Source of the DNA: a virus | Reading direction: 5' to 3' (one strand) | Virus record (IMG/VR): IMGVR_UViG_3300009964_000001 | Span: 86,602-150,601 of that record | DNA length: 64,000 nucleotides | Shown: positions 1 to 64,000 of the stretch, piece after piece | Position numbering within the stretch: the first letter of the stretch is position 1 | Layout of the letters: every line of letters starts with the position of its first letter | Translations under genes and position numbers: made by a program | The notes under the pieces: model-generated | The model's input: only the letters and a program-made list of their open reading frames with translations | Database searches by the model: none | Told to the model about the DNA's origin: nothing

Positions 1-95
1 CACCTCAGATTCTGTCGATGCTTTCGGGCGAGTTTGATGCAGAATCCTACGTAACAAAGCTCATCGAAGACTATAAGAAAAAGAGAAGTAGATAG
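1..95 (+). CDS. 3' end of an upstream CDS (partial, ...EDYKKKRSR*)
   Basis: Open frame running from window edge to TAG at 93-95; followed by hairpin. Confidence 0.3.
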   Translation, partial: PQILSMLSGEFDAESYVTKLIEDYKKKRSR

Positions 96-124
96 TTGCT
101 ATTCTTTATTTTAGTTTGTGCCCA

Positions 125-158
125 AGACCTCACCTTTGCTATAAGAAAGGTGAGGTCT
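125..158 (+). terminator. Stem-loop (agacctcaccttt / aaaggtgaggtct) between upstream gene and thyA
   Basis: 13-bp perfect inverted repeat with 8-nt loop seen in sequence; no strong T-tract. Confidence 0.45.
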
Positions 159-217
159 TAACGTATAAGAACAATTATTAATCAATAATCATCAACAATA
201 ATCAACATAGACGAAAA

Positions 218-1003
218 ATGCAGACTTATCTCGATTTGCTTAAGTATGTTCTCGAAAATGGAACTGAGAGAACAGATAGAACTGGGACTGGGACAATCTC
301 CGTGTTTGGTCATCAAGTGGAATATGACGTAAGTGAAAAATTCCCAATTCTCACCACGAAGAGAATTCATATGAGAAGCGTCATAATGGAACTTGCTTGG
401 ATGCTAAAAGGTGATACCAACGTGAAGTTCTTGAGAGACAATGGTGTGACCATTTGGGATGAATGGGCAGACGAAGAAGGAAACCTCGGAAAGATCTATG
501 GAAAGCAATGGAGAGATTTCGGAGGTGTTGATCAGATTCGGGATATCATCGATCAGATTCGGAACAACCCAGATTCACGGAGAATAATCGTCTCGGCTTG
601 GAATCCTGCAGAACTCTCGGAAATGGCACTTCCTCCGTGTCATTGTTTCTTCCAATTCTACGTTGAAGGTGATCGACTTTCACTGAAGTTGTATCAAAGA
701 TCTGCTGATCTCTTCTTGGGTGTTCCATTCAACCTTGCTCAATACTCACTCTTGCTCTATATTGTTGCAAAGATCTGTGGAAAGAAACCTCATAGATTTA
801 TCCACTCGTTTGGAGATCTTCACATCTACAAGAACCATTTAGATCAAGTAAAGCTACAGCTTTCGAGAAAACCATACGAACTCGCAGAGATAAAGATCGT
901 GGGAGATATCGACATCGACAACATCTCCGAAAATCTCATCGATCAAATCGTTATCGAGAACTACAAGCATCATCCATCGATCAAGGCGGATGTGAGTGTA
1001 TAA
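218..1003 (+). CDS. thyA: Thymidylate synthase
   Basis: Hallmark motifs [17 protein letters not shown] (catalytic Cys), DLFLGVPFN; 261 aa; uninterrupted (no intron). Confidence 0.95.
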
Positions 1004-1982
1004 AACAGATCAAGCTATGCAGAAGAAACTAAAAGTGGAATTCGTCGCATATATCGACAAGTCCTTGTGCGTCAACGACTACATCAATCCGTTCACAGAC
1101 GAGAAGTACAGAGAATCACTGAGAGATCTCATAAACGATGGTGGAGGTGCAATCATAGTGATGGACGGAGAATACTTCGAAATGATGGAAAGATCAAACT
1201 TTAGAGTTCCATCAATCGTTCTCTTTGACTATGAACATGAAGACACTAAAGATACGAAGTTCATCTATTCATATGAACAACTTTGTGATTTCCTCAGTTG
1301 TAGAAACGAGAAGGTCTTCGTGATTGGTGGATTTGACGCATGGTCATCGCTTGTCCAGTACGTTTCCAAAGTTCACTTCCTCGTCACCGATGAAAAATGG
1401 GGTGATGGGATGACAAGACCATTCTTGTTCGACGTTCGAGAAATGTGCAAAATAACAAGCTATTCAGAACTCGCCAACGGAATAACTCATCAAGAATACG
1501 AATTCCGTGAAGACGTTGTTATTTGTAATGGCGATATCGACAAGGACATGGAAGATGATGGCGATGGTGTTTGTTGTGGATGTGAACTCTTCTGTCAGGG
1601 CATTATTTCACATATCAACTTCGAAGGTGAACCTGTCGACAGAATACTTTCGAATGGGTTATCAACCTTGATAGAAAAAGGTGATAAATTAAAGATAGTC
1701 ACAGATTTCAAGATCTACAAAACACCCTCAAATATCAAGATCAATGTTACACAAAGCCATCATTCCAGAGTTCTTGATCTTGTTATAGAATCGTGTGAAA
1801 TCATAAACGGAAGCATCGTTATTACTCTCGTTAACAGGTTATCACATTACACAGTCTTAGACTATAAGAAAGTGATTGCTGTTGTGTATGCAACTGGGAA
1901 CTACAAACTTCTACGTTGTAATAACGATTTCTCAGAGAGCATGGAGATGGGAAAATGGGGAACTGAACTAACCAAACATTAA
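996..1982 (+). CDS. Divergent DHFR-like N-domain fused to dUTPase-like beta-barrel C-domain (paralog 1 of 3)
   Basis: N-half aligns to DHFR ([14 protein letters not shown] ~ VIMGRKTYESI; [14 protein letters not shown]...[16 protein letters not shown] ~ VFVIGGAxxY...LTxIxxxxEGDTxFP); C-half has dUTPase-like [26 protein letters not shown]. Confidence 0.5.
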
Positions 1983-2011
1983 TAATCATAATCACAAGCA
2001 TAAACGAAAAG

Positions 2012-3064
2012 ATGAAGAACAAGACCGAAATCGAAATGATCCTATTCGTCAATGACAAAGGTAGGACAATCAACGCCCAGAAGCTACTCTCTTCTCCCTC
2101 TGAAAGTGATCTCCGAGACTATATCGGAAAGATCACGACTGGGAACATCATCGTCTTTGATGAGGACACGTGTTCCACTCTCATATCACCACTTCCAAAC
2201 CGAATCTGTGTTGTCATCACCTCGAACAAAGACTTCAATCGAGAAGGGTTTGTTCGTGCAGAATCTATACGAGATTTCATCGACATGCTCGGCACGAAGT
2301 TCGACAGATATCGTGATGTTTACGTAATGGTCGACAACATCCACATAGCAAGAAGTTTCATGGGTTATGTCGATAGAGTAAAGATGGTGGAAGTCGAAGG
2401 AGCAGAATCTCACGATAGATACGAACTTTCTGACATTCCTCGAAAGACTATCCTCGATATTCGAAGGTCGACGAACGTTGCGAATGAATATTGGATCAAC
2501 GACTTTATCAATACCACTGACCACGAGTTCAAAGACAACGTCCTAATGTGTACAGCAAGTGTTGATGGCTTTGGCTGTTATGGTGTCTGTGCACGAGAAC
2601 CAAGGGTTCATGTCAACGGCTTTGGTGAAACTGTGAGAAGAAAGTCTGATCATCGTGAATCCATAGTTTTGCACAAGGGCGACGGAGTTTTCATGAAGAC
2701 TGATATCGAGATTTACAGAATCCCCAAGAACGTTTATGTTGAAGTCAAGACAATCTTACACTACTTTGTCTATAACGGAATCTCGATAGAATCATCAAGT
2801 ATTACTGATGGCGTTGTCTGTGTTGGTCTTGTAAACATGGGATCGAAACCTGTCACTATACACAAAGATCAGACGATTGCTGTGTTGGCTATTAGAGGTG
2901 AACACGAGTTCTTGAAAGTGGCACATAAGGAATTCCCATGTGAAAAAGTCGATGGTTGGGACAACTACGAAAGCAAAGAAGATCGTCGTCGACCATTAAA
3001 AGACGAACGTTGTATTGGCAACGATGGTGGTGACATGTCGGAATGTTGCTGTGATGGCTTTTAA
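2012..3064 (+). CDS. Divergent DHFR-like N-domain fused to dUTPase-like C-domain (paralog 2 of 3)
   Basis: IVFDEDTCSTLISPLPNRICVVITS and DVYVMVDNIHIARSF...VEVEGAESHDRYELSDIP resemble DHFR blocks; C-term VVCVGLVNMGSKPVTIHKDQTIAVLAI resembles dUTPase motif 3/4. Confidence 0.5.
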   Translation: MKNKTEIEMILFVNDKGRTINAQKLLSSPSESDLRDYIGKITTGNIIVFDEDTCSTLISPLPNRICVVITSNKDFNREGFVRAESIRDFIDMLGTKFDRYRDVYVMVDNIHIARSFMGYVDRVKMVEVEGAESHDRYELSDIPRKTILDIRRSTNVANEYWINDFINTTDHEFKDNVLMCTASVDGFGCYGVCAREPRVHVNGFGETVRRKSDHRESIVLHKGDGVFMKTDIEIYRIPKNVYVEVKTILHYFVYNGISIESSSITDGVVCVGLVNMGSKPVTIHKDQTIAVLAIRGEHEFLKVAHKEFPCEKVDGWDNYESKEDRRRPLKDERCIGNDGGDMSECCCDGF

Positions 3065-3075
3065 TAGAAGAATCG

Positions 3076-3954
3076 ATGATGAAAGTAAAGTTCATAGCAA
3101 GTGTTGATAAGAACTTCGCTGTTGGAAACGACGGCAAACTTCTATTCAGAATCCAAGAAGATATGAAACTGTTCCGTGAGATGACGATGGGGAATATTGT
3201 CATCATGGGCAGAAAGACATACGAAGAGATCGGAAAGCCACTTGAAGGAAGACTGAACATTGTCCTATCCCGAGATGACATTTCTATTGGAGGTGTTCAT
3301 GTGTTCAAGTCAATGGAAATGCTCAAAGCTTTCTGTGAATCTTCCACAAATCGACAAAAGGATGTGTTTGTGATTGGTGGTGCGGAAATGTGGAATCTCT
3401 TCAGAAGATATGTTTCACAAATCCACCTCACGAAAGTTCCAGATGATTGTCCCGAATACGACACCGTCTTCCCTTATGATCTTCTTAATGCTTTCACACT
3501 CGTTCATCGAAATCAGATCGGCTTCTATGAAAAGAACTATCAACCGATTGTTCACGAAGTTTATGATCGTCTGGGAGATGTGGTGGTGATGAATCGCAAG
3601 ACCGAAGAACTCTTGGTGGCCAGATTTGTTGATGTCTTGGAACACGTAGGTGGTAGTGGTGACGATATAAAAACTTATCGAGAAAATGACATGCTACTAA
3701 TGACGAACGACAGAATTGCTGTAAAGACTGATCTTCGTGTTTATGAACTTCCTCTTGGAACTCTTGTTAGTGTGAACGTCGTGCCGTCATTGTTCATGGA
3801 TAATGGACTGATGATTGCGGGGTGGGATATCGTCGACGACGATTTCATCGTCTACTTGACATTGACTGGGAAGAAGCCTATTTCTCTGAAACGTGGTGAT
3901 ATCATAGCAGATGTCAACTTCTATTCTCGTCATCCTCTGATGTACGCCCCTTAG
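3076..3954 (+). CDS. frd: Dihydrofolate reductase with C-terminal dUTPase-like extension (paralog 3 of 3)
   Basis: Canonical DHFR blocks: IASVDKNFAVGNDGKLLF, IVIMGRKTYEEIGKPLEGRLNIVLSR, VFVIGGAEMW, LTKVPDDCPEYDTVFP; then about 125 aa with TDLRVYELPLGTLV...AGWDIVDDDF...ISLKRGDIIADV (dUTPase-like). Confidence 0.85.
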   Translation: MMKVKFIASVDKNFAVGNDGKLLFRIQEDMKLFREMTMGNIVIMGRKTYEEIGKPLEGRLNIVLSRDDISIGGVHVFKSMEMLKAFCESSTNRQKDVFVIGGAEMWNLFRRYVSQIHLTKVPDDCPEYDTVFPYDLLNAFTLVHRNQIGFYEKNYQPIVHEVYDRLGDVVVMNRKTEELLVARFVDVLEHVGGSGDDIKTYRENDMLLMTNDRIAVKTDLRVYELPLGTLVSVNVVPSLFMDNGLMIAGWDIVDDDFIVYLTLTGKKPISLKRGDIIADVNFYSRHPLMYAP

Positions 3955-3967
3955 AAAATCAAGCATT

Positions 3968-4183
3968 ATGGATAAAAAGTACAGCGGTTATATCGTGATG
4001 AGTGATGGCTTGTTATCACCAAACGATGAGATCTCGTACAATGGTGACGTTTTCACGTATCTTGGGAAAACACTGAGTAAATCAAGCGGTGAACTTTGTG
4101 GTGTTTTCACAAATGGTAAAACAGAATGTTTTATCCCAGTCAGATTCATAAGAAGTATGAAGGACAAGAAGCTCGTGTACTAA
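3968..4183 (+). CDS. Hypothetical small protein
   Basis: ORF only. Confidence 0.3.
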   Translation: MDKKYSGYIVMSDGLLSPNDEISYNGDVFTYLGKTLSKSSGELCGVFTNGKTECFIPVRFIRSMKDKKLVY

Positions 4184-4374
4184 GAGAAATACTCTCCTTG
4201 GCTCTCCTTGGCATTTCCCTTGATTTCTGAACTATTCAAAGATATGAAAGCCTTCGAAAGTGGTTTTGAGATCAAGGGAAATACGTCTCTTGAAATCGTC
4301 TTTGTCTATTGAATCATAATCAATCCTCATATGATAGGAACTGTGGACATTAACAAAAAGCAAGAAGAATAGCA

Positions 4375-5100
4375 ATGGACATTATCAAAAATCTCGGTTA
4401 TAACCAACACGAGATTCTCGACAACATTCAGAAGTTGTACCTCGAAGGAAAGGGGATCGAATGTGACATCACTTATTCCAAAGGCGCATTCTACGGAAAG
4501 TTCAAAGTAAAAGACGCAGATGGTGAAGCACGTGATATCGTCATTGAGCAACCTCGACTGAAGTTCGATGTTTTCCCACTTTCCGAAGATGTCACAAAAA
4601 TAGAACCACTGACGGCACTTCCTCTCGATGATCTTTCGATCGAATCGATGATGATCGATCTGCCGTTCATCGTCAGACCAACAAAGCCAGATACGTCAGT
4701 CACTGATGAAACTGGGTCGAAGATGTTCAACAGATTTCAAGGTTTCCACACTCCAGACGACATGTATGAAACGTACTGGTTCTGGATCAATGAAGCCTAT
4801 CGTGTCTTGAAGGTCGGTGGAACGCTTTTGTTCAAGACACAGAACACGATTTATGGCGGTATCAACCACAACACTGAGTTTTTCTCATTCATGTGTGCCG
4901 AGAAAGCTGGATTTGTCACAGAAGACACCTTCGTTCTTGGCGCAAAGTCTCGCATGATCTCACCATTTATGACCAAGCAGTTACATGCTCGAAAGTTCAC
5001 CTCGACCTTCTTCGTTTTCAAGAAGCATAAATCTCAGAAGCACAAGAAGTTCAACTATTGGTCATTAATCCCAAAGCTTGAAGAATCTTTCAATAATTAA
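4375..5100 (+). CDS. Hypothetical protein (weak methyltransferase-like segment WFWINEAYRVLKVGGTLLF; no DPPY/FxGxG motifs)
   Basis: 241-aa ORF in operon context between frd and nrd; function not assignable. Confidence 0.5.
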   Translation: MDIIKNLGYNQHEILDNIQKLYLEGKGIECDITYSKGAFYGKFKVKDADGEARDIVIEQPRLKFDVFPLSEDVTKIEPLTALPLDDLSIESMMIDLPFIVRPTKPDTSVTDETGSKMFNRFQGFHTPDDMYETYWFWINEAYRVLKVGGTLLFKTQNTIYGGINHNTEFFSFMCAEKAGFVTEDTFVLGAKSRMISPFMTKQLHARKFTSTFFVFKKHKSQKHKKFNYWSLIPKLEESFNN

Positions 5101-5118
5101 TACAAGAAACTAAACCGT

Positions 5119-7161
5119 ATGTCAAAATCAGAAATCGCTAACGAGTTCTTAAGTGATCTCGTCGTGCATTCGAAGTATGCGAACATTGTCCCAGAGGAAC
5201 ATAGAAAGCAGACGTGGGAAGAATGTGTAGCAGAACTGGAGAAGATGTTCATCAATGATTATCCTCATCTTGAAGGAGAAATCCGTGAGAACATGAAGAT
5301 GGTGTACGCCAAGAAGGTGTTCCCATCAATGAGATCGATCCAATTCGGTGGTCTTCCTATCTCATATAACCCAACACGAATCTACAACTGCTCTGCACTT
5401 CTTCTCAACAATACAAAGTGCTTCTCGGAGATCATGCACATTCTCTTGAGTGGGACTGGAATCGGTGTTTCTATCCAAAAGCGACATATCAACAACCTAC
5501 CAGTGGTCAAGAAGCCATCAAAGAAGAAGCGTTTCCTCATCTCGGATTCTATCGAAGGTTGGGCAGATGCCGTTCGCATGCTCTGCTACTCTTATCTTCG
5601 TGGGAATCCTTATCCAGAGTTCGACTATCGTGACATTCGCCCAAAAGGATCGATCATCAAGAAGCTGAACTGCTATGCACCAGGTCATGAAAGACTCAAG
5701 AAGTCAATCGAACAGATCGACAAGGTCTTCAAGACTGCCGTAGGTCGAAAGCTCACACCTCTTGAATGTCTTGACATCTCTTGCTTCATTGGTGATGCCG
5801 TGGTAAGTGGTGGTGTGAGAATGGCTGCAATGATCATGTTCTTCGACAAGGATGATGAAGCAATTATGACTGCAAAGTCAAACGTTCCACTTCGAAGTGC
5901 AACAGTAGAATCGGAAGATGACAAGAACTGGTACATCAGAGTAGAACCGAAGAACATCGACGACTTCTATGGTGATGAATCTCGAATGCTAACTGTTCGC
6001 AAGAAGTTCGGTGACTTCGACAACTCTTGGGACTACGACAACATCTGCAAGAATCTCTCGGCAAGTTGGTACTACGTGCATCCTCAGCGAGCAATGAGTA
6101 ACAACTCTGCCGTGCTTCATCGTGATACCACCACACGTGAGGAACTCGAGAAGCTGATGAGAATTGCAGATGCTAACAAGTCTGGAGAACCAGGTCTCTT
6201 CTGGACGAACGATTATGACATGATCTCGAACCCATGTGGTGAGATTGCACTCAACGATTGTCAGTTCTGTAATCTTTCGACGATTGTGGCATATGACATA
6301 ACAACTCAAGAAGAGTTCAACCATCGTGCAAGAGTGGCATCATTCCTTGGAACTCTCCAAGCAGGTTACACCGACTTCCACTATCTCCGCCCAAAGTGGA
6401 AGGAACAGACCGAAAATGAAGCACTTCTCGGTGTATCTTTGACAGGTATTGCATCGGGAACTATTCTTTCTCTCAATGAAACTGAAGCTGCATTGTGTGC
6501 AGTGGAAGAAAACAAGAGAGTGGCAAAACTGATCGGTGTAAATGAAGCACAAAGAGTCACCACGATTAAGCCCGAAGGGACATCGACGATCGTTGCTGGT
6601 GTGTTCGGAAGTGGGATTCATTCTGCTCATGCGGAATATTACGTTCGTAACATCCGAATTCTGAAGTCTGATCCAGTTTACACTTATCTGAAGATCAACG
6701 CTCCAGATTTTCTCGATGATGAATATTCCGATAAGGATAAAGCCGTGTTCTCTGTTCCAATGCGTGCAAACCACGATTGTATCTTCAGAACGGAATCGAC
6801 GTTCGACCTCCTCGAGAGAATTAAGAGATTCAACGAGAATTGGATAGCACCAGGTCACATCTCTGGAGCAAACAAGCACAATGTCTCGTCGACTGTCTAT
6901 GTCAAAGATGGTGAGATCGATAAGGTCATCGAATGGATGTGGGACAATCGCAATTCCTACTCTGGTCTCACGATTCTCCCCTTCGATGGTGGTACTTACA
7001 AGCAAGCACCATTCCAAGATATCACCAAGGAAGAATATGAAGAGATGCTCGAGAGATTCCCAACTGATCTCGACCTTTCTAAGGTTTATATCGAAGACAT
7101 CAAGACTACTCAGTTTGAATACGCTTGCGCAGGGGGTGCTTGTGAAGTGAAGTCCGTTTAG
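5119..7161 (+). CDS. Ribonucleotide reductase catalytic subunit, NPCGE-type (class II NrdJ-like)
   Basis: 680 aa; active-site NPCGEIAL...CNLST; C-terminal Cys pair ACAGGACEV; typical RNR length. Confidence 0.8.
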   Translation: MSKSEIANEFLSDLVVHSKYANIVPEEHRKQTWEECVAELEKMFINDYPHLEGEIRENMKMVYAKKVFPSMRSIQFGGLPISYNPTRIYNCSALLLNNTKCFSEIMHILLSGTGIGVSIQKRHINNLPVVKKPSKKKRFLISDSIEGWADAVRMLCYSYLRGNPYPEFDYRDIRPKGSIIKKLNCYAPGHERLKKSIEQIDKVFKTAVGRKLTPLECLDISCFIGDAVVSGGVRMAAMIMFFDKDDEAIMTAKSNVPLRSATVESEDDKNWYIRVEPKNIDDFYGDESRMLTVRKKFGDFDNSWDYDNICKNLSASWYYVHPQRAMSNNSAVLHRDTTTREELEKLMRIADANKSGEPGLFWTNDYDMISNPCGEIALNDCQFCNLSTIVAYDITTQEEFNHRARVASFLGTLQAGYTDFHYLRPKWKEQTENEALLGVSLTGIASGTILSLNETEAALCAVEENKRVAKLIGVNEAQRVTTIKPEGTSTIVAGVFGSGIHSAHAEYYVRNIRILKSDPVYTYLKINAPDFLDDEYSDKDKAVFSVPMRANHDCIFRTESTFDLLERIKRFNENWIAPGHISGANKHNVSSTVYVKDGEIDKVIEWMWDNRNSYSGLTILPFDGGTYKQAPFQDITKEEYEEMLERFPTDLDLSKVYIEDIKTTQFEYACAGGACEVKSV

Positions 7162-7181
7162 TATTGATTATTGATTGTGTC

Positions 7182-7221
7182 GTCGACCTCCGTGGGATAA
7201 AAACCACGGAGGTCGATTTTT
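7182..7221 (+). terminator. Rho-independent terminator after RNR
   Basis: gtcgacctccgtgg-gataaaaa-ccacggaggtcga followed by TTTTT. Confidence 0.65.
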
Positions 7222-7243
7222 ATAAGATAATAAAAAACCCAGA

Positions 7244-7729
7244 ATGATTATCACATTTCTCATTATAATCGTCTCTTTCATCCTCTTGTTCTATAAGACG
7301 ATCAAGCTTTATAAGTACACTTCAGATTGTTTCACAAACATCGTCGAAAATGAAACAATCCAACTAAGGTACAAGATGAAAATCGATGGACAAGACGTGA
7401 AGAATGTAAGAAAGACAATGTTCAACGTGCTTTATGTCTTCGTGGTTATACCAGATGAAGTGAGAAAAAGTGATCACATAAGTTACATCATCAGTCATTT
7501 ACAACTGATCGAAGAATCCCTACAAGTTCAGAATCTTTATGGTCTTGTAAGTTCTTCACGTGAGCAGTTTGTAAGTGTAGAGAACGATAAAGAAAGAACG
7601 ATTTATCTCGTAAAGTTCAAGCCGATCATTTATGGTCTTGATCTCTGGAGAATCCTCGTCTTCTTGATGATGATAATCGTCGCAATTTATAATAAAGAAA
7701 TAGAAGAATTTGTATGGCTAATGTTTTAA
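7244..7729 (+). CDS. Hypothetical membrane protein (N- and C-terminal hydrophobic segments)
   Basis: ORF, hydrophobic stretches. Confidence 0.4.
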   Translation: MIITFLIIIVSFILLFYKTIKLYKYTSDCFTNIVENETIQLRYKMKIDGQDVKNVRKTMFNVLYVFVVIPDEVRKSDHISYIISHLQLIEESLQVQNLYGLVSSSREQFVSVENDKERTIYLVKFKPIIYGLDLWRILVFLMMIIVAIYNKEIEEFVWLMF

Positions 7730-8802
7730 GTGGGAACGATCCTTCCTACGTCCTTAATCCAAAGATAAGAACAAGAGAGCGGTCTATCGTTTTCTCGAAT
7801 AACTCTTTCATGGACAGTTTCGGGAGAACTTTCCTTGACATGACCAAGTTCTCTGTAAAATGTGAAAGATCGTCATCGACAATAATCACGATTGATCCAT
7901 ATGAAGAGGTGACAATCCCTGCGTTCAAGAACGTGATTTTCACGTGTTTCGATGGATCTGTTGCACATATGAACGATGCACAGATTCGAAGCAAGCAGAC
8001 TTTACATTTCAATGTGAATGTGGAAGTTGAAAATCCCAAAGATGCACTGTCGTGGAATTCCAAAACTACTCATCTGAACATAAGTTTTGTGTTCCCACCT
8101 TTAATGAGTGAAGGTATCGACGGAATAGCTAACCTCCAAACACAGCATATAAGCATTCAAAGATACCTCTCGAAATCTGGGAAATATGTCGGATATGTTG
8201 AAGATATCACTTTCGAGCATCTTCATACGCAGGTAAAGTTCAACATCCACTACGAATATGACGAGATTTTGAATGAACACGATCTGAAGATAAGCGACTT
8301 CAAAGTTGCTGGTAAGTTCAGTGGAGGTGGAGAAATCGACACCGAGTACAACGTCACGAAAAAGTCACGAGTTTTCATGCTCTCACCGAACATGGACTAT
8401 CAGTTAGATGGTGTGGAATCCGTTAGATTCCTTTACAACAGGGAAACATGGGAGAAGCTATGTGACAATGGAGCTATTCTGAGAAAGTACACCGCCCTTG
8501 GAAGTGAAGAAGACGTTCGATTAGATCACGACATGTTCCAATCGAAGTTCGATGTCGCTGGATTCCGTGGGATTTCTATCGTTGTCGAAAACAACGAGGA
8601 AATCGGAGAAATCCAAGAGGTTTCTGTGGAAAAGATCTACAAGAAGTATGATGAATCGTTTGATTGTTCAATCACGTGTGGTGCTCTCCGAGAACATGAC
8701 GTTTATCACAGCTTCGGTTTTGTAAGACCTCAAGGAAACAGCGTGTCTTTCAGAAATATAACAAGAAAAAATATCGATTTACAAGTTTTATCTTATGAAT
8801 AA
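7714..8802 (+). CDS. Hypothetical protein
   Basis: 362-aa ORF, no recognised motif. Confidence 0.5.
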   Translation: MANVLSGNDPSYVLNPKIRTRERSIVFSNNSFMDSFGRTFLDMTKFSVKCERSSSTIITIDPYEEVTIPAFKNVIFTCFDGSVAHMNDAQIRSKQTLHFNVNVEVENPKDALSWNSKTTHLNISFVFPPLMSEGIDGIANLQTQHISIQRYLSKSGKYVGYVEDITFEHLHTQVKFNIHYEYDEILNEHDLKISDFKVAGKFSGGGEIDTEYNVTKKSRVFMLSPNMDYQLDGVESVRFLYNRETWEKLCDNGAILRKYTALGSEEDVRLDHDMFQSKFDVAGFRGISIVVENNEEIGEIQEVSVEKIYKKYDESFDCSITCGALREHDVYHSFGFVRPQGNSVSFRNITRKNIDLQVLSYE

Positions 8803-9082
8803 ACTCAACCTTTTATCAATCCTTAAGGTGTTGGTAAAGCAGGAACTGGGAAATGTCACAGTCAATGGCAATCTCCTCAGTTATAACAGTGGCGTGGTGT
8901 CCAATAATGTCACAGGTCGTACATACAACGTCGTGGCAAACTACAATTCACTGAATCCAAATGTCGTATCTTGTATGTTCTCCACTTCACAGGGTACGAG
9001 CCATATGGTCTTCGTAAGAGGTCAAGAACGATTTGATCTTCTTCTGAAGCTCATGGAAGTATGTCAAGACAAGCAAATGTAA
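8795..9082 (+). CDS. Hypothetical protein
   Basis: ORF only. Confidence 0.3.
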   Translation: MNKLNLLSILKVLVKQELGNVTVNGNLLSYNSGVVSNNVTGRTYNVVANYNSLNPNVVSCMFSTSQGTSHMVFVRGQERFDLLLKLMEVCQDKQM

Positions 9083-9103
9083 CTTTTTAATTTCAATCCA
9101 AAT

Positions 9104-9367
9104 ATGACTAAGAAAGAATTCATCACAGCTCTCGCAGAGCAGACTGGTGCAACTAAGACGCAGGTAGAAGCCATCATCGGTGCTTATCACAAGACTATCA
9201 TCGAAAGTCTTAAGAAGGATGAGCCAGTGACCTTCGTTGGCTTCGGTACGTACTCATCCAGAGTTCGCCCAGAGCGTGAAGCCTTCAAGCCTGGTACTAA
9301 GGAAAAGATGACAGTACCTGCAAAGAAGGTCGGTAAGTTCAAGATGTCAAAGTCTGTAGAACTTTAG
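9104..9367 (+). CDS. hup: HU/IHF-family histone-like DNA-binding protein
   Basis: MTKKEFITALAEQTGATKTQVEAIIGAY...FGTYSSRVRPEREAFKPGT matches HU fold signature; 87 aa. Confidence 0.85.
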   Translation: MTKKEFITALAEQTGATKTQVEAIIGAYHKTIIESLKKDEPVTFVGFGTYSSRVRPEREAFKPGTKEKMTVPAKKVGKFKMSKSVEL

Positions 9368-9402
9368 TAGAAAAAGGAGATAAACGAATTCGCAATGAAC
9401 GG

Positions 9403-9440
9403 ATGGGCTGGTCTTTGGAAACATAGACCAGCCCATTTCG
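9403..9440 (+). terminator. Stem-loop after hup
   Basis: atgggctggtc...gaccagcccat. Confidence 0.5.
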
Positions 9441-9568
9441 TATAAAAATATCGACCAATCAGAAATATCGAAAATGACGACGGAATCGACACCGACGAAC
9501 ACATACGAATGCTTTCGATATAAAAATGGAAAGAACGAATTAATCAAATCAAACTTAATAAAGAACAA

Positions 9569-10990
9569 ATGAAAGCCAAGAAGCATCAAGTAGGCATGTT
9601 CGATCACATGTTCGAAAAGGGAAAGATCACGTTCTTGTTGGATGGTTATTCCGCAGGTTCATCTGGCAAAGGCAAGTGTGAATCTCTCATCGTAAAGAAC
9701 ACATCGTTCGGCACTGGGGATAAGCGTCTTGCAGTCTGTACCACGAACTCTGCAAATGCATCGCATTGGGTTTATGATGACGGCAAGAAGATGATGTTCG
9801 AAGTACTGCCTTCATCGGCTTATCTTCACGAAAAGCTCGAGTTCGTCGCTATCGGTCATGGTGCATCATTCTCCGTAGAAAGACTCTTCGAGGAAATCAA
9901 GATGAGTGGTCTTCCTCTCGATAAGCTCTTCATCCATCCCAAGGCAGGGATCATCACCAAGATCGATGAAGACTACGAAAAGGGTCTTTGTGATATCGAC
10001 GGCAACTATGGTTCATCCGATCACGATGGTACAATCGCAGGCGGATCTACTTGCTCTGGATCTGGTGCAGTTCGAGCAAAGAAGGTCGTAAGAAACAAGA
10101 CAGTGACTTATGCTTATCAAGTCCCAGAACTCAAGCAGTTCATCTGTGATGTCGAGAAGCGTCTTATGACGTTTATGCTTAACGGAGGATCAGTTCTTCT
10201 ACAGATTGGTCAAGGTTTCCCACTTTCGTATGGTCTCGGCTATAACAAGCAGAACTCAACAAGTCGAAACGTGACGATCAGTGCAGCTTTGGATGACATG
10301 AATCTTCCTCCATTTTTCGCAGGTGATGTTATCTTGAATGGTAGAACTTATCCGATCAAGATCAACAACAAGAAGTATCGTCTTCTCGGTGGGAAGCCAG
10401 TTGTCCGTCTTCACAAGAACTCGGAATCGACACTGAAGTATTATGCTCATAAGCATCTGTTCGACTTCATCGAAGGAGATGATCACGTTTCTATCGTCAC
10501 ACGTAAGGAATTCATTAACTTCTACGAAATGCGTGAGTTCCCCTACCTTGAATACGAGGTTATCGAATCGTTCAGTGGTACTGGCTATTCTCCAATCTGG
10601 AACGAAGAAAGTCACCAGCGAGAAATCACGTGGGAAGATGTCGAAAAGAACTATGGGAAGACGATTCCAGATGATGTAAAGTGCACGTCACTTACCAAGC
10701 TCCCTCGAAGAGTCTTTGAGTTTGATAAGAGCCTTCTGCACGACGGCATTCTCTACAATCTTTCTCCAAATGGCAAAACTCACATTGTCATCAACTTCGT
10801 CAACTGGGTAGATGGTGAAATGGACGGAGAACGTGAGAAGATCACGGAGAAGATAGAAGATTGGCTCTCCAAGAACATGTTCGCAGAAATCGACACTATC
10901 AACAAGCTGGTGGGTGATGAGAAGAAGGTAATACTTTCTGTACTCGGGACTGGTCGTGAATCCGACGACTTTGTCGCTGTAGAAGAGTAA
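9569..10990 (+). CDS. Adenylosuccinate synthetase (PurA)-family enzyme with variant P-loop; PurZ-like candidate
   Basis: Blocks align to PurA: LLDGYSAGSSGKGK (PurA GDEGKGK), NSANASHW (GGHNAGHT), GGSTCSGSGAVRAKKV (GTTGRGIGPAYEDKVAR), QIGQG (EGAQG); 473 aa. Confidence 0.8.
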   Translation: MKAKKHQVGMFDHMFEKGKITFLLDGYSAGSSGKGKCESLIVKNTSFGTGDKRLAVCTTNSANASHWVYDDGKKMMFEVLPSSAYLHEKLEFVAIGHGASFSVERLFEEIKMSGLPLDKLFIHPKAGIITKIDEDYEKGLCDIDGNYGSSDHDGTIAGGSTCSGSGAVRAKKVVRNKTVTYAYQVPELKQFICDVEKRLMTFMLNGGSVLLQIGQGFPLSYGLGYNKQNSTSRNVTISAALDDMNLPPFFAGDVILNGRTYPIKINNKKYRLLGGKPVVRLHKNSESTLKYYAHKHLFDFIEGDDHVSIVTRKEFINFYEMREFPYLEYEVIESFSGTGYSPIWNEESHQREITWEDVEKNYGKTIPDDVKCTSLTKLPRRVFEFDKSLLHDGILYNLSPNGKTHIVINFVNWVDGEMDGEREKITEKIEDWLSKNMFAEIDTINKLVGDEKKVILSVLGTGRESDDFVAVEE

Positions 10991-11017
10991 CTTCTTCTCC
11001 TTCAAGAACAATTAGAA

Positions 11018-11059
11018 AAATGAGGGTCATTGTGACAATAAGCACACAATGACCCTCAT
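11018..11059 (+). terminator. Stem-loop after PurA-like gene
   Basis: aatgagggtcattgtg...cacaatgaccctcatt. Confidence 0.55.
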
Positions 11060-11115
11060 TCTTGTTATAAGATTAATAAAAAACACAAGCCCACACCATT
11101 TCGAAAATCTTCATT

Positions 11116-11517
11116 ATGACAAAAGACGACTGCACAAGCATTAAGAAGATACTACGGATTTCTACGATAGTTTTCTTCGTTATCACAACGATCTACTTCA
11201 TTGTCGCAATTATGCGTATTGCGAACATAGGTGAAGAAAGCAAACCACACGAAATAATCGATTCGTTGAAATACACGAACTCTGTCTATGAACACGATGT
11301 TCGAAAGTTGAAAGCACAGATCGATTCACTTTCCATGCAAAACGAGATCTCTTCAAGAAAGATTGATTCACTTGAAAATGTCGTCGATGTGAAAACGTCT
11401 TCATTACGTAAAGCAGAGAGTGCAATGCGAGCAAAGAAGCTGAATTTCTCCAAAGACGTATTCGAAGTTGAACAAGAACTAAGACAAAACATAGCAGAAT
11501 ATGAAAAGAACAATTAG
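11116..11517 (+). CDS. Membrane-anchored coiled-coil protein (N-terminal TM helix)
   Basis: TM segment ISTIVFFVITTIYFIVAIM then heptad-rich region. Confidence 0.4.
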   Translation: MTKDDCTSIKKILRISTIVFFVITTIYFIVAIMRIANIGEESKPHEIIDSLKYTNSVYEHDVRKLKAQIDSLSMQNEISSRKIDSLENVVDVKTSSLRKAESAMRAKKLNFSKDVFEVEQELRQNIAEYEKNN

Positions 11518-11899
11518 CCTCTCGCTCTTGATACTTCTGTGTTGTACCACCAAAGCGTATTCTCAGAACATAGAAATCTCGAAGAAAGATGCTGTCATAA
11601 TCAACCACATGTTTGATCAACACAAGCAACTTCTGGAGATCTCCGCAATGAAGGATTCGATCATGCAGTCTTTGAGGGAAGTCGTGGACAACAATACACT
11701 CATCATCGAAAACCAACTTGAACAGCTCCGCAAATATGACGAGATGATGATGAAGAATGACACCATTATTTCCAATCATAAGAAGATGGCGGAGATCTAT
11801 GAAAAATCTCTGAAGAAGGAAAGACAGAAGTCAGCATTTTGGAAGTATGTCGGACTTCTTTCCTCTGCAGTGGCGATCACGTCATTTATCTTAAAGTAA
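11501..11899 (+). CDS. Secreted/lipoprotein-like coiled-coil protein with C-terminal TM
   Basis: Signal-like MKRTISLSLLILLCCTT, coiled coil, C-terminal hydrophobic tail. Confidence 0.4.
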   Translation: MKRTISLSLLILLCCTTKAYSQNIEISKKDAVIINHMFDQHKQLLEISAMKDSIMQSLREVVDNNTLIIENQLEQLRKYDEMMMKNDTIISNHKKMAEIYEKSLKKERQKSAFWKYVGLLSSAVAITSFILK

Positions 11900-11938
11900 C
11901 CTCTCCAGAGTGCAGGAAGGTATCTCCCTTGCACTCTG

Positions 11939-13276
11939 ATGTATACGAGAATATTTTCACCCCAATCAAATCAAGAAATGTCAAGGAACGTATCTCCTCT
12001 CGATCACAGGTATGCTGATGTCATACAGAACATGTCGAAAGTCTTTAATTCCGAAAGGTACTACAAGACGATGTGGAATGTAGAAGTCGAATACTTTCTT
12101 TACTTCTTAGAAAAGTTTGTACACCGAGAAGTGGACGGAGACCTCATAAGAAACAGTTGTAAGTTCGACAGTCTTGTCTACAACGAGATAATCTCCGAGG
12201 AAAGTGTAACACGGCACGATGTCAAGGCAGTTATCAATGTCTTACAGAACAAACTGGTCTTCCTTGAGAAATCTCAGAAAATCGAGAAAGTGTCGGTTTA
12301 TGTCCATTTCGGACTGACTTCCCAAGACATTGTTTCGTTATCGATGTCTATTCTCATGTCGGAAGCCATTGAAGTCATTGATCATGTCGTCAACTACACG
12401 GAAGCCATTCTCACAAATCTTCATCGAGAGACGAAGGATGTTTGGTCTCTATCAAGGACTCATGGACAATCTGCAGTTCCCCATCTTTTGAAAGACGACG
12501 TTTATAAGTGGAGGTACGATGTCTTGAAGTTTAGACGGCATATTGTCTATGATGTAGTCAAGTTCTCTGGGGCAGTTGGTAACAACTTCGCAATTTCGAG
12601 ACTTTTCAACATGGACGCTCGGAGAGTTGCGGAACTCATGGATTCGTTTGTGAAGAAGTTCGGAAGATTCACTGTTAGTGGAGAAGAATCGACACAAACC
12701 GACAGATGGGAATCGTTCTGTCAGAGATTTTCTGATTGGAATCTGGCCATTTCAAGGATCATCAGTGATGTGCAACAGATCTGGCAAATGTGCTCGGATG
12801 GTTATTTCAAACTGAAAGTGGACGATGGCTATTGCGGATCTTCGGCAATGCCACACAAGATCAACCCTATCAAGTTTGAAAACGCAGAAGGATGCTTCTG
12901 TAGATGTCAGAAAGACTTCGAGTTTTATATTAGTAAGTTATCGAAGTCAAGAATGCATCGTGATCTGTCGGATTCAGTGGTTATAAGAATGATCCCCGAG
13001 ACGTTGTCTTATCTTTATCTTGGATTCTCGTCGTTTGTAAGTGGTCTGAAAGCACTTGAGGTGAATACCGAGAAGATAAAAGACGACCTCGAAGAGAACT
13101 ATCAAGTGTTCTCCGAAATCGTACAGCTCTATCTGAAGTTGAAGGGAGATGAAGACGCATACGAAGAATCAAAGCGTGTGTTTAGAGGAAGCTCGATGAC
13201 ACTCTACGACTTCAAGAAAGCTATCAAAACTCTCGGTATTGAGTACGATGAAATCAAGAAGTTTATAGAACTTTAG
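11939..13276 (+). CDS. purB: Adenylosuccinate lyase
   Basis: Fumarate-lyase signature GSSAMPHKINPIKFENAEG (E. coli PurB GSSTMPHKVNPIDFENSEG); 445 aa. Confidence 0.85.
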   Translation: MYTRIFSPQSNQEMSRNVSPLDHRYADVIQNMSKVFNSERYYKTMWNVEVEYFLYFLEKFVHREVDGDLIRNSCKFDSLVYNEIISEESVTRHDVKAVINVLQNKLVFLEKSQKIEKVSVYVHFGLTSQDIVSLSMSILMSEAIEVIDHVVNYTEAILTNLHRETKDVWSLSRTHGQSAVPHLLKDDVYKWRYDVLKFRRHIVYDVVKFSGAVGNNFAISRLFNMDARRVAELMDSFVKKFGRFTVSGEESTQTDRWESFCQRFSDWNLAISRIISDVQQIWQMCSDGYFKLKVDDGYCGSSAMPHKINPIKFENAEGCFCRCQKDFEFYISKLSKSRMHRDLSDSVVIRMIPETLSYLYLGFSSFVSGLKALEVNTEKIKDDLEENYQVFSEIVQLYLKLKGDEDAYEESKRVFRGSSMTLYDFKKAIKTLGIEYDEIKKFIEL

Positions 13277-13293
13277 AGATTCACAAAACTCGT

Positions 13294-13345
13294 CGGTGAA
13301 GTCCTTTTGTTGGTGGTTACATAACAAAAGGACTTCACCGTTTTG
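13294..13345 (+). terminator. Rho-independent terminator after purB
   Basis: cggtgaagtcctttt...aaaaggacttcaccg + TTTTG. Confidence 0.6.
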
Positions 13346-13984
13346 TATATGGACTACCAACTCGTAATACCTTCACTAAAGCCAATATCTTACCAGTCAT
13401 TAGAAGCAAAGCAGACGATAAGGATTGATGATGAAGAAATCATCGACCTTTGTTCTGAATCGTTCTCAAAGACTGTTCCTATGGACTACACTTTACAGAT
13501 ATCGACGATTTCTGAAGATTTGAGTGGTAGACCTCATCTTGTCTCGAGGATTCTTATGGGATCAGAAGACGACGGAGATATCTTGATGCATTACAACCAC
13601 ATCTCGAATCCTTATTCAATGGATGGGACTTTCACATTCATAACACCAAACAGACAGACAGCAGTTGAAGCTATCAAGAAGTCAGCATCCTCTTCACAGA
13701 AGGAGAACGAATCTCAAGTAGAACTCAACAAGACTGTTGCGGAAAAGGATAAGAAGAGGATAATGGAACTCATAAGACAGTCCAATCCTCAGATGGTTTC
13801 GGAATCCACAACGCCAATCAGAACAACGAACATGACAACGAAGCCACAGACGGAAGAAAAGGATGGTGAAATCGTGTTTGGTACAAACGTTGTGTCGAAG
13901 AGATGTTCTGGTGACCTCTCTTCGACACAATCAAGAACGGAGATGATAAGAAGAACTATCCGTTCAATGGCTATTAAATCATAA
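13343..13984 (+). CDS. Hypothetical protein
   Basis: ORF only. Confidence 0.4.
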   Translation: MYMDYQLVIPSLKPISYQSLEAKQTIRIDDEEIIDLCSESFSKTVPMDYTLQISTISEDLSGRPHLVSRILMGSEDDGDILMHYNHISNPYSMDGTFTFITPNRQTAVEAIKKSASSSQKENESQVELNKTVAEKDKKRIMELIRQSNPQMVSESTTPIRTTNMTTKPQTEEKDGEIVFGTNVVSKRCSGDLSSTQSRTEMIRRTIRSMAIKS

Positions 13985-13990
13985 TAGCCG

Positions 13991-14470
13991 TTATTTTCCT
14001 TCTTCTTTCCAGAGTTCCTTTATTATTCCTTCGGAGAGGATCTCTTTTGCTTCATCCTCATCAAAAGAAAGCTCAACGATGTCTTTCACGACATCTTCTT
14101 TGGGTATGTTGTAAGATTGGGATAGGAAGTCGATGATGCTCTCGGGGATCATGTCGATTTCGACAGAAATGTTGAAAGAGATCTTTGACTTTACGCCATT
14201 CTTCACGATACCTATGACTTCATTCGGGAGGTTTAGCTTTCTTGGAGGAAGCTTGATGGCGTGAGATTCGTCACCACTTTCATAGATCATCATCTTCTGC
14301 CCATTGTTGTCTTCCTCTCCAGTTTCGTTTCTATGAAGCACTATCGTCTGACGAGGTTCTTCGTTTACAACCTCTCTTATATGTTCAGAAGGTGTCGTGA
14401 TTGGTATTCCGTTTTCATCAACTTCTAACGTGCTGTAGACATCCCACGCTTTGCTATTATTCTCTTCCAT
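13991..14470 (-). CDS. Hypothetical acidic protein (only sizeable minus-strand gene in this block)
   Basis: 159-aa ORF with clean intergenic boundaries. Confidence 0.45.
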   Translation of the reverse strand: MEENNSKAWDVYSTLEVDENGIPITTPSEHIREVVNEEPRQTIVLHRNETGEEDNNGQKMMIYESGDESHAIKLPPRKLNLPNEVIGIVKNGVKSKISFNISVEIDMIPESIIDFLSQSYNIPKEDVVKDIVELSFDEDEAKEILSEGIIKELWKEEGK

Positions 14471-14548
14471 ATTGATTGATCTTTCTTACTGGTTTCTTTT
14501 CTTATACTTTTAAATAATGAGAATTTTTGATCAAAAAAGAAACGAAAC

Positions 14549-15064
14549 ATGTTTGAACTTAGTAATATCAAGATCACAAAGTCTAAGGTCGATGAGAAAA
14601 GCATCGAATCTAACGGCTTTTGGTTTACACCTGTCAATGGTGAATTCAACACCGATGGTGTTGTAGAATTTATAACGAGTGAACTTGAAAGCCCTAAGTG
14701 GCTTGATGGTAAGACATTCTCATCTCTTAATCATCTCTTCGTCACGGAATCACAGACGAATCTCTTCATGGCTCTGTGTCCGTCTGTAGTCATTGATGGT
14801 TATTCGTTTGAACTGAAGTACAACCGCATCCTCGGTGGTCATCAGCTCCATGCCATAAAGGTAGAAGGTGAAGATATCGAAGAAGAACAGACTGAAACGG
14901 AAGATGCAAAGGAAGCAGAAGCCGTTAAGGAAACTGCAGAAGAAGCTAAGGAAAAGGAAGAAGAGACTGTAGAAGAATCTAAGGAAGTAGAAGAAAAGTC
15001 GGAAGAAAAGGTAGAAGAACCAAAGGAAAAGAAGACTACCGCACGCAAATCGACGAAGAAGTAA
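14549..15064 (+). CDS. Hypothetical protein with E/K-rich low-complexity C-terminal tail
   Basis: ORF; KEAEAVKETAEEAKEKEEETVEESKEVEEKSEEKVEEPKEKK tail. Confidence 0.45.
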   Translation: MFELSNIKITKSKVDEKSIESNGFWFTPVNGEFNTDGVVEFITSELESPKWLDGKTFSSLNHLFVTESQTNLFMALCPSVVIDGYSFELKYNRILGGHQLHAIKVEGEDIEEEQTETEDAKEAEAVKETAEEAKEKEEETVEESKEVEEKSEEKVEEPKEKKTTARKSTKK

Positions 15065-15186
15065 AAATCTCGTCGGTTTTGTTGATTGATTTGATTGATT
15101 AGTTTGAGGTCGCTATGTCGAGAAGATATGGCGACCTCGTCATATATAAGAATACCACAAATCAGTCATATTGATAACAATAAAAA

Positions 15187-15645
15187 ATGGATGAAAAAGT
15201 AAAAGAATACGAGCAATTTGTCGTTTCTTGCTTCAACGAGAATCCTACAAATAACAAGGTTCTCGACTTCATTCACATGACAATGGCACTTATGTCAGAA
15301 TCTGGTGAATTTGCTGATATAGTCAAGAAGGCGGTGTTCCATTCTAAGGAGATCTCGAAGGTTGATCTTGTAGACGAACTCGGTGATGTTCTGTTCTATT
15401 TCATGAACATTTGTCATTTCCTTGGTGTCACGATTGATGATGTCATGGAAGCAAACCTCATCAAGATCCGTGAAAGATATCCCGAAGGTCGTGGTAAGAA
15501 CTATAACTTCGGTACACGTAATAAGGCAGAAGAAAAGAAGAGAATAGAACAATTCTTGATGAAGATAAAGCAAGACGTGTCAATCGATATCAATATCAGC
15601 CAAATCAGCGGACATCAACATCAGTCTCAACACATAGGAAAGTAG
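15187..15645 (+). CDS. mazG: MazG-like nucleoside triphosphate pyrophosphohydrolase
   Basis: ESGEFADIVKK...ELGDVLFYFMNICHFLGVTIDDVMEANLIKIRERY matches MazG/NTP-PPase helix motifs (E..E...E..D). Confidence 0.8.
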   Translation: MDEKVKEYEQFVVSCFNENPTNNKVLDFIHMTMALMSESGEFADIVKKAVFHSKEISKVDLVDELGDVLFYFMNICHFLGVTIDDVMEANLIKIRERYPEGRGKNYNFGTRNKAEEKKRIEQFLMKIKQDVSIDINISQISGHQHQSQHIGK

Positions 15646-15647
15646 CC

Positions 15648-16475
15648 ATGATTCTTGTAACAATTCGGAACATCAACATAGAAGCATTCATCAGCTTCTT
15701 CAACGATATAGACATCAAGTCTAAGCAGGTGATTGATATCTACAAAACAGAAGATGGAAAGCATGAGATCGTCTCTCGTGGTCACACAATCACACGTGAC
15801 TTCGTGAAAGTCGTAGAATCAGACTTCGACGTAATGTGTCAAGAGATTGTCTCAAAGTCGGAATACAGCCACATCAAGATTCCGTTCATTGAAATCAAGA
15901 AGTTTGTGGAACTTCTAAAGATCTACACCGATGATGAGCAAGTGAACATCAATCTTTCGTGTGATGAAAAGGGAGAATCGCTTGTTGTGGTGAAACTTGA
16001 AGTGAAATCCAAGAGAAAGTCTTCGAGAATGCCAATGGCGGACATTTCTCTTGTTCCATATCTTCAGAAGGACATCTGGGAAAATCTGCTCCAAAGCACA
16101 GAAAGACTGTCATTCTTCGGTCTGTCTCAGAATGATGTCGTGGACGTGAAGAAGCTGATGAAGTATGCTTCGGAATCACAGGCATCAGCAAAGGTCAAGG
16201 AGATCTCAAAGTTTAGAGTGAAGTTCGAAGATGGACAGACCACGATTATGTCATATGAAGATCGATGGAACATTGACATCCCAACAGATGGTTCATTCAC
16301 TGGGGATTTCGTCTTCCCTGCTATTCTCTTCAAGCATCTCTCTTCAACGAACGTCTATAATTGCTCGTTCGTGAAAGCAATGGGTCGTGATACCAAGTTC
16401 CTAATCGTCTCGAATGAAACATTGAGAACCACGTGTGTTGTTATCGCAGAAAAATTCGATATCAACAAAAAATAA
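15648..16475 (+). CDS. Hypothetical protein immediately upstream of terminase (small-terminase position)
   Basis: Position only; no Walker A; 275 aa. Confidence 0.4.
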   Translation: MILVTIRNINIEAFISFFNDIDIKSKQVIDIYKTEDGKHEIVSRGHTITRDFVKVVESDFDVMCQEIVSKSEYSHIKIPFIEIKKFVELLKIYTDDEQVNINLSCDEKGESLVVVKLEVKSKRKSSRMPMADISLVPYLQKDIWENLLQSTERLSFFGLSQNDVVDVKKLMKYASESQASAKVKEISKFRVKFEDGQTTIMSYEDRWNIDIPTDGSFTGDFVFPAILFKHLSSTNVYNCSFVKAMGRDTKFLIVSNETLRTTCVVIAEKFDINKK

Positions 16476-16495
16476 GATAGATAACAATTTATAAG

Positions 16496-17638
16496 ATGAA
16501 TGAGGGTGTGCAAACTTTTGTGCATCCTCATTCATCTGTATTTTTCAAAGACTTCATGCGATACATTCTCGACAAACTGATAATAATCTTGACGATAATA
16601 CGATACAAACTTTGGAGATTTCCAATAAACGATGACGGAATAATTGATTCAGTCGTGCTTGATAACCACGAAACACTCACTATAAACGGTTGGAAGCCAC
16701 TTTCTTCAGTACACCTAAAAGCTGTTCATGACATTGTGGAAGTTGGTGCAGGTGAGTACAAGGTAAGTGGTTCTGTCAATCACCTCGTCTATTCTTCCAA
16801 GAACACGCTTGAAAGCTATCAGCCCACGAAAGTGAAGGATCTCTCTTTAGGTGATATCTTGATGACGATGGATGGTGCTCGCAAAGTCTCTTCACTCAAG
16901 AAGTCTCATCAGCAGATCGTGTTTGATTTATCTGTCGTGGATGAGACTTTGTCATATTTCTCGGACGGAATACTTTCCCACAACTCTGTAATGAGTGGTA
17001 TTTTTATTGCGTGGTACATCTTGACTAACTACGACAAGACCGTTCTTTGTACTAGTGCTAATGCAGACAAGGTCGATGAGCTTGTTGACAAGATTAACTC
17101 GATCTTCATGCATCTTCCGTTCTATATGAAGCTCGGGATTGAAGTTGATAATGTATCCAAGAAGAAATGGGACAACGGTTGCAAACTGATAGGTGAAACA
17201 GCGACTGAGAACTCTGGTGCAGGTGAAACCGCAGACCTCCTTTATGCTGACGAGTTTGCACTTATCGAACCTAACATAATCAACGAGTTCTTCCGTGTAG
17301 TTTATCCTACACTTTCGGCAAGTAAGAAATCGAAGATGATAATTACCAGCACGGCAAGAGGTATGAACAAGTTCTATCAGCTTTATCAAGATGCGCTTGA
17401 TGGTAAGAACAATTTCAACCCAATAAGAATCGACTGGTGGGAAGTAGAAGGCAGAGATGAACAATGGAGACTTGATCAGATAGCAGACCTCGGTTCTGAA
17501 GCAGACTTTAACCAAGAATACGGTAACTCGTTCATGAGCGGATCAACACTTCTTCTCTCCACTGCTGTCCTCAAGAAACTCGGGAAGTATCAGAAGAAGT
17601 TCGTAAATGGTGTGTTCTCGAATGACGGTTCTTTGTGA
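16496..17638 (+). CDS. Terminase large subunit, ATPase-domain fragment (gp17-like) preceded by intein-like Hint module
   Basis: After ...GILSHN|S the sequence aligns to T4 gp17 from residue 168 (SVMSGIFIAWYILTNYDK ~ TVVAIFLAHFVCFNKDK), Walker B LLYADEFA, C-motif IITSTARG; segment upstream of the P-loop is absent. Confidence 0.75.
   Translation: MNEGVQTFVHPHSSVFFKDFMRYILDKLIIILTIIRYKLWRFPINDDGIIDSVVLDNHETLTINGWKPLSSVHLKAVHDIVEVGAGEYKVSGSVNHLVYSSKNTLESYQPTKVKDLSLGDILMTMDGARKVSSLKKSHQQIVFDLSVVDETLSYFSDGILSHNSVMSGIFIAWYILTNYDKTVLCTSANADKVDELVDKINSIFMHLPFYMKLGIEVDNVSKKKWDNGCKLIGETATENSGAGETADLLYADEFALIEPNIINEFFRVVYPTLSASKKSKMIITSTARGMNKFYQLYQDALDGKNNFNPIRIDWWEVEGRDEQWRLDQIADLGSEADFNQEYGNSFMSGSTLLLSTAVLKKLGKYQKKFVNGVFSNDGSL
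16634..16984 (+). mobile_element. Mini-intein (Hint domain, about 117 aa) at terminase P-loop site
   Basis: Block A-like IIDSVVL, block B SGSVNHLVYS, block F VFDLSVVDETLSYF, block G GILSHN followed by Ser; no canonical Cys/Ser at position 1. Confidence 0.55.
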
Positions 17639-17679
17639 TGAAAATTGCACAGGTTTTTAATTTATAAAAATTAAAAGAT

Positions 17680-18507
17680 TTGCGGAAAATGGTAGAAGAT
17701 GTTCTCCTTGAATACGACCAGTACTTTTTCATACACCCCAACTTTGAACTTCAGTGGTTTAAAGATGAGCGCAATGCGTTCGTTCTATCAATAGACATTG
17801 CAGAAGGTAAAGGAGGTGACTACACGATCATCAACTTCTTCCAAGTCCTCCCAATGACACCTTCGGAAATTGAAGGTGTGAAAATCTTCAACGACGAAGA
17901 ATCATTCTTCAAGCTGGTGCAGGTTGCCATGTTTAGATCGAACATGGTAGAAACACCAGAATGTGCAAATTGGCTGTATCATTTCATAAACGGTTACATG
18001 ATACAGGACAACTTGAAGATCGTTATCGAGAACAACTTTGAAGGGAACTACTTCCGAAACACACTAATGAACATTTATGGAGAGCAGAATGAACTCGATG
18101 AAGATGTCATATTCTGCAAGTTTCTCTATAATGCTCGAGATGATAATGCTCGAACTTTCAGAGTCGGGATTTATCAAACAGAACCCCGAAAGCAACATTC
18201 TTGTAAGATATTCTCCGATCAACTGAAGAATAACCAGCTTGTTCTTACTGAGTTTATGACAATCCAAGAAGCTATGACCTTTGCACGATCAGAAAAATCA
18301 TCTTCATATCGTGCAAGCTCTGGCCATGACGACTGTGTTATGACGTGTGTCAACGTTGTAAACATTCGAGATATTGAAGAATGGTCAGAACTCGTGGAAA
18401 TTGTCAGTGAAAATTGCACAAACGAGTTTTGGAAACTGGTCGACAAGAAGCTCGGGAAACAAGCCGAAAGAAATGACGAACTCGACATATCAGACTATTA
18501 CGATTAA
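17680..18507 (+). CDS. Terminase large subunit nuclease domain (separate ORF)
   Basis: FVLSIDIAEGKGGDYTIINFF (gp17 [21 protein letters not shown]) and SSGHDDCVMTCV (gp17 GYHDDLVMSLV) RNaseH-like nuclease motifs. Confidence 0.75.
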   Translation: MRKMVEDVLLEYDQYFFIHPNFELQWFKDERNAFVLSIDIAEGKGGDYTIINFFQVLPMTPSEIEGVKIFNDEESFFKLVQVAMFRSNMVETPECANWLYHFINGYMIQDNLKIVIENNFEGNYFRNTLMNIYGEQNELDEDVIFCKFLYNARDDNARTFRVGIYQTEPRKQHSCKIFSDQLKNNQLVLTEFMTIQEAMTFARSEKSSSYRASSGHDDCVMTCVNVVNIRDIEEWSELVEIVSENCTNEFWKLVDKKLGKQAERNDELDISDYYD

Positions 18508-18511
18508 ACAT

Positions 18512-19162
18512 ATGGACAAAACAACTACTAACAATGTCTCATCGAAGGCGAAGATAGAAGATGAACAGCAGGAGGAGGACATGCTCTTCATACCACAGTC
18601 CAAGACTGGAGGTAACATGTATAAAGAGAACTCTTGTGGTACTTCTTTCTCTGCTGATCAAGATTATCAAGATCAATTCCTTGATGACATTTATAACCCA
18701 GATGAATACAGAACAAGACAGAACTTCTGTGAAAAGTTCTATTCATCTTTGCAGTCGATCATCAACAAACATAAGCGATTCTCGTATATACGATCGTTCG
18801 ATATGAATCACGTGAGATGTGGCGACAACGTTTGCCACCTCGATAAAACATCACCATTTATGATAAACTTTGTACTTCATAATGGTGATGTTGTTGTATC
18901 TGACGATTCTTGTACTTTCTCTCGTGAAGATAAGAGTCATCTGAAGCCATACGAAAAACTGATGAACTCGTTCTTCAAGAATGATCGTTCTGATCTTTAT
19001 GATGTCGTCTATCGGAAAATGGTCGATTTCGATTTCGATCATAAGCTCTATTTTTGCATCTATTGCGAATATTTCAAGATAACAGACCATGAAGCGTTTT
19101 TTGATTCTCTTCCAAAGTTCCACCAAGACAACATAGAACGAATGTATAGACGGAGACGATAA
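18512..19162 (+). CDS. Hypothetical Cys-rich protein (track ORF 18374..19162; start moved to first ATG after terminase stop)
   Basis: ORF; several C/H residues. Confidence 0.4.
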   Translation: MDKTTTNNVSSKAKIEDEQQEEDMLFIPQSKTGGNMYKENSCGTSFSADQDYQDQFLDDIYNPDEYRTRQNFCEKFYSSLQSIINKHKRFSYIRSFDMNHVRCGDNVCHLDKTSPFMINFVLHNGDVVVSDDSCTFSREDKSHLKPYEKLMNSFFKNDRSDLYDVVYRKMVDFDFDHKLYFCIYCEYFKITDHEAFFDSLPKFHQDNIERMYRRRR

Positions 19163-19193
19163 GAAAGAGGACAAAAAACAACAACATAGAGAA

Positions 19194-20690
19194 ATGATCA
19201 ATTGTAAACAGATCAGAGACAAGATGTCGGTGTCTTATTTCGACGAAAACGGAAACATTGCGATATCTGACATAACAATAGACGATCGTGAAAAGTACGT
19301 ATGGACAAAGACAACCGAAGATGACAAGTTTCGAGACAAGACTTACGTATCTCAAGACGGATTCCCTGTGAAAAAAGAACGTAAGTCCTATCTCGACAAA
19401 TATCGCAAGATCGAGTTCTTGCTGTCTCTACCAGAACGTTTACAAGCGAAGATTTTCTCAAACAATCAGCCACGTAAGTTCTTCTGGGATATTGAAACAG
19501 AAGTTTTTGATGACTTCCCCGATGCTGGGAATCCTGTTGGGAGAATCTTCACGCATCAGTATTGTGATGAGTTCGGCAATGGTACTGTCATGGGCATCAA
19601 GCCACTTTCACAGACACAAATCGACTCTATCGAACAGAAGATCAACGACTATCTCTCACAGATCACCGATAAGACGCTTCATCAGAGATATAAGTTCCGT
19701 TACATTTACTACCCCGATGAGTTCACGATGAACAAAGACTTCGTCGAGAATCATGCAACAAAGATGCCGTGTATTTTCGGATGGAACGTGCTGAAGTTCG
19801 ATACAAGATACCTCGTCAACAGGTGTAAAAAGACGAACATTGATCCTACAATTCTCTCACCAAAGAGAATGCTTTACTCGACGATTGCGAAAGATAAGTT
19901 CGACCATTCATCGAAAATTGAAATCGAACTTCCTCTTCATCGACCAATCATCGACTACATGCAAATCTTCGAATTCTTTGATAGATCGATTAAACAGAAG
20001 TCATCAATGTCGCTCGATTTCATCGCATCAGAAATCCTTGGTGTCAAGAAGATCCATCATTCCGAAACTCTGATGGAACTCTATGAGAAGGACTATGAAC
20101 GTTACGTGCTTTATGGTATCATCGATACGTTCCTCGTGGCATTGATCGACAAGAAGTGTAGAACATTTGAATCAATGAGCGTTCTTGCAAATCTCCTACG
20201 TGTCGAAGTTGCACAGTCTATGTTCGTTAGTGTCGGGATCGAAACACTCTTGTGTGACTACTATTACAAGCATTACAACAAGGTGTTTGTAAAGGACTAT
20301 GACAAGCAGATTCCCGAAGGTGAAACTTATAGCGCAGGATTCGTTCTACAACCAGGTATTGGTGTTTATGATGGTATCGTCATCTATGACTACGAATCAT
20401 TGTTCCCTTCAATCATGCAGATGTTGAACGTCGGTGAAGATGTTTACCTCGGTCATACCGATGATCAAGGGAAAACCTACGTGGACAAACTCGGAGAAGA
20501 ACACGAACTTGACGAGACGATGTGCTATTCATCCAGTGGTGCAGTTTACTCGAAAAACAGAGATTCCGCAATTCGAACGATGATTTCGAACATGTTCAAT
20601 AAACGAGTAGAAGCAAAACACAAGGAAGCAGAAATCAAAGCAGATATTAATCACTTAAAGCAGATATTAAAAGATAACTTCGGACATTAA
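19194..20690 (+). CDS. Family-B DNA polymerase, N-terminal part only (3'-5' exonuclease domain + motif A)
   Basis: Exo I FWDIETE, Exo II GWNVLKFDTRYL, Exo III YVLYGIIDT, motif A DYESLFPSIM; ORF stops about 90 aa after motif A, motifs B/C absent. Confidence 0.8.
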   Translation: MINCKQIRDKMSVSYFDENGNIAISDITIDDREKYVWTKTTEDDKFRDKTYVSQDGFPVKKERKSYLDKYRKIEFLLSLPERLQAKIFSNNQPRKFFWDIETEVFDDFPDAGNPVGRIFTHQYCDEFGNGTVMGIKPLSQTQIDSIEQKINDYLSQITDKTLHQRYKFRYIYYPDEFTMNKDFVENHATKMPCIFGWNVLKFDTRYLVNRCKKTNIDPTILSPKRMLYSTIAKDKFDHSSKIEIELPLHRPIIDYMQIFEFFDRSIKQKSSMSLDFIASEILGVKKIHHSETLMELYEKDYERYVLYGIIDTFLVALIDKKCRTFESMSVLANLLRVEVAQSMFVSVGIETLLCDYYYKHYNKVFVKDYDKQIPEGETYSAGFVLQPGIGVYDGIVIYDYESLFPSIMQMLNVGEDVYLGHTDDQGKTYVDKLGEEHELDETMCYSSSGAVYSKNRDSAIRTMISNMFNKRVEAKHKEAEIKADINHLKQILKDNFGH

Positions 20691-20693
20691 AAG

Positions 20694-20951
20694 ATGGAAA
20701 TAAAACTGTTAGGAAAGAAGATACTCATAAAGCTCAATGAGGTCGAAAAGCAGGTCGATGGCTTCGAACTGGTACAACACAACGATGTAGACCAAACCGC
20801 AGGTGTTGTCTCGAATGTTGGGATAGGTGTTACAGAAGTCAAAGTCGGTGACAAAGTGATCGTCAACAAGTTCTCTGGTATTGAGGTTCTTATCGAAGGT
20901 GATAAGTTCAAGGTAGTAGAGGAACACGAAATATTAATCATTGTAAGATAG
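20694..20951 (+). CDS. groES: Co-chaperonin GroES (Cpn10)
   Basis: KILIKLNEVEKQ...VKVGDKVIVNKFSGIEV...EHEILIIV aligns along full GroES. Confidence 0.8.
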   Translation: MEIKLLGKKILIKLNEVEKQVDGFELVQHNDVDQTAGVVSNVGIGVTEVKVGDKVIVNKFSGIEVLIEGDKFKVVEEHEILIIVR

Positions 20952-20956
20952 ACTGA

Positions 20957-22546
20957 ATGAACGCTGTAGACATTAAAAGCGGATCAGAAGCCAGAGAACT
21001 GATCCTTATTGGTGCAAAGAAGATCCATGACGCTGTAGGATCAACACTGGGACCTGGTGGTCGAAATGTCATCATCAAGCACAACACGTACGATGTACCA
21101 CAGGTCACTAAAGATGGTGTGACTGTAGCAAGAAAGATGAAGCTACAGAACTATTGGCACAACATTGGCTGTCAGCTCGTAAAGCAGGCATCAATGCGAA
21201 CAGCAGTTGATGCAGGTGATGGAACAACTTCCTCTGTCGTCATGGCGTACACGATGATGAAGCTGATCGATGAACTTCTTGAGGAAAATCCTGATATCGA
21301 TGTTCACCGACTTCGTCATGAGATGGAGAAGATGAAAGATGTCCTCATTGAACGACTTCGGGAAATCTCCACACCAATCGTTGATATTCAGCAGGTGTTC
21401 GATATTGCAAAGATCTCTACGAACAACGATGAGAAACTTGCAGGGTTACTTTCCGAGATTTATGGGAAGATTGGTAAAGATGGGATAATCGTTCTCGAAC
21501 AATCACAACTTTCGAATATCACCTATTCGATCGAATCTGGATTCCGATTTGACGGAGGATGGCAATCTCACTATTTCGTAAAGGACAAGTCAAAGATGTC
21601 GTTCGAATCTGACGATTGTGCAATCTTCATCACAAATCACAAGATCCAAGACGGCAAGACAATGCTGAATGCGCTTTCAAGGATCTACGGCACAGGTGTC
21701 CGTGATCTACTGATCATTGCGGAAAATATCGAAGGTGAAGCGTTATCGACTTTGATCGCCAATAATCAGAGTGGAAAGATGAACATTTGTCTTGTCAATC
21801 CTCCGTATTATGGACAGAAGCGTGAAGAATACCTCACTGACCTCTCCATTTCGCTTGGTATGAAGCCACTTATGGTGGGAGATCAGTCCGTGTCACCTCT
21901 CTCGTTTACAGAAGAGTACTTCTCTTGCGGTCGAAGCGTCTTTGTGGATAAAAGCACCACGACGATCAGAAATGACAAGGAAAGTGTATCGTCTGCAGTC
22001 GAAGAGCATATTTCGAATCTGAAGTCTCTTATGGATTCTGAAGATGAAGACAAGGAATGGATCGAAAAGAGAATAGCGACCTTAAGATCATCAGTTGCCG
22101 TCATAAAAGTTGGTGGTAATTCTGAATCTGAGGTTTATGAACACAAGGACAGACTTGAGGATGCGATTTGTGCTATAAGATCGGCATACAAGGACGGCAT
22201 AGTTGCAGGTTGTGGCATTACGTACATACGACTAATCTCTGCGCTTGATCCTTCTCTTGACACGTTCCATATCTTGAAATCTGGACTTGAATCCGTGTTC
22301 AAGAAGATAATGGACAACTCGTGCATATCAGAAGAAGAAAGATCATCGATTCTCTACTTTGTTGCCGAAGATGAAGGATACGGTTATGATGCCAAGAAGC
22401 GTGAGAAGTCGTACAATTCGATCAGAGATGGTATCATTGACTCGGCACGTGTTATAAAAAACTGTATCGAGAATTCGATATCTGTCGCTATCATGTTCAT
22501 GATCTCTGACAACATAGTCATGGAAATCGATGAATCGATAATCTAA
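20957..22546 (+). CDS. groEL: Chaperonin GroEL (Cpn60)-like
   Basis: AVGSTLGPGGRNVII, DAGDGTTSSVVMA (GroEL AGDGTTTATVLA), 529 aa. Confidence 0.85.
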   Translation: MNAVDIKSGSEARELILIGAKKIHDAVGSTLGPGGRNVIIKHNTYDVPQVTKDGVTVARKMKLQNYWHNIGCQLVKQASMRTAVDAGDGTTSSVVMAYTMMKLIDELLEENPDIDVHRLRHEMEKMKDVLIERLREISTPIVDIQQVFDIAKISTNNDEKLAGLLSEIYGKIGKDGIIVLEQSQLSNITYSIESGFRFDGGWQSHYFVKDKSKMSFESDDCAIFITNHKIQDGKTMLNALSRIYGTGVRDLLIIAENIEGEALSTLIANNQSGKMNICLVNPPYYGQKREEYLTDLSISLGMKPLMVGDQSVSPLSFTEEYFSCGRSVFVDKSTTTIRNDKESVSSAVEEHISNLKSLMDSEDEDKEWIEKRIATLRSSVAVIKVGGNSESEVYEHKDRLEDAICAIRSAYKDGIVAGCGITYIRLISALDPSLDTFHILKSGLESVFKKIMDNSCISEEERSSILYFVAEDEGYGYDAKKREKSYNSIRDGIIDSARVIKNCIENSISVAIMFMISDNIVMEIDESII

Positions 22547-22626
22547 AGAGAAACTATGACACCCAGTAGATTCATAAGAAACTCGAAAACAGAACTTTTA
22601 AACAACATCATCAGTCAATCATTATT

Positions 22627-23766
22627 ATGAGCAACGAAGTTTTTGATTTTGGTGGGATTTTCGACATGAAGTCCGATGACTTCAAGCAGAAGGAAACCAC
22701 CCAATTCTCCAACCCAGACTTTTACTCTCCTCGCATCGACGACGAGAATGTAAAGGACAACATCTATCAGTCAAAGCTGAGATTCCTGCCAAATGTCAAC
22801 GTCGCCCCCAACGGAGAGCGCACGAACATCGTAGTAAAGCACGTCTACTACGTTCCCGATCCAGACAACCCTGGGCAGAAGTGCTACATCGATGCTCCAT
22901 CGAACGAACCTAAGGCGAAGGATATCGCATCTGTGGCGTTCATGATGTTCGGCTACGATAAGAGCAAGATCTACAGGTCTGACGCTCCTGCAATCGTCAA
23001 GAAGAACGCAAAGCAATTGAAGCGCAACACCTACCACTACTCTTTGGTGCAGGTCATCAAGGACACACAGCACCCCGAACTCGAAGGATCTGTAAAGATC
23101 TTCAGATATGGTGGTGTGATCTACGAGAAGATCATGCAACTTATCAATGGTAACCCAGCTCTGGGGATTAACCCAATCATCCCCTTCGATCCTCTCAATG
23201 GTAAGGAATTCATCATGGTTCTTTCCAAGGGTCAGAATGATCAAGGTCAAGAGCTGAACACCTACATGCAGTCGAGATTCGTCGATGATCGTTCCGCAAT
23301 CACGATCGGTGGAAAGCAGATGACGGATTCCAATGAGGATAAGCAGGAAATCTTCAACTTCCTCAAGGAAAAGTCTCCCGATCTCTCGCAGACCATGTTC
23401 CAAAAGATGACGGAAGACGACGTTGAGCGTCTCAATCGGGCAGTCCGTGATGTTCTCGACGATGATAAGTACTTCGCTATGGCTTATCAAGCCTGCTATG
23501 GGAAGCCATTTACCCCCGATGCAGTCCGTGAATCTGTCGTGTCCACAGAGAAGTACGACGATGAAGAAGTCGAAGTCGAAGAAGAGATAGTCGAAGAACC
23601 AGTGAAGAAAGCTCCACGACGAGAAGAACCAGCATCTTCTACGATGTCCAAGTTCAAGTCCCTCAAGGACGAAGCTGAAAAGCCTGCACCTGCAAAGAAG
23701 CCGACCGATAAGCCATCGATCTCTGACATGATGGAAGATATCGATGACGATCTCGACTTTGAATAA
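22627..23766 (+). CDS. ssDNA-binding protein, T4 gp32-like, with acidic C-terminal tail
   Basis: SKLRFLPN...NIVVKHVYYVP (gp32 AVIRFLPSKN...AILVNHGF); C-terminus DMMEDIDDDLDFE. Confidence 0.5.
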   Translation: MSNEVFDFGGIFDMKSDDFKQKETTQFSNPDFYSPRIDDENVKDNIYQSKLRFLPNVNVAPNGERTNIVVKHVYYVPDPDNPGQKCYIDAPSNEPKAKDIASVAFMMFGYDKSKIYRSDAPAIVKKNAKQLKRNTYHYSLVQVIKDTQHPELEGSVKIFRYGGVIYEKIMQLINGNPALGINPIIPFDPLNGKEFIMVLSKGQNDQGQELNTYMQSRFVDDRSAITIGGKQMTDSNEDKQEIFNFLKEKSPDLSQTMFQKMTEDDVERLNRAVRDVLDDDKYFAMAYQACYGKPFTPDAVRESVVSTEKYDDEEVEVEEEIVEEPVKKAPRREEPASSTMSKFKSLKDEAEKPAPAKKPTDKPSISDMMEDIDDDLDFE

Positions 23767-23788
23767 CTGATTGATGTTTAGTTGAAGT

Positions 23789-25021
23789 TTGAAGTCCCCT
23801 TGGATGAATGAAAATCTCCAAGGGGACTTCTGTATAAGATGGATGATGGAAAATATGCAAGGAATCTTCGATTTTTCTACAGAGAACCAATCGTTTTCTC
23901 ATGATGAATTCATAAGAAAATTCATACCTCTGTTCAAATCTGTACTCGTATCCAAGTTCGGTACGTCATACAAAGCGAAGATAAGTATGACAAACCGTGA
24001 TATCAATTGTGGGTGTCCACATTGTGGAGATGGTAGCAGTTCATACAAGAGGAGATTTCACATATACTTCCAAAACTACTCATTTAAATGCTATAACGAT
24101 TGTCATAAGCCGTTTGGCTCTTTGTACAATCTCATACACGAGTACGGACTTCAGTACAGTTTCACTCATGTAGAACTTGCTCACATCAAGCGAGTTTTCG
24201 AGGACTTCATGAAAAGTGGTCTTGCGAAAACCGATAAATCGATCAAAGTCACTGGTCGTGACATAATCGACAAAGATGGTCACATATCGACGCAAGTCCC
24301 AGAAGTCAACGATTATGCATTTCCAAGAGAAGAGATAATGGGTGCAAAGCATCTCCGAGAAGTCAGAAGATCACCTGCACTTCTTGAATATCTCCGACGA
24401 AGAGCAGTGATCACGGACAAAACTGATCTCTATGAAGACAGGTTGAGAACGTTTGCCTATAACGAACGTTATGAAGACCTTTATGTTTTCAATCTTGCGA
24501 AGAACATGCGTGACATCATTGGTGTGCAAATCAAACACCTATCTCCGAAGTCACGGAGAAGGTTCACGACTATGTCATGGTCTAAAATATGGACTGACAT
24601 CTTCCAACTGCAACCGAAGGACTTCGAAGAGCTTTCCGTGAAGTTCGACAAGATATCAATGATATGGAACTCGTTACATATTGACTTCTCTCGAAGATAC
24701 AACATCCTTGAAGGGACTTTCGATGCCTACTTTGTGGATAACTCGATCGCATGTTGGGGACTTTCCAACTTTGTCTATAACAAGAGCGCATACTACATCA
24801 CCGACAACACGCTCCTTGATATGGCAGGCAAAAAGAAGTCATTGGAACTGATAAACGGTGGTTACAACACTTTCTTGTGGGCAAAGTTTGCAGAAGATTT
24901 CCCAGATGTGGCTTACTCGTGCAAAGATATGAACGACATCGTGAGAAAATTCCCAAACTTTAACATGAATGTTTTAGAGAAATACTTTGGTAGTGATGAA
25001 TTTGATACACTTTACATATGA
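23789..25021 (+). CDS. DNA primase (zinc-ribbon + TOPRIM; T4 gp61/T7 gp4-primase-like)
   Basis: CGCPHCGDG...FKCYNDCH Zn ribbon; TOPRIM ILEGTFDAYFVD and DNTLLDMAG. Confidence 0.6.
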   Translation: MKSPWMNENLQGDFCIRWMMENMQGIFDFSTENQSFSHDEFIRKFIPLFKSVLVSKFGTSYKAKISMTNRDINCGCPHCGDGSSSYKRRFHIYFQNYSFKCYNDCHKPFGSLYNLIHEYGLQYSFTHVELAHIKRVFEDFMKSGLAKTDKSIKVTGRDIIDKDGHISTQVPEVNDYAFPREEIMGAKHLREVRRSPALLEYLRRRAVITDKTDLYEDRLRTFAYNERYEDLYVFNLAKNMRDIIGVQIKHLSPKSRRRFTTMSWSKIWTDIFQLQPKDFEELSVKFDKISMIWNSLHIDFSRRYNILEGTFDAYFVDNSIACWGLSNFVYNKSAYYITDNTLLDMAGKKKSLELINGGYNTFLWAKFAEDFPDVAYSCKDMNDIVRKFPNFNMNVLEKYFGSDEFDTLYI

Positions 25022-25142
25022 ACAAGAAGAAAAGAAAGAAGAACGCTAATGTTGATGTGACGAAAATAGTCACCAACGGCATAATTGCGATTATTGTCTT
25101 GATGCTCGTGATGGTTATTATTCAATCGATCATTCTCATTTG
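25017..25142 (+). CDS. Possible 41-aa single-TM peptide (MNKKKRKKNANVDVTKIVTNGIIAIIVLMLVMVIIQSIILI)
   Basis: ATGA overlap with primase stop; hydrophobic core; below track size cutoff. Confidence 0.25.
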
Positions 25143-25289
25143 AGAAGACAAGGAAGAAGACAAGGAACGTTTTGATGATTAGAGATTGTGGAGGGTGGTC
25201 GGATGAGAAAATCTGGCCACTCTCCACGACATATAAAAACGACGAAAGAAACACATAAAAATCAACAACAAATAACAATAACCAACAAA

Positions 25290-25412
25290 ATGATCCGTAA
25301 GATCTTAAATACGTTAGTAGTGATCGGTGCATCACTTTTTCTCATCTTGATCATGTCCATGATCGTTTTCATCGTATCGTGTATTATGGTCATCATGAGT
25401 TTCTTCATGTAA
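25290..25412 (+). CDS. Small hydrophobic peptide (MIRKILNTLVVIGASLFLILIMSMIVFIVSCIMVIMSFFM)
   Basis: ATG within track ORF 25188..25412. Confidence 0.3.
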   Translation: MIRKILNTLVVIGASLFLILIMSMIVFIVSCIMVIMSFFM

Positions 25413-25435
25413 GTACTATAAAAGCACGCTGGAAA

Positions 25436-25648
25436 ATGGACGATTTAAAGCAAAACATAGTAATAGCGATAATCTCAATAATAATAACCGCAATATTCGG
25501 ACTTTTGGTTATCTCGATATCTGATTTCATAGATTCGAGGTCATCAAAAGACAATCTGATAAAGTACAACTATCACATATCAGAACCAGAACCTGCAATA
25601 GTTATTGGTGAAGGCGATGATGATAGTAGCAATTCGTGGTCGTTCTGA
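25436..25648 (+). CDS. Small membrane protein
   Basis: ATG within track ORF 25379..25648; TM segment IVIAIISIIITAIFGLLVISI. Confidence 0.35.
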   Translation: MDDLKQNIVIAIISIIITAIFGLLVISISDFIDSRSSKDNLIKYNYHISEPEPAIVIGEGDDDSSNSWSF

Positions 25649-25701
25649 AAATATGCCGTCTTTTAAATAACGAAACCTTTATACCTCGGTGTTGAAAGAC
25701 G

Positions 25702-25932
25702 ATGAAGATGACGATCAAAGATTGTATAATAGACGTTTGTAAGTCTATAGGAAAAGTCTCAATTTCTGATATCTTGAAGTATGTTCGGAACAGTGGATGG
25801 TTTGAGAAGGATCTTTCCATTGACATTGATGATGACGACAAGGTTAGTATCGGAAAAATACAAAAGTTCATAAGAGACGGCATAGACACCATAACAGAAT
25901 CAGAGGATGAAGAAGTAAACTCGGAGGAATAA
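25702..25932 (+). CDS. Small acidic protein; late-promoter-like motif upstream
   Basis: ORF + TTTTAAATAACGAAA at about 25661. Confidence 0.4.
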   Translation: MKMTIKDCIIDVCKSIGKVSISDILKYVRNSGWFEKDLSIDIDDDDKVSIGKIQKFIRDGIDTITESEDEEVNSEE

Positions 25933-25934
25933 CA

Positions 25935-26345
25935 ATGACGATCAAATCATACATCAATCAACTCGAAGACAGAGACATCATCCGAGCATATGTCGCCTGT
26001 GTAATTCATCAGTACGAGGATAAAGTCGGAACTAAAGATCCCGATGCGTTCGTGAAACTGGAATACGAAGATGTTTCCAAACATATCGATGAAATAATCA
26101 AGAGCGCAAGAGAGACGTTCATGTGTTACGCTACCGATGAGGAAGAAATGATAGAGTTCGTCAAGAACGACGGATATATCGAACTTCTCCGAGAAGGAGG
26201 TGACTATGAAGATGTCCTGCAAATGTACGGAGGTGATGAAAACGCCATGTTTGTCGCCTATTTCTATGACCTTATAGAAGATGGTGTGTTTGAACACGAC
26301 GGTTACTATTTCTACATGACGGCAAATGACTACGAACGTCAGTAA
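25935..26345 (+). CDS. Paralog array member 1 (about 130-aa acidic protein, C-terminal GYYF)
   Basis: Shares N-terminal Y-I-x-x-L/E-D and C-terminal DGYYF with members 2-10. Confidence 0.6.
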   Translation: MTIKSYINQLEDRDIIRAYVACVIHQYEDKVGTKDPDAFVKLEYEDVSKHIDEIIKSARETFMCYATDEEEMIEFVKNDGYIELLREGGDYEDVLQMYGGDENAMFVAYFYDLIEDGVFEHDGYYFYMTANDYERQ

Positions 26346-26384
26346 TAATCGTCACAAATAAAAAAATCATAATAGGAAAAGAAA

Positions 26385-26780
26385 ATGACTGCAGAAGAAT
26401 ATATCAGATCGTTATCAGACAAAGATCTCATCTTTGCGTATATCGAATGTATTATACAAGAAGCACTCACAGGTGTGGAATTTGAAGATTTTGACATTTT
26501 CATGTTTCACAAAGAATATGAAGATGTCAAAGATGATATCGATACACTTGTAGAACAGGCTCGTGATCGTGCGCTCACCGATTATCGAATCACATCTGAA
26601 GGAGATATTCTTAGATACTACGATGAAACCTGTCATGGTCATGAAAACGATCCAGATGTCCAAGAAGGAAGAAAGAGATTCGAAGATGATCCATTAGGAA
26701 TGCTCCACCAATTACTCGATACGATGAGTGATAACTGGGCTGAATACAATGGTTATTATTTCGTAGTTGGTGCTTGGTAG
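26385..26780 (+). CDS. Paralog array member 2
   Basis: MTAEEYIRSLSDKDLIFAYIECI...EQARDRA...NGYYF. Confidence 0.6.
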   Translation: MTAEEYIRSLSDKDLIFAYIECIIQEALTGVEFEDFDIFMFHKEYEDVKDDIDTLVEQARDRALTDYRITSEGDILRYYDETCHGHENDPDVQEGRKRFEDDPLGMLHQLLDTMSDNWAEYNGYYFVVGAW

Positions 26781-26813
26781 TCTCACGTTTGTACATAAAG
26801 AAATCGTAAAACA

Positions 26814-27203
26814 ATGACTGTAAGAGAATATATCAACACATTTGAAGACGCAGGTCTCATTCTTGCGCATATCGAACTTGTCAAAGATGGAAAGTATGGG
26901 AAAGAAACCGTGGATTTTGATATCGACAACGATGAAATCGAAGATGTTAAAGCGAAGGTCGATAAGCTCATATACAAATCATTCGATAGGTGCGTGTACC
27001 CAGATCCAATAAGAACTGAGGAAGACATCTATGAGTATCTCAAGACTTGTGTTTGTTATGGTACTGATGATGATCCAACATACTTAGAATATAAGGCGAT
27101 ATGGGAAAAAGATCCATGGACTAAGTTCTTCCAATCGGTTGACGAACAGTGCCCTTGGTTTGAACAAGATGGCTACTACTTCATGGACACTTATAACATG
27201 TAA
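26814..27203 (+). CDS. Paralog array member 3
   Basis: MTVREYINTFEDAGLILAHIELV...DPWTKF...DGYYF. Confidence 0.6.
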   Translation: MTVREYINTFEDAGLILAHIELVKDGKYGKETVDFDIDNDEIEDVKAKVDKLIYKSFDRCVYPDPIRTEEDIYEYLKTCVCYGTDDDPTYLEYKAIWEKDPWTKFFQSVDEQCPWFEQDGYYFMDTYNM

Positions 27204-27218
27204 AAGAGAAAAAGAAAC

Positions 27219-27620
27219 ATGACTGCAGAACAATACATCAAATCGTTACCTGATTCGGAGCTTATTCTCTCTTATATTGCGTTGGCAGTATCTGAAGACA
27301 TCGAAGGCACGGAAGGTATGGATGCCGACATCAACAACGATGAGTACGAAGATGTTAAAGATCAAGTCGATACACTTATCGAACAAGCTCGTGATCGTGC
27401 GATCACCAATTATCCCATAAGATCTGAAGAAGATACTCTCAAATACTTCGAAGACACCTATGGTGAATTTATTGAGAATAATGAGGATCTCCAAGAATAT
27501 GGGAAGAAATGGAAGGAAAATCCATGGAAGGAATTCCGAGATTCTCTTAATGAAGTGAAAGCTTATTACAAAAACGGTAAGTGGTACGAACATAATGACT
27601 ATTACTTCATAGTCTGGTAA
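27219..27620 (+). CDS. Paralog array member 4
   Basis: MTAEQYIKSLPDSELILSYIALA...EQARDRAITNYPIRSEEDTLKYFED...NPWKEF. Confidence 0.6.
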   Translation: MTAEQYIKSLPDSELILSYIALAVSEDIEGTEGMDADINNDEYEDVKDQVDTLIEQARDRAITNYPIRSEEDTLKYFEDTYGEFIENNEDLQEYGKKWKENPWKEFRDSLNEVKAYYKNGKWYEHNDYYFIVW

Positions 27621-27666
27621 CACAAGTTTGTATATAAAGAAATATTAATAAGAAGAAAGAAGAAAT

Positions 27667-28008
27667 ATGATGCTAATAGAATATATCAGGACGCTACCTA
27701 ATGGTGAACTCATCGAAGCGTATATGGGATCTCTCACAATTGGACAAATGAGAGATGAGGAAATTATTGATATGTACGAACAACATGCTCGTGAACGTCT
27801 AATCTTTGATTATCCAGTGCATAAGGGGGATATTATGAGAGTCTTTGACGAAATGTTTCCTAATTGGGAAAACGATCCAGATCTCGTAGAAGAAAGAAAG
27901 CAATGGGAAGAATATCCATGGTATAAGCTACGACAAGCACTTGATGCAGCGTATGGTAATAATTGGCATGAATACCAAAGTTATTATTTCGTTGATGATG
28001 TTCGATAG
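27667..28008 (+). CDS. Paralog array member 5
   Basis: IEYIRTLPNGELIEAYMGS...YPWYKL...SYYF. Confidence 0.55.
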   Translation: MMLIEYIRTLPNGELIEAYMGSLTIGQMRDEEIIDMYEQHARERLIFDYPVHKGDIMRVFDEMFPNWENDPDLVEERKQWEEYPWYKLRQALDAAYGNNWHEYQSYYFVDDVR

Positions 28009-28051
28009 CACAGTTCACTCACGAAAACACTAATAGAAAATAACAAGTCAA

Positions 28052-28096
28052 ATGTGGCGAAAGATTTGAATCTTTCGCCACATTTGTATATAAAAG
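28052..28096 (+). promoter_or_regulatory. Hairpin (atgtggcgaaagat/tctttcgccacat) fused to TTGTATATAAAAG promoter-like box upstream of array member 6
   Basis: Near-identical module recurs at 28992-29037 with compensatory stem changes. Confidence 0.45.
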
Positions 28097-28125
28097 AAAA
28101 AAACGATCTTAATAGAAAAGATAAA

Positions 28126-28518
28126 ATGACTGTAGAAGAATATATCAAGACGCTACCCGACGCAGAACTCATCTTTGCGTATATTGCATGCGCTGGAACA
28201 GAAGATATCGACGTAGGTGAAGACCTTCGTGAACTCGATATAGAGAACGATGAATATGAAGACTTTAGTTATGAAACCGAAGAACTCGTAGAACAAGCAC
28301 GTGACCGTGCCATAGCTGAATACCCTATCAGTTCTAAGGAAGATGCTCTGAGATACTTCGATGAGTGCTATGGTGAAGACCTCGAGTATGATGAAGATCT
28401 CGTAGAATGGAGAAAGAAATGGGAAGAAGATCCATGGAGTCAGTTCTATCACGTACTTGACGAAATGGGTGATTGGTATGAAGATAACGGTTATCACTTC
28501 AGAGCTGAAGAGTGGTAA
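28126..28518 (+). CDS. Paralog array member 6 (track ORF 28054..28518; probable start at MTVEEYIKTLPD)
   Basis: MTVEEYIKTLPDAELIFAYIACA...EQARDRAIAEYPISSKEDALRYFDE...DPWSQF. Confidence 0.6.
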   Translation: MTVEEYIKTLPDAELIFAYIACAGTEDIDVGEDLRELDIENDEYEDFSYETEELVEQARDRAIAEYPISSKEDALRYFDECYGEDLEYDEDLVEWRKKWEEDPWSQFYHVLDEMGDWYEDNGYHFRAEEW

Positions 28519-28536
28519 TAAGAAGAAAAGAGAAGT

Positions 28537-28980
28537 ATGATTGTAAAAGAGTATATCGAAAAGTCAGAGTACGCAGGTACAGTTTTTGCATATATCGAAT
28601 GTGTTACAAAAGAAGGCATCGATGATGAGCATTTACGTGGTCTCGATATAGAGAACGACGAATATGAAGATAATAAAAAACAAGTCGATGAACTCATAGA
28701 ACAGGCAACCTATTGTTCTATCGCTGATTATCCAATCCTCACCGAAAAAGATACTTGGAGGTACTTTGAGGATCGCTATTGGAGATACTATGGTGATGAC
28801 GGAGAGTACATAAAGCTCATAGAACAGAAGCCTAAATGGATGGAAGACCCATGGGGCAAGTTCCATCGATTGGTTGAGAGAACTATAGATGCTTTCAACA
28901 AGAAAACTAATGGTAACGATGCTTTGTATGAAAGCGGAGGTTACTACTTTATGATCGATGCTGGAAGAGTACGATCATAA
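28537..28980 (+). CDS. Paralog array member 7
   Basis: MIVKEYIEKSEYAGTVFAYIECV...DPWGKF...GGYYF. Confidence 0.55.
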   Translation: MIVKEYIEKSEYAGTVFAYIECVTKEGIDDEHLRGLDIENDEYEDNKKQVDELIEQATYCSIADYPILTEKDTWRYFEDRYWRYYGDDGEYIKLIEQKPKWMEDPWGKFHRLVERTIDAFNKKTNGNDALYESGGYYFMIDAGRVRS

Positions 28981-28991
28981 TAGAAAATCGA

Positions 28992-29037
28992 GATGTGGCG
29001 AAAGGTTCAAACCTTTCGCCACATCTGTATATAAAAG
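28992..29037 (+). promoter_or_regulatory. Second copy of hairpin + TGTATATAAAAG module upstream of array member 8
   Basis: gatgtggcgaaaggtt-caa-acctttcgccacatc then tgtatataaaag. Confidence 0.45.
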
Positions 29038-29062
29038 AAAAAAACAAAAACCTCACGAAAAT

Positions 29063-29398
29063 ATGACCATTAAAGAATACTTAGAAGGTCTCTTCGAATC
29101 GAAGATGTACTTCAAGTTTTACGAGTTGTTCGGTGATAGATTTGGGTTCTCTCTTGAAGACGATTATTCTCAGTTTGAGAAGAAAGTGAACTATTTCGTC
29201 GAAACTGCAGATATCGAGTTCTTCTGTCTTGAAGAAAACCTCGAAGATACTGTTGACAGATTCTTCATCATCCCAATGTTGAAGAACATGAGCGACATCA
29301 GCTATATTCGAAAGTTCTTCGATTATGAAGCTTATAAGCAGATGCTCATTGATCGTGGCTATACAATACGAGATAACTACGTGTTCTCACCATTCTAA
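29063..29398 (+). CDS. Paralog array member 8 (divergent; track ORF 28958..29398, probable start at MTIKEYLEGL)
   Basis: MTIKEYLEGLFESKMYFKFYELF; lacks GYYF. Confidence 0.45.
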   Translation: MTIKEYLEGLFESKMYFKFYELFGDRFGFSLEDDYSQFEKKVNYFVETADIEFFCLEENLEDTVDRFFIIPMLKNMSDISYIRKFFDYEAYKQMLIDRGYTIRDNYVFSPF

Positions 29399-29412
29399 AA
29401 GAAACCACGAAA

Positions 29413-29814
29413 ATGACTATTAAAGACTACATCAGAGAGAAAAGTGACATCGGTGATGCCGTGATCGTCTATGGTGAAAGTGGCTACTATAGTGGTGATG
29501 TCGATCTTGATTTCGAATGGGAAGAAAAGGACGAGGACGATTTCGACAATGAAGAAGACTATGACGATTACAATTCAGAAATCGAAGTTCAGAAGGAACT
29601 CGCTGATGCGCTCATAGAGAAAGCTCAAGAAGCATATCAATGCGATAGTGATGGGTTTGAAGATATGGTGAATGAAGTCTACCTCAATCCCTTCATCGAA
29701 GGTGCGGATAACCCAGAGTTCTTCTATGTTTATTTCGATTATGATAGTTTCAGATATGACCTCCTTAAAGGCGATCTCTTCTATCAAGATGGTTATTACT
29801 TCCTCACATATTAG
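29413..29814 (+). CDS. Paralog array member 9 (subfamily with member 10)
   Basis: MTIKDYIREK...ESGYYSGDVDLD...ELADALIEKAQEAYQCDSDGFEDMVNEVY...DGYYFLTY. Confidence 0.6.
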   Translation: MTIKDYIREKSDIGDAVIVYGESGYYSGDVDLDFEWEEKDEDDFDNEEDYDDYNSEIEVQKELADALIEKAQEAYQCDSDGFEDMVNEVYLNPFIEGADNPEFFYVYFDYDSFRYDLLKGDLFYQDGYYFLTY

Positions 29815-29848
29815 TTAAAGAAGCTGGTAAACGTAGGAATCGAACATC

Positions 29849-29891
29849 GGGGGGGGGGTCACGTGATTATCTTTTATCACGTGACCCCCCC
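29849..29891 (+). repeat. G10...C7 perfect palindromic hairpin (GGGGGGGGGGTCACGTGAT / ATCACGTGACCCCCCC) between array members 9 and 10
   Basis: Seen in sequence; contains CACGTG core and homopolymer G10 tract. Confidence 0.7.
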
Positions 29892-29934
29892 TCGTTCATT
29901 TAAATAACAAAATCTAAAAAACAAAGATAAGAAA

Positions 29935-30336
29935 ATGACTATTAGAGATTATATCAAGGACAACTGTCGCATCGACTATGAAGCAGTAATCGCTTATTAC
30001 GAAAGTGGTTACTACGACACCGAAATCGATCTTGACTTAAACGATGAAAAGGACGCAGGAGAATTCGAAAACCCAGAAGACTATGGTATGTACTTTGAGG
30101 AAGTAGACATACAGAAGGAACTTGCAGACGAACTCATAGAGAAGGCAGAAGAAAACTACCAGTGTGATGATGACACTTTTGAAGACATGGTAAACGAACT
30201 CTACATCGATCCATGTATTGAAGGTGCAGCTGATCCAGACACGATTTATCGTTACTTCGACTATGATAGATTCAGAAATGACCTTCTTATGGACAACTAC
30301 TTCTACAGTAACGGTTATTACTTCCTCGCTTATTAA
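29935..30336 (+). CDS. Paralog array member 10
   Basis: MTIRDYIKDN...ESGYYDTEIDLD...ELADELIEKAEENYQCDDDTFEDMVNELY...NGYYFLAY. Confidence 0.6.
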   Translation: MTIRDYIKDNCRIDYEAVIAYYESGYYDTEIDLDLNDEKDAGEFENPEDYGMYFEEVDIQKELADELIEKAEENYQCDDDTFEDMVNELYIDPCIEGAADPDTIYRYFDYDRFRNDLLMDNYFYSNGYYFLAY

Positions 30337-30376
30337 TAGTAATCGAAAGAAAAGATCCATAGAACTATAAAAATCA

Positions 30377-30410
30377 GAGAGGGCAAGGAAACTATTTCCT
30401 TGCCCTCTCG
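30377..30410 (+). terminator. Bidirectional terminator hairpin between paralog array and convergent minus gene
   Basis: gagagggcaaggaaa-ctat-ttccttgccctctc. Confidence 0.6.
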
Positions 30411-30482
30411 TTGTATTCGAGCCTATTTCTCCTTGTTTGAATACCTTTGTGAATATCAGAGATCAAGGAAAGTACCTCTCCG

Positions 30483-31190
30483 TCATTTCCTTGATTCTCT
30501 CTTCTTCACATAGTCTTGTACTTCCTTTATCTTCTTTTTTACAATTTCCACATTTTTGTGCTTTCCTATCCCACTTCCATCGATATTTCTCCAATATCTC
30601 CAATAGATTGCTCTTATCTGCATCTTTTCGATGTATCTTATCGGGAACGTGCAGATCTTGTACCAATCTTCATATGAAACGATCATTGGCTTTGATTGGA
30701 ATCTTTCAAGTCTGTATGATCTGATCGCAAACTCAAAACCGCTGTTTTGAAGGACTTTCTTTGCCACATCATAATAAAGCGGAATATCCAAGATCGGTGT
30801 TTCTCCAGCGTTTATCTTTTCTATGTTTGGACTTATAACTTGAGTATTCCAAAGTCTGATTATTGTGTCGAGAACCTTTATACGCATCGACGGAGGGATA
30901 AACGACAGGTTTATTCCATAAGGAAGAAGATGACCTCCCGATGTTACTTTGTAACCTATTATAAAAGTCAATGGACACCATGAGAAGAAGTCCATTTCAT
31001 CCTTAGTTAGAGGATCATAGAACCACGTGTAAATCTTACCAATCTTCGGGATAGGTGTCCGAGATTCTTCTCTGGGGTTCTTCTCTTTCATAACATAAAC
31101 ATCATCAAACCACTTCTTTGATCTACTAACGATAGTAGAGTAAGGTGTGGACTTGGACATTTTCATTATGGTTTCTGATACAAGCTCCAT
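30483..31190 (-). CDS. Hypothetical protein (minus strand, convergent to array)
   Basis: 235-aa ORF. Confidence 0.45.
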   Translation of the reverse strand: MELVSETIMKMSKSTPYSTIVSRSKKWFDDVYVMKEKNPREESRTPIPKIGKIYTWFYDPLTKDEMDFFSWCPLTFIIGYKVTSGGHLLPYGINLSFIPPSMRIKVLDTIIRLWNTQVISPNIEKINAGETPILDIPLYYDVAKKVLQNSGFEFAIRSYRLERFQSKPMIVSYEDWYKICTFPIRYIEKMQIRAIYWRYWRNIDGSGIGKHKNVEIVKKKIKEVQDYVKKRESRK

Positions 31191-31238
31191 CGTACTTTTC
31201 TTTTATTTGACGGTTAAATAAAAGAAACTCGGAAAAGA

Positions 31239-32846
31239 ATGATTGCGGATTTCTTATCAAAATTGAGAATTAAGGCATACGACACACTCAACGACACCAT
31301 AAACTTCCTCATCCAAAAATACAAGACTGATATTCGTTCATTCTCGTATTCATCACCATTTGGCCAGATTCTCATTGTTCTGCAGAACCACATGCAGAAC
31401 ATTTACTACTATATCACCGATTCCGCAAATCAGACAAACTTCCACACTGCAAACAGACAATCTTCGGTTTATGGACTTGCCAGACTTCAAGGTTATAACG
31501 CTTATCGTGGGAAATCGGCAACTGGTGTCATAAATCTGAAAGTCAAGCCAGATGCCAAGACAAATCTCATAACTGGGAATCGTGTTTTTATACCAAACTA
31601 TTCAAAGCTAACGTGCTTGCAGAATGGTCTCGTTTACATGCTCGATCTTGGTAAAGATTACGAGATCTTCGACATACAAAAAAGAGTAGACGTTTCCTTG
31701 AACATTATAGAGGGAAAACTCGAATATCAGTCGTTTACAGGGACAGGTGAAGATATTCAGTCCTATGAAGTTCATGCATCTCAATGGAACATGTTTGATA
31801 ACGACTTCGTTATAGTCACTGTAAATGGGAAAGAATACCCTCAATACGATTCACTTTACGATATTCCTTACGGAGAATGTGGATGTTTAGTGAAAACTGG
31901 AATGACTTCGGGGATTGATGTCATCTTCGGGAAATCATCACATAACGAAGTACCTCCGCTTGGTGCAGAAATACGAGTAGACTACATCACTACGAGTGGT
32001 TCTGTGGGGAACGTCTTTGAAGATACGGTCTTGTTCTCCCTCAATGACACTTGCTTTGACACGTATGGAAACGAGATAAACATGTCCGACATCTTTGTTG
32101 CCGTCAATGAGATCAATCCTTCATTTGGCGCAGATTCAGAACCAATGGAGATGACAAAGATTCTCGCACCGAACATTTCTCGAAACTTTGTAATACACGA
32201 CAAACGAACAATAGAGAACTTCTTCCGTCGTATGAATTACTTCTCTCTGATAGATGTTTTCAAAAGAGAAGTGAATCATCACAATGAATATTCCGTCGTT
32301 CTTGTCCCAAAGCTCAAGTCGCTCATACTTCGGAACGAAGACTACTTCGATTTCAATACTGATCACCTTTTTATAAAGGAAAATGAAAAGGTGAAACTGA
32401 TAAACGCTATAAAGTCGTATGGTAACAAATCGCTGGATATTTCAATAAGTATTGTAAATCCAGAGACCAGAAGATTTGTGGTTTATCTTTATGTTGAACT
32501 TTTCCGAGAAGTGAAGGGTAAACCCACGGACTTTGAACGTGTACAATCCGACATTCGTCATGCACTATCCGCTTATCTTCTCGATTCACAGAAGCTGACG
32601 AAGATAACTCATTCTGACATAGTTTCACAGATTGACGGCATTGTTGGTGTCGACAGTGTCAAAGTGGTGTTTGTGCCAGAGTACGAAGGTGATGTGGATG
32701 AAATCGGCAACATTTCTCTGAAGCCATCACAAATCGCAGTCCTTCGTGGAGGTTTTACAGATTCTCAAGGTATCTCTTACAAGGACACTTTCACGACACC
32801 AAACGAGATGTCATCGGTCAACATAGCAATAGAGTATTCCAAATAA
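31239..32846 (+). CDS. Hypothetical protein (likely virion/structural; late-gene context)
   Basis: 535-aa ORF. Confidence 0.5.
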   Translation: MIADFLSKLRIKAYDTLNDTINFLIQKYKTDIRSFSYSSPFGQILIVLQNHMQNIYYYITDSANQTNFHTANRQSSVYGLARLQGYNAYRGKSATGVINLKVKPDAKTNLITGNRVFIPNYSKLTCLQNGLVYMLDLGKDYEIFDIQKRVDVSLNIIEGKLEYQSFTGTGEDIQSYEVHASQWNMFDNDFVIVTVNGKEYPQYDSLYDIPYGECGCLVKTGMTSGIDVIFGKSSHNEVPPLGAEIRVDYITTSGSVGNVFEDTVLFSLNDTCFDTYGNEINMSDIFVAVNEINPSFGADSEPMEMTKILAPNISRNFVIHDKRTIENFFRRMNYFSLIDVFKREVNHHNEYSVVLVPKLKSLILRNEDYFDFNTDHLFIKENEKVKLINAIKSYGNKSLDISISIVNPETRRFVVYLYVELFREVKGKPTDFERVQSDIRHALSAYLLDSQKLTKITHSDIVSQIDGIVGVDSVKVVFVPEYEGDVDEIGNISLKPSQIAVLRGGFTDSQGISYKDTFTTPNEMSSVNIAIEYSK

Positions 32847-32852
32847 AGAAGA

Positions 32853-33224
32853 ATGGAAAAATCGATCAAATTAACAAGGAACAACTTTCTTGTAGAAGAA
32901 TTGTGTAAAGATGCGCTCATCGATTTCGATTCTCCGAGAAATGTTGGTGTTGTCGTATGTGGTAACGAGAAACATGAAGATGTGAAAGTCGGGGACAAGG
33001 TCTTCTTCGGTGAAACCAATGGTTACATAATAGAACTCAACGGCATTCGTTATTGTCTTCTATCATATCCAGAAATAATCGGTGTTATCGAGGGGGAATG
33101 TGGTCGGGAAGACATAGTCGTAGGAAGATATCACGACCTTGATGATTACATAGACAAACTCACACAGAAGAATCTTCTCGGTGACAATCCGATCAACATA
33201 CACGAAGGTATGTTTTATAAATAA
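32853..33224 (+). CDS. Second GroES/Cpn10-like (gp31-like co-chaperonin fold) protein
   Basis: NVGVVVCGNEK...VKVGDKVFFGETNGYIIELNGIRYCLLSYPEIIGVIE resembles GroES C-terminal half. Confidence 0.4.
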   Translation: MEKSIKLTRNNFLVEELCKDALIDFDSPRNVGVVVCGNEKHEDVKVGDKVFFGETNGYIIELNGIRYCLLSYPEIIGVIEGECGREDIVVGRYHDLDDYIDKLTQKNLLGDNPINIHEGMFYK

Positions 33225-33259
33225 CGAAATCATAAAAAAGAATTAAAACAAGAATAATT

Positions 33260-34102
33260 ATGCTTAGAAATAAATCACTAAAGCGATATTCAGCTGGTGC
33301 AAGAAGAGCATTCGAAAGCGCATCGAATCCTTCAGCAAAGGCGGTCAGCAGAGCATCTTCAAAGAAGCAGGTTACTGATGCATCTGTCAAGCAGGCTTCT
33401 TTCCGTGAAGCTGTAACACGCACGATTGAGAAACAGAAGGCATCTTCGAAGAGACAGGCTTCTCTTCGTGAAGCTGTTTCTCGTACGATTTCGAAGGAAG
33501 CATCTGCACGTCAGAAGTCACTTGCCAAGCAGGCTTCTCTTCGTGAAGCTGTTGTACGCTCGATGTCAAAGCAGAAAGCATCTACCAAGCAGTCATCAAT
33601 TCGTGAAGCTATCGCAGAAATGTCTGCAAAGCAGGCATCTTCCGCAAAGCAGGCAACGTCTGTAAGCCGTAAGACTCGTCTGTCTTATAAGGAAGCATCT
33701 GCAAAGCAGGCATCTCGTCAGTCTCAGAAGGCAGTATCATCTCTCAAGAGTGCTGATGAACTCGTACAGCAGGACATTCTCAACGCAGAAGATGTAGAAA
33801 ACGTACTGAAGCAGGCAGAACTCTCTACGAAGCAGATCGATGCAGTCATCGACGCTCTCCCAGAGAAGAAGGAAGTCTCACTTGAAGAAGTTGTAACTGA
33901 ACTTACCGAACAGAGCGTAGAAAAGGAAGTCATTGATGATGTCATTGAAATTGCAACTGAAGAAGCTGTCAAGGTTTCTGTCAAGGATACGCAGGTCAAC
34001 GAATCACAGGCTCGTCGACTTCGTAGAGCAATTAGAGAATCGCTCTCGAGAAAAGCTAATCGTGCAGTCTACGAAAAGCGTCTTTCAAGAATCCGTCGCT
34101 AA
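33260..34102 (+). CDS. Protein built of about 7 tandem ~20-aa repeats (KQASLREAVxRTIxKxxSA), late-promoter motif upstream
   Basis: Repeats visible in translation and as DNA periodicity (aagcaggcttctcttcgtgaagctgtt). Confidence 0.5.
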   Translation: MLRNKSLKRYSAGARRAFESASNPSAKAVSRASSKKQVTDASVKQASFREAVTRTIEKQKASSKRQASLREAVSRTISKEASARQKSLAKQASLREAVVRSMSKQKASTKQSSIREAIAEMSAKQASSAKQATSVSRKTRLSYKEASAKQASRQSQKAVSSLKSADELVQQDILNAEDVENVLKQAELSTKQIDAVIDALPEKKEVSLEEVVTELTEQSVEKEVIDDVIEIATEEAVKVSVKDTQVNESQARRLRRAIRESLSRKANRAVYEKRLSRIRR

Positions 34103-34128
34103 AGATAAGCCATAACATACAAGAAACT

Positions 34129-34172
34129 GTTTCAGCCCGACCATAATAAGAATGGTCGGGCTGAAACTTTTT
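34129..34172 (+). terminator. Rho-independent terminator
   Basis: gtttcagcccgacca...tggtcgggctgaaac + TTTTT. Confidence 0.65.
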
Positions 34173-34218
34173 ATATGGTTCAATTGATAAGAATCATATA
34201 AAAAAGGCGTATACACCA

Positions 34219-34965
34219 ATGGCTAAAAAATCACAGTACATAAACCCTTCGGAATACAATGATGAACTGGTTAGATGTGTGAAACAAGATAAGTTGTCGG
34301 CAAAGATGATAGAAATGTTCTCGATTCATGCGAAGAATGTCTGTAGACGTTTCTATTTCCCAGATGATGACGATAAGAATGATGCAGTTTCTACGTGCAT
34401 GGTCGACTTTCTTCACAATTGGAAATCTTTCGCTGTACAAAACAACGTTTTCTTGAAGTTCAATAGAAACTTTCAAATTGGTGAAAAACTTGAACTGATA
34501 ATCGAAAACTATGGAACGTTTATCTTTACCGCTGGAGAACATCTTGATAAGGAAACGATGACTTTCGAGATCAGAGATACTGCAAACAAGTCGATAAGAT
34601 CGCTTATGATACTCTGTCAAGAAAAGCCACTCTCTGATATCATAAGAGTCACGAACAACACCTCTAATCACAAGATGATGATTAGAGACCTTCACAATCA
34701 AGAAGATCTTACAGTGTTCTCAAAGTTGATCGTCCATGAGCTTCCAAATGAACAACCACTTATCCTTGAAGACGGTTATTATAACATCATTGGTGAAAAT
34801 GTCTACTCATTTGTCCCATTTTCTCCTGCATTCCAATTCTTAACATCTTTGTGTAACAATTCGATAAAGAAATCGCTTGACTACACATCACCCAAAGCCT
34901 TAAGAGGTGGGAATCAAGTAAGACTCTCGTGTAACGCAGAAGATAACGGAATCTACACGCTATAA
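34219..34965 (+). CDS. Late-transcription sigma factor, T4 gp55-like (N-terminal region)
   Basis: KSQYINPSEYNDELVRCV / MIEMFSIHAKNVCRRFYFPDDDDKNDAVSTCMVDFLHNWKSF resemble gp55 KPKYNYVNNKELLQAI / AIMLIAEGLSKRFNFSGY...GIEASIKGLHNF. Confidence 0.45.
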   Translation: MAKKSQYINPSEYNDELVRCVKQDKLSAKMIEMFSIHAKNVCRRFYFPDDDDKNDAVSTCMVDFLHNWKSFAVQNNVFLKFNRNFQIGEKLELIIENYGTFIFTAGEHLDKETMTFEIRDTANKSIRSLMILCQEKPLSDIIRVTNNTSNHKMMIRDLHNQEDLTVFSKLIVHELPNEQPLILEDGYYNIIGENVYSFVPFSPAFQFLTSLCNNSIKKSLDYTSPKALRGGNQVRLSCNAEDNGIYTL

Positions 34966-34980
34966 AAAGTCCAAAGAAAA

Positions 34981-35205
34981 ATGAAGATGAAGATTAATCT
35001 CGAAAGCATTAAAAACATCAAGATCAAGCCGATCCACATGCTACTGATCTCAGTACTTCTGATTATCTTATCAAGGTACGTGTTTGAATACATCAACCCA
35101 TGGCTGGGGTGGATGTCTTACGGAGGATCGGTTTATGTTCTCTACAAATCTCTGACAGGAATCTATAAAACTCATATCGAAAAAGAAGATGAAGAAGATC
35201 GCTAA
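34981..35205 (+). CDS. Small membrane protein (NfeD-like partner position upstream of SPFH gene)
   Basis: Two hydrophobic helices; adjacency to SPFH-like gene. Confidence 0.35.
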   Translation: MKMKINLESIKNIKIKPIHMLLISVLLIILSRYVFEYINPWLGWMSYGGSVYVLYKSLTGIYKTHIEKEDEEDR

Positions 35206-35992
35206 ACTTCTGTCTATCGGTGCACTTGCAACACTTTCCATCTCGTGTGAGAGAGTTGCACCAAACTATGCTGGTGTTCTCATGGAGAATTACGGCAAGA
35301 ATGGTAAATCCGACTTCAACATAGTGACTGGTCGTGTCAACACGTTTGTACCAGGTACTGAACTTTTCCAAGTCCCTCTGTTTGAACAGCGAGGTGAATT
35401 CTCGGAAAAGGTAACTCTGAAAAGTTCAGACAACACCGAGTTCACTGCTCGACCTACGTACTCTTACAAGGTTATCAAAGATCGTGCTATTGACGTTGTG
35501 TTTGATAACAAGCATATCGAATCAAGTCCTCTAAATGATTCCACCAACTTCATCTCATCAATCGAGGACAACATCATAGAACCAAGAATCTATGACCTCA
35601 TCAAGGAGGAATCTCGAAAGCATAAGACCGATGAACTCATGGCGGATGGTGGTTCACTATCGTTCGAAAAGTCGCTTGAAGATGTCATCCGTGAGGAATT
35701 CAAAAAGAGAGGTTTCGAACTATTGACTTTCTCTGCACAACTTGAGTTTTCTGAAAAAGTCCGAGAGAAGATAGATTCCCGAAATGAGGTCAACACCAAT
35801 CTTTCTGTCCTTGATCAACAGATTGAAGAACAAAAGAAAAGAAACCAACTCGAACAGCTTCGTGCAGAACAGAACAAGATCCGTTCGAGTGGAATCGATG
35901 AAAAACTGCTGATGAAGGAATTTATAGAAAAGTGGGATGGGAAAACACCAATCTACGGCAAAATTCCAGACATCATCAAGTTAGAGAAATAA
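35189..35992 (+). CDS. SPFH/band-7 (stomatin/prohibitin-like) lipoprotein
   Basis: Lipobox LSISC; GVLMENYGKNGKSDFNIVTGRVNTFVPGTELFQVPLFE resembles SPFH N-terminus; C-terminal coiled coil. Confidence 0.4.
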   Translation: MKKIAKLLSIGALATLSISCERVAPNYAGVLMENYGKNGKSDFNIVTGRVNTFVPGTELFQVPLFEQRGEFSEKVTLKSSDNTEFTARPTYSYKVIKDRAIDVVFDNKHIESSPLNDSTNFISSIEDNIIEPRIYDLIKEESRKHKTDELMADGGSLSFEKSLEDVIREEFKKRGFELLTFSAQLEFSEKVREKIDSRNEVNTNLSVLDQQIEEQKKRNQLEQLRAEQNKIRSSGIDEKLLMKEFIEKWDGKTPIYGKIPDIIKLEK

Positions 35993-36017
35993 CAGACAAA
36001 TCGCCCCCAGACGAGAA

Positions 36018-36057
36018 GAGAGCCGTGTTCCGAGGAACTTCCTTGAACACGGCTCTC
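36018..36057 (+). terminator. Stem-loop after SPFH gene
   Basis: gagagccgtgttc...gaacacggctctc. Confidence 0.5.
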
Positions 36058-36091
36058 GTGTATAGATGAAACCATGCTGATTATAAGATAG

Positions 36092-36394
36092 ATGAATGAT
36101 GAAGAAATATCAATCAGTCATAATCAATCAAAAACAAACAGAATGAAAAAGATAGGTCGCATAGGCTTTAGAGTGGTTTCCGTCTACGAAATAGAGGATT
36201 GCGAAGTTCCCGACCATGTCTACGATTCTTTCAAGAGACTCGAGGAATCGGGCGTGAGTGAAATAAGCAACTTCTCCTCAGATGATGATGAATGTCGTGT
36301 TTATGACTACATTATGAGAAACTATGACAGTCCGCACGAATCTATCACGTGTGAAGTAAAGCTCGATGAGATCTCTCTTGACGAGAACTATTAA
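36092..36394 (+). CDS. Hypothetical protein
   Basis: ORF only. Confidence 0.35.
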   Translation: MNDEEISISHNQSKTNRMKKIGRIGFRVVSVYEIEDCEVPDHVYDSFKRLEESGVSEISNFSSDDDECRVYDYIMRNYDSPHESITCEVKLDEISLDENY

Positions 36395-36411
36395 CAGACA
36401 AAAGATAAAAG

Positions 36412-37746
36412 ATGGAAAACTATCCAAAGATGCCGAATGGTCTCCTCCTTACCGAAGAGTTCAAGAAGGCTTATGATCTTCTTGAACACACGAAGGAATT
36501 CGTGTTTCTGACTGGGGATGCAGGATCTGGTAAGACTACATTCCTAAAATGGTGGTTAAGTAACACTTCAAAGAAGACAGTCGTATTGTCCCCAACTGGT
36601 ATGGGAGCTGTAAATCTTCTCCCAATCAAAGCATCAACCGTCCATAAGTTCTTCAAGTTTGGCAATAAGCCCTTGTTCACTTCGAACATTCCCCGACTTT
36701 CATCACAGAAATATAAGGAGAACAGACAGTTATATCTCAACGTCGATACGATCATCATTGATGAGTGTTCGATGGTGTCGTCGATGATGATGCAGGCAAT
36801 CGATGACTTTTATAGGATCAACTTTGATTCCGATGAACCATTTGGTGGAAAGCAGATAGTCCTTGTCGGTGATATGGCACAGCTCCCACCAGTTATTGGA
36901 TCTGATGCTGAAAGACAGTACACTAAGGACAGATTTGGTGGGAAATACTTCTTCGATGCTACAATCTTCAAGGAGGTAAGTATCAAGTTTGTCGAGTTCA
37001 CAGAAATCTTCAGACAGAATGATCCTGAGTTCATTGGATACCTCAACAAGATCAGAACTGGGACGATAACACAAAGTGATATCATAAAGCTCAACGATAT
37101 CTTCACATCAAACAAGGTGTCTGATGATGCTATGGTGATCTCGTTTAGAAATGATGTCGTCGACATGATCAACGACTATAAGCTCAACGAAATCAAAGCG
37201 GAAGATGTGTTCCTTTATTCTTCAATAAATGGCTTCTTCAATCCAAAGTCTTGTCCAGTCAAGGAAATCACACGTGTAAGACCTGGGTGCCGTATCATGT
37301 GCCGAAACAATGACAAGGACGAAAGATGGGTAAATGGAACGATCGCAAAGTTTGTCAAGAAGGTAAGCGATGAAAAGATCATAATCGAACTTGAAGGAGG
37401 TGATAAGCAGATCATGGAAAAAGTCGAGTTCACGGATTCCAAGTTCGAATATAACTCAAAAACTGGGGAAATCGAAGCCAAAGAAACGTCTTCAATGACT
37501 TGCTTCCCAATCGTCGTGTCGTACGCAATGACTGCACATAAATCGCAAGGGATTACACTTGACGAGGTGAAGATCGACATCGGTAAAGGTGCATTCGACA
37601 CAGGTCAGCTCTACGTTGCACTTTCGAGGTGTAGATCAATGCAAGGAATACAGCTTATCTCAAACATGTCGATACGTGACGTGAAGGTTGATGATAAGAT
37701 TTATGAATTCTATAAAAAAATGAGAGAAAACAATGGAGTACTTTAA
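36412..37746 (+). CDS. dda: SF1B DNA helicase, Dda/RecD/Pif1-like
   Basis: Walker A GDAGSGKTTFL, Walker B IIIDECSMV, LVGDMAQLPPV, C-terminal TAHKSQGITLDEV...LYVALSRCRS. Confidence 0.85.
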   Translation: MENYPKMPNGLLLTEEFKKAYDLLEHTKEFVFLTGDAGSGKTTFLKWWLSNTSKKTVVLSPTGMGAVNLLPIKASTVHKFFKFGNKPLFTSNIPRLSSQKYKENRQLYLNVDTIIIDECSMVSSMMMQAIDDFYRINFDSDEPFGGKQIVLVGDMAQLPPVIGSDAERQYTKDRFGGKYFFDATIFKEVSIKFVEFTEIFRQNDPEFIGYLNKIRTGTITQSDIIKLNDIFTSNKVSDDAMVISFRNDVVDMINDYKLNEIKAEDVFLYSSINGFFNPKSCPVKEITRVRPGCRIMCRNNDKDERWVNGTIAKFVKKVSDEKIIIELEGGDKQIMEKVEFTDSKFEYNSKTGEIEAKETSSMTCFPIVVSYAMTAHKSQGITLDEVKIDIGKGAFDTGQLYVALSRCRSMQGIQLISNMSIRDVKVDDKIYEFYKKMRENNGVL

Positions 37747-38155
37747 GGTAGTAGTAGCTTACCGTGCATCAGATGATGAAGGTAAGCTGAAGAAGTTCAC
37801 GAAGCAGATCATCGTGAATTCCAAGAACTTCGCAGAAGCAGAAAAGGACGCTATGCACGCCTTTGGGGAAGCAGTTCCAACAGGTCATGCCGAGTTCGAG
37901 ATGAAGTCAATCTCAAAGGTGCACTATGAGTACATCTTCGGCATGGACAATCAGAACATCCTCCACAAGCCACAATGGTACAAGGCGGTCGTAAAGACTG
38001 ATTCTGAGAAGTTCCAGATCCTAATCTGTGGTGATAACAACATCTCTGACATCTCTAACGACATCTCGGAGAGAATGAGTAACGAGGTGATTATTCCCTT
38101 TGGTGTAGTTCAAGTCACGAGCACCAACATTCTCACTGTAGAACTCACTGCATAA
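37733..38155 (+). CDS. Hypothetical protein
   Basis: ORF only. Confidence 0.4.
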   Translation: MEYFKVVVAYRASDDEGKLKKFTKQIIVNSKNFAEAEKDAMHAFGEAVPTGHAEFEMKSISKVHYEYIFGMDNQNILHKPQWYKAVVKTDSEKFQILICGDNNISDISNDISERMSNEVIIPFGVVQVTSTNILTVELTA

Positions 38156-38170
38156 ACCATCATAAGAAAG

Positions 38171-38224
38171 TATTCTTGAAGGCACAGAGAGGTATTTCCG
38201 TTGCGCTCTGTGCCTTCAAGAATA
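38171..38224 (+). terminator. Long stem-loop (19-bp stem)
   Basis: tattcttgaaggcacagag...ctctgtgccttcaagaata. Confidence 0.6.
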
Positions 38225-38243
38225 TAAAAAATCGATACGACAT

Positions 38244-39002
38244 ATGGGAAAAAGAAAGAAGATACAAGAAAAATTCAAGAAGCTGAAGAAATCTGGATGC
38301 CTTAAGGACATCGCATCGATCAGAAATACGAATCCCGAAATGATGGGCAAAGGAGTGACTGTTACAAATATGGCAGACACTTTCAACCTCTTCGATTTCA
38401 AGGCAGAGAACATAAACATTCATGCGATCGGAAGATCACTGTCGAATCAATGCAGATACAATGGATCGACGAACGGATTCTACTCTGTTGCACAACATTG
38501 CGTTCGTATGGCAGAATCGGCTTATCTCTCTTATGGTGATGTTCGACTTGCGCTTGCAATACTCATTCACGATGCGACAGAATGCTATGTTTCCGATATT
38601 CCTTACACGTTGAAGAGAGAACTTCCCGATCATATCAAGCAAATCGAAAAGGACATCGAAAAGGTGATTTTCTCACACTTTGGTGTTGAAGAATACTTTG
38701 ATTCAAAGCTAATCAAGTTCATCGACACACAAATCTGTAACGATGAACTTGAATTCCTTCTTGGTCAACAGATCGGAATCGACGAGTATCTTTCGGATAA
38801 ACTCAGAGATCTCGACAATCGTGATTGGTCACGTGGTGGTATTCATCCATACGAGAAACCACTCATGTTTGAGTTTGACTATTGGTCTCCAGAGAAAGCA
38901 TATGAACAGTTCATCTCTCACTTCTATAAGTACACTTACCTCGTCGAAAAATATAAGGACAAGGAAGTACTGACGAAGTTTGGGGTAAACACCGAGAAAT
39001 AA
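38244..39002 (+). CDS. HD-domain phosphohydrolase (YfbR/DatZ-like dNTP/dNMP hydrolase)
   Basis: First His in SVAQHCV, HD dyad in LAILIHDATECYVSDIP, downstream Asp residues. Confidence 0.75.
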   Translation: MGKRKKIQEKFKKLKKSGCLKDIASIRNTNPEMMGKGVTVTNMADTFNLFDFKAENINIHAIGRSLSNQCRYNGSTNGFYSVAQHCVRMAESAYLSYGDVRLALAILIHDATECYVSDIPYTLKRELPDHIKQIEKDIEKVIFSHFGVEEYFDSKLIKFIDTQICNDELEFLLGQQIGIDEYLSDKLRDLDNRDWSRGGIHPYEKPLMFEFDYWSPEKAYEQFISHFYKYTYLVEKYKDKEVLTKFGVNTEK

Positions 39003-39012
39003 GAAAACGTTT

Positions 39013-39984
39013 ATGATAGATCAGTTATTCGTATCAAAGTTCTCTCCGAAGAAACTTTCTGCGTTTGTCCTCCCTCAAAGGATAAAGGACATGTTCAAAG
39101 ATGAAGATGATCCGCTCAGACAGTCTATGATCTTCTATGGCTTACAGGGATGTGGGAAATCAAGTCTTGCGAAATATCTCGGTAAGAAATACGTCTTCTT
39201 GTACATTAACGCATCGACAAATGGGAGAATTGAAGATCTTCGTGATGTTGTCACAGAGTTCTGTGATTCTTCTCCACTTCTCTTTGATGAAGGTGTAAAC
39301 TCTGATCGAAAGGTAGTCCTTTTTGATGAGATAAATGGCGCATCTGCACAATTCTTCGAAGGACTTAAGGGCTTCATGGAAGAATACTCATCCGTGATCT
39401 TCCTTGCAACAACGAACCACTTCCACAAGATACCCGATCCGATCAAGTCAAGAATGGTCTCTGTCGACTTCACACCTCAGACGAAGGAAGAAGAAGAACA
39501 GGTAATGAAAGGGTACAAATCGAGAATTGGAAAGATTCTCGAAGGTTGTGGGATCGAGTGCAACGAAGAAGGATTCGAGATGTTGATGAAGAAGTATTAC
39601 CCAGACTTTAGGTCGACACTCAACTTCCTGCAGAGCGTCTACAACGGATCAAAGATAGTCGACAAGAACTCGATTTCTTCCTACGGTGACAGATTCTCCG
39701 AAATCTACGACATGATTCTTGATAAATCCTCAAATCCTGTCGAGATCCATAAGCTCTTGGGAGGTGATTATTCTTCAATGGCTTCCGAAATCATAGAATC
39801 GTTGGATACTGATTTCATCGAGTATATGACCGCAAAGCTCGGTTCTTCGATGACATCTGCAATCCCTACGATTTGTATTGTGGTTTGTGATCATCTCTAC
39901 AAGCTACAAATGTCGGTCGATCCGATGATCGTTCTCAAGTCGTGTGTGTTCACGCTAAACAACTATTATAAATCTCTGAAATGA
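39013..39984 (+). CDS. Clamp-loader AAA+ ATPase (T4 gp44/RFC-like)
   Basis: P-loop GLQGCGKSS, DEIN box, sensor PIKSRMVSVDF (SRC-like). Confidence 0.65.
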   Translation: MIDQLFVSKFSPKKLSAFVLPQRIKDMFKDEDDPLRQSMIFYGLQGCGKSSLAKYLGKKYVFLYINASTNGRIEDLRDVVTEFCDSSPLLFDEGVNSDRKVVLFDEINGASAQFFEGLKGFMEEYSSVIFLATTNHFHKIPDPIKSRMVSVDFTPQTKEEEEQVMKGYKSRIGKILEGCGIECNEEGFEMLMKKYYPDFRSTLNFLQSVYNGSKIVDKNSISSYGDRFSEIYDMILDKSSNPVEIHKLLGGDYSSMASEIIESLDTDFIEYMTAKLGSSMTSAIPTICIVVCDHLYKLQMSVDPMIVLKSCVFTLNNYYKSLK

Positions 39985-40283
39985 AAACAGCAGAATCTAT
40001 CAAGGTAAGGCAATCACTTCTTAAAGTCTACAAGAAGTATGCTTTATCGTGCAAGTATGAAAGTTCATCAATATCTTCTGGTATTATGAAGATACATCAA
40101 GAGACTAGTCACAAGCTGGGAAGTGTCGTCACGAATATCACTTTCGACGACAAATCTAACATCTGCACCATAACTCATAACAATGGTGAGAAGTGGTCTA
40201 CGAAGTCATTCAGATTCACGTCATCTGAAGAATTCTTATCATTGTACGACAAAACGATCGACGAGATGCTGAACGAAAAGTAG
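39981..40283 (+). CDS. Hypothetical protein
   Basis: ORF, translationally coupled to clamp loader (ATGA overlap). Confidence 0.35.
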   Translation: MKTAESIKVRQSLLKVYKKYALSCKYESSSISSGIMKIHQETSHKLGSVVTNITFDDKSNICTITHNNGEKWSTKSFRFTSSEEFLSLYDKTIDEMLNEK

Positions 40284-40305
40284 GCGATATCGATTCGAAA
40301 TAGAG

Positions 40306-40343
40306 GATGATGAGCAATGTTGGAAAAACATTGCTCATCATCT
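40306..40343 (+). terminator. Stem-loop
   Basis: gatgatgagcaatgtt...aacattgctcatcatc. Confidence 0.55.
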
Positions 40344-40386
40344 GTATTATAGAACTTATGGAAAAACTAATAACAAACAACAAGCA

Positions 40387-40680
40387 ATGATGAATAAGCA
40401 AGAACTCGAAAAGATCGTAAAGCCACTCTGTTGGAGAAGCTATGATAACGGAAGAGTTATCACTGCAGAAACAGTTTTGAAGTACAATCTGAAACTTGAA
40501 AAGGTGGGTGAATGTTACTTAGTTCACAGAATATACTCGGATAATGACTGTTTAGAGTATAACAAGCCAGTCTCCCTTGAAACCGCTAAAGATATCGCAT
40601 GGACTGCTTATCTTCATACGATAGGTTGCATTATGGAAACCATAACAAAAGACGAAGATGGCAAAAGCAAGACCAAGTAA
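40387..40680 (+). CDS. Hypothetical protein
   Basis: ORF only. Confidence 0.3.
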   Translation: MMNKQELEKIVKPLCWRSYDNGRVITAETVLKYNLKLEKVGECYLVHRIYSDNDCLEYNKPVSLETAKDIAWTAYLHTIGCIMETITKDEDGKSKTK

Positions 40681-41062
40681 TGGCATGCTCTCTTTTGTCA
40701 ACGATTTCCTCGACGAATGGCGAGAGATGGCAAAAGAAAAGCAGAACGACATCAATGAGGTCGTGTCATTTGTCAATGATTGTATCGACAAACTTCAATC
40801 GATGACAAACTTTGAAATCTACTCTCGAGAGACAAACGTTCGTGGCGGATCTTTCGATATGAACTGTGAAATGGAAAACGACGAATACGGATTCGTGAGA
40901 GTTTATGCACAATTCGACGGCAACGATTATTACGCATCTCTAACGTACATCGATGATAATCACGAGATCGTTGATAACACTGTATCAGTGAAAAAGAAAT
41001 CATCTATAATCTCGAAGATACAAGCATTTGTGGATAGTGTTGAACAGAAAATCAGGAAGTGA
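40658..41062 (+). CDS. Hypothetical protein
   Basis: ORF only. Confidence 0.35.
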   Translation: MAKARPSNGMLSFVNDFLDEWREMAKEKQNDINEVVSFVNDCIDKLQSMTNFEIYSRETNVRGGSFDMNCEMENDEYGFVRVYAQFDGNDYYASLTYIDDNHEIVDNTVSVKKKSSIISKIQAFVDSVEQKIRK

Positions 41063-41505
41063 TCATGGGACTTTTGAAAGCATTGAAGGAATTTGTGAAC
41101 AATAGAAAGATTGTGAACACGAAGAGGTCTTATGTTTCGCATGAAGATCTTCGTTATAATCCTTCTCATTTCCACCAGATACCAGAAGTCACAAAGTACG
41201 ACATCGTACCTCATAACATGGTCGTGATAGCTTCTCATGGGACTGGCTATTTTGTACACCATGAGGATTGTCACACATATAAAGCCACAAATACCACGTG
41301 CTATGAGTTCATGCTCGAAAACCAATACGATGGATCGTTCGTGGATATTGTCATAAACTACGAAAGTCACGAAAATGGGGAAGGTGAGATCATCAACATC
41401 AGTATGGCGTATGAATACGACACGGAAACATCAATCGGAAATGTATCAAGAGATGAAGCGATAAAGTTTATGGCTTCATTCCTTCAAAAAACTCTGTTAT
41501 TATGA
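41059..41505 (+). CDS. Hypothetical protein
   Basis: ORF only. Confidence 0.35.
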   Translation: MIMGLLKALKEFVNNRKIVNTKRSYVSHEDLRYNPSHFHQIPEVTKYDIVPHNMVVIASHGTGYFVHHEDCHTYKATNTTCYEFMLENQYDGSFVDIVINYESHENGEGEIINISMAYEYDTETSIGNVSRDEAIKFMASFLQKTLLL

Positions 41506-41554
41506 CAACTTTGTCATGACAAGAATGGCAGAATATGACAACTTTGTCATGACA
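41502..41554 (+). promoter_or_regulatory. Two copies of palindromic 20-mer ATGACAACTTTGTCATGACA (operator-like dyads TGACAA-N3-TTGTCA)
   Basis: Exact duplicate 33 bp apart, upstream of 41650 gene. Confidence 0.5.
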
Positions 41555-41649
41555 GTGATGATTTGGCACGATCTTTGTTATAACTGTTATGAAAGATCAC
41601 TCGGATCAATCAACCAATCAGATCAGTTCAACTAAACTCAACAACAATC

Positions 41650-42315
41650 ATGGCAACCATACAAGACAAGCTCGACAAGAACGTAGAATTCGTTTGTTCA
41701 TTGTACAAAGCACGATACGAAAAATCGAAGGCAGTACAGAACGAATCGTTATACCACGTAACATACACGATCACTTGCGAAGACGGTCATACGATCATCT
41801 TCCATGCGAACTGCTTTCCGAATATGTTCGGGATGGTCATCAACGATCTCTTCTCTGATAGTGAATCTTCGATGATCGTGGAAACACTTGAAAACGAAGA
41901 TGACTACGCAGAAAAGGTCGTATCGACGCTTTCGGGTCTCATGGCGTACAAGAAATCAGAAGATGAACATCAAGGACTTGTTGACGAGTATGATCTCGTA
42001 GGTTCTATCGTCGGTACAACAAAGAACGCCACGTGGGAACATAAGTACGGAAATGATAACATCCGTGGGACATTTTTCGATCACTTCATCGTCAATATCA
42101 ACTACGATGTAACAATGACTGTCACACTTGAACACTTCGACAAGGATCAGCGTGACAGTCACTCAGAAAAGGTCGACATCCTCACGTTCACTGTTCGTAC
42201 CATTACTGGGACTTATGAAAAGAAGATCCTCAGTACGACACTTCGAGAAGCGATGGTGGAATCAGTCGATTTCATAAATCTTGCCAACAGGTTCTGTGGT
42301 GGTAGAATGATCTGA
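41650..42315 (+). CDS. Hypothetical protein
   Basis: 221-aa ORF. Confidence 0.4.
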   Translation: MATIQDKLDKNVEFVCSLYKARYEKSKAVQNESLYHVTYTITCEDGHTIIFHANCFPNMFGMVINDLFSDSESSMIVETLENEDDYAEKVVSTLSGLMAYKKSEDEHQGLVDEYDLVGSIVGTTKNATWEHKYGNDNIRGTFFDHFIVNINYDVTMTVTLEHFDKDQRDSHSEKVDILTFTVRTITGTYEKKILSTTLREAMVESVDFINLANRFCGGRMI

Positions 42316-42367
42316 TAAGATAGCCGTCTCCGTCGAGATCGATATTTAAATAACAAAAGCAACAAAA

Positions 42368-42410
42368 GTGAAACCTCGTGATATTCGTTATCACGAGGTT
42401 TCACTTTTTT
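42368..42410 (+). terminator. Rho-independent terminator
   Basis: gtgaaacctcgtgata-ttcg-ttatcacgaggtttcac + TTTTTT. Confidence 0.7.
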
Positions 42411-43056
42411 GAAAATATCGATCATCAACATGTTAGAGGTAGATTTAGCAAAATTGATAGTCTCTCATTTCTCAAAAGACTATGACGTGTATCAAGAAGT
42501 GAAAGCTTGTTCTTCACGTGTCATTGATATTGTGGTTCGTAAGAAATCGGGACTTATGGCAATAGAAACCAAAGTGACGTTGAATATGAAACTTTGGGAA
42601 CAAGCATTCAAGAACAAGAAGTGGTGTAGTTATTCTTTCATTGCAATTCCACAAAACATATATCGGAAATCTCGACGAAAGATGATCTCTGGTATGTGCA
42701 GAGGTCTGAACATTGGTGTCATTGTTGTAGATTTCGATGGAAATGTGAGCATACAATACAACCCCACACAAGAAATCCCCACACAAACCTTAAAGTTGTA
42801 CGACGAACAGAAGTCGTTCGCTCTTGCAGGAAGTGGCGGTGTTCCATACTTCACACCATTCAAGAAGACCGTATCCGAGATCAAGAAGTATCTCGAAGAG
42901 CATGGGAAGTCAGAACTCACGACAGTTTTGTCATCAATAGATCATCATTACAAAACACAACAATCTGCAATATCCTCCATTCGCAAGTATGCCTTGAAAG
43001 GTGCTATCAGAGGTATTGTCTCATCGGAAGACGGTAAGTATTTAGAGCTTTCTTGA
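42409..43056 (+). CDS. PD-(D/E)xK-fold nuclease-like protein (track start is TTG; ATG at 42430 more likely)
   Basis: DIVVRKKSGLMAIETKVT resembles D-x(n)-E-x-K core. Confidence 0.4.
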   Translation: MKISIINMLEVDLAKLIVSHFSKDYDVYQEVKACSSRVIDIVVRKKSGLMAIETKVTLNMKLWEQAFKNKKWCSYSFIAIPQNIYRKSRRKMISGMCRGLNIGVIVVDFDGNVSIQYNPTQEIPTQTLKLYDEQKSFALAGSGGVPYFTPFKKTVSEIKKYLEEHGKSELTTVLSSIDHHYKTQQSAISSIRKYALKGAIRGIVSSEDGKYLELS

Positions 43057-43093
43057 ACCTTAAATAAGCAAACAATTCAAGAAAGACTATCCA

Positions 43094-45049
43094 ATGAGTA
43101 ACAATAAAAATGTTGTAATCTTTGAGAACCATAGCGTTCCGATGAATCGTGTAAATGAATCGTTGGAATCCACGAATGGTGTCAAGGATTACGTCTTTGA
43201 GGGTGTCTGTGCTACCTTTAATGGGAAAAATGAAAACGCAAGATTCTACGACAGAGATGAGTATCTTCGTCATGTCGAATACCTACAGAAGGAAATAGAA
43301 CAGAACTCGCTTGCAGGATCTCTTGATCATCCCGATGGTGATGAAGAGGACGAAACGAAGGACATCTTCACGCCAAAAATGAAAGACCTGTCCCACCTCA
43401 TCACAAAGCTTTGGTATAAGCCAGAGACTGATGAAGTCTGGATCAGAATCAAGCTTCTTGACACTGAATGGGGTAAGGATGCTAAGGCGTGTGTTGATGC
43501 TGGTATGCCACTGTTCATTAGCTCAAGATCATCTGGTTTCATTGACAAAGATGGACGAGTATGGTTGGCACAAATTCACACATACGATATCGTCTACAGA
43601 CCTGGGTTTGGGAACGCTAAACTTTCTCCAGTACTCGAATCATTCGATGGAAAGAACAGTTACCTTAGCGTTTACTCAAGACAGAAGGCGGTAGATGGTA
43701 CTGAATCTGAAAATATTAATATGGAAAATAAGACTTATAAGCTAAGCGAACTCACAAAGGAAGACGTACTCTCGCTTCTGTTCAACCCTAATGTGAAGGG
43801 AGCTTATGATTTCACGAGTGATGTGATCGAAAAACTCGACGAATTCTTCGATTATCCAAAGTTCATCGATTACTACAACGAAAACTATCCTATGCTTTCC
43901 GAAGCAATCGTGAACTACTTCATGGATTGTGGCAGATACGTTTACGATGACGGTACGTCTTGTGAAAATATTGGTGACTTCATCAAGATCGAAGTTGGTC
44001 GTGCATGTGACGACTATTTCGCAGAGATCAAGCAGGTCTTCAAGAACAACTTCGGAGATTTTGTTGAAGAAGGCGACGGTAAGGCAGATATCGATCGTTA
44101 TGCTCATATCATCGAAGAATGTAAGAAGTCGAAGAGAAATGTCCTGCGCAAGATCCAGTCGGTGAACGAATGTGAATCTGTGAAATATGTCGTTTCCGAC
44201 TTCTGCAATGATCCTTCTTGTGACATTGAAGATAAGTTCGAAGTTGCCAGAGAGTTCTTCGTCAAGTATCCCGAGTATGGCGTAATTGTCGATGATTGTT
44301 CTATGGAAGATGTTGTTCTCATCGCTTGTGATATGAAGAACGACTCTATCTATGACGAGATCGAGAACTCTGAAGTCAGAACGAAGAACGAAATCGCAGA
44401 TGTCAAGAATATCGTCAACAAGCTTTACGCTCAGATCAACCAAGATAGAGCAGAGTTCAAGAAATCGATAAATTCTCTCGTCGGAAATGTAAACCGAGTT
44501 CTCGAAGAATACAAGGCAGATATTGAAAGCGCATTCTGTACGATTGACGAAATCCGTGATGATGTTTACAACATTATCTCATGGATCGAATCGAACAACA
44601 CTGCACTTGACAAGTCCGCAGAAGTTGCACAGATCTCCAAGAGGTTGGATGGTGTCGCCCAAACCTTTAGTCAGAAGATTGACGAAATCGAATCATCACA
44701 GGAAGCAATGGTGTCTCACGTCGACAATATCGAAAGTGACGTTTCCTTTATTGCAGAATCTGCAAACAGAACGAAGCAGATGGTGAAGGAATCCGCAACC
44801 GCTCGAAAGATTGAAGATGCAACAAGCATTGGTTCAAGAATCGACAACGTCATCGAGACGATCAAGGCACAAGCACCCGCTTTCCGTGTGTTTGAATCTG
44901 ACGGCTCTCTCTACGTTCCTAACAGATTTGCAAAGCAGTACAACTCTCTTGATGAGGATCAGAAGACTTACGTGAAATCTGTTTTCGAAACAAAGAATCC
45001 GAGATCTAAATCGGAATTCTTCTCCATTTGGGAATCTCTCGGTCTTTAA
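43094..45049 (+). CDS. Prohead protease / scaffold (core) protein fusion upstream of major capsid gene
   Basis: Position before MCP; N-domain with candidate His/Ser (LDHP, SSRSSG); C-terminal half long coiled coil; late-promoter motif upstream. Confidence 0.45.
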   Translation: MSNNKNVVIFENHSVPMNRVNESLESTNGVKDYVFEGVCATFNGKNENARFYDRDEYLRHVEYLQKEIEQNSLAGSLDHPDGDEEDETKDIFTPKMKDLSHLITKLWYKPETDEVWIRIKLLDTEWGKDAKACVDAGMPLFISSRSSGFIDKDGRVWLAQIHTYDIVYRPGFGNAKLSPVLESFDGKNSYLSVYSRQKAVDGTESENINMENKTYKLSELTKEDVLSLLFNPNVKGAYDFTSDVIEKLDEFFDYPKFIDYYNENYPMLSEAIVNYFMDCGRYVYDDGTSCENIGDFIKIEVGRACDDYFAEIKQVFKNNFGDFVEEGDGKADIDRYAHIIEECKKSKRNVLRKIQSVNECESVKYVVSDFCNDPSCDIEDKFEVAREFFVKYPEYGVIVDDCSMEDVVLIACDMKNDSIYDEIENSEVRTKNEIADVKNIVNKLYAQINQDRAEFKKSINSLVGNVNRVLEEYKADIESAFCTIDEIRDDVYNIISWIESNNTALDKSAEVAQISKRLDGVAQTFSQKIDEIESSQEAMVSHVDNIESDVSFIAESANRTKQMVKESATARKIEDATSIGSRIDNVIETIKAQAPAFRVFESDGSLYVPNRFAKQYNSLDEDQKTYVKSVFETKNPRSKSEFFSIWESLGL

Positions 45050-45108
45050 TGACCGAGAGAAATCTCTCCTAAATAACGAAATCAAAATTATAACAAAAGA
45101 AGATTTAT

Positions 45109-46731
45109 ATGACTAAGATAAATGAAGGTCTTCTCAACAGAGTGGTCAATGAACACTCTTCTAAGTTGAGAAAGCTGTTTAAGGACAGAGGTTATTCTGT
45201 CAATGAGTCTCGACTTCGTGATATCGCACTCATGGCTCACACCAGAAAGATTTACGAAAGTGCTTCTAATGGTGCTAATGTCCCAGGTCGTGGTGCATTC
45301 TCATTCGGTTCTGCAACTGAACGTGGTTCTGCAGAAATGTTCGACAGACTGTTTACGGTATTCGTAGACACTGCAGCTACTAACGTTGGTTTCGACCTCC
45401 TGCACGTAGCTCCTATGACGAAGAGCAACATCACGATGGTTGTCGCAGAGCCAGTTTACGCTGGTGGTAAGAAGGAATCTGCAAATGGTAATCACCTGCA
45501 GGTATTCCAGATCAAGGCAAAGACCACGACGAGTGCTGATCCTCTGAAGGTAGGTACGAAGTACGAAATCAAGGAAACTGGTGGTGCTACGAAGGTTGCT
45601 GAAGTCAAGTTCATCGGTATCCATCAGTACAATGGTAATTTCATCTTCGACCTCGTAAGTGTTGAAGCTACCCACAAGGACAAGGTTCTTGCAGAAATCC
45701 TTGAAAACGCAGAAATCACCTCGGGTAGCGGTAAGTGGGTTCTCAGTGGTAACACTGTCGACTACGTAAACGGCTTCACGAACTTCATCGCTGGTTTCGC
45801 AGGTTCTGGTCTTCAGAACAACGATCCTTTCCACGTTGGTCGTAACAACGGCAAGTCCCTGTTCAAGCCAATGTCACGTGAAGTTGGTGAAACGCAGGGT
45901 GCTCGTACTCTCGGTACTAAGATGTGGAACAGAACGTTCTCTGCAGAAACCTTCCACGTTGATCTTTCGCTGACCACTGAGCAGATTCAGGATGCTCGTA
46001 TGGATCACGACTTCGACATGCTCGAATTCTCTGAAGAAATCATGAAGAATGACCTCGATCAGTCTATCAACGATCACATTCTTTCTATGATCTTCGCTTC
46101 GGGTTGGGATCACCACGTTGCTATCAACAAGCTCTCCAACATCAACCTCAACGCAAACTTCGGTACTGGTACTGGTGCAACGCAGGAATTCGTTGGTCTT
46201 GATGGTGAACTCAAGCAGATCTCTGGTGCAACCTCTGTTCTCCCTGCTGTTGGTGCAATCGCAGAAAACCTTTCCACCCTGCAGAAGAGAATCATCACGA
46301 GAATGTTCTTCGCTTCTACGATCATCAAGAATCGTGGTCGTGTAGGTGCAGGTAACACCGCTGTTGTCAATGGTACGAACTCTACGGCTATCCGTGATGT
46401 CCGTGGTTTTGCTATCGCTCCATTTGAAAACACGCTTCAGACGCAGTCTTCCCTCGCCCACCTCGGTCAGTTCTACGGAATTGATGTCTTCGAAGATGGT
46501 CTGATGGATCTGAACGACTGCCGTGTAGCTGTCTTCAACAAGGGTGGTGAAAAGACCCCAGGTCTCGCATTCTGCCCATACATCCTCGGTGAAAAGGTAG
46601 AAACCGTCGCTGAAGGTACGATGGAGAAGAAGTTCAGACTTAAGTCTCGCTACGTCATTGCTGAACGTGGTTCTCACCCAGAAGCTCAGTACATGACGTT
46701 CGTCGTAGAAGGTAGCGACAAGCTCGTCTAA
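45109..46731 (+). CDS. Major capsid protein, T4 gp23-like
   Basis: VGFDLLHVAPMTKSNITMVVAEPVY (gp23 IAFDICGVQPMNSPTGQVFALRAVY); 540 aa; late-promoter motif CCTAAATAACGAAA upstream; strong terminator downstream. Confidence 0.75.
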   Translation: MTKINEGLLNRVVNEHSSKLRKLFKDRGYSVNESRLRDIALMAHTRKIYESASNGANVPGRGAFSFGSATERGSAEMFDRLFTVFVDTAATNVGFDLLHVAPMTKSNITMVVAEPVYAGGKKESANGNHLQVFQIKAKTTTSADPLKVGTKYEIKETGGATKVAEVKFIGIHQYNGNFIFDLVSVEATHKDKVLAEILENAEITSGSGKWVLSGNTVDYVNGFTNFIAGFAGSGLQNNDPFHVGRNNGKSLFKPMSREVGETQGARTLGTKMWNRTFSAETFHVDLSLTTEQIQDARMDHDFDMLEFSEEIMKNDLDQSINDHILSMIFASGWDHHVAINKLSNINLNANFGTGTGATQEFVGLDGELKQISGATSVLPAVGAIAENLSTLQKRIITRMFFASTIIKNRGRVGAGNTAVVNGTNSTAIRDVRGFAIAPFENTLQTQSSLAHLGQFYGIDVFEDGLMDLNDCRVAVFNKGGEKTPGLAFCPYILGEKVETVAEGTMEKKFRLKSRYVIAERGSHPEAQYMTFVVEGSDKLV

Positions 46732-46764
46732 ACACGAAAGCCATAAAAATACACTCTCCTTTTT

Positions 46765-46807
46765 TTGAGGGGCTGATGAACCATTTGAGGTTTGTCAGCC
46801 CCTCAAA
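46765..46807 (+). terminator. Terminator after capsid gene
   Basis: TTTTTT-gaggggctgatgaa...tttgtcagcccctcaaa. Confidence 0.65.
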
Positions 46808-46866
46808 GTGTTTCTAAAATATAAGAAACATGGAGAAAAAATGGTAACATCCATTTATGAATTAAT

Positions 46867-48636
46867 ATGGCAAAAACTATCTTTAACGGAAACGCAAAGA
46901 GTTTTTCAGAGATCAACCAATTCATAGGAAACTTTGATAAATCTGGTGGTCTGCTCTCTGAACACACAACAGCAGAAATCCGAGAATGGGTTCACACAGG
47001 TTCGTATGTCCTCAACGCCTGCATATCGGGATCAATCCTCAAAGGTGTGCCTTCGGGGAGAATCATCACGATATCTGGTGATCCAAAGACTGGGAAATCC
47101 TTCGTTCTTCTGTCATGTATGGCACAGCTACAAAAGAAGGGCTATTTCTGCATCTACTTCGACACCGAAAACGCAACAAGCTATGACAGATTCATAGCAC
47201 AAGGTGTTGATCCTCAAGGTGTACGTGTGATTGTACCAGAGACTGTGGCAGACATCACTGTACAGCTCACACAGCTCACACAATCACTGCTTGATACCAA
47301 GAAGGAATACGAGCAGAAGAATAAGAAGCTGTCTGATGATGAAAAGCTCGAGATTCCAAAAGTGGCGGTGTTCATCGATTCACTTTCTGCACTGAACTCA
47401 TCGAAGCAATTCTCCGATGCTCTAAGTGGTGAAATGAAACAGGACATGGGGACAGTGGCAAAGGAAATCAAGCTTCTTTTCAACATGATCACACCTCGTC
47501 TTGGGAAGCTCGATATTCCAATGCTCTGTACCGCACACGAATACGAAGCCGATCAAGGATATCAGCGAGTTCGTGTAACAAGCGGTGGTAAGGGGATCAC
47601 TTACATGGCATCCGTTCTTGTATCTCTTCGTAAGAAGTTCGACAGAGATGAAAACAAGCAGAAGATGGGGGTCATTGTGACTGCAGGGATCAACGAATCT
47701 CGATTCTCGATTCACAGACCAGTAGAGTTTTACATCTCCTTCACAAAAGGGCTTAATGCTTACATGGGATTACAAGAATTCGTATCTTGGAACATCTGTG
47801 GGATCGACCGAGGGAGAATGGTGGCATATGTCGACACCGCATCAGAGATATCAAAGAAGATCGGTCTCGACAAGACAAGAGCATACTCGACGAAGGAAAT
47901 AGAACGAGAACTTGCACAAGCAAAGAAGCAAACGTTCTACCAATCTCTATCATACGACCTCTACAACGGCTACATTCGAATTGTGTCATCAGACAACACG
48001 ATTGTTCTTCCAGATCTTGTACGTATGTTCGAACAAGATGGATTCGACTTTACAGAAGATCTCGAAACAAGGACAATCAAGGACAAACTGATCGTTCTTG
48101 GGATCTACTCTGACGAAGCGATGACGAAGATGATCTCCAGTTACATTGACAGCGGTGATGCTTACATGGTCGGAAATGTGAAACTCGACGTTGCAAAGAA
48201 TCAGAAGCTGAAGTTCAAGAAGTCGATCATTCAATCGATAGGTGATGGAACGTATGTGGAAAGACTCTTGGAAGTTGAATCTGAGCAGACACAAGAGATC
48301 AACGAAAAGAAGGATCAGAAGTTCGTATTCACCGAGAAGTTCTTCACCGAGAGATTCGAAGATGGGAAGCTTATCCCCTCATCTACGGAGAAGGTCTGTT
48401 TCCCCACACCTACTGGGACTGAATGGGTAGTCCGTCATCTCAACAAGTCCTTCAAGAATCTGGAAATCTTCAACAAACACGTCTTTACTGACGAAATCTT
48501 GAAGACGCTTGATGAGAAGGTCATGATTCCTCTGTTCTCTTACAGAGATAAAGAATATGAGGACATGGACGGTGATCTTTCAAACACTGACATGGAAGAA
48601 CTTTCTGAAATGGACAAGATTATGAGCGGATTATGA
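46867..48636 (+). CDS. uvsX: RecA-family recombinase, T4 UvsX-like (with C-terminal extension)
   Basis: Walker A ISGDPKTGKS, Walker B AVFIDSLSAL, GTVAKEIKLLFNMITPRLGKLDIPMLCTAHEYE (UvsX MTRAKTMKSLFRIVTPYFSTKNIPCIAINHTYE). Confidence 0.85.
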   Translation: MAKTIFNGNAKSFSEINQFIGNFDKSGGLLSEHTTAEIREWVHTGSYVLNACISGSILKGVPSGRIITISGDPKTGKSFVLLSCMAQLQKKGYFCIYFDTENATSYDRFIAQGVDPQGVRVIVPETVADITVQLTQLTQSLLDTKKEYEQKNKKLSDDEKLEIPKVAVFIDSLSALNSSKQFSDALSGEMKQDMGTVAKEIKLLFNMITPRLGKLDIPMLCTAHEYEADQGYQRVRVTSGGKGITYMASVLVSLRKKFDRDENKQKMGVIVTAGINESRFSIHRPVEFYISFTKGLNAYMGLQEFVSWNICGIDRGRMVAYVDTASEISKKIGLDKTRAYSTKEIERELAQAKKQTFYQSLSYDLYNGYIRIVSSDNTIVLPDLVRMFEQDGFDFTEDLETRTIKDKLIVLGIYSDEAMTKMISSYIDSGDAYMVGNVKLDVAKNQKLKFKKSIIQSIGDGTYVERLLEVESEQTQEINEKKDQKFVFTEKFFTERFEDGKLIPSSTEKVCFPTPTGTEWVVRHLNKSFKNLEIFNKHVFTDEILKTLDEKVMIPLFSYRDKEYEDMDGDLSNTDMEELSEMDKIMSGL

Positions 48637-48896
48637 AGATCGATGAACTCGTAGATAAGCAAGATTTGAAGATAAAGCACATCTCTGGTGAATATCTTCA
48701 TTATACAAACCACTCTATTGATGATGTCGTTTATGCTATCTTATCCAAAGGTAGGAAATCGATGAAGTTCAACGACATCGTGAAAGTGTTCGGTGAAGAG
48801 AAACGTGATCAACTTTGGTCTCTTGTGGACGATATGGTCTCGCTTGGTTATGCTTCCGTGATAGGCGAAGAAGACAAGACGATTTCTCTCTTATAA
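48633..48896 (+). CDS. Hypothetical protein (between uvsX and helicase)
   Basis: ORF. Confidence 0.35.
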   Translation: MKIDELVDKQDLKIKHISGEYLHYTNHSIDDVVYAILSKGRKSMKFNDIVKVFGEEKRDQLWSLVDDMVSLGYASVIGEEDKTISLL

Positions 48897-48902
48897 AGAA
48901 TG

Positions 48903-48940
48903 TGGGGGCTTTTCTGGAAATAAAAAGCAGAAAGCCCCCA
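48903..48940 (+). terminator. Stem-loop
   Basis: tgggggcttttctg...cagaaagccccca. Confidence 0.6.
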
Positions 48941-48970
48941 CTAACTATCTTCAAAAACTACAACAAGAAA

Positions 48971-50368
48971 ATGGCTGTTGGATTTGGTCAGAACTTTGAG
49001 AACATAGCTTACGTTTACATAAACTCACAACCACACCTTTGGAAATCTGTTGATCATGAGTTCTTCAAATCTCCAACTCTAAAAGCTCTATCAAAGCTCA
49101 CCAAACAATTCTATGAAAGATTCCACGAGCAGATATTCTCTCCCGAAAATCCAAGTGTAGAACAGATCGAATATCTCGTAATGGAAGACAAAAAGTCGTT
49201 CATGATCGACTTGAATATGTCGGAGGACGACAATGCGAAGACTTTCATTGCGAACGCATCATATATCATCAAGACAAACATAAAAGCGTTTTCTGAGGAA
49301 TGGCTTGATGAGACCGTTGGTGCATGGATAATGTGGCAAAACAATCAGCGAGCATATAAAGAATCGATCTCTTATATGCAGACACAGAATATCACACCCG
49401 AGAATGTAAAGGAAGTGATCTCGAAAGCACGAGAGATTGTAGTTCGAGGTTCATCTTTATCGTTTGGTGATGAGGAGGTCTTCGACTTCTATGATCCTCA
49501 ATCTCACAAGCAGATTTCAATCGATGATTATATCGACACTGGTTATCAGATGCTCAACCAGATGCTCACTGAAGACAGACATAACGGATTCATACCTGGT
49601 ACTCTCAACATGTTCATGGGTTCTACAAACTCTGGGAAATCGGTGATCCTTGGAAATCTTGCACTCAACATTTCGAGATCGGGAAAAAATGTGCTGTTTG
49701 TGTCTGTCGAAATGTCAATCCCAAGAACTTTCCGACGAATCGGCTCTAACGCTTTCGACATTCCAATATCGGAATACGACACATTCTCGAACGATGACGC
49801 ACTTCTGTCGGAATCCATACAAAAGTTCAGAGCAAAGAACATGAACATTGGTGTACCACCAGGCAAGTTCCTCGCCTTGAAGTTCCCAAAGACTGGTGTC
49901 TCAAACATATACGGAACTGCAAAGCGACTGGAAGAGAAGCATGGGATCAAGTGGCACGCAATCGTGATTGACTATTTCACAGAATTACAGAACGATCACG
50001 GCACGGCACAAGATAAAACGTACCAATATCACAAGCAGAATGCTGATGATCTCTATCAAATGGCTTCAGAGACGAATTGGTGTGTGATAACTGCTCATCA
50101 GTTAAATCGAGGTGCTCTCAATGTCTCTGATATGACACTTTCATCAGTTGCTGAATCTTACGGTATTGTTTACAGATGTGATAGCGTTATCGGGATGATC
50201 GCCACCGAGAAGATGCAGGTCGAACACACGATGTACATGAAGAATCTAAAATGTCGTGATTCGAAATATAAGAACTTCTTCGCAAAGTTTGATACTGAGT
50301 TCTCAAAGATGAGAATCATAGAAACTGGGGAACTCATAAGCCCAGAAGATTATCAGATCTTCACATAG
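48971..50368 (+). CDS. DnaB-family replicative helicase (T4 gp41-like); track ORF 48815 start is inside the terminator, ATG at 48971 preferred
   Basis: Walker A MGSTNSGKS, Walker B AIVIDYFTE, H4 motif HQLNRG. Confidence 0.85.
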   Translation: MAVGFGQNFENIAYVYINSQPHLWKSVDHEFFKSPTLKALSKLTKQFYERFHEQIFSPENPSVEQIEYLVMEDKKSFMIDLNMSEDDNAKTFIANASYIIKTNIKAFSEEWLDETVGAWIMWQNNQRAYKESISYMQTQNITPENVKEVISKAREIVVRGSSLSFGDEEVFDFYDPQSHKQISIDDYIDTGYQMLNQMLTEDRHNGFIPGTLNMFMGSTNSGKSVILGNLALNISRSGKNVLFVSVEMSIPRTFRRIGSNAFDIPISEYDTFSNDDALLSESIQKFRAKNMNIGVPPGKFLALKFPKTGVSNIYGTAKRLEEKHGIKWHAIVIDYFTELQNDHGTAQDKTYQYHKQNADDLYQMASETNWCVITAHQLNRGALNVSDMTLSSVAESYGIVYRCDSVIGMIATEKMQVEHTMYMKNLKCRDSKYKNFFAKFDTEFSKMRIIETGELISPEDYQIFT

Positions 50369-50374
50369 GTCTTC

Positions 50375-50460
50375 CGATTACAGGAAGGTACTTTCCTTTC
50401 GATCTGATGGTCTTGGTGGTACTTATATAACATCGACAGCAAGAAAGCCCAAGGAAAAGG
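50375..50460. repeat. IR-bounded ~105-bp element, copy A (left arm GATTACAGGAAGGTACTTTCCTT; right arm degenerate)
   Basis: Shares arm and internal GGTGGTACTTA(T/C)ATAACATCGA with copy B. Confidence 0.55.
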
Positions 50461-50468
50461 CAAAGAAA

Positions 50469-50502
50469 AGCCCAACAACTTCTAATGGTTGTTGGGCTTT
50501 CT
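50469..50502 (+). terminator. Bidirectional terminator between helicase and convergent minus gene
   Basis: agcccaacaac...gttgttgggct + TTT. Confidence 0.6.
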
Positions 50503-50534
50503 GCTATTGATTATTGTCGGTTATTGGTTATTGG

Positions 50535-51881
50535 TTATTTTCCTCCACCTTCTTCTTCATCGTCACCTTTCCAAAAGTCACGTTTTACACACTTTAATCT
50601 TGTATAAAAACCTCTATCAGAACGATAGACATAAGAAAGGTCATCGGAGACGTATTGGCCAGATAGCATATTGTCGAATCTGATCCCTTCTTCTCTGTCT
50701 CCTGCTCTGTCTCTCTCTTCTCTCTCTCTTTGGATGAAAATCGGTATTTGTTGACATACTCGGACGTAGTTGTTTATATCCATCAAGTGGCATTCAAGAC
50801 CAAATCGTGAAGATGACTTTCTTTGCAAGAGGTTTGACATCTTTGAGAAGTAGTAGTTCTTGTGAACATTTTCGGAATATTGCTCGATGAAGTTCACTGA
50901 TTTATGAACTGTTCGATCAGTCAGTTTGTGACTATCACCTTCGGTTTCCAAGCTCTTTTGGAAGAACTCTTTATATTCTCGTGAATCGTGATCATAATAA
51001 TGACAGCTTATCTTGTTACCGTCTTCTGTCATATCTCCGATAGAGTTCACAACACGATAGTACGAGATTCCGTTCTCTGTCAAGAGCTTTATGTTAGCAT
51101 TAGACAAGAAGAATGGTGTCATCTCAGATTTTTCCTCATCACTTTCTGCAAAATCACGATCGCCATACTTGAGTGATTCTCTCACTTTCCGAAGATCAAT
51201 ATCAATATCAAAAAGCTCGTTGACCTCGACAACATTCAAGTAGTAGTATTGATCAACAAAAACTCTGAAGAAAGATTTGTCGTCTTTGTACATCGAAGGT
51301 ATAAGGTCAGTTTGCAAGAACTCTTGAACAGTGATGTTCGGACAGATTCTCGTCATCACATCATCAGTTTTCGTGTCGTTTGATGCAAATCCAAGACCGA
51401 ACAACTTTGCAATGTCCTGCAAAGTGTCGAAAGATGACTTCTTCCCGAACGATTTCACTATGTCATGGTGAAAATCTTCTATTTCAAGAATACCAAAGAT
51501 CGTGATTCTTGCGTTTTCTGATCCAGATGAAGATGACGAGTTTATGATTCTGAAGTTCTGTCTTATTGGTTTGAAGTCTTTGTTATCTGAACGAATGAAC
51601 AGCTTCAGTACATCATCTGTCAGAGTTCCATAAGATCTCATCACCCCGAAAGTGTCTTGGAGAGTACAAGAGATCGTAGGTAAAAAAGACTTCCCAATTG
51701 AAAGTTCGAAGCTCTCGATTGAACCGTGGTCAAATTGGAATCCGTTGATATCAATAAACGGAGCGTACCTGCCGACACGCTTCTTTGTTTCTATCGGAAT
51801 ATCCTTGATATCTGGGATTTTTATATCGCCATGCTTCTGGATATCAATCGTAGGATCAAAAATAACAACTACTTCTTTCAT
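50535..51881 (-). CDS. Hypothetical protein (minus strand)
   Basis: 448-aa ORF. Confidence 0.5.
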   Translation of the reverse strand: MKEVVVIFDPTIDIQKHGDIKIPDIKDIPIETKKRVGRYAPFIDINGFQFDHGSIESFELSIGKSFLPTISCTLQDTFGVMRSYGTLTDDVLKLFIRSDNKDFKPIRQNFRIINSSSSSGSENARITIFGILEIEDFHHDIVKSFGKKSSFDTLQDIAKLFGLGFASNDTKTDDVMTRICPNITVQEFLQTDLIPSMYKDDKSFFRVFVDQYYYLNVVEVNELFDIDIDLRKVRESLKYGDRDFAESDEEKSEMTPFFLSNANIKLLTENGISYYRVVNSIGDMTEDGNKISCHYYDHDSREYKEFFQKSLETEGDSHKLTDRTVHKSVNFIEQYSENVHKNYYFSKMSNLLQRKSSSRFGLECHLMDINNYVRVCQQIPIFIQREREERDRAGDREEGIRFDNMLSGQYVSDDLSYVYRSDRGFYTRLKCVKRDFWKGDDEEEGGGK

Positions 51882-52342
51882 CTCTTCTCACCCTTGAATT
51901 CGCTCTTGGGAATCTGCTCGATTATCGTCGACATTGCGATATCGGTCGATCCGTTATAACCTTTTCGATAGTATGAAAACTTTCGACGATGAACGTACAT
52001 GTTCGACATAGAATCGACCCTATAAAGTCTCCAGCCCGATTCGGCAGACCATTCACGTCTCCCACGTCTCCCAGACTTTGAAACAGAACGAATCTTTACC
52101 TTACCCTTGAGGTTGTCCTCTTTATCAGTTGAAGCTACCATCCACGCACGGAGATATTGACGAATCTTGCCGTCGACAACTGAATAACCATAACAGTATG
52201 GTTCTACAAATCTGGGACCTGGGAGCACACCGTCATCATCTCGAGAATAGTAGAATTGTACGTAGTATCTTTGCCGTATAGCAGATTGTAGAACACTTCC
52301 GTTTATGTCTCCGATCCCCTCAAAGATCTTCAATTTCTTCAT
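51878..52342 (-). CDS. Hypothetical basic protein (minus strand), minus-strand late-promoter motif upstream
   Basis: ORF; TGTAAATAACGAAATG on minus strand at about 52355-52372. Confidence 0.45.
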   Translation of the reverse strand: MKKLKIFEGIGDINGSVLQSAIRQRYYVQFYYSRDDDGVLPGPRFVEPYCYGYSVVDGKIRQYLRAWMVASTDKEDNLKGKVKIRSVSKSGRRGRREWSAESGWRLYRVDSMSNMYVHRRKFSYYRKGYNGSTDIAMSTIIEQIPKSEFKGEKR

Positions 52343-52427
52343 ACCTGTCGAATATACATTTCGTTATTTACAAATGTTTCCGAAATACGGTCAGAACGAA
52401 CACTTTTAAATAACGAAATCGCTTCTG

Positions 52428-54008
52428 ATGAATATCAAGAAACTATACGACGACATAACGGAAGGCAATCTCACAACAGGCATTGTCGATGATCTCTTAT
52501 GGAAAGATGCGGAGAGAATCAAGACTGGGAAAGATAAACCACAAGACGTGGATTCTCTGCTGGAGATGTACTCAAAGTGGTATCTTTCAAAGAAATCTTT
52601 GATCAGAATCGAAGATCCAACATTCCTCTCTTTCAAGATAATCATCGACTGGACATCACCACTCTTTAGGAACAACGACAAGCGTGTTCAAGTACGGAAG
52701 GAGAAAATGGGCGGTGGTGAAAGTCTGTCATATTACTTAGAATCTGTAAATCAGACTTGGAGAAAGGAAAAACTTCTGAGTTTCCAAGGAAAGATGCGAG
52801 AACTGATGACCACAAGATTCCACTACATGAAGTCAATGGATGGTCTTGGGAGCTTTTGGAAGATACAGCCAAAAGTCGCATTTCTCCCTCAAGAAATAAC
52901 GATCAGCACGATAGAATCGATGGACATGTTCGTATCTTCGATGGCGGACGACTATCTTCATGCAACATACGACTATCAGAACATGAAGAATGTTGCACCG
53001 ATCAACCTTCGACGGTTTGATATGATCATCGTTATCCATGAAGTCAGAAACATAAAGTCGATGCTTTCGAACTATTTCAACAATGATGAGAAGTACAAGA
53101 AGATAATGGAAGAACATGGTGGTGAATCCGACAGATTCATAAAAGACAAGGATGGAATGGTCTTCCTCAATCCTTATCTTGGAACTCATGCCTACAAGTT
53201 TACAGATTGCGAGTTCGACTTCTCAGAAACTTTCTCTTATCTTTCCAGTGTCTCCAATGAAGGAGGTAAAGAAGTGTCCACAAAGTTCAAGATATCGCTC
53301 GGTCGTATGGACTTTAGGTATCACGATCTTGATGTGTTCTCGGAATCGGCAAGAAAGAAGAGATTCCTTGAGGAAGTAGAACCTCACATTTATCAGAGAT
53401 CAGAGAAACAATCTGAAATCTCGAGAGAGGTCAGAAGATTTACCGTAGGTGGAGAGAAATCTTCATCTTCGGGGATTGGTGATATCCTCAAGAAGGTAGC
53501 AATTGAAGAAGCTCGTAAAACATCCTCGGCTGTTACAAGAGCAATTGATAACCAAATCAAGGGGACTGCTTCACATGCAACGAAAGCTCTGAAAAAGAAG
53601 CTCGATGAACTTGAAACCGAGTTCAGACCTTCGAATGTTGCAGGAAGATTTGCAAACAAGCAAGCAAAGAAAGCAGGTGATGTTGCCAAACGTGCAATCG
53701 ATAAAGTAGAATCTGGTGCAGATACTGCTATTTCAAAGTTGAAAGCTTTCATGGGTGACACAGGCAGTGCAGGGAATGATTCCGAACAAGGTGGGCAGGT
53801 CATCAAGAGCCATAACGATCAGTTCGGCACGTCAAAGGAAGAGACTGTAAAAGCACTGAAATCAATAAAGGAGAATTCCGAATTCGAATTCCCAAGACAC
53901 CAAGAAGATGACACTCGTGAACAGCTCCGAGAAATAATAACCGAGAATAAATCGAAGTTTGAGTATGTTCGATCTGTTCTTGAAGAATCGATGAGACAAA
54001 ATGGATAA
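52428..54008 (+). CDS. Hypothetical protein (late/structural context)
   Basis: 526-aa ORF; TTTTAAATAACGAAATC at 52403. Confidence 0.5.
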   Translation: MNIKKLYDDITEGNLTTGIVDDLLWKDAERIKTGKDKPQDVDSLLEMYSKWYLSKKSLIRIEDPTFLSFKIIIDWTSPLFRNNDKRVQVRKEKMGGGESLSYYLESVNQTWRKEKLLSFQGKMRELMTTRFHYMKSMDGLGSFWKIQPKVAFLPQEITISTIESMDMFVSSMADDYLHATYDYQNMKNVAPINLRRFDMIIVIHEVRNIKSMLSNYFNNDEKYKKIMEEHGGESDRFIKDKDGMVFLNPYLGTHAYKFTDCEFDFSETFSYLSSVSNEGGKEVSTKFKISLGRMDFRYHDLDVFSESARKKRFLEEVEPHIYQRSEKQSEISREVRRFTVGGEKSSSSGIGDILKKVAIEEARKTSSAVTRAIDNQIKGTASHATKALKKKLDELETEFRPSNVAGRFANKQAKKAGDVAKRAIDKVESGADTAISKLKAFMGDTGSAGNDSEQGGQVIKSHNDQFGTSKEETVKALKSIKENSEFEFPRHQEDDTREQLREIITENKSKFEYVRSVLEESMRQNG

Positions 54009-54234
54009 CTACAAGGCACTTCATAGAAGAAAGACAAAGCTGAAGAATCTCGGGTACGATTATAGAGGAAAGATCATGCAAAGGTCGCTTTCTTCTATAA
54101 TCTACCTTAATGAAAATGTTGAAGGATTCTTGAAGTATATCGAAGACATAATGACACATCTTGTCTATTCCGTGAAATCTATCAAGAAGAGAGTGAACTT
54201 CCTTGTCGACAAAGATGAAGACTACATCAATTAA
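54001..54234 (+). CDS. Hypothetical small protein
   Basis: ORF. Confidence 0.3.
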   Translation: MDNYKALHRRKTKLKNLGYDYRGKIMQRSLSSIIYLNENVEGFLKYIEDIMTHLVYSVKSIKKRVNFLVDKDEDYIN

Positions 54235-55612
54235 AGATATCCTCGGGGATGATCTTTTCAAGGAATATGAGCGTGTGATGAGGAGCACGGCAGAAGTCGA
54301 TATGTGCAAGATACACTTCGACGAGATTCCTGCATGTCCTCTGGAAGGATGTCACTTGACGATACCGACAGAGATAAAGCCGATGATTGATAAATCGTTA
54401 TTAGATGCTGTTGACAAACTTACAAAGCAAGAAGAACCACCCTTTTCGATTGATGAGTGTTTGTCTTCGATTAGTTCTACTATAAGTAACGTATCTGCAA
54501 GAGTAGACAAAGATAAGGGAACGATCCGAAGAATCCTTGAACTTTGTAAAGATCTACCTTTGATTTATGCTTGTTCTTTTATTCATGAGAGATCTTTAAA
54601 AGACAGAATGAAGATAACTGGACTTGAAGCGGGTATCCCTTCAAAGGTCTATGATGTGATCAAAAATGCTCATAATAAAACTGCATCTCCAATAGAGCGT
54701 GTTGAAGATCTCTCTCGAAAACTCAACTTTGAAAGTTTGGACAAACTTCTGGAATCTCTCGATTATGCTCTTCGTATATTCAACAACTGTCTGAATAACA
54801 AGAGGAAGTATGATTCGAAGAATGCGATAAAGATCTTCGGGAAGAAAGATGGTAAAAGACTAAAATCGAGAATCTTCCACCAATCTTACGTAGAGCACTT
54901 CATTATAGACTTTTGTAACAAGTTCGTAGTTTTTGATACAGAACTCAAAGAAAAGCAGATCGTCGACGACTTGAGAAGTGTGAAATGTGTGATGCAGTCA
55001 ATGATCGGTGACGATGATGTTAAAAATGAAAATCCGTCAACAAATCAAGATGCTGATATGTCTTTACGTGAAATCTCCAGAAATCCAAAGGCTTATGATA
55101 TCACAAAGCCTGCATATTGGAGGAAGTTCACGAGTTTCTTGAACATTGTCTCGGTGATCCCTACGTATTGGACAACTGGTATAATCATTCCACCTTCCAC
55201 ACCTATCAAGCTTCCGATAATTCATAAGTTTATGGTGGTCATTCCTGCAGTGATTATTGGGAAGATCTTCGTGATATGGTTGACTATTAATGGTGTCGTA
55301 GTTTTCCCCACGATGCTTGAAATAGACCTTAATCGAAAAGTCTCCTCGACGTGGAGGATTCTCTTCCGTGGAGGATCTGTGAAGATAAAGGACAACGGAG
55401 GATCGATTGTTATAAACACAAACCTGAAGACGGAAACGGAAAATGGAGGATCTGCAATAGTCGACACCGATCCTTCCTCATTCCAATCTCTTGCGATCCA
55501 ATCTGACGATTTTCCACCTTTTGAGAGAATGGGGATGAACAATTTACAATTCATAGCTTTCCTCAACGAGATGATGAGGAAGCAGACACCTTACATGGGC
55601 TTCCCTGCATAA
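54203..55612 (+). CDS. Hypothetical protein with hydrophobic C-terminal region
   Basis: 469-aa ORF. Confidence 0.45.
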   Translation: MSTKMKTTSIKDILGDDLFKEYERVMRSTAEVDMCKIHFDEIPACPLEGCHLTIPTEIKPMIDKSLLDAVDKLTKQEEPPFSIDECLSSISSTISNVSARVDKDKGTIRRILELCKDLPLIYACSFIHERSLKDRMKITGLEAGIPSKVYDVIKNAHNKTASPIERVEDLSRKLNFESLDKLLESLDYALRIFNNCLNNKRKYDSKNAIKIFGKKDGKRLKSRIFHQSYVEHFIIDFCNKFVVFDTELKEKQIVDDLRSVKCVMQSMIGDDDVKNENPSTNQDADMSLREISRNPKAYDITKPAYWRKFTSFLNIVSVIPTYWTTGIIIPPSTPIKLPIIHKFMVVIPAVIIGKIFVIWLTINGVVVFPTMLEIDLNRKVSSTWRILFRGGSVKIKDNGGSIVINTNLKTETENGGSAIVDTDPSSFQSLAIQSDDFPPFERMGMNNLQFIAFLNEMMRKQTPYMGFPA

Positions 55613-55625
55613 TTAAAAAGAACAG

Positions 55626-56102
55626 ATGCTTCAGAATCCAAATCCTAATAACACAAGAGGTTATAAACAAGGCTACTACATTCCAACCAACAAAGAGAAG
55701 TTTGTTGGACATTTGAACAAAGAAGGTGTTCCGTACAGATCATCTTTGGAACTCAAGTTCATGCGACTTATCGATGCGAATCCAAATGTTGAAAAATGGA
55801 CATATGAGCACCCCGATACAAAGATCTCATACTTCGATCCAATGATGCAAAAACAGAGGACTTACTATCCAGATTTCTGGATGCAGATGAGAGTGAAGGG
55901 AGAACTCAAAACGTTCCTCATAGAAGTAAAACCTTACTCTCAAACTCAGATTCCGAAGAGATCAGCAAAGAAATCGAAATCGACATATAGCAGAGAACTG
56001 CAGACGAATCTGAATGTTGAAGTAAAAAGAAGATTTGCAGAAAAGTTCTGTGCAGAGAGAGGTTGGAAATATCTGTTTGTGACAGAGAAGTTCTTCGCAT
56101 AA
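55626..56102 (+). CDS. PD-(D/E)xK nuclease-fold protein
   Basis: YYPDFWMQMRVKGELKTFLIEVKP gives PD...E-V-K arrangement. Confidence 0.4.
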   Translation: MLQNPNPNNTRGYKQGYYIPTNKEKFVGHLNKEGVPYRSSLELKFMRLIDANPNVEKWTYEHPDTKISYFDPMMQKQRTYYPDFWMQMRVKGELKTFLIEVKPYSQTQIPKRSAKKSKSTYSRELQTNLNVEVKRRFAEKFCAERGWKYLFVTEKFFA

Positions 56103-56110
56103 GAAAATAC

Positions 56111-56214
56111 TCTTCTGATTAAAGAGAGGTACTTTCCTTGAGCTTGGAGGTATTGAGTGGTACTTACATAACATCGATAATTCTCGAGGACAAGGGAAGT
56201 ACCTTCCTTTAATT
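56111..56214. repeat. IR-bounded ~105-bp element, copy B
   Basis: Arms AAAGAGAGGTACTTTCCTTG / CAAGGGAAGTACCTTCCTTT. Confidence 0.65.
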
Positions 56215-56326
56215 CGACAAATAAGAACACTTATAAAGATTTCAATCCCAATATACACGAAAGGCGACAACTCGATAATAGAGAGTTGTCGCCTTTCTCG
56301 TTTTTTTTTCAAAGACAATGATCAGA

Positions 56327-56629
56327 TCACCATTCTCCAAATGCTTCTGCCTTCTCGTTTATCTTTTTCGTCTTGTGTTGGATAACACGCTTTCTTCTCC
56401 ATTCACACAATGAGCAATTGCATCTTCCAACGCATATTTGCTTATGTTTAAAGACACGGATATAACGAGGATTCTTCCCACGAACTTCTGCTAAAAATCT
56501 ACCACGGTATTTGAACAATTTATAGCCATTTCCACGAGCAACTTTCTCAGTATCGCAATATCTATCTCGTTCAAATGTGATAGATAGTTGTCCGTCGGTA
56601 AGCGTCTTACGCTTTAAAGTCTTCTTCAT
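56327..56629 (-). CDS. Small Cys/His-rich basic protein (possible free-standing Zn-finger/HNH-like gene) flanked by near-identical hairpins
   Basis: CVGRCNCSLC and H residues; hairpins gaaaggcgacaac... at 56259-56300 and 56655-56700. Confidence 0.4.
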   Translation of the reverse strand: MKKTLKRKTLTDGQLSITFERDRYCDTEKVARGNGYKLFKYRGRFLAEVRGKNPRYIRVFKHKQICVGRCNCSLCEWRRKRVIQHKTKKINEKAEAFGEW

Positions 56630-56951
56630 CGTATACGGAAAATCTTCGATTTATCTAAACGAAAGGCGACAACCCGATTAAAGAGTTATCACCTTTTCGC
56701 TAACAACAAAAAAGTGGTGTCATATGTGATGTTGTCACTCATTGATTCGAACAAAGACTAACAGAGCCAAGGTCTGTTGTGCTACCATTACACCAAATGA
56801 CAAGGCGAGCACCTTTTTCTGCATAAGCGAGATTAAGGTAGTGCTCATGAGTAGTGCCCCCATGAAGAGATCGCACCACAACCTCCCGATCACCGCTTTT
56901 GTAGCAAGCCCATCGAGTGTCCCTCTGCTATCTACATTCAAGGGACTGGTG

Positions 56952-57026
56952 GGTGATGGATGGGACTTGAACCCACAACCAATAGAACCACAACCCATTG
57001 CTCTGACCAATTTGAGCTACCATCAC
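56952..57026 (-). tRNA. tRNA-His (anticodon GTG), no encoded G-1
   Basis: Cloverleaf folded by hand from reverse complement: acceptor GTGATGG/CCATCAC, D GCTC/GAGC, anticodon stem ATGGG/TCTAT (2 GU), loop TTGTGGT, T-arm GTGGG-TTCAAGT-CCCAT, discriminator C. Confidence 0.6.
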
Positions 57027-57124
57027 AGACGTAGTGAGAGGTTTCGCTCCTCTGAGTATCTTCATCAAGAAGCACTACGTTTAATAAAAATGTGGGGGGG
57101 AAAGGTGGCGAGTTGTCCATACTC

Positions 57125-57200
57125 TTCTCAGTCGGGTAGGATTCGAACCTACATCATTTAAGAACCACCTTATAGATTCCGATCATTCTACAGATTTTTT
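57125..57200 (-). pseudogene. tRNA-like fragment (intact T-arm GTAGG-TTCGAAT-CCTAC, no complete cloverleaf found)
   Basis: GGATTCGAACC on plus strand; acceptor/D/anticodon arms could not be closed. Confidence 0.25.
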
Positions 57201-57213
57201 AACACGTAGACTG

Positions 57214-57435
57214 TACGATAATGAAGATTCTTGCTGAATATCTACAAATCAGAAACTATGATTGATAACCGTTTAGATGTCTACAGACAGTGCCGACAGG
57301 AGCACCAAGCCATTAACCGTAAAATTTTCAATGCTATAAATCTGTAATCTAAACGGATGTTTCGTCGAAATCTTTACTACAGACGGTCTATGAGCCAATT
57401 ATGAAGATTCTGTTTGCTGTATGTCTATAAATCTC
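57214..57435. repeat. Two copies of ~40-nt direct repeat (ATGAAGATTCT[T/G]..GCTG.ATATCTA(C/T)AAATC) plus TCTACAGA motifs in tRNA-cluster spacer
   Basis: 57214-57250 and 57393-57435. Confidence 0.5.
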
Positions 57436-57552
57436 GACATTGAGAATTCTTTAAAAGAACGCTTTTGTTTTGATGACTTCCCAGTGGACTACGTAATTTT
57501 TAGGAGCAATTGCGATATCTTCTTGCTGTGAATCCAAAACATCATCATTTTG

Positions 57553-57637
57553 AGGAGAGAGTGGGATTCGAACCCACGGATCGTTTCCGACCTTCAGTTT
57601 TCAAGACTGATGCGATAGACCGCTCTGCCATCTCTCC
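57553..57637 (-). tRNA. tRNA-Ser (anticodon TGA), type II with long variable arm
   Basis: Acceptor GGAGAGA/TCTCTCC, anticodon stem TCAGT/ACTGA loop CTTGAAA, variable arm GGTCGGAAACGATCC, T-arm GTGGG-TTCGAAT-CCCAC. Confidence 0.8.
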
Positions 57638-57996
57638 AACGAGTTTTTTACTTATCCAGAGAGGTTGGTGGAGCATCACTATAAATCCTAAACGCTCTCT
57701 CAATCTACCCACAGCCGTATCATCATCATGGTTCAAACCACTAGGGATTTTAGCTTCTCCGATGAGGGCTTTGTCGCTCTGTACAAGAGACTTTTCTGAT
57801 AATCTTACACGCTACCAAGGTTGTTCTTTACCTATCGACCTATAGCCCCATTAATCAAAGACCAAGTCGAGCGATAGAGTTGTTGTTCAATATCACGATA
57901 CCTTCAAGAAAATCCCAACTCTATAAAAGACTTCTTAAAGATAGCTACTGTGTATCTTTTCAAGTAGCCTTCAAGTCGCTTTTCTTTTTATTTTTG

Positions 57997-58080
57997 TAGA
58001 GGTGGTAGGACTCGAACCTACGAAGCCTTTTAAGACGAGTGATCTACAGTCACTTGCAATTGCCACTATGCGACACCTCT
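57997..58080 (-). tRNA. tRNA-Tyr (anticodon GTA), type II
   Basis: Acceptor AGAGGTG/CACCTCT, D GCA-TAGTGGCAAT-TGC, anticodon AGTGA-CTGTAGA-TCACT, long variable arm, T-arm GTAGG-TTCGAGT-CCTAC. Confidence 0.8.
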
Positions 58081-58097
58081 GTTTCTTTTTATTTTTG

Positions 58098-58169
58098 CGA
58101 AGAGAAGAGGATTCGAACCTCTCTGATCTTTATGGCTAGATCATCAGACCTTTTTCTGAATCTCTTCAT
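58098..58169 (-). tRNA. tRNA-like gene with canonical acceptor/D/T arms but anomalous anticodon arm (anticodon not assignable)
   Basis: Acceptor GAAGAGA/TCTCTTC, D CAGA/TCTG, T-arm AGAGG-TTCGAAT-CCTCT; anticodon region TGATCTAGCCATAAAGATCAG pairs only as GATCT/AGATC with 8-nt loop. Confidence 0.4.
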
Positions 58170-58241
58170 TTATCTTATTATTTGATCTTCCTATCGGTTT
58201 CGTTTCCTTCTTTTTATCATCGTTGATCTCTATTGATCAGA

Positions 58242-59207
58242 TCATTTAGTCGTAGTTTGTTTCTTCTTGATGATTATCCTAAAATAAGAACATTTCCCAT
58301 TCACAGATAAACATTTCCCATCGTTTCCCTTTCTGGAACCCACAATCTCAAATTGGCGTGGATCGAATTTATGTAAGAATGTTATCGGAACTCCCATATA
58401 ACCACTGTAATCTCGTGGTATGTCCTTAGTCCTATCAACATTTATACCATCATAATTGTCATATTTGGGATATTCATGTTCATGTCCATAGTAGCTTTTG
58501 GTAAGCGAGATCTCTTTATGTCGCATAAAGTTGTCCAAATTCGTAAGCCACAGACAATTGTTGGTAGATACAATCCTGTTACCAGATTCGTCTATCCTTG
58601 TTTCTGTTCCGTAGAGTTCATAATGAGCTGGTACAACAAACCCAGAAAATCCTCTCGCAATATTCACACCAAGCCATGCCTTACCCTCTTGAATGAGCTT
58701 GAAAATCTCTTTATAAGTGATGGCGTTGATATTCCCAATAATGAGAAAGAGCTTATCGTATATGACTAATTGTGCCACATACTCACGGAACAACGAAAAT
58801 GGTGGATTGGTAACAACTATGTCAGATTGTTCCAGCAAGTCGATACTTTCTTGACTACGAAAGTCGCCATCGCCCTTGAAGTGGACAACATTGGCGGTCT
58901 TAGGATCTGCATCAACAAGTTCTGTCCCTGTGTATTCAAAGAAAAAGCCACGACTGTTTTCCTTATAACAAGATGCAATTACCTTCTTAAGTCCCAATTC
59001 TTTGAAATTAGAAACGAAGTATCTGAAAAAGTTACTCGTCAAAGGATCATCACAATTGCAATACACAACTTTCCCCTTAAAATGGCTTTCATAATGTCGC
59101 AATTCTCTTTCGATATCAATAAGTTGCGTGTAGAACTCGTCGTTCTTCTGCTTTTTAGCCTTCTGAAGCAACTCGTTAGTAACCTTTCTTACCATACTTC
59201 GATTCAA
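58242..59207 (-). CDS. N6-adenine DNA methyltransferase (gamma-class-like)
   Basis: NDEFYTQ (xEFYTP-like) near N-terminus and catalytic IVVTNPPFSL motif. Confidence 0.6.
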   Translation of the reverse strand: MNRSMVRKVTNELLQKAKKQKNDEFYTQLIDIERELRHYESHFKGKVVYCNCDDPLTSNFFRYFVSNFKELGLKKVIASCYKENSRGFFFEYTGTELVDADPKTANVVHFKGDGDFRSQESIDLLEQSDIVVTNPPFSLFREYVAQLVIYDKLFLIIGNINAITYKEIFKLIQEGKAWLGVNIARGFSGFVVPAHYELYGTETRIDESGNRIVSTNNCLWLTNLDNFMRHKEISLTKSYYGHEHEYPKYDNYDGINVDRTKDIPRDYSGYMGVPITFLHKFDPRQFEIVGSRKGNDGKCLSVNGKCSYFRIIIKKKQTTTK

Positions 59208-59252
59208 GTTTTAATTATTCTTCTGTTTGGAGACATGTGCATGGAAGACTTA

Positions 59253-59720
59253 CTAAGTCCGTACAATGTAAGCATCATAACCATATCGCAAATCGTCGAA
59301 ATGCGAGCTTAGATGTTTATAGCAACCACTTATGGTCAGATATGCGTAATAGTCCGACCTTGAGTTGTAGTTACCATTTTGATAGTCATAACAAGCATTA
59401 ATGAAGTTGTTTATAACCTTCTTCAATTTGGCGATAGTCTTGTCAACCTCTTCAGCGGACTTCCAACGTAAACTACGTAGTTTCACCCACATAATGAAGT
59501 CATCGATCTCTCGTTGATTCCTTTTTATAGTGAGCTTAAACTCATAGGGACTGTCATAAGGATCATCTTTGATTGGTGTCCGTGTCTTTGTTGTTGTTAT
59601 CTCAACTTCAAACATCGGTTCTCCATCGTAGTATGTCGTCTGTGATGATTGATATATCTTGATATTCGTCTTGTACACACCTTTATCAAGACCTTCGTAA
59701 AACTCTGTAGGACTAATCAT
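59253..59720 (-). CDS. Hypothetical protein
   Basis: 155-aa ORF. Confidence 0.4.
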   Translation of the reverse strand: MISPTEFYEGLDKGVYKTNIKIYQSSQTTYYDGEPMFEVEITTTKTRTPIKDDPYDSPYEFKLTIKRNQREIDDFIMWVKLRSLRWKSAEEVDKTIAKLKKVINNFINACYDYQNGNYNSRSDYYAYLTISGCYKHLSSHFDDLRYGYDAYIVRT

Positions 59721-60014
59721 CGATCTTTTGGTTTAGTAGAGGTCTTCAGAATAAAGAATCGTCTTTTCATCATCGACCTCTATTTGACCAGCCATCTTTG
59801 CTATCTTACAAGCTTCATGCCTATCAACAAATCTCCCAAAGGAAGTGTAAAAGCCTTGATCTTCTGGTTTTTTGGAGACTTCACCTTTAAACCTTATGAA
59901 TATGTCGTGGTGACGATATCCGATTTCTATGAGGTGGATGTCATTGCAGTGATAGTTTCACTTCTCTCTCGGTACTATCCTCTTTATTGCAGAACAGAGA
60001 ATACGTTCCATTAC

Positions 60015-60233
60015 CTATGATTGATTGTCGATGACCTTTGTGACAGCTCCAAACTTTTTCAACTTTTCTCCGAGATCAAGAACATCTTGCTCGTTCTCTG
60101 ATTCATAAAGAACTTGCTCATTTTGTCGAACAAGTTCCATTGCAATACTAAGTGAGATCTTTCGGTGATCCATTAAGCACTTTATAACTTGAAGAGGTGC
60201 TTGACCTTTGTCTATGAGAATCAACTTGATCAT
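60015..60233 (-). CDS. Ribosomal protein L7/L12 C-terminal-domain-like (or ClpS-like) small protein
   Basis: APLQVIKCLMDHRKISLSIAMELV...DVLDLGEKLKKFGAVTKV matches L7/L12 CTD pattern K-V-I-K...G-L-S-L-x-E-A-K...A-x-x-L-K-x-K-L-E-x-A-G-A. Confidence 0.4.
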   Translation of the reverse strand: MIKLILIDKGQAPLQVIKCLMDHRKISLSIAMELVRQNEQVLYESENEQDVLDLGEKLKKFGAVTKVIDNQS

Positions 60234-60246
60234 GTTGTTGATATTT

Positions 60247-61263
60247 TTATTGTTTCTCTAACTGATTTCTAACCGCCGTCTCGAAGAAGGTCAAGAAGGT
60301 GATCGCATCTTCTCTTCTTGCAAACAAGAAATAACCAATATCCACACCTTCAAAAGTCACCATATGTTTATACTTCTCGATTGATCTGATAATCATCCTT
60401 GGAGGGGATGAGAAGAAATATTCATTGAGGATATGGTGGGTGATGATATTACATGCTTCGGAAACAGCATTGTTATGATCTTCGCCTAGATTGTGACAAA
60501 TATCTTTTATCTTTCCGCTAATCCCTAGACATCCGTAACATGTTAAGATTATATCATCAGTGATGGTGGACTTCTTCAGATATGCATTGAGGTTCACTTT
60601 AGGTCTGTCTGAATCTGTGTAATCTCCCCATTTTCCATCATAGAGCCTTCTATAAAATATGATGGATTCATATAAACCGATATGTGGAGTAACGCAATCT
60701 TGTGTTGATTTATCGAAGTGACTATTGATTGTTTGGTATGCATTGCAGATGCGGTGTGCAACAATCCTATATCCTACATTGATATATCCAAGGATTGTGC
60801 TTTCATCATAAGGTGTTACAGCAGAGATCCAGCGGACACAATCGTCGTCATCATCACTTGCATATTGGATTTCGAAGTCAAACTCTGGGATGAATTTATC
60901 GCTGTGTTCCTTGCATCTCTCGAAGATCTTTCGCATAGCATAGGAAACACATTCATAGACATTGCCATATAGTTTCTCTGACCTATCAATGTACTTACCA
61001 CCTTCATACAGATAGGTCTTGTAATAGACATTCTCATTCCCAGTCATGGTCTCTTCTGTGCAGTCGATAGATAGTTCATTTTCATCACCCAATGAACGTG
61101 GTGTCTGCACATGGAAAACTGCTTTTCGAGAAACAGTTTTCCCTTCACCAATTTCTACCTCACCAATTTCTACCTCATCGTTTGCAACAAAAATGTCATA
61201 ACAATATGGAGCTGTGTTATACATGAGGAGATTTGGGATTGAACCATTTTCCAGATTGTTCAT
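60247..61263 (-). CDS. Hypothetical protein
   Basis: 338-aa ORF. Confidence 0.45.
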   Translation of the reverse strand: MNNLENGSIPNLLMYNTAPYCYDIFVANDEVEIGEVEIGEGKTVSRKAVFHVQTPRSLGDENELSIDCTEETMTGNENVYYKTYLYEGGKYIDRSEKLYGNVYECVSYAMRKIFERCKEHSDKFIPEFDFEIQYASDDDDDCVRWISAVTPYDESTILGYINVGYRIVAHRICNAYQTINSHFDKSTQDCVTPHIGLYESIIFYRRLYDGKWGDYTDSDRPKVNLNAYLKKSTITDDIILTCYGCLGISGKIKDICHNLGEDHNNAVSEACNIITHHILNEYFFSSPPRMIIRSIEKYKHMVTFEGVDIGYFLFARREDAITFLTFFETAVRNQLEKQ

Positions 61264-61286
61264 GATTGTTCATGATTTTTCTTGAG

Positions 61287-61360
61287 TGTTCCAAGTAGGC
61301 TTTGAACCTACGACCTACTGATTATGAGTCAGTTGCTCTGACCGACTGAGCTATTGGAAC
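61287..61360 (-). tRNA. tRNA-Met (anticodon CAT; could be elongator Met, initiator or Ile-lysidine)
   Basis: Acceptor GTTCCAA/TTGGAAC, D GCTC-AGTCGGTCA-GAGC, anticodon ACTGA-CTCATAA-TCAGT, T-arm GTAGG-TTCAAAG-CCTAC. Confidence 0.8.
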
Positions 61361-61389
61361 ATTTTTCATCTTTCTTATTAACAGTGTTT

Positions 61390-61935
61390 TTAGAACGTTT
61401 TACTGTATCCAAAAACATCGCAAAGATCCACCAATGAATCATTCTCGAGTATCTCGTGGACATTGTTGTAAACAGTGCCAAGAAGATTCGATCCTCTCCA
61501 CTTTGATTTGTCCAAGATACGAAGATCATTTTCTGCAAGTCCACATCCCCAGATTTTGTCATAAGGACTAGCTTCTACAAATTCATAACCTTCATCGATC
61601 AGTTTCTTGTAGTGATCTCGGATTTCCTTAGAAGATCTCAACTTCATCATCACCACAAAGAGCATCACGTCATATCTCACTGATGACCATTTTCCGTCAT
61701 TGTAATTCCGAACAAGTCTTCCAAGCTCTTTACAAAAACGAGGATTATATGAGTTCTTGAGGATTTCCATTACGATATCTTCATCTCCGAAGTACTTCGC
61801 TTTCAAGAACATGAACAAAGATTCACCACAGTGAAACACAAGACCTTCGTAGAAAATCTCGGATTTGTAAAAGTTACTATAAAAATCCGAACCTGTAAAG
61901 AAAGCTACCAATTTCTGGTCTTTGAAAATCTTCAT
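61390..61935 (-). CDS. NADAR-domain (YbiA/DUF1768) protein; track ORF extended to 61980 overlaps tRNA-Lys, start trimmed to MKIFKDQ
   Basis: FYEGLVFHCGESLFMFLKAKYF...ASPYDKIWGCGL...GSNLLGTVY matches NADAR motifs. Confidence 0.7.
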   Translation of the reverse strand: MKIFKDQKLVAFFTGSDFYSNFYKSEIFYEGLVFHCGESLFMFLKAKYFGDEDIVMEILKNSYNPRFCKELGRLVRNYNDGKWSSVRYDVMLFVVMMKLRSSKEIRDHYKKLIDEGYEFVEASPYDKIWGCGLAENDLRILDKSKWRGSNLLGTVYNNVHEILENDSLVDLCDVFGYSKTF

Positions 61936-61953
61936 CGAGTTTTTTTTCTTTTG

Positions 61954-62026
61954 TGATTCCAGTGGGGATCGAACCCACAACCCCTACATTAAAAGTGTAG
62001 TGCTCTACCTGTTGAGCTATGAAATC
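61954..62026 (-). tRNA. tRNA-Lys (anticodon TTT)
   Basis: Acceptor GATTTCA/TGGAATC (one GU), D GCTC-AACAGGTA-GAGC, anticodon CTACA-CTTTTAA-TGTAG, T-arm GTGGG-TTCGATC-CCCAC. Confidence 0.8.
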
Positions 62027-62203
62027 TGAACCAGTATTAAGCAATCTCTCAATAACCAATGATTGATCAATGATTGATCGTTTCGATGTTCTTATTGTAG
62101 ATGTCAAGATGTTAGTTTCATTGATGATTTTCGAGGATTTTTGGAGGTTGTTGTTTTAGAGATTGAAGAAATGTGTCATGATGTATTATTGAATTGATAT
62201 GCT

Positions 62204-62307
62204 TTAAAGGAAGGTACTTTCCTTGTCCTCGAAGACATTGGGTGGGGTAGAAATAGCGGAAAGTATATCAGAGTGCAAGGAAAGTACCTTCCTGTAATCA
62301 GAAGAGG
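62204..62307. repeat. IR-bounded ~105-bp element, copy C (inverted relative to E)
   Basis: Arms TTAAAGGAAGGTACTTTCCTTG / CAAGGAAAGTACCTTCCTGTAATCAGAAGAGG; core AATAGCGGAAAGTATATCAGAG. Confidence 0.7.
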
Positions 62308-62473
62308 TATTCTGTCCAATGATGGGTTTCTGTCGGAAGACAATGATTATTTCCAAGGACTATTGGAAGACTATGACTAACAATGAAAGACTATGACTAA
62401 CAATGATTGATAATGGAAAGCAATCAAGGATCATCAAAGGGCTATTGGAAGATAATAGTTAGCAATTATCGAA

Positions 62474-62580
62474 TTAAAGGAAGATACTTTCCTTGCACTC
62501 GAAGCTATTCAAGAATATGAAAATAGCGGAGACCATATCAGAGCGCAAGGAAAGTACCAAGGAGAGCCAAGGAGAGGTAT
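62474..62580. repeat. IR-bounded ~105-bp element, copy D (right arm truncated)
   Basis: TTAAAGGAAGATACTTTCCTTG ... AATAGCGGAGACCATATCAGAGCGCAAGGAAAGTACC. Confidence 0.65.
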
Positions 62581-62679
62581 TTGAGAAGGTTATGGTCTCC
62601 TTGCCACATTTATGAATATTGGTTCAGTATTAGTTGGAAGATATTGATTAATCGGTTCGGGGGATTTAGTGAAGGTCTT

Positions 62680-62760
62680 TTTTAAAGTTTTACATGCGTT
62701 TTTTAAAGTTTTACATGCGTGCGCTTTTTTTGGAGTTTTACGTGCGTTTTTTTAGAAGTT
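62680..62760. repeat. Short direct repeats TTTTAAAGTTTTACATGCGT x2 and variants GAGTTTTACGTGCGT, AAGTTTCGTAACACGCAC
   Basis: Seen in sequence; further variant at about 62974. Confidence 0.6.
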
Positions 62761-62840
62761 TCGTAACACGCACCTGGTACTATTGGTTTAAACTGGAAAT
62801 TTAAAAACATGCGCTAAACATGTTCCTGCGCACAATGTAT

Positions 62841-62891
62841 GGTTTGGGGCAGCCTGGCTTGGCACTATCGTGCCAAGGCTGACCCCAAACC
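62841..62891. repeat. GC-rich long imperfect hairpin (GGTTTGGGGCAGCCTGGCTTGGCAC-tatc-GTGCCAAGGCTGACCCCAAACC) in AT-rich non-coding region
   Basis: 9-bp and 8-bp perfect segments flanking imperfect middle. Confidence 0.6.
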
Positions 62892-63379
62892 AGTTGTAAA
62901 TACTTCGTATTTACGATAAAAATTTTAAAAAATAACGCATGCGTATACGGGTATACACGGGAATACACGCGTTTTTTAAAGTTTCGTGTGTGCGCACGGT
63001 GTGTCGACTTTCGAAGATTAATCTGATGAATCCTCCAATTTTCAACTTTCCATTCAAAATCAGTCATAATCTTTGATGATGATCTTTCAATTTCAATCTC
63101 TCTTTGATTAATAGCCATTGTCTTTCCAAAGAATCATAAATATTGTGGAATCAATAGCTTTCTTCTTGGATTTCCAGTATTCTGGGATTCATAAAGAGAC
63201 TGATTTTGATTTGTCAACTTTCCTTTCCACAATAGAACCATTTAATGATTGTCTTTTGTCTTCAAAACGATTATTATTAAATGGGCGGAAATCTATGATT
63301 CAGACGAGAAAGTCATCTTCTATTAATCAATCTTTCAATCTTTGTATAGAAAGTTTCTACTTTGTGGACTGATATCGAT

Positions 63380-63640
63380 TCTTTGTATTTCAATGATCAA
63401 TCATTAATCTTTCAAAGTCTTCAAAGAATCATCAATGATCAGTCATTGTCTTTGATTGTCTTCCACAGTCTTTGATGATCAGTCATTGTCTTCCACAGTC
63501 TTTGATTATCCTTTGTTATCAGTCATTGTCTTTGATAATCCTTCATAATCCTTGGAAATGACCATTGTCCTTCAATAGTCCTTCAAAGTCTTCCCATAAT
63601 CCTTGGGAAATGGTCGATAATGACCCATTGTCTTCCGACA
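63380..63640. repeat. Degenerate short direct repeats (CATTGTCTT, AGTCTTTGAT, TCAGTCATTGTCTTCCACAGTCTTTGAT variants; iteron-like)
   Basis: Seen in sequence. Confidence 0.5.
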
Positions 63641-63663
63641 GAAACCCACCATTTAACAGAATA

Positions 63664-63770
63664 CCTCTTCTGATTACAGGAAGGTACTTTCCTTGAGCTT
63701 GAGTATAGTTTCCGCTATTTTCATATTCTTAAACCACTTCGAGGACAAGGAAAGTACCTTCCTTTAATTC
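63664..63770. repeat. IR-bounded ~105-bp element, copy E
   Basis: CCTCTTCTGATTACAGGAAGGTACTTTCCTTG ... CAAGGAAAGTACCTTCCTTTAATTC; core is reverse complement of C/D core. Confidence 0.7.
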
Positions 63771-63804
63771 AACCATTGTCGATTATTGTCTTTCAATGAT
63801 CCTT

Positions 63805-64000
63805 GATTGTTGTCATAGTCTTTGATTGTTGTCATAGTCTTTGATTGTTGTCATAGTCTTTGATTGTTGTCATAGTCTTCCATTGTTGTCATAGTCTTTG
63901 ATTGTTGTCATAGTCTTTGATTGTTGTCATAGTCTTTGATTGTTGTCATAGTCTTTGATTGTTGTCATAGTCTTTGATTGTTGTCATAGTCTTTGATTGT
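63805..64000. repeat. Perfect 19-bp tandem repeat GATTGTTGTCATAGTCTTT, at least 10 copies (one variant), running to window end
   Basis: Period confirmed at 63805, 63824, 63843, 63862, 63900, 63919, 63938, 63957, 63976. Confidence 0.9.

Follow-up and report, generated by a model that had tools for sequence, protein, structure and literature searches.

A polymerase reading frame that stops after motif A

The 64,000-nt stretch of viral DNA analyzed here (IMG/VR record IMGVR_UViG_3300009964_000001, positions 86,602 to 150,601; hereafter, the window) carries on its plus strand, at positions 19194 to 20690, an open reading frame that reads like the front part of a family-B DNA polymerase (PolB) and stops after motif A. 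A GroES gene starts 4 nt past the stop, leaving just 3 nt in between, and is followed by a gene for GroEL. We asked whether a polymerase gene has been broken at this position, for example by truncation or by insertion of a chaperonin cassette, or whether its second half is encoded elsewhere.

The 498-aa product (N-half, encoded by PolN) comprises an N-terminal domain, a 3′-5′ exonuclease, the beginning of the palm, which holds motif A (D399), and finger helix 1 with R471 and K475. Its Exo I (D99, E101), Exo II (N198, D203), and Exo III (Y307, D311) residues are invariant or at least 90% conserved across 30 homologues, in which motif A (D399-YESLFPS) is also (nearly) invariant, and R471 and K475 are invariant within the N-half family. 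In Pfam, the N-half matches the PolB exonuclease domain as well as DNA_pol_B, the latter only at positions 26 to 142 of the 453-position profile, and scores 22.5 bits against DNA_pol_B_exo1, slightly below the cutoff of 23. Besides phrog_262, it matches phrog_2062, a family of N-halves only. The AlphaFold model (pLDDT, 85.9) contains a complete exonuclease domain predicted with high confidence and ends in a 38-residue helix (residues 459 to 496); the motif-A region, residues 372 to 403, is the sole segment without a confident model as a single chain. The top Foldseek match in the PDB is RB69 gp43 (E, 3.6e-22; target-normalised TM-score, 0.40).

The sequence-only reading of this locus had described a PolB frame with Exo I to III and motif A that ends before motifs B and C, and this description holds by Pfam, by the 30-homologue alignment, and by a scan of all frames. 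The stop lies 99 residues past D399, and the last 90 residues, which had been considered as a possible hiding place for motifs B and C, align to RB69 residues ~421 to 509 and contain neither. Neither motif B (K...NS.YG) nor a PolB-type DTDS is present in any frame of the window, as that reading had also claimed. Likewise, tblastn gave no match past 20663 in the window, whether the query was a full-length relative or a stand-alone C-half, and Pfam found no second PolB piece among all large window ORFs. A blastn search of positions 19000 to 23000 against 50,697 phage records returned no match.

Seen in the window alone, an ORF terminating between motifs A and B resembles a truncation, as expected of a pseudogene or of a single polymerase gene disrupted by a frameshift or misassembly. 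This explanation is effectively refuted. That is, the stop is identical in independent assemblies (ENA, Logan, JGI, and IMG/VR), no PolB similarity follows it in any frame, and no reading frame goes on past 20690, near which a frameshift correction had been considered as a possible way to restore a continuous polymerase. Homologues down to ~20% identity stop at the same place, and pN/pS values of 0.01 to 0.04 at ~93 to 95% nucleotide identity indicate strong purifying selection on the N-half.

The second half is encoded 23 kb upstream

Extension of the window to the left, through the ThyA gene, located the partner gene. It lies on a sequence (L107) that is identical to window positions 1 to 11003 (100% identity, 0 mismatches) and corresponds to part of a 150,577-bp metagenome contig (JGI 3300022575 Ga0248010_1052). 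The gene occupies L107 positions 4747 to 5949, equivalent to ~81,565 to 82,767 of the JGI contig and to window coordinates -5036 to -3834; it is thus found 3.8 to 5.0 kb upstream of window base 1, on the same strand as PolN and 23,027 nt upstream of it. Extension to the right gained only a 1.3-kb contig.

The encoded 400-aa protein (C-half, encoded by PolC) is a PF00136 ORF with the elements absent from the window: KVALNSIYG (motif B, starting at K45), NYADTDS (motif C; D121 and D123), and SKKKY (K198, K199, and Y201), followed by a thumb and a C-terminal tail. Motif B and the KKxY element are invariant in 23 homologues, and motif C is invariant across the C-half family. In its AlphaFold model (pLDDT, 86.8), the opening helix, residues 20 to 54, holds motif B, and the best Foldseek match in the PDB is again RB69 gp43 (E, 9.9e-14; target-normalised TM-score, 0.30). 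The genome search for an ORF with KxxxNSxYG and DTDS motifs that had been suggested earlier was therefore successful, and the polymerase gene is not broken; its missing half is simply elsewhere. A different search, using a profile made from the C terminus of the Flavobacterium phage MaF61 polymerase and gp110 of Sphingomonas phage PAU, retrieved 80 related loci, none on contigs of the present phage, and recovered only 383-aa C-halves of another lineage (P0036-41).

One polymerase, probably made as two polypeptides

The two halves are complementary on every reference we aligned them to. On phrog_262 (856 positions), the N-half covers positions 12 to 496 and the C-half 484 to 841; the corresponding ranges are 185 to 486 and 539 to 793 on RB69 gp43, 182 to 500 and 524 to 780 on T4 gp43, and 16 to 543 and 572 to 994 on the MaF61 polymerase. 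The N-half ends at about RB69 residue 509 (T4, ~506) and the C-half starts at about RB69 residue 519 (T4, ~513), placing the break between two finger helices, namely, the terminal helix of the N-half and the first helix of the C-half. We take the RB69 fingers to be residues 469 to 572. Both models have the RB69 gp43 fold, with low TM-scores that fit each half covering only part of that protein. With motif A on one polypeptide and motif C on the other, the enzyme departs from the single-chain gp43 type.

We consider it highly probable (roughly 0.88) that the phage makes a family-B DNA polymerase of the T4/RB69 gp43 type as two polypeptides from two genes, with the break at the finger tip. The N-subunit would contribute the N-terminal domain, the proofreading exonuclease, the palm aspartate of motif A, and finger helix 1 with R471 and K475, while the C-subunit would supply motif B on finger helix 2, the aspartates of motif C, the KKKY element for primer binding, the thumb, and a hydrophobic tail at the C terminus. 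The two chains would associate non-covalently at 1:1 into an equivalent of T4/RB69 gp43, their finger helices packing antiparallel and the strands of motifs A and C completing one palm sheet. By analogy with phage 25 gp43A/B, split Pfu polymerase, and PhiKZ, we infer that the subunits associate and that the complex is active as a polymerase.

An alternative is that the N-half acts alone, e.g., as a stand-alone proofreading exonuclease, with the C-half inactive or paired otherwise. While the complete and confidently modeled exonuclease domain would suit such a role, an N-half family of exonucleases would not be expected to keep D399, R471, and K475 invariant, nor the C-half family its motifs B and C, and the identity series of N- and C-halves run parallel across lineages. 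We regard this alternative as very improbable; since motif A, R471, and K475 are invariant in one family and motifs B and C in the other, a single active site built from both chains is the preferred reading.

Could the two halves instead be rejoined, either as proteins through a split intein or as RNA through an intron or trans-splicing? The terminase of the same genome appears to carry an atypical split-intein-like segment, which lends the idea some appeal. At the polymerase break, however, the N-half aligns to T4 gp43 until 6 residues before its end and the C-half from its residue 12, and because both halves align nearly to the junction there is no room for intein pieces. Direct reading of the junction revealed no Cys/Ser-initiated Hint segment and no HN motif, and Hint-domain halves flanking the break, of the type known from Nanoarchaeum PolB or cyanobacterial DnaE, were not found. 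Pfam gave no intein in the N-half at an E value of ≤0.01, no intein-related family was among the PHROGs matches of the C-half, Rfam identified only tRNAs in the window and L107, and a mere 3 nt separate the N-half stop from the GroES start. The check for intein or intron signatures proposed in the sequence-only reading thus came out negative, and rejoining has very little probability.

A second, complete polymerase may conceivably exist elsewhere in the genome, the sequence read (window plus L107) amounting to ~85 kb of a ~150-kb genome; in each strain contig, the searches yielded a single N-half locus and a single match to the C-half motifs.

The split is conserved among relatives

Five strain genomes (~150 kb) share this arrangement, with PolC on the same strand as PolN and ~23 kb upstream of it. 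Among N-half homologues, 31 of 34 are 354 to 573 aa long, and the 10 closest homologues of the C-half (37 to 99% identity) measure 398 to 417 aa. The longest contig with an N-half homologue is also the longest with a C-half homologue (167,485 bp). The split is kept down to ~43% identity, and in no relative is a C-half encoded within 10 kb of the N-half. Conversely, 77 of the 80 C-half loci retrieved with the MaF61/PAU profile have no N-half within 10 kb. At an E value of ≤1e-30, we counted 541 C-half clusters, and of the 150 best cluster representatives, 117 start just before motif B. Both metagenomes and published phages (PAU, Lak, and huge phages) commonly contain stand-alone halves, and in the nearest sequence space the split form is the dominant one. 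In Lak megaphages and published huge phages, the split PolB is present but unannotated.

These observations have a practical side. When a large T4-like or jumbo phage has a PolB ORF ending after motif A, the ORF should not be annotated as a pseudogene or frameshift; its partner may be encoded tens of kilobases from it, even upstream. The finger tip thereby emerges as a general site at which family-B polymerases naturally tolerate a break, a property useful for split-polymerase engineering.

A chaperonin operon next to the break

The GroES-GroEL pair reported behind the polymerase frame is genuine, as judged by the Cpn10, Cpn60, and NCBIfam GroEL matches. The first gene (20694 to 20951, plus strand) encodes an 85-aa GroES-type co-chaperonin with a single Cpn10 domain (E, 1.6e-8; 34.9 bits against a cutoff of 21.1) that belongs to phrog_3188 and aligns over its full length to Cpn20/GroES structures. 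In its loop, EKQVDGFELVQ, the glycine precedes F-E-L in place of three small hydrophobic residues; similar loop deviations occur in 23% of viral GroES (PMC5649160). The second gene (20957 to 22546, plus strand) encodes a 529-aa group I chaperonin of the GroEL type without a C-terminal GGM tail (Pfam Cpn60, E of 1.1e-38; phrog_5725, E of 1e-114). It scores 375 bits against the NCBIfam GroEL subfamily (cutoff, 352) and 368 against the stricter TIGR02348 equivalog, below the cutoff of 582. The best PDB match, over residues 5 to 523, is an ancestral Fibrobacteres-Chlorobi-Bacteroidetes chaperonin (E, 3.4e-87), and TLGPxGRNV, VTKDGVTVA, AGDGTT (GDGTT), RxEDA (in the RLEDA segment), and GxxD are conserved. 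The pN/pS values are 0.02 to 0.12 for GroES and 0.05 to 0.09 for GroEL. Directly after GroEL follows a gene for a gp32-like single-stranded-DNA-binding protein (22627 to 23766, plus strand; Pfam gp32, E of 1.9e-9).

We also find the second GroES-like gene that had been noted at positions 32853 to 33224 (plus strand) to be real, with the qualification that its Cpn10 match (27.3 bits; cutoff, 21.1) is restricted to residues 37 to 79 and to the C-terminal half of the profile. The divergent 123-aa protein matches GroES structures in the PDB at E values of 0.005 to 0.007, has an atypical, short loop region, carries a C-terminal extension of 43 aa, and gave 0 tblastn matches in the 50,697 phage records. 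A baseplate-wedge gene (31239 to 32846) immediately precedes it.

Is the chaperonin pair responsible for the split? According to the cassette hypothesis, which extends the insertion suggested by the sequence-only reading, GroES-GroEL was inserted at the finger tip of an intact polymerase gene and the C-half moved away later. The cassette does begin 4 nt past the break, and PolN-GroES-GroEL is retained in relatives at 48 to 50% identity. In addition, the polymerase gene of the sister lineage MaF61 is unsplit and directly preceded by GroES-GroEL, so that a local rearrangement of neighboring blocks is conceivable. However, the hypothesis predicts the C-half behind GroEL, a place taken by gp32 and never by the C-half in all genomes examined, including the relatives at 48 to 50% PolN identity that keep the order PolN-GroES-GroEL-gp32. 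The C-half is instead found upstream of the N-half, and the order PolN-GroES-GroEL-PolC was not found in any genome. The same break is also seen where chaperonins are not adjoining, namely, in a lineage 58% identical (P0006) and in PAU, L092, Lak, and huge phages, whereas a lineage 43% identical (P0012) with this break has a tandem GroES ahead of PolN and lacks any GroEL gene within 10 kb. Insertion of a chaperonin cassette into the polymerase is thus unsupported, and we consider it unlikely.

Judged from sequence, the GroES-GroEL pair is a separate, intact phage operon under purifying selection that travels with the polymerase gene and did not cause its split, with a predicted chaperonin function. 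The linkage of chaperonin and polymerase genes takes three different arrangements in the present lineage and MaF61, is absent in one lineage, and recurs while GroEL identity falls to 25%. The repeated linkage raises the idea that the phage chaperonin may help the replicase to fold or assemble.

That a phage should encode such a pair is less unusual than was initially thought. GroES>GroEL operons are known from virioplankton (PMC5649160), and the present one resembles them in its canonical gene order and in a full-length GroEL with ATP-site motifs. GroEL homologues are found in 272 phage records (a few of them seemingly bacterial) and in cultured phages of Flavobacterium, Bacteroides, Vibrio, and Cellulophaga; PHROGs has families for both proteins. 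What differs is the location inside a T4-like replication module, right after PolN, and the GroEL shares at most 34% identity with any GenBank phage GroEL.

Comparison with known split polymerases

A split polymerase arrangement is already known in other phages. The T4-related phages 25, 31, 44RR, 65, and 133 are described as having a bicistronic gp43 split at the finger tip, and the gp43A/B subunits of phage 25 as co-purifying and active (Petrov et al.; PMC3061061, PMC2988022). As in the present phage, an RB69/T4-type PolB is cut between the finger helices, leaving the exonuclease and motif A on the N-terminal and motifs B and C on the C-terminal product. The suggestion that our polymerase is divided into distant cistrons, like gene 43 of some T4 relatives, is borne out, including the finger-tip break (PMC3061061). 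Yet in those phages colinear cistrons are separated by 2 bp to 3 kb, in contrast to the 23 kb and upstream C-cistron seen in our five strain genomes, and the present PolB is only ~20 to 25% identical to T4/RB69 gp43.

Sphingomonas phage PAU (NC_019521), of the same broad clade, encodes a stand-alone N-half (gp105; 487 aa, 27% identical) and C-half (gp110; 404 aa), both annotated as DNA polymerase. Unlike in the present phage, they are colinear, with four genes (2.4 kb) in between and no adjoining chaperonin. The closest cultured relative is Flavobacterium phage MaF61 (ORF64 to ORF67; PQ858689), whose PolB groups with the present lineage at 99.5% bootstrap support in a tree built by neighbor joining only, the deep nodes of which are poorly supported. 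There, too, GroES and GroEL genes adjoin the polymerase gene, but the polymerase is a single 994-aa chain, the GroES has two domains in tandem, and the chaperonin genes precede the polymerase gene. L104 is a further relative with an unsplit polymerase.

In PhiKZ, DNAP N (gp82) and DNAP C (gp50) form a stable 1:1 complex visualized by cryo-EM (PMC13648687). Similar to the present case, the two PolB genes are far apart, with motif A on the N- and motif C on the C-subunit. The PhiKZ split, however, falls in a large palm insertion and leaves both finger helices on the C-subunit; its subunits are far larger (638 and 731 aa) and have a clamp-like partner, Rhc, whereas the present phage belongs to a T4-like group with gp23, gp32, and gp44. 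Outside phages, Pfu polymerase split near the finger tip retains full activity, with a C-fragment that is insoluble unless refolded together with the N-fragment (PMC3061061), an engineered counterpart of the natural split seen here. In Methanothermobacter, the PolB halves are encoded 85 kb apart (PMC3061061), the split being located in the palm, ~83 residues nearer the C terminus than the present one.

Additional features of the window

The window also encodes PurB, an HD/YfbR-like hydrolase, a pyrophosphohydrolase of the MazG type, and a PurZ-like enzyme in which Asp is replaced by Ser, the substitution diagnostic of PurZ; this gene set suggests 2-aminoadenine DNA. It is a tentative and rather doubtful proposition that the two-subunit PolB is the replicase of such a 2-aminoadenine (Z) genome. 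In the Z-genome literature, as far as surveyed, the replicases described are PolA-type DpoZ or PrimPol only. If true, the proposition would imply a PolB-based Z-DNA replisome in a T4-like phage, and the open finger tip and the co-travelling chaperonin operon might then be adaptations for nucleotide handling or two-subunit assembly.

As for the terminase, an N-terminal piece, i.e., an ORF with a Walker A motif and a short intein segment at its end, was not found in the window or L107. The atypical split-intein-like segment of the terminase, at window positions 16496 to 17638, resembles VidaL and ends in SHN|S.

A family B DNA polymerase divided between two distant genes

The 498-aa ORF at 19194 to 20690 (plus strand) carries a Pfam family B exonuclease domain and a partial polymerase domain, the latter covering only profile positions 26 to 142 of 453. 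Exo I (D99, E101), Exo II (N198, D203), Exo III (Y307, D311), and motif A (D399-YESLFPS) are all present, their residues being invariant or nearly so in 30 homologues of this N-terminal half (PolN); R471 and K475, equivalent to R482 and K486 of RB69, are invariant across the family. That this ORF ends past motif A, that motifs B and C are missing from the window, and that a GroES-GroEL pair comes next had been proposed by the sequence-only reading and is confirmed as written. A motif scan of every frame of the window revealed neither KxxxNSxYG nor a polymerase-type DTDS, tblastn with a full-length relative gave a single match ending at 20663, and Pfam detected no second family B piece among all large window ORFs.

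JGI metagenome contig Ga0248010_1052 (150,577 bp) shares the thymidylate synthase gene of the window's left edge, and a stretch of this contig (L107) is identical to window positions 1 to 11003, with 0 mismatches. This stretch encodes a 400-aa C-terminal half (PolC; PF00136) at L107:4747-5949, corresponding to window coordinates −5036 to −3834, which contains motif B (KVALNSIYG), motif C (NYADTDS), and SKKKY. Within its family, K45, N49, S50, Y52, G53, D121, T122, D123, S124, K198, K199, and Y201 are invariant. The suggestion that the polymerase is split into distant cistrons was therefore right: the PolC gene lies 3.8 kb beyond the window edge and 23,027 nt upstream of PolN on the same strand, such that the C-half precedes the N-half. 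The peptide VNYADTDSVFIRY, searched as a degenerate pattern, matches the same five ∼150-kb IMG/VR contigs as PolN, in 5/5 cases ∼23 to 24 kb upstream of it and on the same strand.

The neighborhood of the PolC gene differs from lineage to lineage. A DUF5131 gene follows PolC in this phage (L107:5954-6766) but PolN in a relative with 58% N-half identity (L005:12119-12811), and a block encoding a 1124- to 1365-aa protein and a TnsA-like endonuclease (relatives' loci L005 and L109) is located downstream of PolN in one lineage and of PolC in another. Since these genes accompany either half, they hint that PolN and PolC were once neighbors, later parted by rearrangements.

The two halves are complementary

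On the full-length profile PHROG 262 (856 positions), the N-half aligns to positions 12 to 496 and the C-half to 484 to 841. The corresponding ranges are 185 to 486 and 539 to 793 in RB69 gp43, 182 to 500 and 524 to 780 in T4 gp43, and 16 to 543 and 572 to 994 in the unsplit 994-aa polymerase of Flavobacterium phage MaF61, the closest cultured relative. Each half also matched a half-only family (PolN, phrog_2062, 502 positions; PolC, phrog_1918, 382 positions). The domain contents of the two chains are thus complementary, with the conserved active-site residues divided between them.

Extrapolating the alignments to the chain ends places the break at about RB69 residue 510 to 520, the tip of the fingers domain, which spans residues 469 to 572 of RB69 gp43. 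AlphaFold models of both halves have RB69 gp43 as their top structural match. A 38-residue helix closes the N-half model (pLDDT 85.9), and in the C-half model (pLDDT 86.8) motif B falls within the opening helix of 35 residues. The sole low-confidence stretch of the N-half model, residues 372 to 403, surrounds motif A, as expected if the motif A strand needs the motif C hairpin of the other chain. Neither terminus at the break has spare sequence that could form an intein piece, and an Rfam search of the window and L107 returned six tRNAs only.

The split is conserved and under selection

Among N-half homologues, with identities from 100% down to ∼25%, 31/34 are 354 to 573 aa long, and the 10 closest C-half homologues (37 to 99% identity) measure 398 to 417 aa; for the N-half homologue P0011 and the C-half homologue P0200 alike, the longest contig is 167,485 bp. 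In a comparison with five strains (nucleotide identity 93 to 95% over the PolN gene, 90 to 93% over the chaperonin genes), pN/pS was 0.01 to 0.04 for the N-half, 0.02 to 0.12 for GroES, and 0.05 to 0.09 for GroEL. For the N-half and the chaperonins these ratios measure purifying selection, and the C-half is kept in length and motifs; the split is a conserved, selected state rather than damage.

When 1.84 billion cluster representatives were searched with a C-half profile, 541 clusters reached E ≤ 1e-30. Among the top 150, 88 represent stand-alone C-halves of ≤470 aa, 29 more are longer yet start just before motif B, and only 12 look full length. Those 29 (among P0046 to P0192) span 471 to 699 aa with extra sequence at varied positions, and in a few of them motifs B and C are set farther apart. 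Stand-alone N-half ORFs also occur in Lak-C1, LR756502, and LR756500, none having a C-half within 6 kb. Sphingomonas phage PAU, annotated as split, has its halves (gp105 and gp110) 2.4 kb apart. One metagenomic relative has a single 253-aa ORF without family match between the halves (L092:3368-4129), and in another the polymerase is unsplit (981 aa).

Chaperonin genes and the origin of the split

The GroES gene (Cpn10, 85 aa; 20694 to 20951) begins 3 nt after the PolN stop codon and is followed by GroEL (Cpn60, 529 aa; 20957 to 22546) and a gp32-like gene. The sequence-only reading had offered this cassette, inserted into the polymerase gene, as a possible cause of the split. We compared arrangements within the well-supported clade joining MaF61 and this lineage (99.5% neighbor-joining bootstrap). 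MaF61 has a tandem GroES, GroEL, and then the unsplit polymerase; in the P0012 lineage (43% identity), a tandem GroES precedes PolN, and neither GroEL nor PolC lies within 10 kb; this phage and its 48 to 50% relatives show PolN, GroES, GroEL, and gp32; and in the P0006 lineage (58%), PolN precedes small ORFs and DUF5131, and a chaperonin gene is lacking. Because the same break is seen whether a chaperonin gene lies upstream of PolN, lies downstream of it, or is missing, and because the C-half follows GroEL in none of the arrangements compared, insertion is an unlikely cause. The unsplit MaF61 gene beside split lineages implies either repeated splitting or a re-fusion, and the neighbor-joining tree ranks neither above the other.

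Proposed assembly of the two chains

A clamp-binding tail is known from T4/RB69 gp43, and by analogy the hydrophobic C-terminal tail of the C-half (LIAFDPLW) would probably bind the sliding clamp; a gp44-like clamp-loader gene is located at 39013 to 39984. From the precedents of phage 25 gp43A/B, split Pfu, and PhiKZ DNAP N+C, we infer that the N- and C-chains would assemble noncovalently into a gp43-like enzyme, joined through the finger helices and a palm sheet common to both. The phage 25 proteins co-purify and are active (PMC2988022), split Pfu is fully active, its C-fragment being insoluble unless the N-fragment is present (PMC3061061), and the PhiKZ pair forms a stable 1:1 complex seen by cryo-EM (PMC13648687). 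Compared with the classic splits of T4 relatives, this phage differs only in the distance and gene order of the halves, features with precedent in PhiKZ and Methanothermobacter.

Chaperonin proteins

GroEL is full length, scores above an NCBIfam GroEL cutoff, and keeps the nucleotide-site motifs. Its closest match is an ancestral Fibrobacteres-Chlorobi-Bacteroidetes chaperonin (E 3.4e-87), and the nearest cultured phages infect Flavobacterium and Bacteroides; a Bacteroidota host therefore fits. GroES is a single complete Cpn10 domain, in contrast to the tandem two-domain co-chaperonins, resembling plastid Cpn20, of MaF61 (ORF64, L001:5354-5917) and the P0012 lineage (L116:9375-9980). The pair itself, earlier considered notable, is of a known kind, since viral GroES-GroEL operons have been described (PMC5649160) and 272 phage records, a few apparently bacterial, contain GroEL homologues. 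The second GroES-like gene proposed at 32853 to 33224, behind a baseplate-wedge gene, was borne out as a real but divergent Cpn10 relative.

A candidate 2-aminoadenine gene set

The most notable side observation is a gene set in the window that looks like a candidate for 2-aminoadenine (Z) DNA: a PurZ-like (PurA-like) ORF (9569 to 10990), PurB (11939 to 13276), MazG (15187 to 15645), and an HD/YfbR-like protein (38244 to 39002). The PurZ-like ORF scores best to PurZ in both NCBIfam (NF038379, E 3.9e-24, below the family cutoff) and PDB (phiVC8 PurZ, E 2.6e-16, versus 1.9e-8 for archaeal PurA). Its P-loop reads GSSGKG, the PurA counterpart being GDEGKG; this Asp-to-Ser change is reported for 147/147 phage PurZ sequences (PMC12884076). 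In the Z-genome studies cited here, the replicases are of the PolA-type DpoZ or PrimPol kind only (PMC8599892; bioRxiv 10.1101/2025.10.22.683976), whereas the polymerase of this phage is a split PolB. On the minus strand, six tRNA genes (Gln, His, Ser, Tyr, Met, Lys; 56731 to 62026) surround an EcoRI-type adenine methyltransferase gene (58242 to 59207, also minus strand; Pfam E 1.2e-123), which is curious if genome adenine is replaced.

Terminase, repeat regions, and DHFR-like genes

The large terminase is fragmented into ORFs at 16496 to 17638 and 17680 to 18507, and relatives' genes are laid out alike. In the first ∼160 aa of the former ORF, residues 62 to 164 are similar to VidaL, an atypical split intein (PDB 6vgv, E 0.0097); this segment ends in SHN/S, exactly where post-Walker A sequence resumes, and the ATPase core comes next. 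A separate ORF (phrog_24361) encodes the nuclease domain, and neither the window nor L107 yielded an N-terminal piece with Walker A.

Two AT-rich noncoding regions, at 62100 to 64000 and at L107:3343-4747 directly upstream of the PolC gene, are up to 88 to 92% identical in patches. Both are dense in ∼10- to 21-bp repeats (GAAAGACTATG-like) spaced at helical-turn multiples and in AAGGAAAGTACCTTCC palindromes, and may serve as origins of replication or as regulatory arrays. The window's end holds at least 10 tandem copies of the 19-bp unit TCTTTGATTGTTGTCATAG, the array inside which the JGI contig terminates.

At 218 to 3954, thymidylate synthase is followed by three successive DHFR-like ORFs (328, 350, and 292 aa), the first two being weak matches with long extensions and the third alone a strong one (E 8.8e-37).

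What the first reader, a model, noticed from the sequence alone, without database searches (positions are those of the whole stretch)
25935..30336. Array of ten tandem paralogous ~130-aa acidic genes with their own promoters
Ten consecutive same-strand genes (array members 1-10) encode diverged copies of one small protein. They share an N-terminal M-T-x-x-E-Y-I-x-x-L-x-D-x-E-L-I-x-A-Y-I helix, a central EQARDRA..YPI.SEED.LxYFE block, a DPWxxF block and a C-terminal (N/D)GYYF. Members 9 and 10 form a subfamily (ESGYY...ELADxLIEKAxExYQCD...DGYYF). Most members are preceded by a conserved TTTGTA(T/C)ATAAAG box. Two are preceded by a hairpin-plus-box module whose stem shows compensatory substitutions between copies. 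I recognise no known family. Diversified tandem arrays of small genes like this in phages are typically anti-defence or host-takeover factors, so this is a strong candidate for an undescribed system.
Basis: seen in the sequence. Interest (0 to 1): 0.85.

Follow-up and report, generated by a model that had tools for sequence, protein, structure and literature searches.

The report
Tandem array of ArdA-like anti-restriction genes
A large T4-like phage carries ten diverged side-by-side copies of a small, very acidic protein that is a distant, shortened relative of ArdA, a DNA-mimicking protein that blocks bacterial restriction enzymes. The array is therefore most likely a diversified anti-defence arsenal built from a known part, not an unknown system.

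Summary
The array is real. Ten consecutive + strand genes (25935-30336) encode homologous proteins of 111-147 aa, pI 4.05-4.6, net charge -9 to -33.

The claim of "no known family" does not hold. The family is a remote, N-terminally shortened relative of the ArdA DNA-mimic anti-restriction family:
- A family-only profile searched against 1.84 billion proteins found, outside its own clade, only short proteins that match the C-terminal end of Pfam ArdA.
- An array member in the same genomic slot of a more distant phage scores 26.8 bits on Pfam ArdA (cut-off 27).
- High-confidence AF2 models (pLDDT about 92) hit phage "antirestriction" proteins in BFVD and ArdA 2W82 in the PDB.
- ArdA's essential Y-[I/F]-D-Y and "VF" motifs are conserved in m8-m10.

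No window member passes Pfam ArdA. ArdA domain 1 is absent.

Related ~150-kb phages carry 3-11 copies in the same slot, in the same order. Losses occur by recombination between paralogs or at the promoter-like box. Orthologues are under purifying selection (dN/dS 0.05-0.32), except m7.

The box precedes only 4 of 10 genes. The hairpins covary and resemble T4-type PeSL cassettes.

Best reading: a set of specialised ArdA-derived DNA mimics. This is a new variant of a known kind. Targets and expression timing are untested.

The parts
25662..25671 (+). TTTAAATAAC motif, a candidate late-type promoter, heading the unit 'up'-m1-m2
   Evidence: One of 4 exact copies in the window. The related TAAATAA[C/A] motif also precedes the baseplate-wedge gene (31239) and the capsid-like gene (45109). 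It is conserved upstream of this ORF in L001-L006. Promoter function is inferred.
25702..25932 (+). Conserved 76-aa acidic ORF ('up') directly abutting m1. It shares only the N-terminal MTIKDxI with the family.
   Evidence: Orthologues are present in all six relatives. hhalign to the family covers 13-22 N-terminal columns only. Net charge -8. No PHROG hit.
25935..26345 (+). m1, 136 aa. This paralogue bridges the two subfamilies.
   Evidence: dN/dS 0.10-0.17.
26385..26780 (+). m2, 131 aa
   Evidence: dN/dS 0.20-0.22.
26788..26800 (+). Box TTTGTACATAAAG before m3
   Evidence: In L002 the same box is the junction of a deletion that removes m3-m7.
26814..27203 (+). m3, 129 aa
27219..27620 (+). m4, 133 aa (AF2 model, pLDDT 92.8)
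27627..27639 (+). Box TTTGTATATAAAG before m5
27667..28008 (+). m5, 113 aa (lacks the acidic loop)
28049..28095 (+). Hairpin (28049-28086) overlapping box TTTGTATATAAAA (28083-28095) before m6. PeSL-like terminator/promoter cassette.
28126..28518 (+). m6, 130 aa (net charge -33)
28537..28980 (+). m7, 147 aa. The only member with dN/dS near 1 (0.68-0.99).
28991..29036 (+). Hairpin (28991-29026) plus box CTGTATATAAAA before m8
29063..29398 (+). m8, 111 aa
29413..29814 (+). m9, 133 aa
29850..29908 (+). Poly-G/poly-C hairpin (29850-29893, -39.5 kcal/mol) followed by TTTAAATAAC (29899-29908) before m10
   Evidence: Conserved in 5 of 6 relatives.
29935..30336 (+). m10, 133 aa. The most ArdA-like member (AF2 model, pLDDT 91.9).
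30377..30409 (.). Bidirectional terminator-like hairpin between m10 and the convergent gp2-like gene

Best explanation
The ten genes encode a diversified set of ArdA-derived DNA-mimic proteins.

Each protein keeps the C-terminal ArdA domain 3, a winged-helix-like fold of three strands and three helices that forms the ArdA dimer interface. Each also keeps a preceding helical region and a dense acidic surface. The dispensable ArdA domain 1 is missing.

Inferred mechanism:
1. The proteins dimerise through the domain-3 motif.
2. They present DNA-like arrays of carboxylates.
3. They occupy the DNA-binding groove of host DNA-targeting defence enzymes. Type I restriction-modification is the primary candidate because it is ArdA's known target. 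This blocks attack on the phage genome.

The paralogues are kept as distinct genes because each is tuned to a different target variant. The array grows and shrinks by recombination between paralogues and at the box/hairpin cassettes.

Shown: homology among members, remote ArdA relationship, acidity, purifying selection, copy-number variation, hairpin covariation.

Inferred: dimerisation, DNA mimicry, the target, and paralogue specialisation.
For: 1. A family-only profile (A2) was searched exhaustively against 1.84e9 representatives and gave 9 hits. The three not belonging to the family (P0059, P0060, P0062; E 2.6e-4 to 9.9e-4) all match the C-terminal end of Pfam ArdA PF07275. P0060 scores 56.1 bits, P0062 47 bits and P0059 25 bits, against a cut-off of 27.
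2. m10's best two PHROG hits are 'anti-restriction protein' families. Both align in register with their C-terminal ends (E 0.026 and 0.037).
3. In a more distant phage (L008) the same genomic slot holds six acidic small genes. At least four of them match the family profile. One of those hits Pfam ArdA at E 8.8e-6 with 26.8 bits (residues 50-122 to model positions 81-154 of 155), and anti-restriction phrog_2059 at E 0.0011.
4. hhalign of family-only profiles against an ArdA alignment gives 86.7-92.9% probability (E 4e-6 to 4e-7) over 43-64 columns. m10 residues 65-128 align to Orf18 residues 95-158.
6. In the alignment, ArdA's essential residues Y137/I138 fall on Y107/F108, F161 of the VF motif falls on the invariant F130, and interface acids D109, D111, D115, D139 and D146 fall on D79, D80, D84, D109 and D116.
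7. Net charge is -9 to -33 and pI 4.05-4.6, against -32 and 4.05 for ArdA.
8. ArdA domain 1 is dispensable and domains 2+3 bind the methyltransferase core (PMC2731889). C-terminal-only sArdC proteins are active and show target preferences (PMC12548430).
9. Orthologue dN/dS is 0.05-0.32 for nine of ten members. Gene order is conserved while copy number varies from 3 to 11.
Against: - No window member matches Pfam ArdA or any NCBIfam model at E<=1.
- Against an ArdA alignment made only of Orf18-like sequences, hhalign probability falls to 9-54%.
- The m1-m7 subfamily is linked to ArdA only through m8-m10. It replaces the YFDY interface motif with W..DPW..F.
- Dimerisation, DNA mimicry and any target are untested. 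The host is unidentified.
- The promoter-like motif heading the array also precedes capsid and baseplate genes. If it is a late promoter, the proteins would be made too late to protect incoming DNA, unless they are packaged.
- ArdA-like proteins can have other targets, for example gp119, which inhibits deoxyinosine repair (PMC13091555 abstract).
Confidence: 0.6

Rival explanations
1. The proteins are ArdA-derived DNA mimics, but their targets are not restriction systems. They would inhibit other host DNA-binding proteins, such as nucleoid proteins, repair nucleases, RNA polymerase or recombination enzymes, as host-takeover factors.
For: - The ArdA-like gp119 of a Fletchervirus inhibits deoxyinosine repair, and Ocr also inhibits BREX (abstracts).
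- The homology to ArdA is remote and below Pfam's threshold, so function may have drifted.
- The array sits among replication genes and next to a gp2-like DNA-end protector.
Against: - The only experimentally characterised relatives that the profiles reach are anti-restriction proteins.
- Copy-number variation between close relatives fits an arms race with variable defences better than inhibition of conserved housekeeping proteins.
Confidence: 0.2
2. The proteins are made late, packaged into the capsid and injected with the DNA, like T4 internal proteins Ip1-3. The conserved N-terminal MTxxEYI would act as a capsid-targeting signal. This is a variant in timing and delivery that is compatible with DNA mimicry.
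For: - TAAATAAC-type motifs head the array and m10, and also precede baseplate-wedge and capsid-like genes, but none of the recognised replication genes.
- The motif resembles the T4 late promoter TATAAATA (my own knowledge).
- The N-terminal motif is the best conserved segment. It is shared with the otherwise unrelated neighbouring 76-aa ORF.
- A gp21-like prohead protease is encoded at 43094-45049.
- T4 Ip proteins are a precedent for several injected anti-restriction proteins with a shared N-terminal signal (PMC12373910).
Against: - There is no consistent (L/I)xE protease site after the motif (reading).
- The N-terminal helix is part of the confidently folded body (pLDDT 96-97).
- The same N-terminal pattern occurs in an HU-like protein at 9104, so it may just be a common helix start.
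- The class of the promoter is unproven.
Confidence: 0.12
3. The resemblance to ArdA is convergent or due to chance, driven by acidic and aromatic composition. The family would then have an unrelated role, for example as assembly chaperones, scaffolds or regulators.
For: - An unrelated SPT6 chain scores E 5e-4 in the PDB sequence search.
Against: - The order of secondary-structure elements and ArdA's essential residues coincide.
- SPT6 is not supported by any fold search.
Confidence: 0.08

Closest known systems
ArdA (Tn916 Orf18, PDB 2W82; Pfam PF07275)
   Same: - Acidic protein with pI about 4.
- C-terminal domain of three strands and three helices ending in a beta-strand.
- Y-[I/F]-D-Y interface motif and 'VF' motif aligned in register for m8-m10.
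- Carried by a mobile genetic element.
   Different: - 111-147 aa instead of about 165.
- No domain 1.
- A variable acidic loop is inserted in the N-terminal helical part.
- Below the Pfam threshold.
- m1-m7 have a different interface motif.
- Present as 3-11 diverged tandem copies instead of one gene.
sArdC, small ArdA proteins (Utkina et al. 2025, PMC12548430)
   Same: - Shortened ArdA derivatives that retain the C-terminal dimerisation region.
- Shown there to be active against Type I R-M, with target preferences.
- The outside hits of the family profile (P0059, P0060, P0062; 73-78 aa) look like this class.
   Different: - sArdC is about one-third of ArdA's length. It is chromosomal, in Actinomycetes and Lactococcus, and single-copy.
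- The proteins here carry an extra N-terminal region of about 60-70 aa, are phage-borne and are arrayed.
T7 Ocr (gp0.3)
   Same: Small, highly acidic phage protein proposed to act by DNA mimicry against Type I R-M (and BREX).
   Different: - No sequence or fold relationship was detected.
- Ocr is a single early gene.
T4-type internal proteins Ip1-3 and their polymorphic loci
   Same: Several small anti-restriction proteins per phage, with a shared N-terminal segment and variation between relatives. Each is specific for a variant of one defence family (PMC12373910).
   Different: - The Ip bodies are described there as apparently non-homologous.
- They carry a proven capsid-targeting signal and target Type IV enzymes.
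- Here the bodies are homologous, and packaging is unproven.
PeSL (promoter-early stem-loop) cassettes of T4-type phages (PMC2839356, PMC4122927)
   Same: - A stem-loop immediately followed by a promoter-like box, lying between small ORFs of a variable region.
- A deletion junction lies exactly at the box (L002).
   Different: - The box is not a sigma-70 early promoter.
- Its class and activity are unknown.
- The cassettes are absent from some relatives.

Membership tests
ArdA (Pfam PF07275) | Match to the Pfam ArdA model at or above the gathering score (27 bits) | tested here: not met
   None of the ten members hits ArdA at E<=1. The best related result is a syntenic array member in L008, at 26.8 bits and E 8.8e-6.
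ArdA (Pfam PF07275) | C-terminal domain 3 (three strands plus three helices) carrying the anti-restriction/dimer motif (Orf18 residues 126-140, with Y137 and I138) and the VF motif (I160, F161) | tested here: met
   - Met for m8-m10. The AF2 model has E75-78, H79-94, H101-107, H110-119, E122-125 and E128-131. hhalign maps Y107/F108/D109/Y110 onto Y137/I138/D139/Y140, and F130 onto F161.
- For m1-m7 only the Y-Y-F end is kept. The interface motif is W..DPW..F, and the link to ArdA is transitive.
ArdA (Pfam PF07275) | N-terminal domain 1 (Orf18 residues 3-61) | tested here: not met
   - The proteins are 111-147 aa long.
- Alignments to ArdA profiles begin at profile positions 81-87 or later.
- Domain 1 is dispensable in ArdA.
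ArdA (Pfam PF07275) | Central four-helix domain 2 | tested here: inconclusive
   The models show three helices before the first strand, interrupted by an acidic loop. hhalign reaches only the last domain-2 helix, at Orf18 residue 95 onward.
ArdA (Pfam PF07275) | Strongly negative surface, pI about 4 | tested here: met
   pI 4.05-4.59 and net charge -9 to -33. Orf18 has pI 4.05 and net charge -32.
ArdA (Pfam PF07275) | Homodimer that mimics bent B-DNA and inhibits Type I R-M | not testable with these tools
   No multimer prediction or assay is available.
sArdC (small ArdA, C-terminal type) | Consists of the ArdA C-terminal region only, about one-third of ArdA's length | tested here: not met
   The members have an additional conserved N-terminal region of 60-70 aa.
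Ocr (T7 gp0.3) | Sequence or fold similarity to Ocr | tested here: not met
   No Ocr appears among the Pfam or PHROG hits or the listed fold matches.
PeSL cassettes | A stem-loop directly followed by a promoter, between ORFs of a variable region, marking indel junctions | tested here: inconclusive
   - The hairpins covary.
- The box abuts the stem.
- In L002 the m3-m7 deletion joins the m2 3' flank to the m8 leader at the box.
- Promoter activity is not testable here, and the box does not match the sigma-70 consensus.
T4 internal (Ip) proteins | N-terminal capsid-targeting sequence ending in a prohead-protease site | tested here: inconclusive
   The N-terminal motif is conserved and shared with the neighbouring ORF. 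However, there is no consistent (L/I)xE site, and the helix is part of the folded model.

The most novel reading that the evidence does not exclude
The array is a combinatorial DNA-mimic arsenal.
- Each paralogue would be tuned to a different DNA-binding immune enzyme of the host population. Candidates are different Type I R-M families or specificities, BREX-like methyltransferases, or other nucleases.
- Paralogues with compatible domain-3 interfaces might also form heterodimers.
- Part of the set might be made from late promoters and delivered in the virion with the DNA.

This would be a natural experiment in how DNA mimics acquire target specificity.
Probability: 0.2. Interest if true: 0.8.

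Novelty: new variant of a known kind. Interest (0 to 1): 0.55.

Why it matters
DNA mimics such as ArdA and Ocr are usually seen as single, broad-spectrum inhibitors. Whether and how they achieve target specificity is an open question.

Here there is a set of at least 12 paralogue types. Most are individually maintained by purifying selection, while gene content varies between near-identical phages. That argues each copy does something different. It also provides a ready-made panel for testing the specificity of shortened ArdA scaffolds against Type I R-M and other defences.

The finding also gives a functional lead for a block of genes that public records label 'hypothetical protein', in a widespread clade of ~150-kb phages from metagenomes (one relative's record is labelled an oral metagenome).

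Tried and rejected
NEGATIVE SEARCHES
- Megablast of the region against 50,697 phage genomes: no match.
- Pfam and NCBIfam on all ten members: no meaningful hits.
- PDB sequence searches with profiles A1, A2 and A4. The top hit was the SPT6 tandem SH2 chain 2xp1 (E 5e-4 to 0.012) or a mimivirus glycosyltransferase (E 0.16). ArdA reached only E 0.9. I rejected SPT6 as a chance match because no fold search supports it.
- hhalign and BLASTP against the single Orf18 sequence: weak (E 0.011 and 0.008).
- The AFDB50 fold library was unavailable.
- Two genome-contig scans, with the family profile and with the phage GroEL, intended to find a host or prophage: nothing.
- A third homologue search, using a profile that included distant members, found only the same phage clade.
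- tblastn of the most ArdA-like L008 member against phages and plasmids: no match.
- Rfam: nothing in the array.

IDEAS CONSIDERED AND NOT SUPPORTED
- The box is a sigma-70 promoter. Not supported: sigma-70-like sites are no more frequent than in shuffled sequence (15 found against 20.2 expected).
- The upstream 76-aa ORF is an eleventh family member. Not supported: only the first 13-22 columns align.
- The N-terminal motif is a capsid-targeting signal used elsewhere in the genome. Not supported: the only other match is an HU-like protein.


Full report
OBSERVATION

The window carries ten consecutive + strand ORFs between 25935 and 30336. They encode proteins of 111-147 aa. For m6 and m8 the biologically sensible starts are the internal ATGs at 28126 and 29063, because the longer ORFs read through the upstream hairpins.

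The ten align over their whole length, with M1, Y6 and the C-terminal Y-x-F invariant. Homology does not depend on a self-built profile:
- In pairwise BLASTP, m2-m7 match each other at E 2e-4 to 2e-45.
- m9-m10 match at 7e-41 to 7e-49, and m8-m10 at 4e-7.
- m1 links both groups (m1-m2 6e-11, m1-m9 9e-6, m1-m10 2e-4).
- hhalign between the two subfamily profiles gives 96.7% probability over 119 columns.

All ten proteins are very acidic (pI 4.05-4.59, net charge -9 to -33). No other family member lies elsewhere in the window.

The claim about regulatory elements is only partly right. The box TGTAYATAAA occurs four times in 64 kb, against 0.29 expected. All four copies are in the array, before m3, m5, m6 and m8. 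The other genes follow their neighbour after 14-39 nt.

The two hairpin-plus-box modules are real. Across ten copies from this window and three relatives, 6 of 18 stem pairs change on both sides while 97.7% of cells remain paired. No shuffle or register shift approaches this.

A third hairpin, with poly-G and poly-C arms, precedes m10. A bidirectional terminator-like hairpin follows m10.

CONTEXT AND DISTRIBUTION

The array sits between replication genes and virion genes. Upstream are a B-family DNA polymerase, Cpn10/GroEL-like genes, a gp32-like SSB and a primase-like protein. Downstream are a convergent T4 gp2-like DNA-end protector and a gp6-like baseplate wedge gene. The window also encodes UvsX-like, Dda-like, gp41-like and gp21-like proteins. 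The phage is therefore a distant T4-type myovirus.

It has no close relative among 50,697 deposited phage genomes. By DNA polymerase its nearest cultured relatives are a Flavobacterium phage (32%) and the Prevotella Lak phages (28%). The A-rich leaders lack a Shine-Dalgarno sequence, which is also compatible with a Bacteroidota host. The host is not established.

The protein family is confined to this clade. It gave 54 hits among 5.8e9 clusters, all from metagenomic contigs, many of 145-151 kb. All lack a Pfam domain, and where a name exists it is 'hypothetical protein'. One relative's record is labelled an oral metagenome.

WHAT THE PROTEINS ARE

The weak PHROG hits of m10 gave the first lead. 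Its two best matches are 'anti-restriction protein' families, aligned to their C-terminal ends. I followed this up in six ways.

1. Exhaustive profile search. A family-only profile (A2: m8, m9, m10 and their orthologues) was run with HMMER against 1.84e9 representative proteins and returned nine hits. Six are family members or fragments. The other three (E 2.6e-4 to 9.9e-4 for the whole library) are 73-78-aa proteins that match the last ~55 positions of Pfam ArdA. Two are well above the gathering score (56.1 and 47 bits against 27) and one is just below it (25 bits).

2. A syntenic member in a distant phage. A more distant phage (L008) carries six small acidic genes in the same slot after the primase-like gene. 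At least four match the family profile. One of those hits Pfam ArdA directly (E 8.8e-6, 26.8 bits, residues 50-122 to model positions 81-154 of 155) and anti-restriction phrog_2059 (E 0.0011).

3. Profile-profile comparison. Family-only profiles against an ArdA alignment give 86.7-92.9% probability (E 4e-6 to 4e-7) when that alignment includes the three Pfam-positive short proteins. The figure drops to 9-54% when it holds only close Orf18 homologues. In every case the register is the same: m10 residues 65-128 align to Orf18 residues 95-158. I checked that the Orf18 sequence I used is identical to PDB 2W82 chain A.

4. Structure. AF2 models are confident: m10 has pLDDT 91.9 and m4 has 92.8.
   - Against BFVD, the m10 model's best hit is a family member that UniProt calls 'Antirestriction protein [Ackermannviridae sp.]' (52% identity, E 4.7e-14).
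   - Nine further matches, with probability up to 0.99, are phage antirestriction/ArdA proteins.

5. Secondary structure and key residues. The second half of the m10 model runs strand, three helices, two strands, ending at the C-terminus. This equals the published description of ArdA domain 3. In the alignment, ArdA's essential Y137/I138 fall on Y107/F108. F161 of the VF motif falls on the invariant F130. Interface acids D109, D111, D115, D139 and D146 fall on D79, D80, D84, D109 and D116.

6. tblastn. The only hit of m10 in the phage genome collection, although not significant (E 0.8), is an 'ArdA-like antirestriction protein' of Rhodococcus phage Takoda.

None of these lines is decisive alone. 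Together they converge on one family and one register.

The limits are clear:
- No window member passes Pfam ArdA.
- ArdA domain 1 has no counterpart.
- The correspondence of the N-terminal helices to ArdA domain 2 is only plausible.
- The m1-m7 subfamily is linked through m8-m10. It has replaced the YFDY interface motif with W..DPW..F.

WHY A SHORTENED ArdA CAN STILL WORK

[quoted passage not shown] Domains 2 and 3 bind the methyltransferase core (PMC2731889). Natural C-terminal-only 'sArdC' proteins protect lambda from Type I R-M and show different preferences for EcoKI and EcoR124II (PMC12548430). The proteins here are longer than sArdC and shorter than ArdA.

EVOLUTION OF THE ARRAY

Six IMG/VR relatives and three further contigs carry the array in the same slot, with gene order conserved but 3 to 11 copies.
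- At least two additional paralogue types exist elsewhere. One is a 124-126-aa type, 53-58% identical to m10. The other is a second m5-like type.
- Losses arise by recombination between paralogues. In L001 one gene has an m2 N-terminal half (94% identity) and an m6 C-terminal half (95%), and m3-m5 are missing. Database proteins P0001 and P0048 are similar chimeras.
- Losses also arise at the box. In L002 the m2 3' flank is joined to the m8 leader exactly at TTGTATATAAAA.
- This behaviour, together with the stem-loop-plus-box anatomy, parallels the PeSL cassettes of T4-type hyperplastic regions (PMC2839356, PMC4122927).
- The boxes are not universal. L001 and L006 lack them.

Orthologue comparisons with three relatives give dN/dS of 0.05-0.32 for nine members, at dS of 0.17-2.3. 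The genes are therefore expressed and individually constrained. Only m7 approaches neutrality or positive selection (0.68-0.99).

EXPRESSION

The features conserved in nearly all relatives are two. One is a TTTAAATAAC motif upstream of the 76-aa ORF that abuts m1. The other is a hairpin plus the same motif upstream of m10.

Within the window, TAAATAA[C/A] also precedes the baseplate-wedge gene, the capsid-like gene and the gene upstream of the prohead protease. It precedes none of the recognised replication genes. It resembles the T4 late promoter TATAAATA (my own knowledge).

If it is a late promoter, either other promoters give early expression or the proteins are packaged and injected, as T4 Ip1-3 are (PMC12373910). 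I found no consistent protease site, and the N-terminal helix is part of the fold. I therefore hold this as a minority possibility.

MECHANISM AND VERDICT

Most likely (0.6): the array encodes ArdA-derived DNA mimics that dimerise through domain 3 and block the DNA-binding sites of host DNA-targeting defences. Type I R-M is the first candidate. The paralogues would be specialised for different target variants.

Rivals:
- DNA mimics aimed at non-defence host proteins (0.2).
- A packaged, injected delivery mode (0.12, not exclusive of the main reading).
- A chance or convergent resemblance to ArdA (0.08).

This is not a categorically new system. It is a new variant of a known kind: a shortened ArdA scaffold amplified into a variable tandem family. 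I found no such array described in two targeted literature searches.

Noticed in passing
window 20694-20951, 20957-22546 and 32853-33224: The phage encodes a GroEL-like chaperonin (PHROG E 1e-114). An 85-aa Cpn10/GroES-like ORF lies just upstream of it. A second, weak Cpn10-like gene follows the baseplate-wedge gene.
   Followed up: partly
window 25664, 29901, 31215, 33218, 42347, 45070, 52407 (+) and 52370 (-): A TAAATAA[C/A](G/A)AA motif lies 25-45 nt upstream of starts, including those of the baseplate-wedge and capsid-like genes. It is absent from the replication gene block at 1-25 kb. It is a candidate late promoter of this phage clade.
   Followed up: partly
window 29850-29893; L001-L006 around 9880-9990: The hairpin before m10 has a poly-G arm. 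Its length differs between relatives, from about 9 to 21 G. This could be real length variation or homopolymer assembly error.
   Followed up: no
window 28537-28980 (m7): m7 is the only array member with dN/dS near 1 (0.68-0.99 against three relatives). Its C-terminal half is only 57-77% identical to its orthologues. It may be under positive or relaxed selection.
   Followed up: partly
L001 7786-8181; L002 8729-9076; proteins P0001 and P0048: Chimeric paralogues occur: an m2 N-terminal half joined to an m6 or m5 C-terminal half, and an m1 N-terminal part joined to an m3 C-terminal end. L002 also holds an m2 copy that lacks its N-terminus. These show ongoing unequal recombination inside the array.
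   Followed up: yes
window 25702-25932: A conserved 76-aa acidic ORF directly abuts m1 in every relative. It shares only the MTIKDxI start with the family and has no database match.
   Followed up: partly
window 9104-9367: An 87-aa ORF begins MTKKEFITALAEQTGATKTQVEAIIGAYHK. This looks like an HU/IHF-type DNA-binding protein (judged from memory of HU sequences, not tested).
   Followed up: no
window 19194-20690: The DNA polymerase ORF (498 aa) aligns only to positions 12-496 of an 856-position DNA polymerase PHROG profile. The polymerase may be split or its other half encoded elsewhere.
   Followed up: no
window 56731-62026 (- strand): A cluster of six tRNA genes: Gln, His, Ser, Tyr, Met and Lys.
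   Followed up: no
window 25188-25648: Two small ORFs (74 and 89 aa) with hydrophobic, membrane-like stretches lie between the primase-like gene and the array.
   Followed up: no
BFVD entries A0A8S5VU31, A0A8S5VTT1 and A0A8S5VU77: The first two structural matches, and probably the third (111 aa, Foldseek probability only 0.25), appear to be array paralogues from one 'Ackermannviridae sp.' metagenomic genome. UniProt gives the three entries three unrelated automatic names: 'Antirestriction protein', 'Matrix protein' and 'RNA polymerase Rpb5-like protein'. One JGI copy of m1 is named a GH114 glycosidase.
   Followed up: partly

Follow-up and report, generated by a model that had tools for sequence, protein, structure and literature searches.

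The question raised by this locus is what about two kilobases of DNA, empty of genes and crowded instead with direct repeats, inverted repeats and hairpins, might be doing in a phage genome. The window, i.e., the entire 64,000-nucleotide stretch of viral DNA analyzed here, is part of an uncultured ~150-kb T4-like phage whose host is probably a member of Bacteroidota; its replisome and virion module is of the T4 type, with gp32, a split gp43-like polymerase, UvsX, a DnaB-like helicase, and a T4-like portal and large terminase. At window positions 62,030–64,000, it carries a real and conserved noncoding control region. A sequence-only reading of the window had likened this region to a replication origin, a packaging site or a genome terminus. 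The origin-like part of that description is supported by the iteron-like direct repeats, hairpins and AT-rich tracts detailed below; the terminus or packaging-site part is not, as the locus is internal in five relatives and the maps are circular or permuted. The interpretation favored here, to which a probability of roughly 0.4 might be assigned, is that the locus is a candidate for one of two paralogous replication-origin-type loci of this phage. The core of the present locus is called r1 and that of its paralogue r2. The relevant features, in window coordinates, are as follows:

16496–17638: T4-type large terminase gene, 45 kb from the locus
61953–62026, minus strand: tRNA-Lys
62057–62079, plus strand: left-edge short tandem repeat, CAATGATTGAT in 2.1 copies, just upstream (in the minus-strand sense) of tRNA-Lys
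62196–62305, plus strand: IR element copy A, ~105 nt, fold −19.3 kcal/mol, z = −5.4
62318–62470, minus strand: left arm, cluster of 10-bp units in reverse orientation, including AAGACTATGACTAACAATGA twice at 62367–62406
62474–62580, plus strand: IR element copy B (also delimited as 62474–62558), with a variant 3' end in which the palindrome half is replaced by two copies of CCAAGGAGAG
62678–62775, plus strand: T-box array, four direct copies of T6-7 AAAG TTTTAC RYGCG, starts 21–27 bp apart
62776–62839, plus strand: conserved unpaired blocks TAACACGC, GTTTAAACTGGA and CTGCGCNCAATGTATGG, invariant or near-invariant in 7 r1 and 6 r2 copies
62840–62892: long bulged GC-rich hairpin of 22 bp, with three stems, a 4-nt internal loop, a 1-nt bulge and the loop TATC
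62896–62914: 8-bp hairpin with a 3-nt loop, GTAAATAC-TTC-GTATTTAC
62915–63010, plus strand: right part of the core, an AT-rich tract that looks like an inverted T-box, followed by CGCATGCGTATACGGGTATACACGGGAAT and a fifth T-box (62972–62992)
63040–63660, plus strand: right arm, ~35 forward copies of ATWRTCYTTS in a single 10.0-bp phase
63666–63767, minus strand: IR element copy C, opposite to copies A and B
63805–64000, plus strand: 19-mer array of GATTGTTGTC and ATAGTCTTT, running off the window

Genomic setting and conservation of the locus

The homologous locus is internal in the contigs (145–152 kb) of five relatives, always in the order neck-protein gene, locus, tRNA-Lys, and its position between the tRNA-Lys and the neck gene is common to six or more relatives; being internal in these contigs, it does not mark a fixed end of the genome. 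The stretch from one core to the other spans the contig ends in contig 122716, and contig 3300006251_000001 starts inside the second locus, layouts which imply that the maps are circular or permuted. The source JGI contig ends within the 19-mer array, and this shared end of window and contig is an assembly break at a repeat; other assemblies break at different repeats within the same locus.

Neither deposited phages and plasmids nor the GTDB species, each represented by one genome, showed any similarity to the locus. In a clade of distant relatives whose neck protein is 41% identical, the noncoding region after the neck gene is absent, and the hairpin model described below has no match in the pieces examined. 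The Flavobacterium phage MaF61 is a cultured relative (major capsid protein 39.5% identical) that is not syntenic; one of its intergenic regions, divergent and 824 nt long, contains nested inverted repeats and offers an analogy only.

The earlier claim that the region is gene-free is borne out: the longest ORF does not exceed 105 aa, none is conserved, and in relatives, stops or frameshifts interrupt the sole ORF crossing the core. Since the 19-mer array also has stop codons in every frame, coding DNA can be rejected, and the locus is by far the largest ORF-free stretch of the 64-kb window. A CRISPR array is likewise rejected, as the 19-mers are arranged head-to-tail without spacers. No Rfam family was recovered in the region at E ≤ 1, with only the tRNAs of the window passing; the best scores in the region were chance hits of miRNA models to IR elements, at 26–27 bits against a cutoff of 100. 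DnaA boxes are absent from the region (18 window-wide against 18.5 expected), for which reason a DnaA-dependent origin is rejected. The Bacteroidota sigma-A motif TAnnTTTG, found 37 times in the window against 42 expected, is also absent from the region, and a scan for sigma-70 promoters and terminators returned only periodic artefacts from the array and one weak terminator; elsewhere, the phage uses ordinary terminators made of a GC hairpin and a T-run. Neither of the promoter-like phage motifs, TATAAGA and TAAATAAC, occurs in the core, and hence no R-loop-priming promoter is identified there; L004–L007 read TACTTTTG at the core position, with poor −33 spacing in an alignment inspected by eye.

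A constrained core with two covarying hairpins

The constrained part of the locus is a core of ~350 bp (62,660–63,010), comprising four or five 21-bp T-boxes, the 22-bp bulged GC hairpin and the 8-bp hairpin, and this core is under strong purifying selection. Its inner ~110 nt are invariant in 7 genomes, as against identities of 76–90% in the arms and 82–91% in the flanking genes. The substitutions that do occur in the core follow clades, which points to vertical descent; since these are the same clades as those of the flanks, the idea that the core has recently spread horizontally, as a mobile element would, is rejected.

The T-boxes had been noticed in the sequence-only reading as TTTTTTAAAGTTTTACATGCG direct repeats, and they are present as two exact copies, two degenerate tandem copies and one distal copy, starting at 62678, 62699, 62726, ~62748 and 62972. 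They thus form a set of several direct repeats within the ~17–22-bp range and with a spacing of about two helical turns, as is characteristic of iterons. They are conserved in the r1 of the relatives, with a changed copy number in L006, and are also present in r2.

Both of the previously flagged hairpins are confirmed, the GC-rich one having a DNA free energy of −24.5 kcal/mol (z = −8.1) and the r1 and r2 paralogues folding with z of about −8.5 to −9.4. The long hairpin is invariant in all r1 copies and is retained in r2 by way of three double (compensatory) pair changes. The 8-bp hairpin shows compensatory changes at 2 of its 8 pairs with zero pairs broken: A-T has become T-A in the r1 of L009 and in three r2 copies, and A-T is replaced by G-C between r1 and r2. 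Across the two hairpins, five pair positions carry double compensatory changes, and the inner stem, like the 8-bp hairpin, has no broken pair. What is conserved in the two hairpins is therefore the pairing and not the sequence. As all pairs are Watson–Crick on both strands, with no G-U pairs, strand specificity is not indicated. The core thus combines hairpins kept as structure with conserved unpaired nucleotides, as expected of single-strand hairpin initiation signals (ssi, primosome assembly sites or sso). Its AT-rich tract (62896–62935) is approximately the 9th least stable among 40-nt windows, and the arms are the 4th and 8th least stable among 100-nt windows, the minimum lying elsewhere in the analyzed stretch.

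Phased arms and lineage-specific expansions

Around the core, the locus is mirror-symmetric, with oppositely oriented arrays of the 10-bp unit ATWRTCYTTS and IR elements on its two sides. The degenerate repeats suspected earlier are found at 63040–63660 and are phased at exactly 10.0 bp; this phase is kept across 620 bp, the orientation of the unit flips at the core, and it is strictly polar relative to the core in both r1 and r2 of all genomes. The power of TT periodicity in the right arm is 1.14, against 0.89 in the best of ~200 background windows, and the motif has 22 matches in the 2 kb of the locus as opposed to about 1 per 2 kb elsewhere. In all, the accessory arrays hold about 60 units, and the two AAGACTATGACTAACAATGA copies of the left arm are the mirror image of the 19-mer unit. 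At the left edge, the repeated CAATGATTGATC motif holds up, with two exact tandem copies (62057–62079) and five one-mismatch copies, i.e., seven against 1.5 expected. Relatives carry different short arrays at this position, such as (GATAAAT)n in L017, and the L009 contig starts at a perfect (GATTGAA)x11 whose place corresponds to window position ~62161.

The 19-mer array had been taken as the centerpiece of the region, with at least ten exact copies. The array is indeed present, but the count was slightly overstated, as eight copies are exact, two have one mismatch (a TT to CC change at one junction) and there is a 6-nt partial copy; because the source contig ends inside the array, even this number is a lower bound and not reliable. 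A search with the 19-mer dimer in IMG/VR and the JGI metagenomes gave no match. The array is a recent, local and lineage-specific expansion of one perfect and one degenerate unit, and the central place belongs to the core instead. At its position, the relatives display one ~20-nt progenitor copy, as in L031 with its single progenitor, or a different expansion, as in L018 with an independent (CATAGTCTTT)x8, and the independent expansions reuse the consensus unit ATAGTCTTT. Variation in the repeats, which had been raised as a question, is thus seen between relatives in the form of perfect 19-mer, 10-mer or 7-mer expansions depending on the lineage; further, the number of modules in relatives is 1–3 and L017 carries a 64-nt palindrome insertion.

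Dispersed IR elements

The three IR-element copies of the sequence-only reading are all recovered (A, B and C, within 62196–63767). In copy A, inverted unit-like 12-mers, GTACTTTCCTTG and CAAGGAAAGTAC, flank a conserved spacer, AGAATATGAAAATAGCGGA, and copy C shares with copy A 31 nt of 100% complementarity. The 18-nt core of the element has 15 matches in the window against 0.06 expected, and besides the copies in the locus, there are intergenic sites at 56111, 50370, 30453 and 11902, making 7 sites in the window. Each relative genome has at least 9 elements with perfect inner halves, and 42 loci can be found in IMG/VR, almost all from this clade; the elements thus behave as dispersed intergenic cassettes with a stem-loop, of the PeSL or REP-like kind. 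In 38 aligned elements, the unit-like inner halves are invariant and the outer halves vary without covariation, so that protein sites fit better than hairpins. Given this lack of covariation, and the ordinary terminators found beside the elements, their interpretation as long RNA hairpins or terminators is rejected. Their spacers show gene conversion between copies; the spacer contains AAGAATAT, one mismatch away from the ATAAGA-type motif of the phage, a similarity that is not kept in all copies. The dispersed copies are fixed at orthologous positions in six genomes and are hence not recently mobile.

A second, inverted core

When the sequences examined were scanned with a covariance model built on the hairpin module, only r1 and r2 copies matched, and searching with a shared 20-nt probe brought up exactly two cores in each complete genome. 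The second of these, r2, is a diverged core that is inverted relative to r1 and 66.5–69.0 kb apart from it; it sits ~5.3 kb to the left of window position 1, outside the window, and was thus missed by the sequence-only reading. The two cores are mutually inverted in 4/4 complete genomes carrying both. r2 lies in a divergent intergenic region adjoining the gene for the C-terminal half of the DNA polymerase, at the head of a ~60-kb block of plus-strand genes. The two cores may be redundant; genome 3300006251_000001 has lost the r1 core and kept r2. Coming from the r2 side, the GC skew has positive values as far as ~56 kb and negative ones over the remaining stretch up to r1, changing sign at 56 and 62 kb. 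As a check on an origin, such a pattern would suit forks that set out from r2 and r1 and run toward each other, but the skew is fully confounded with gene orientation.

A candidate origin of replication

If the locus is one of a pair of replication origins, its parts might act together as follows. One or more phage proteins would coat the phased unit arrays and the T-boxes, both of which look like putative protein-binding sites, and this coating would bend or wrap the DNA and destabilize the AT-rich core. The two hairpins might then extrude, either where the DNA is unwound or on the strand that a transcript-primed R-loop displaces, and could offer the phage helicase-primase a site for entry or priming that is recognized by its structure. 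The arrays would be accessory and tolerant of changes in copy number, such that slippage would yield perfect lineage-specific expansions like the 19-mer array. No initiator, Rep-like or origin-binding gene was recognized among the ~50 ORFs of the window and the scanned flanks of r1 and r2, where many ORFs are unannotated. Weighing against an origin are the dispensability of the r1 core in 3300006251_000001, the AT-rich tract of the core not being the least stable DNA of the window, the relatives with 41% neck-protein identity that do without such a region, and the covarying stems and conserved loops, which fit a structured RNA equally well.

The nearest parallel might be struck with the origins of T4 itself, given the T4-type replisome and virion module of this phage. 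At T4 oriF and oriG, transcription from a promoter leaves a persistent R-loop in the unwinding element downstream, whereas oriE has evenly spaced direct repeats, iterons whose role is unresolved; oriE, oriF and oriG all lie near transcription-strand switches (PMC3016281). As in T4, there are several origin candidates per genome, without a motif shared outside the lineage; the core has evenly spaced direct repeats like oriE, and r2 is found at a transcription-strand switch. Unlike the T4 origins, the core has no identified promoter, and its repeats are of 21 bp (T-boxes) and 10 bp (units) rather than 12 nt; PMC3016281 describes no T4 origin with two covarying hairpins, ~105-nt IR elements or kilobase-scale mirror symmetry. 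Moreover, the locus has no sequence similarity to any deposited phage.

Iteron origins with hairpin signals are exemplified by the lambda ori, the gamma origin of plasmid R6K and the RSF1010 oriV with ssiA and ssiB, and in iteron plasmids, Rep binds iterons as monomers and inverted operators as dimers. The present locus resembles them in having 3–5 direct repeats of ~20 bp at about two-turn spacing beside AT-rich and GC-rich segments, in its structure-specific hairpins, and in the re-use of the repeat unit as inverted pairs elsewhere. It differs in that a Rep- or O-type initiator gene is neither adjacent nor recognized, DnaA boxes are absent and the accessory arrays, with about 60 units, are far larger. 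Among eukaryotic viruses, the HSV origins oriS and oriL are palindromic or hairpin-forming and exist in more than one copy, oriS in inverted orientation, with oriL placed between the divergently transcribed genes for the polymerase and SSB; baculovirus hrs are dispersed clusters of imperfect palindromes at ~70-bp spacing that function as origins and enhancers. By analogy only, r2 abuts the gene for the polymerase C-terminal half in a divergent region like oriL, the hairpin-forming cores exist as two inverted copies like oriS, and the palindromes of the IR elements are 70 bp apart, dispersed and clustered like hrs. The viruses and proteins concerned are unrelated and the resemblance is architectural only.

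The arms also recall the centromeres of partition systems, such as R1 parC, pSK41 parC, tubC and sopC, of which R1 parC consists of two arrays flanking a core. Here too, two arrays flank a core, and the long tandem arrays of 10–20-bp direct repeats would be suited to cooperative coating by a protein. In contrast to these systems, the arrays have mirror orientation and accompany hairpins, the phage has a lytic, T4-like appearance, and neither a partition NTPase gene (ParA, ParM, TubZ) nor an adaptor gene was found in the r1 and r2 flanks or the scanned ORFs of the window. The IR elements, for their part, can be compared to the PeSL, dispersed intergenic cassettes that mediate shuffling in T4-type phages (PMC2839356, PMC4122927): both are short, conserved, intergenic, equipped with a stem-loop and located at gene boundaries, and the IR elements, too, are apparent sites of recombination and gene conversion. 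The definition of the PeSL includes an early promoter (PMC4122927), which is not clearly recognizable in the IR element; the conserved parts of the latter are two inverted 12-mers and a spacer rather than a promoter–terminator pair, and the phage has separate ordinary terminators beside the IR copies.

Alternative interpretations

The core might instead be a structured noncoding RNA, specified by two paralogous genes per genome, with the hairpins and conserved loops as features of the RNA and the T-boxes and unit arrays as promoter-proximal or regulatory protein-binding sites. This appears rather unlikely, even though the stems covary, the unpaired blocks are conserved, more than 100 contiguous nt are invariant with loops and bulges included, the long hairpin is asymmetric (bulged) unlike a simple palindrome of double-stranded DNA, there are two diverged paralogues, and both strands fold far better than their shuffles (z = −5.2 and −7.2). 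Set against these are the absence of an Rfam family at E ≤ 1, of a phage or Bacteroidota-type promoter motif upstream and of an intrinsic terminator downstream, together with the lack of G-U pairs, on account of which strand specificity is not indicated. Such an RNA could itself prime replication, in which case the RNA and origin models would merge. A role in recombination, by which the arms and the two inverted cores would make the core or the whole 68-kb r1–r2 segment flip through homologous or site-specific recombination to give genome isomers or to switch the direction of something in the core, seems very unlikely. It draws on the mutual inversion of r1 and r2 in all four complete genomes with both cores, the gene conversion between IR spacers, and two junctions: in L029, the sequences to either side of the junction are 100% identical to L005 and the core is flipped relative to the neck gene, with a crossover in an inverted segment of 32 nt exact and ~55 nt near-exact identity, and in L009, the left arm and core of r1 are followed by the right flank of r2, as expected after an inversion between cores. 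The 8-bp hairpin of L009, sharing one pair state with r2 and another with r1, is accordingly a mosaic. Both junction contigs are short, however, and for L029 a coverage of 1.8x and a shared stretch of 32 nt that equals k−1 in a k = 33 assembly graph make a chimera plausible. Further, the core is oriented alike in 7/8 assemblies, the scanned genes flanking r1 and r2 yielded no recombinase or invertase, and inversion alone would leave the conserved hairpins and T-boxes unexplained.

That the arms, 19-mer array and IR elements included, consist of selfish or neutral repeats, whether REP-, MITE- or PeSL-like or slippage-prone minisatellites in a tolerant intergenic region, is an unlikely proposition, under which only the small core, or only the tRNA promoter and the neck-gene terminator, would be functional. 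The dispersal of the IR elements (at least 9 per genome and 42 IMG/VR loci), the arrays that differ in every lineage and the precedent of the PeSL of T4-type phages (PMC2839356, PMC4122927) speak for it. It is at odds with the strictly polar orientation of the units around the core in all genomes, the 10.0-bp phase over 620 bp, the orthologous positions of the dispersed IR copies in six genomes and the reuse of the consensus unit ATAGTCTTT by independent expansions. A packaging-initiation site (pac or cos) or a terminal-repeat boundary, with the repeats as binding sites of the small terminase, is most improbable. The pac sites of P1 and SPP1 have phased short repeats flanking a central site, an arrangement that the present locus resembles, and several contigs end within it; but they end at four different repeats and not at one position, and the locus is internal in five near-complete contigs with maps that behave as circular. 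Moreover, a single unidirectional pac site is a poor match for two inverted copies per genome; such sites commonly lie in or near the terminase genes, and here the large terminase gene, of the T4 type, is 45 kb off, at 16.5 kb. The portal and terminase are T4-like. T4 packages by the headful mechanism and is not known to use a defined pac site. Its DNA is circularly permuted with no defined ends (PMC3016281).

Implications

A bolder pair of possibilities, decidedly unlikely, is that either the 68-kb replication and structural block between the inverted cores and their homologous arms is an invertible segment, like the flip-flop of herpesviruses or the 2-micron plasmid, or the core belongs to a new class of structured RNA or DNA elements that nucleates a kilobase-scale protein filament on the 10-bp phased units. 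In the former case, the phage would make use of inversion during replication, for instance to turn theta forks into double-rolling-circle amplification. Either, if true, would be an architecture for the control of replication that has yet to be described in tailed phages.

On a practical level, the repeats explain why assemblies of this phage clade break or are mis-joined at the locus, and short-read contigs are not to be trusted for the 19-mer copy number, the orientation of the core or that of the 68-kb segment. Next to nothing is known about the origins of large uncultured phages, among them the T4-like phages that infect Bacteroidota and come from human-associated samples. Under the favored reading as one of two origin-type loci, this locus offers a delimited pair of candidate origins, a two-hairpin module supported by covariation and a defined 10-bp unit as a putative protein-binding site.

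A mirror-symmetric locus around a conserved core

The stretch at 62,030–64,000, after tRNA-Lys, exceeds every other ORF-free stretch of the window in length, and no ORF is conserved across its core; the sequence-only reading had called it gene-free, and this holds, as does the presence of every element it listed there. The locus (r1) is mirror-symmetric about the core, and members of its repeat family are dispersed elsewhere:

Features of r1 and related elements (window coordinates)
4184–4374: diverged relative of the IR/palindrome family
11902–11943, 30453–30477, 50370–50408: half IR elements, intergenic
56111–56212: dispersed IR element, intergenic
left of the core, in order: IR element (forward), unit cluster (reverse), IR element (forward)
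~62,660–63,010: r1 core, in the order T-boxes, unpaired blocks, GC hairpin, 8-bp hairpin, AT-rich tract, block CGCATGCGTATACGGGTATACACGGGAAT
right of the core: forward arm, with forward unit clusters interspersed with reverse-orientation IR elements

Within the core, four T-boxes (the 21-bp core repeat) stand in tandem at start spacings of 21–27 bp, with a fifth downstream, and the unpaired blocks are conserved; the GC hairpin has 22 bp and is bulged (−24.5 kcal/mol, z = −8.1), while the second hairpin has 8 bp and a 3-nt loop. The arms are built from a 10-bp unit, ATWRTCYTTS (e.g., ATAGTCTTTG), which keeps a single 10.0-bp phase throughout 63,040–63,660 and is ~20-fold enriched on the plus strand of the locus versus the remainder of the window. 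The IR element (~105 nt) is itself composed of this unit, an inverted pair of which forms its inner halves, GTACTTTCCTTG ... CAAGGAAAGTAC. Among 38 aligned copies these halves and the spacer AGAATATGAAAATAGCGGA hardly vary, and the outer halves vary without compensating changes, a pattern that looks like that of protein-binding sites rather than of a selected long hairpin. Right of the core, one reverse IR element precedes the window end, and relatives have two or three there, with at least nine IR elements per genome. The dispersed and half elements often sit between convergent genes and beside ordinary terminators; the 56.1-kb copy has an orthologous position in six relatives, its spacer showing gene conversion.

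Homologous r1 loci are present in seven IMG/VR or ENA assemblies; searches of Rfam and of deposited phages, plasmids and GTDB genomes gave no relatives. In all assemblies that reach the flanks, tRNA-Lys and NADAR lie on one side; on the other, a neck-protein homologue gene (583–602 aa, window minus strand) ends with its stop codon and terminator hairpin. The locus measures ~2.5 kb in four ~150-kb genomes and, by analogy with L031, a contig of a relative, probably extends at least 0.7 kb beyond the window end in the window's lineage. Seven genomes share an identical inner ~110 nt of the core, against 76–90% identity in their arms and 82–91% in their flanking genes. The few core substitutions track the same clades as the flanks, which rules out recent transfer and argues for purifying selection on the core.

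A second core and covariation of the hairpins

BLAST of the core against the other pieces of the same genomes recovers a paralogue, r2, ~72% identical over ~300 nt, and a 20-nt probe common to both finds exactly two cores per complete genome. The two are mutually inverted and 66.5–69.0 kb apart, and in the window's own lineage r2 falls ~5.3 kb to the left of window position 1. In the genome 3300006251_000001 the probe finds r2 only, the central 830 nt of r1 (window 62,600–63,430) being cleanly missing from its piece L017 (IMGVR_UViG_3300006251_000001, 7,803–9,298). A ~64-nt perfect palindrome is inserted in L017 near the tRNA-Lys side, at about 9,080–9,150. A covariance model of the hairpin module matched nothing besides the cores in the 575 kb searched, with one copy in the window.

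Copies of r2 (coordinates of each sequence piece) and the two DNA polymerase genes
L068, ~10,950–11,238: r2
L053, 12,598–12,803: r2
L035, 3,161–3,453: r2
L065, 3,181–3,473: r2
L055, 12,565–12,854: r2
L069, ~11,900–12,300: r2
window 19194–20690, +: DNA polymerase N-terminal half (phrog_262 positions 12–496)
L035 1809–3011, −: DNA polymerase C-terminal half (phrog_262 positions 484–841), directly adjoining r2

The setting of r2 is a divergent intergenic region. Two separate genes ~25 kb apart encode the DNA polymerase, and the one for its C-terminal half adjoins the T-box side of r2; on the hairpin side come forward unit clusters and two IR elements, then a 185-aa ORF, guanylate kinase and, farther out, the portal gene.

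Both hairpins are maintained by double substitutions, which are seen when r1 is compared with r2 and also among the copies of each. In the long hairpin these are G-C to A-U (twice) and G-C to U-A (once); in the 8-bp hairpin they are A-U to U-A (the r1 of contig L009 and three r2 copies) and A-U to G-C (r1 versus r2). Across the r1 and r2 copies every pair of the inner stem and of the small hairpin is intact and G-U pairs are absent, and the middle stem of the long hairpin differs wholly in sequence between r1 and r2 with its complementarity kept. Judged from these substitutions, the selected feature is intramolecular pairing—in single-stranded DNA, a cruciform or RNA—together with specific unpaired sequences.

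Tandem arrays, contig ends and rearrangements

The tandem array at 63805–64000, at the window end, had been described as at least 10 exact 19-mers and made the centrepiece of the region; it comprises eight exact copies, two one-mismatch copies and 6 nt, and the emphasis was misplaced. A perfect unit, ATAGTCTTT, and a degenerate 9-mer together make up the 19-mer, whose mirror image is found twice within the left arm (62367–62406) and once in L031; thus, the perfect array represents a recent lineage-specific expansion. At the same position in L018 (IMGVR_UViG_3300006245_000019, 8,090–8,198) the bare 10-mer has expanded independently into a perfect (CATAGTCTTT)x8 followed by (GATAGTCCTT)x3; this is the outermost unit cluster, adjoining the neck gene, and the contig stops within it. 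As to whether the 19-mer array is an assembly artefact, its copy number is unreliable but its sequence is genuine: the JGI contig ends inside it, 24 nt short of the window end, so that it is an assembly break point and the count a lower bound, whereas a variant copy interrupts it and analogous arrays occur in related phages. Four assemblies break at four different repeats of the r1 locus:

Assembly breaks at r1
window's contig: 19-mer array
L009: perfect (GATTGAA)x11, at the contig start
L018: the perfect (CATAGTCTTT)x8
L031: 8-bp hairpin

L031 (IMGVR_UViG_7000000286_000064) begins exactly where the 3' arm of this hairpin begins; its sample number looks like one of the Human Microbiome Project type. 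One further contig begins inside the r2 locus. The r1 locus is internal to five 145–152-kb contigs with arbitrary break points, which argues against a fixed genome end there. Where an origin, packaging site or terminus had been proposed, the noncoding and origin-like character stands and the terminus is wrong or unsupported.

Two short contigs suggest recombination between inverted repeats. In L029 (ERZ772912 NODE-17082, 1,511 bp), 100% identical to the relative L005 on each side of the junction, the r1 core is opposite in orientation relative to the neck gene, and the crossover lies within a 32-nt exact inverted repeat, at about 700–715 of the reverse complement; the contig represents an inversion isomer or else a chimera that a k=33 assembly made through that repeat. 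In L009 (IMGVR_UViG_3300006245_000049), positions 1–1,780 join an r1-type left arm and core to an r2-type right flank (185-aa ORF, guanylate kinase ... portal), consistent with a 68-kb inter-core inversion or with an assembly chimera. Both contigs could be chimeras.

Gene content of the window

The window (from JGI contig Ga0248010_1052, 150,577 bp) is densely coding DNA of a large tailed phage. Among cultured phages, Flavobacterium phage MaF61 is the nearest to it by capsid protein (39.5% amino-acid identity); the other capsid matches are mostly to Bacteroidota phages, with Sphingomonas phage PAU and uncultured metagenomic phages as exceptions. Among the functions recognised in the window are thymidylate synthase, DHFR, ribonucleotide reductase, a PurA/PurZ-like and PurB pair, MazG, a T4-type large terminase (its N-terminal part), a DNA polymerase (its N-terminal half), GroEL, gp32, baseplate wedge, prohead protease, major capsid protein, UvsX, a DnaB-like helicase, a gp4-like head-completion protein, an EcoRI-type methylase, a NADAR protein and six tRNAs. 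Two neighbouring DHFR-domain genes (2012–3064 and 3076–3954) follow thymidylate synthase. The PurA/PurZ-like synthetase (9569–10990), adenylosuccinate lyase (11939–13276) and MazG-like pyrophosphohydrolase (15187–15645) are grouped together, an arrangement shared with phages in which 2-aminoadenine takes the place of adenine; the match to the PurZ model reaches only 85 bits versus a cutoff of 300, so a Z-genome is unproven. The terminase match is limited to the N-terminal domain, in a 380-aa ORF of the 16496–19162 stretch, and the two next overlapping ORFs (17680–18507 and 18374–19162) have no Pfam match; the gene may be split or interrupted. TAAATAA[CG], a candidate late-promoter motif, occurs seven times on the plus strand (25664, 29901, 33218, 42347, 43061, 45070 and 52407), in every inspected case shortly before the start of a plus-strand gene, and several of these genes are structural; TATAAGA, a candidate early or middle promoter, comes after many terminators.

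Two possible readings: paired origins or a structured RNA

The best-supported reading, to which we give a probability of about 0.4, is that r1 and r2 are a pair of replication-origin-type loci. It draws on the iteron-like T-boxes, the structure-conserved hairpins of a type used as single-strand initiation signals, the phased arrays of predicted protein-binding sites polar to the core, the redundancy whereby one core was naturally lost and the other retained, and the placement of r2 at a transcription-strand switch beside a replication gene. In T4, oriE, oriF and oriG likewise lie near transcription-strand switches, and oriE contains direct repeats at even spacing, whose role is unknown (PMC3016281). 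Proteins would coat the arrays, the hairpins would extrude, and a helicase or primase would enter at them. Against this, no initiator gene was recognised, DnaA boxes are absent, the core shows neither a promoter nor a clear unwinding minimum, and the skew pattern is confounded with gene orientation. That the core is instead a structured RNA gene in two paralogues would account for the covariation equally well. It shows no visible promoter or terminator and has no Rfam relative, and we consider it unlikely; were the RNA a primer, the two models would coincide.

An architectural analogue of r2 is seen in the distantly related MaF61 (27,596–28,420), where an 824-nt divergent intergenic region upstream of a helicase, nuclease, chaperonin and polymerase block has no sequence similarity to r2 but holds nested inverted repeats with 41- and 27-nt arms about one centre and a 24-nt pair ~13 bp off centre. 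In kind, the r1 and r2 loci would be a variation on the origins of phages or plasmids, set apart by an unusually large superstructure of phased repeats and by a hairpin module that covariation supports.
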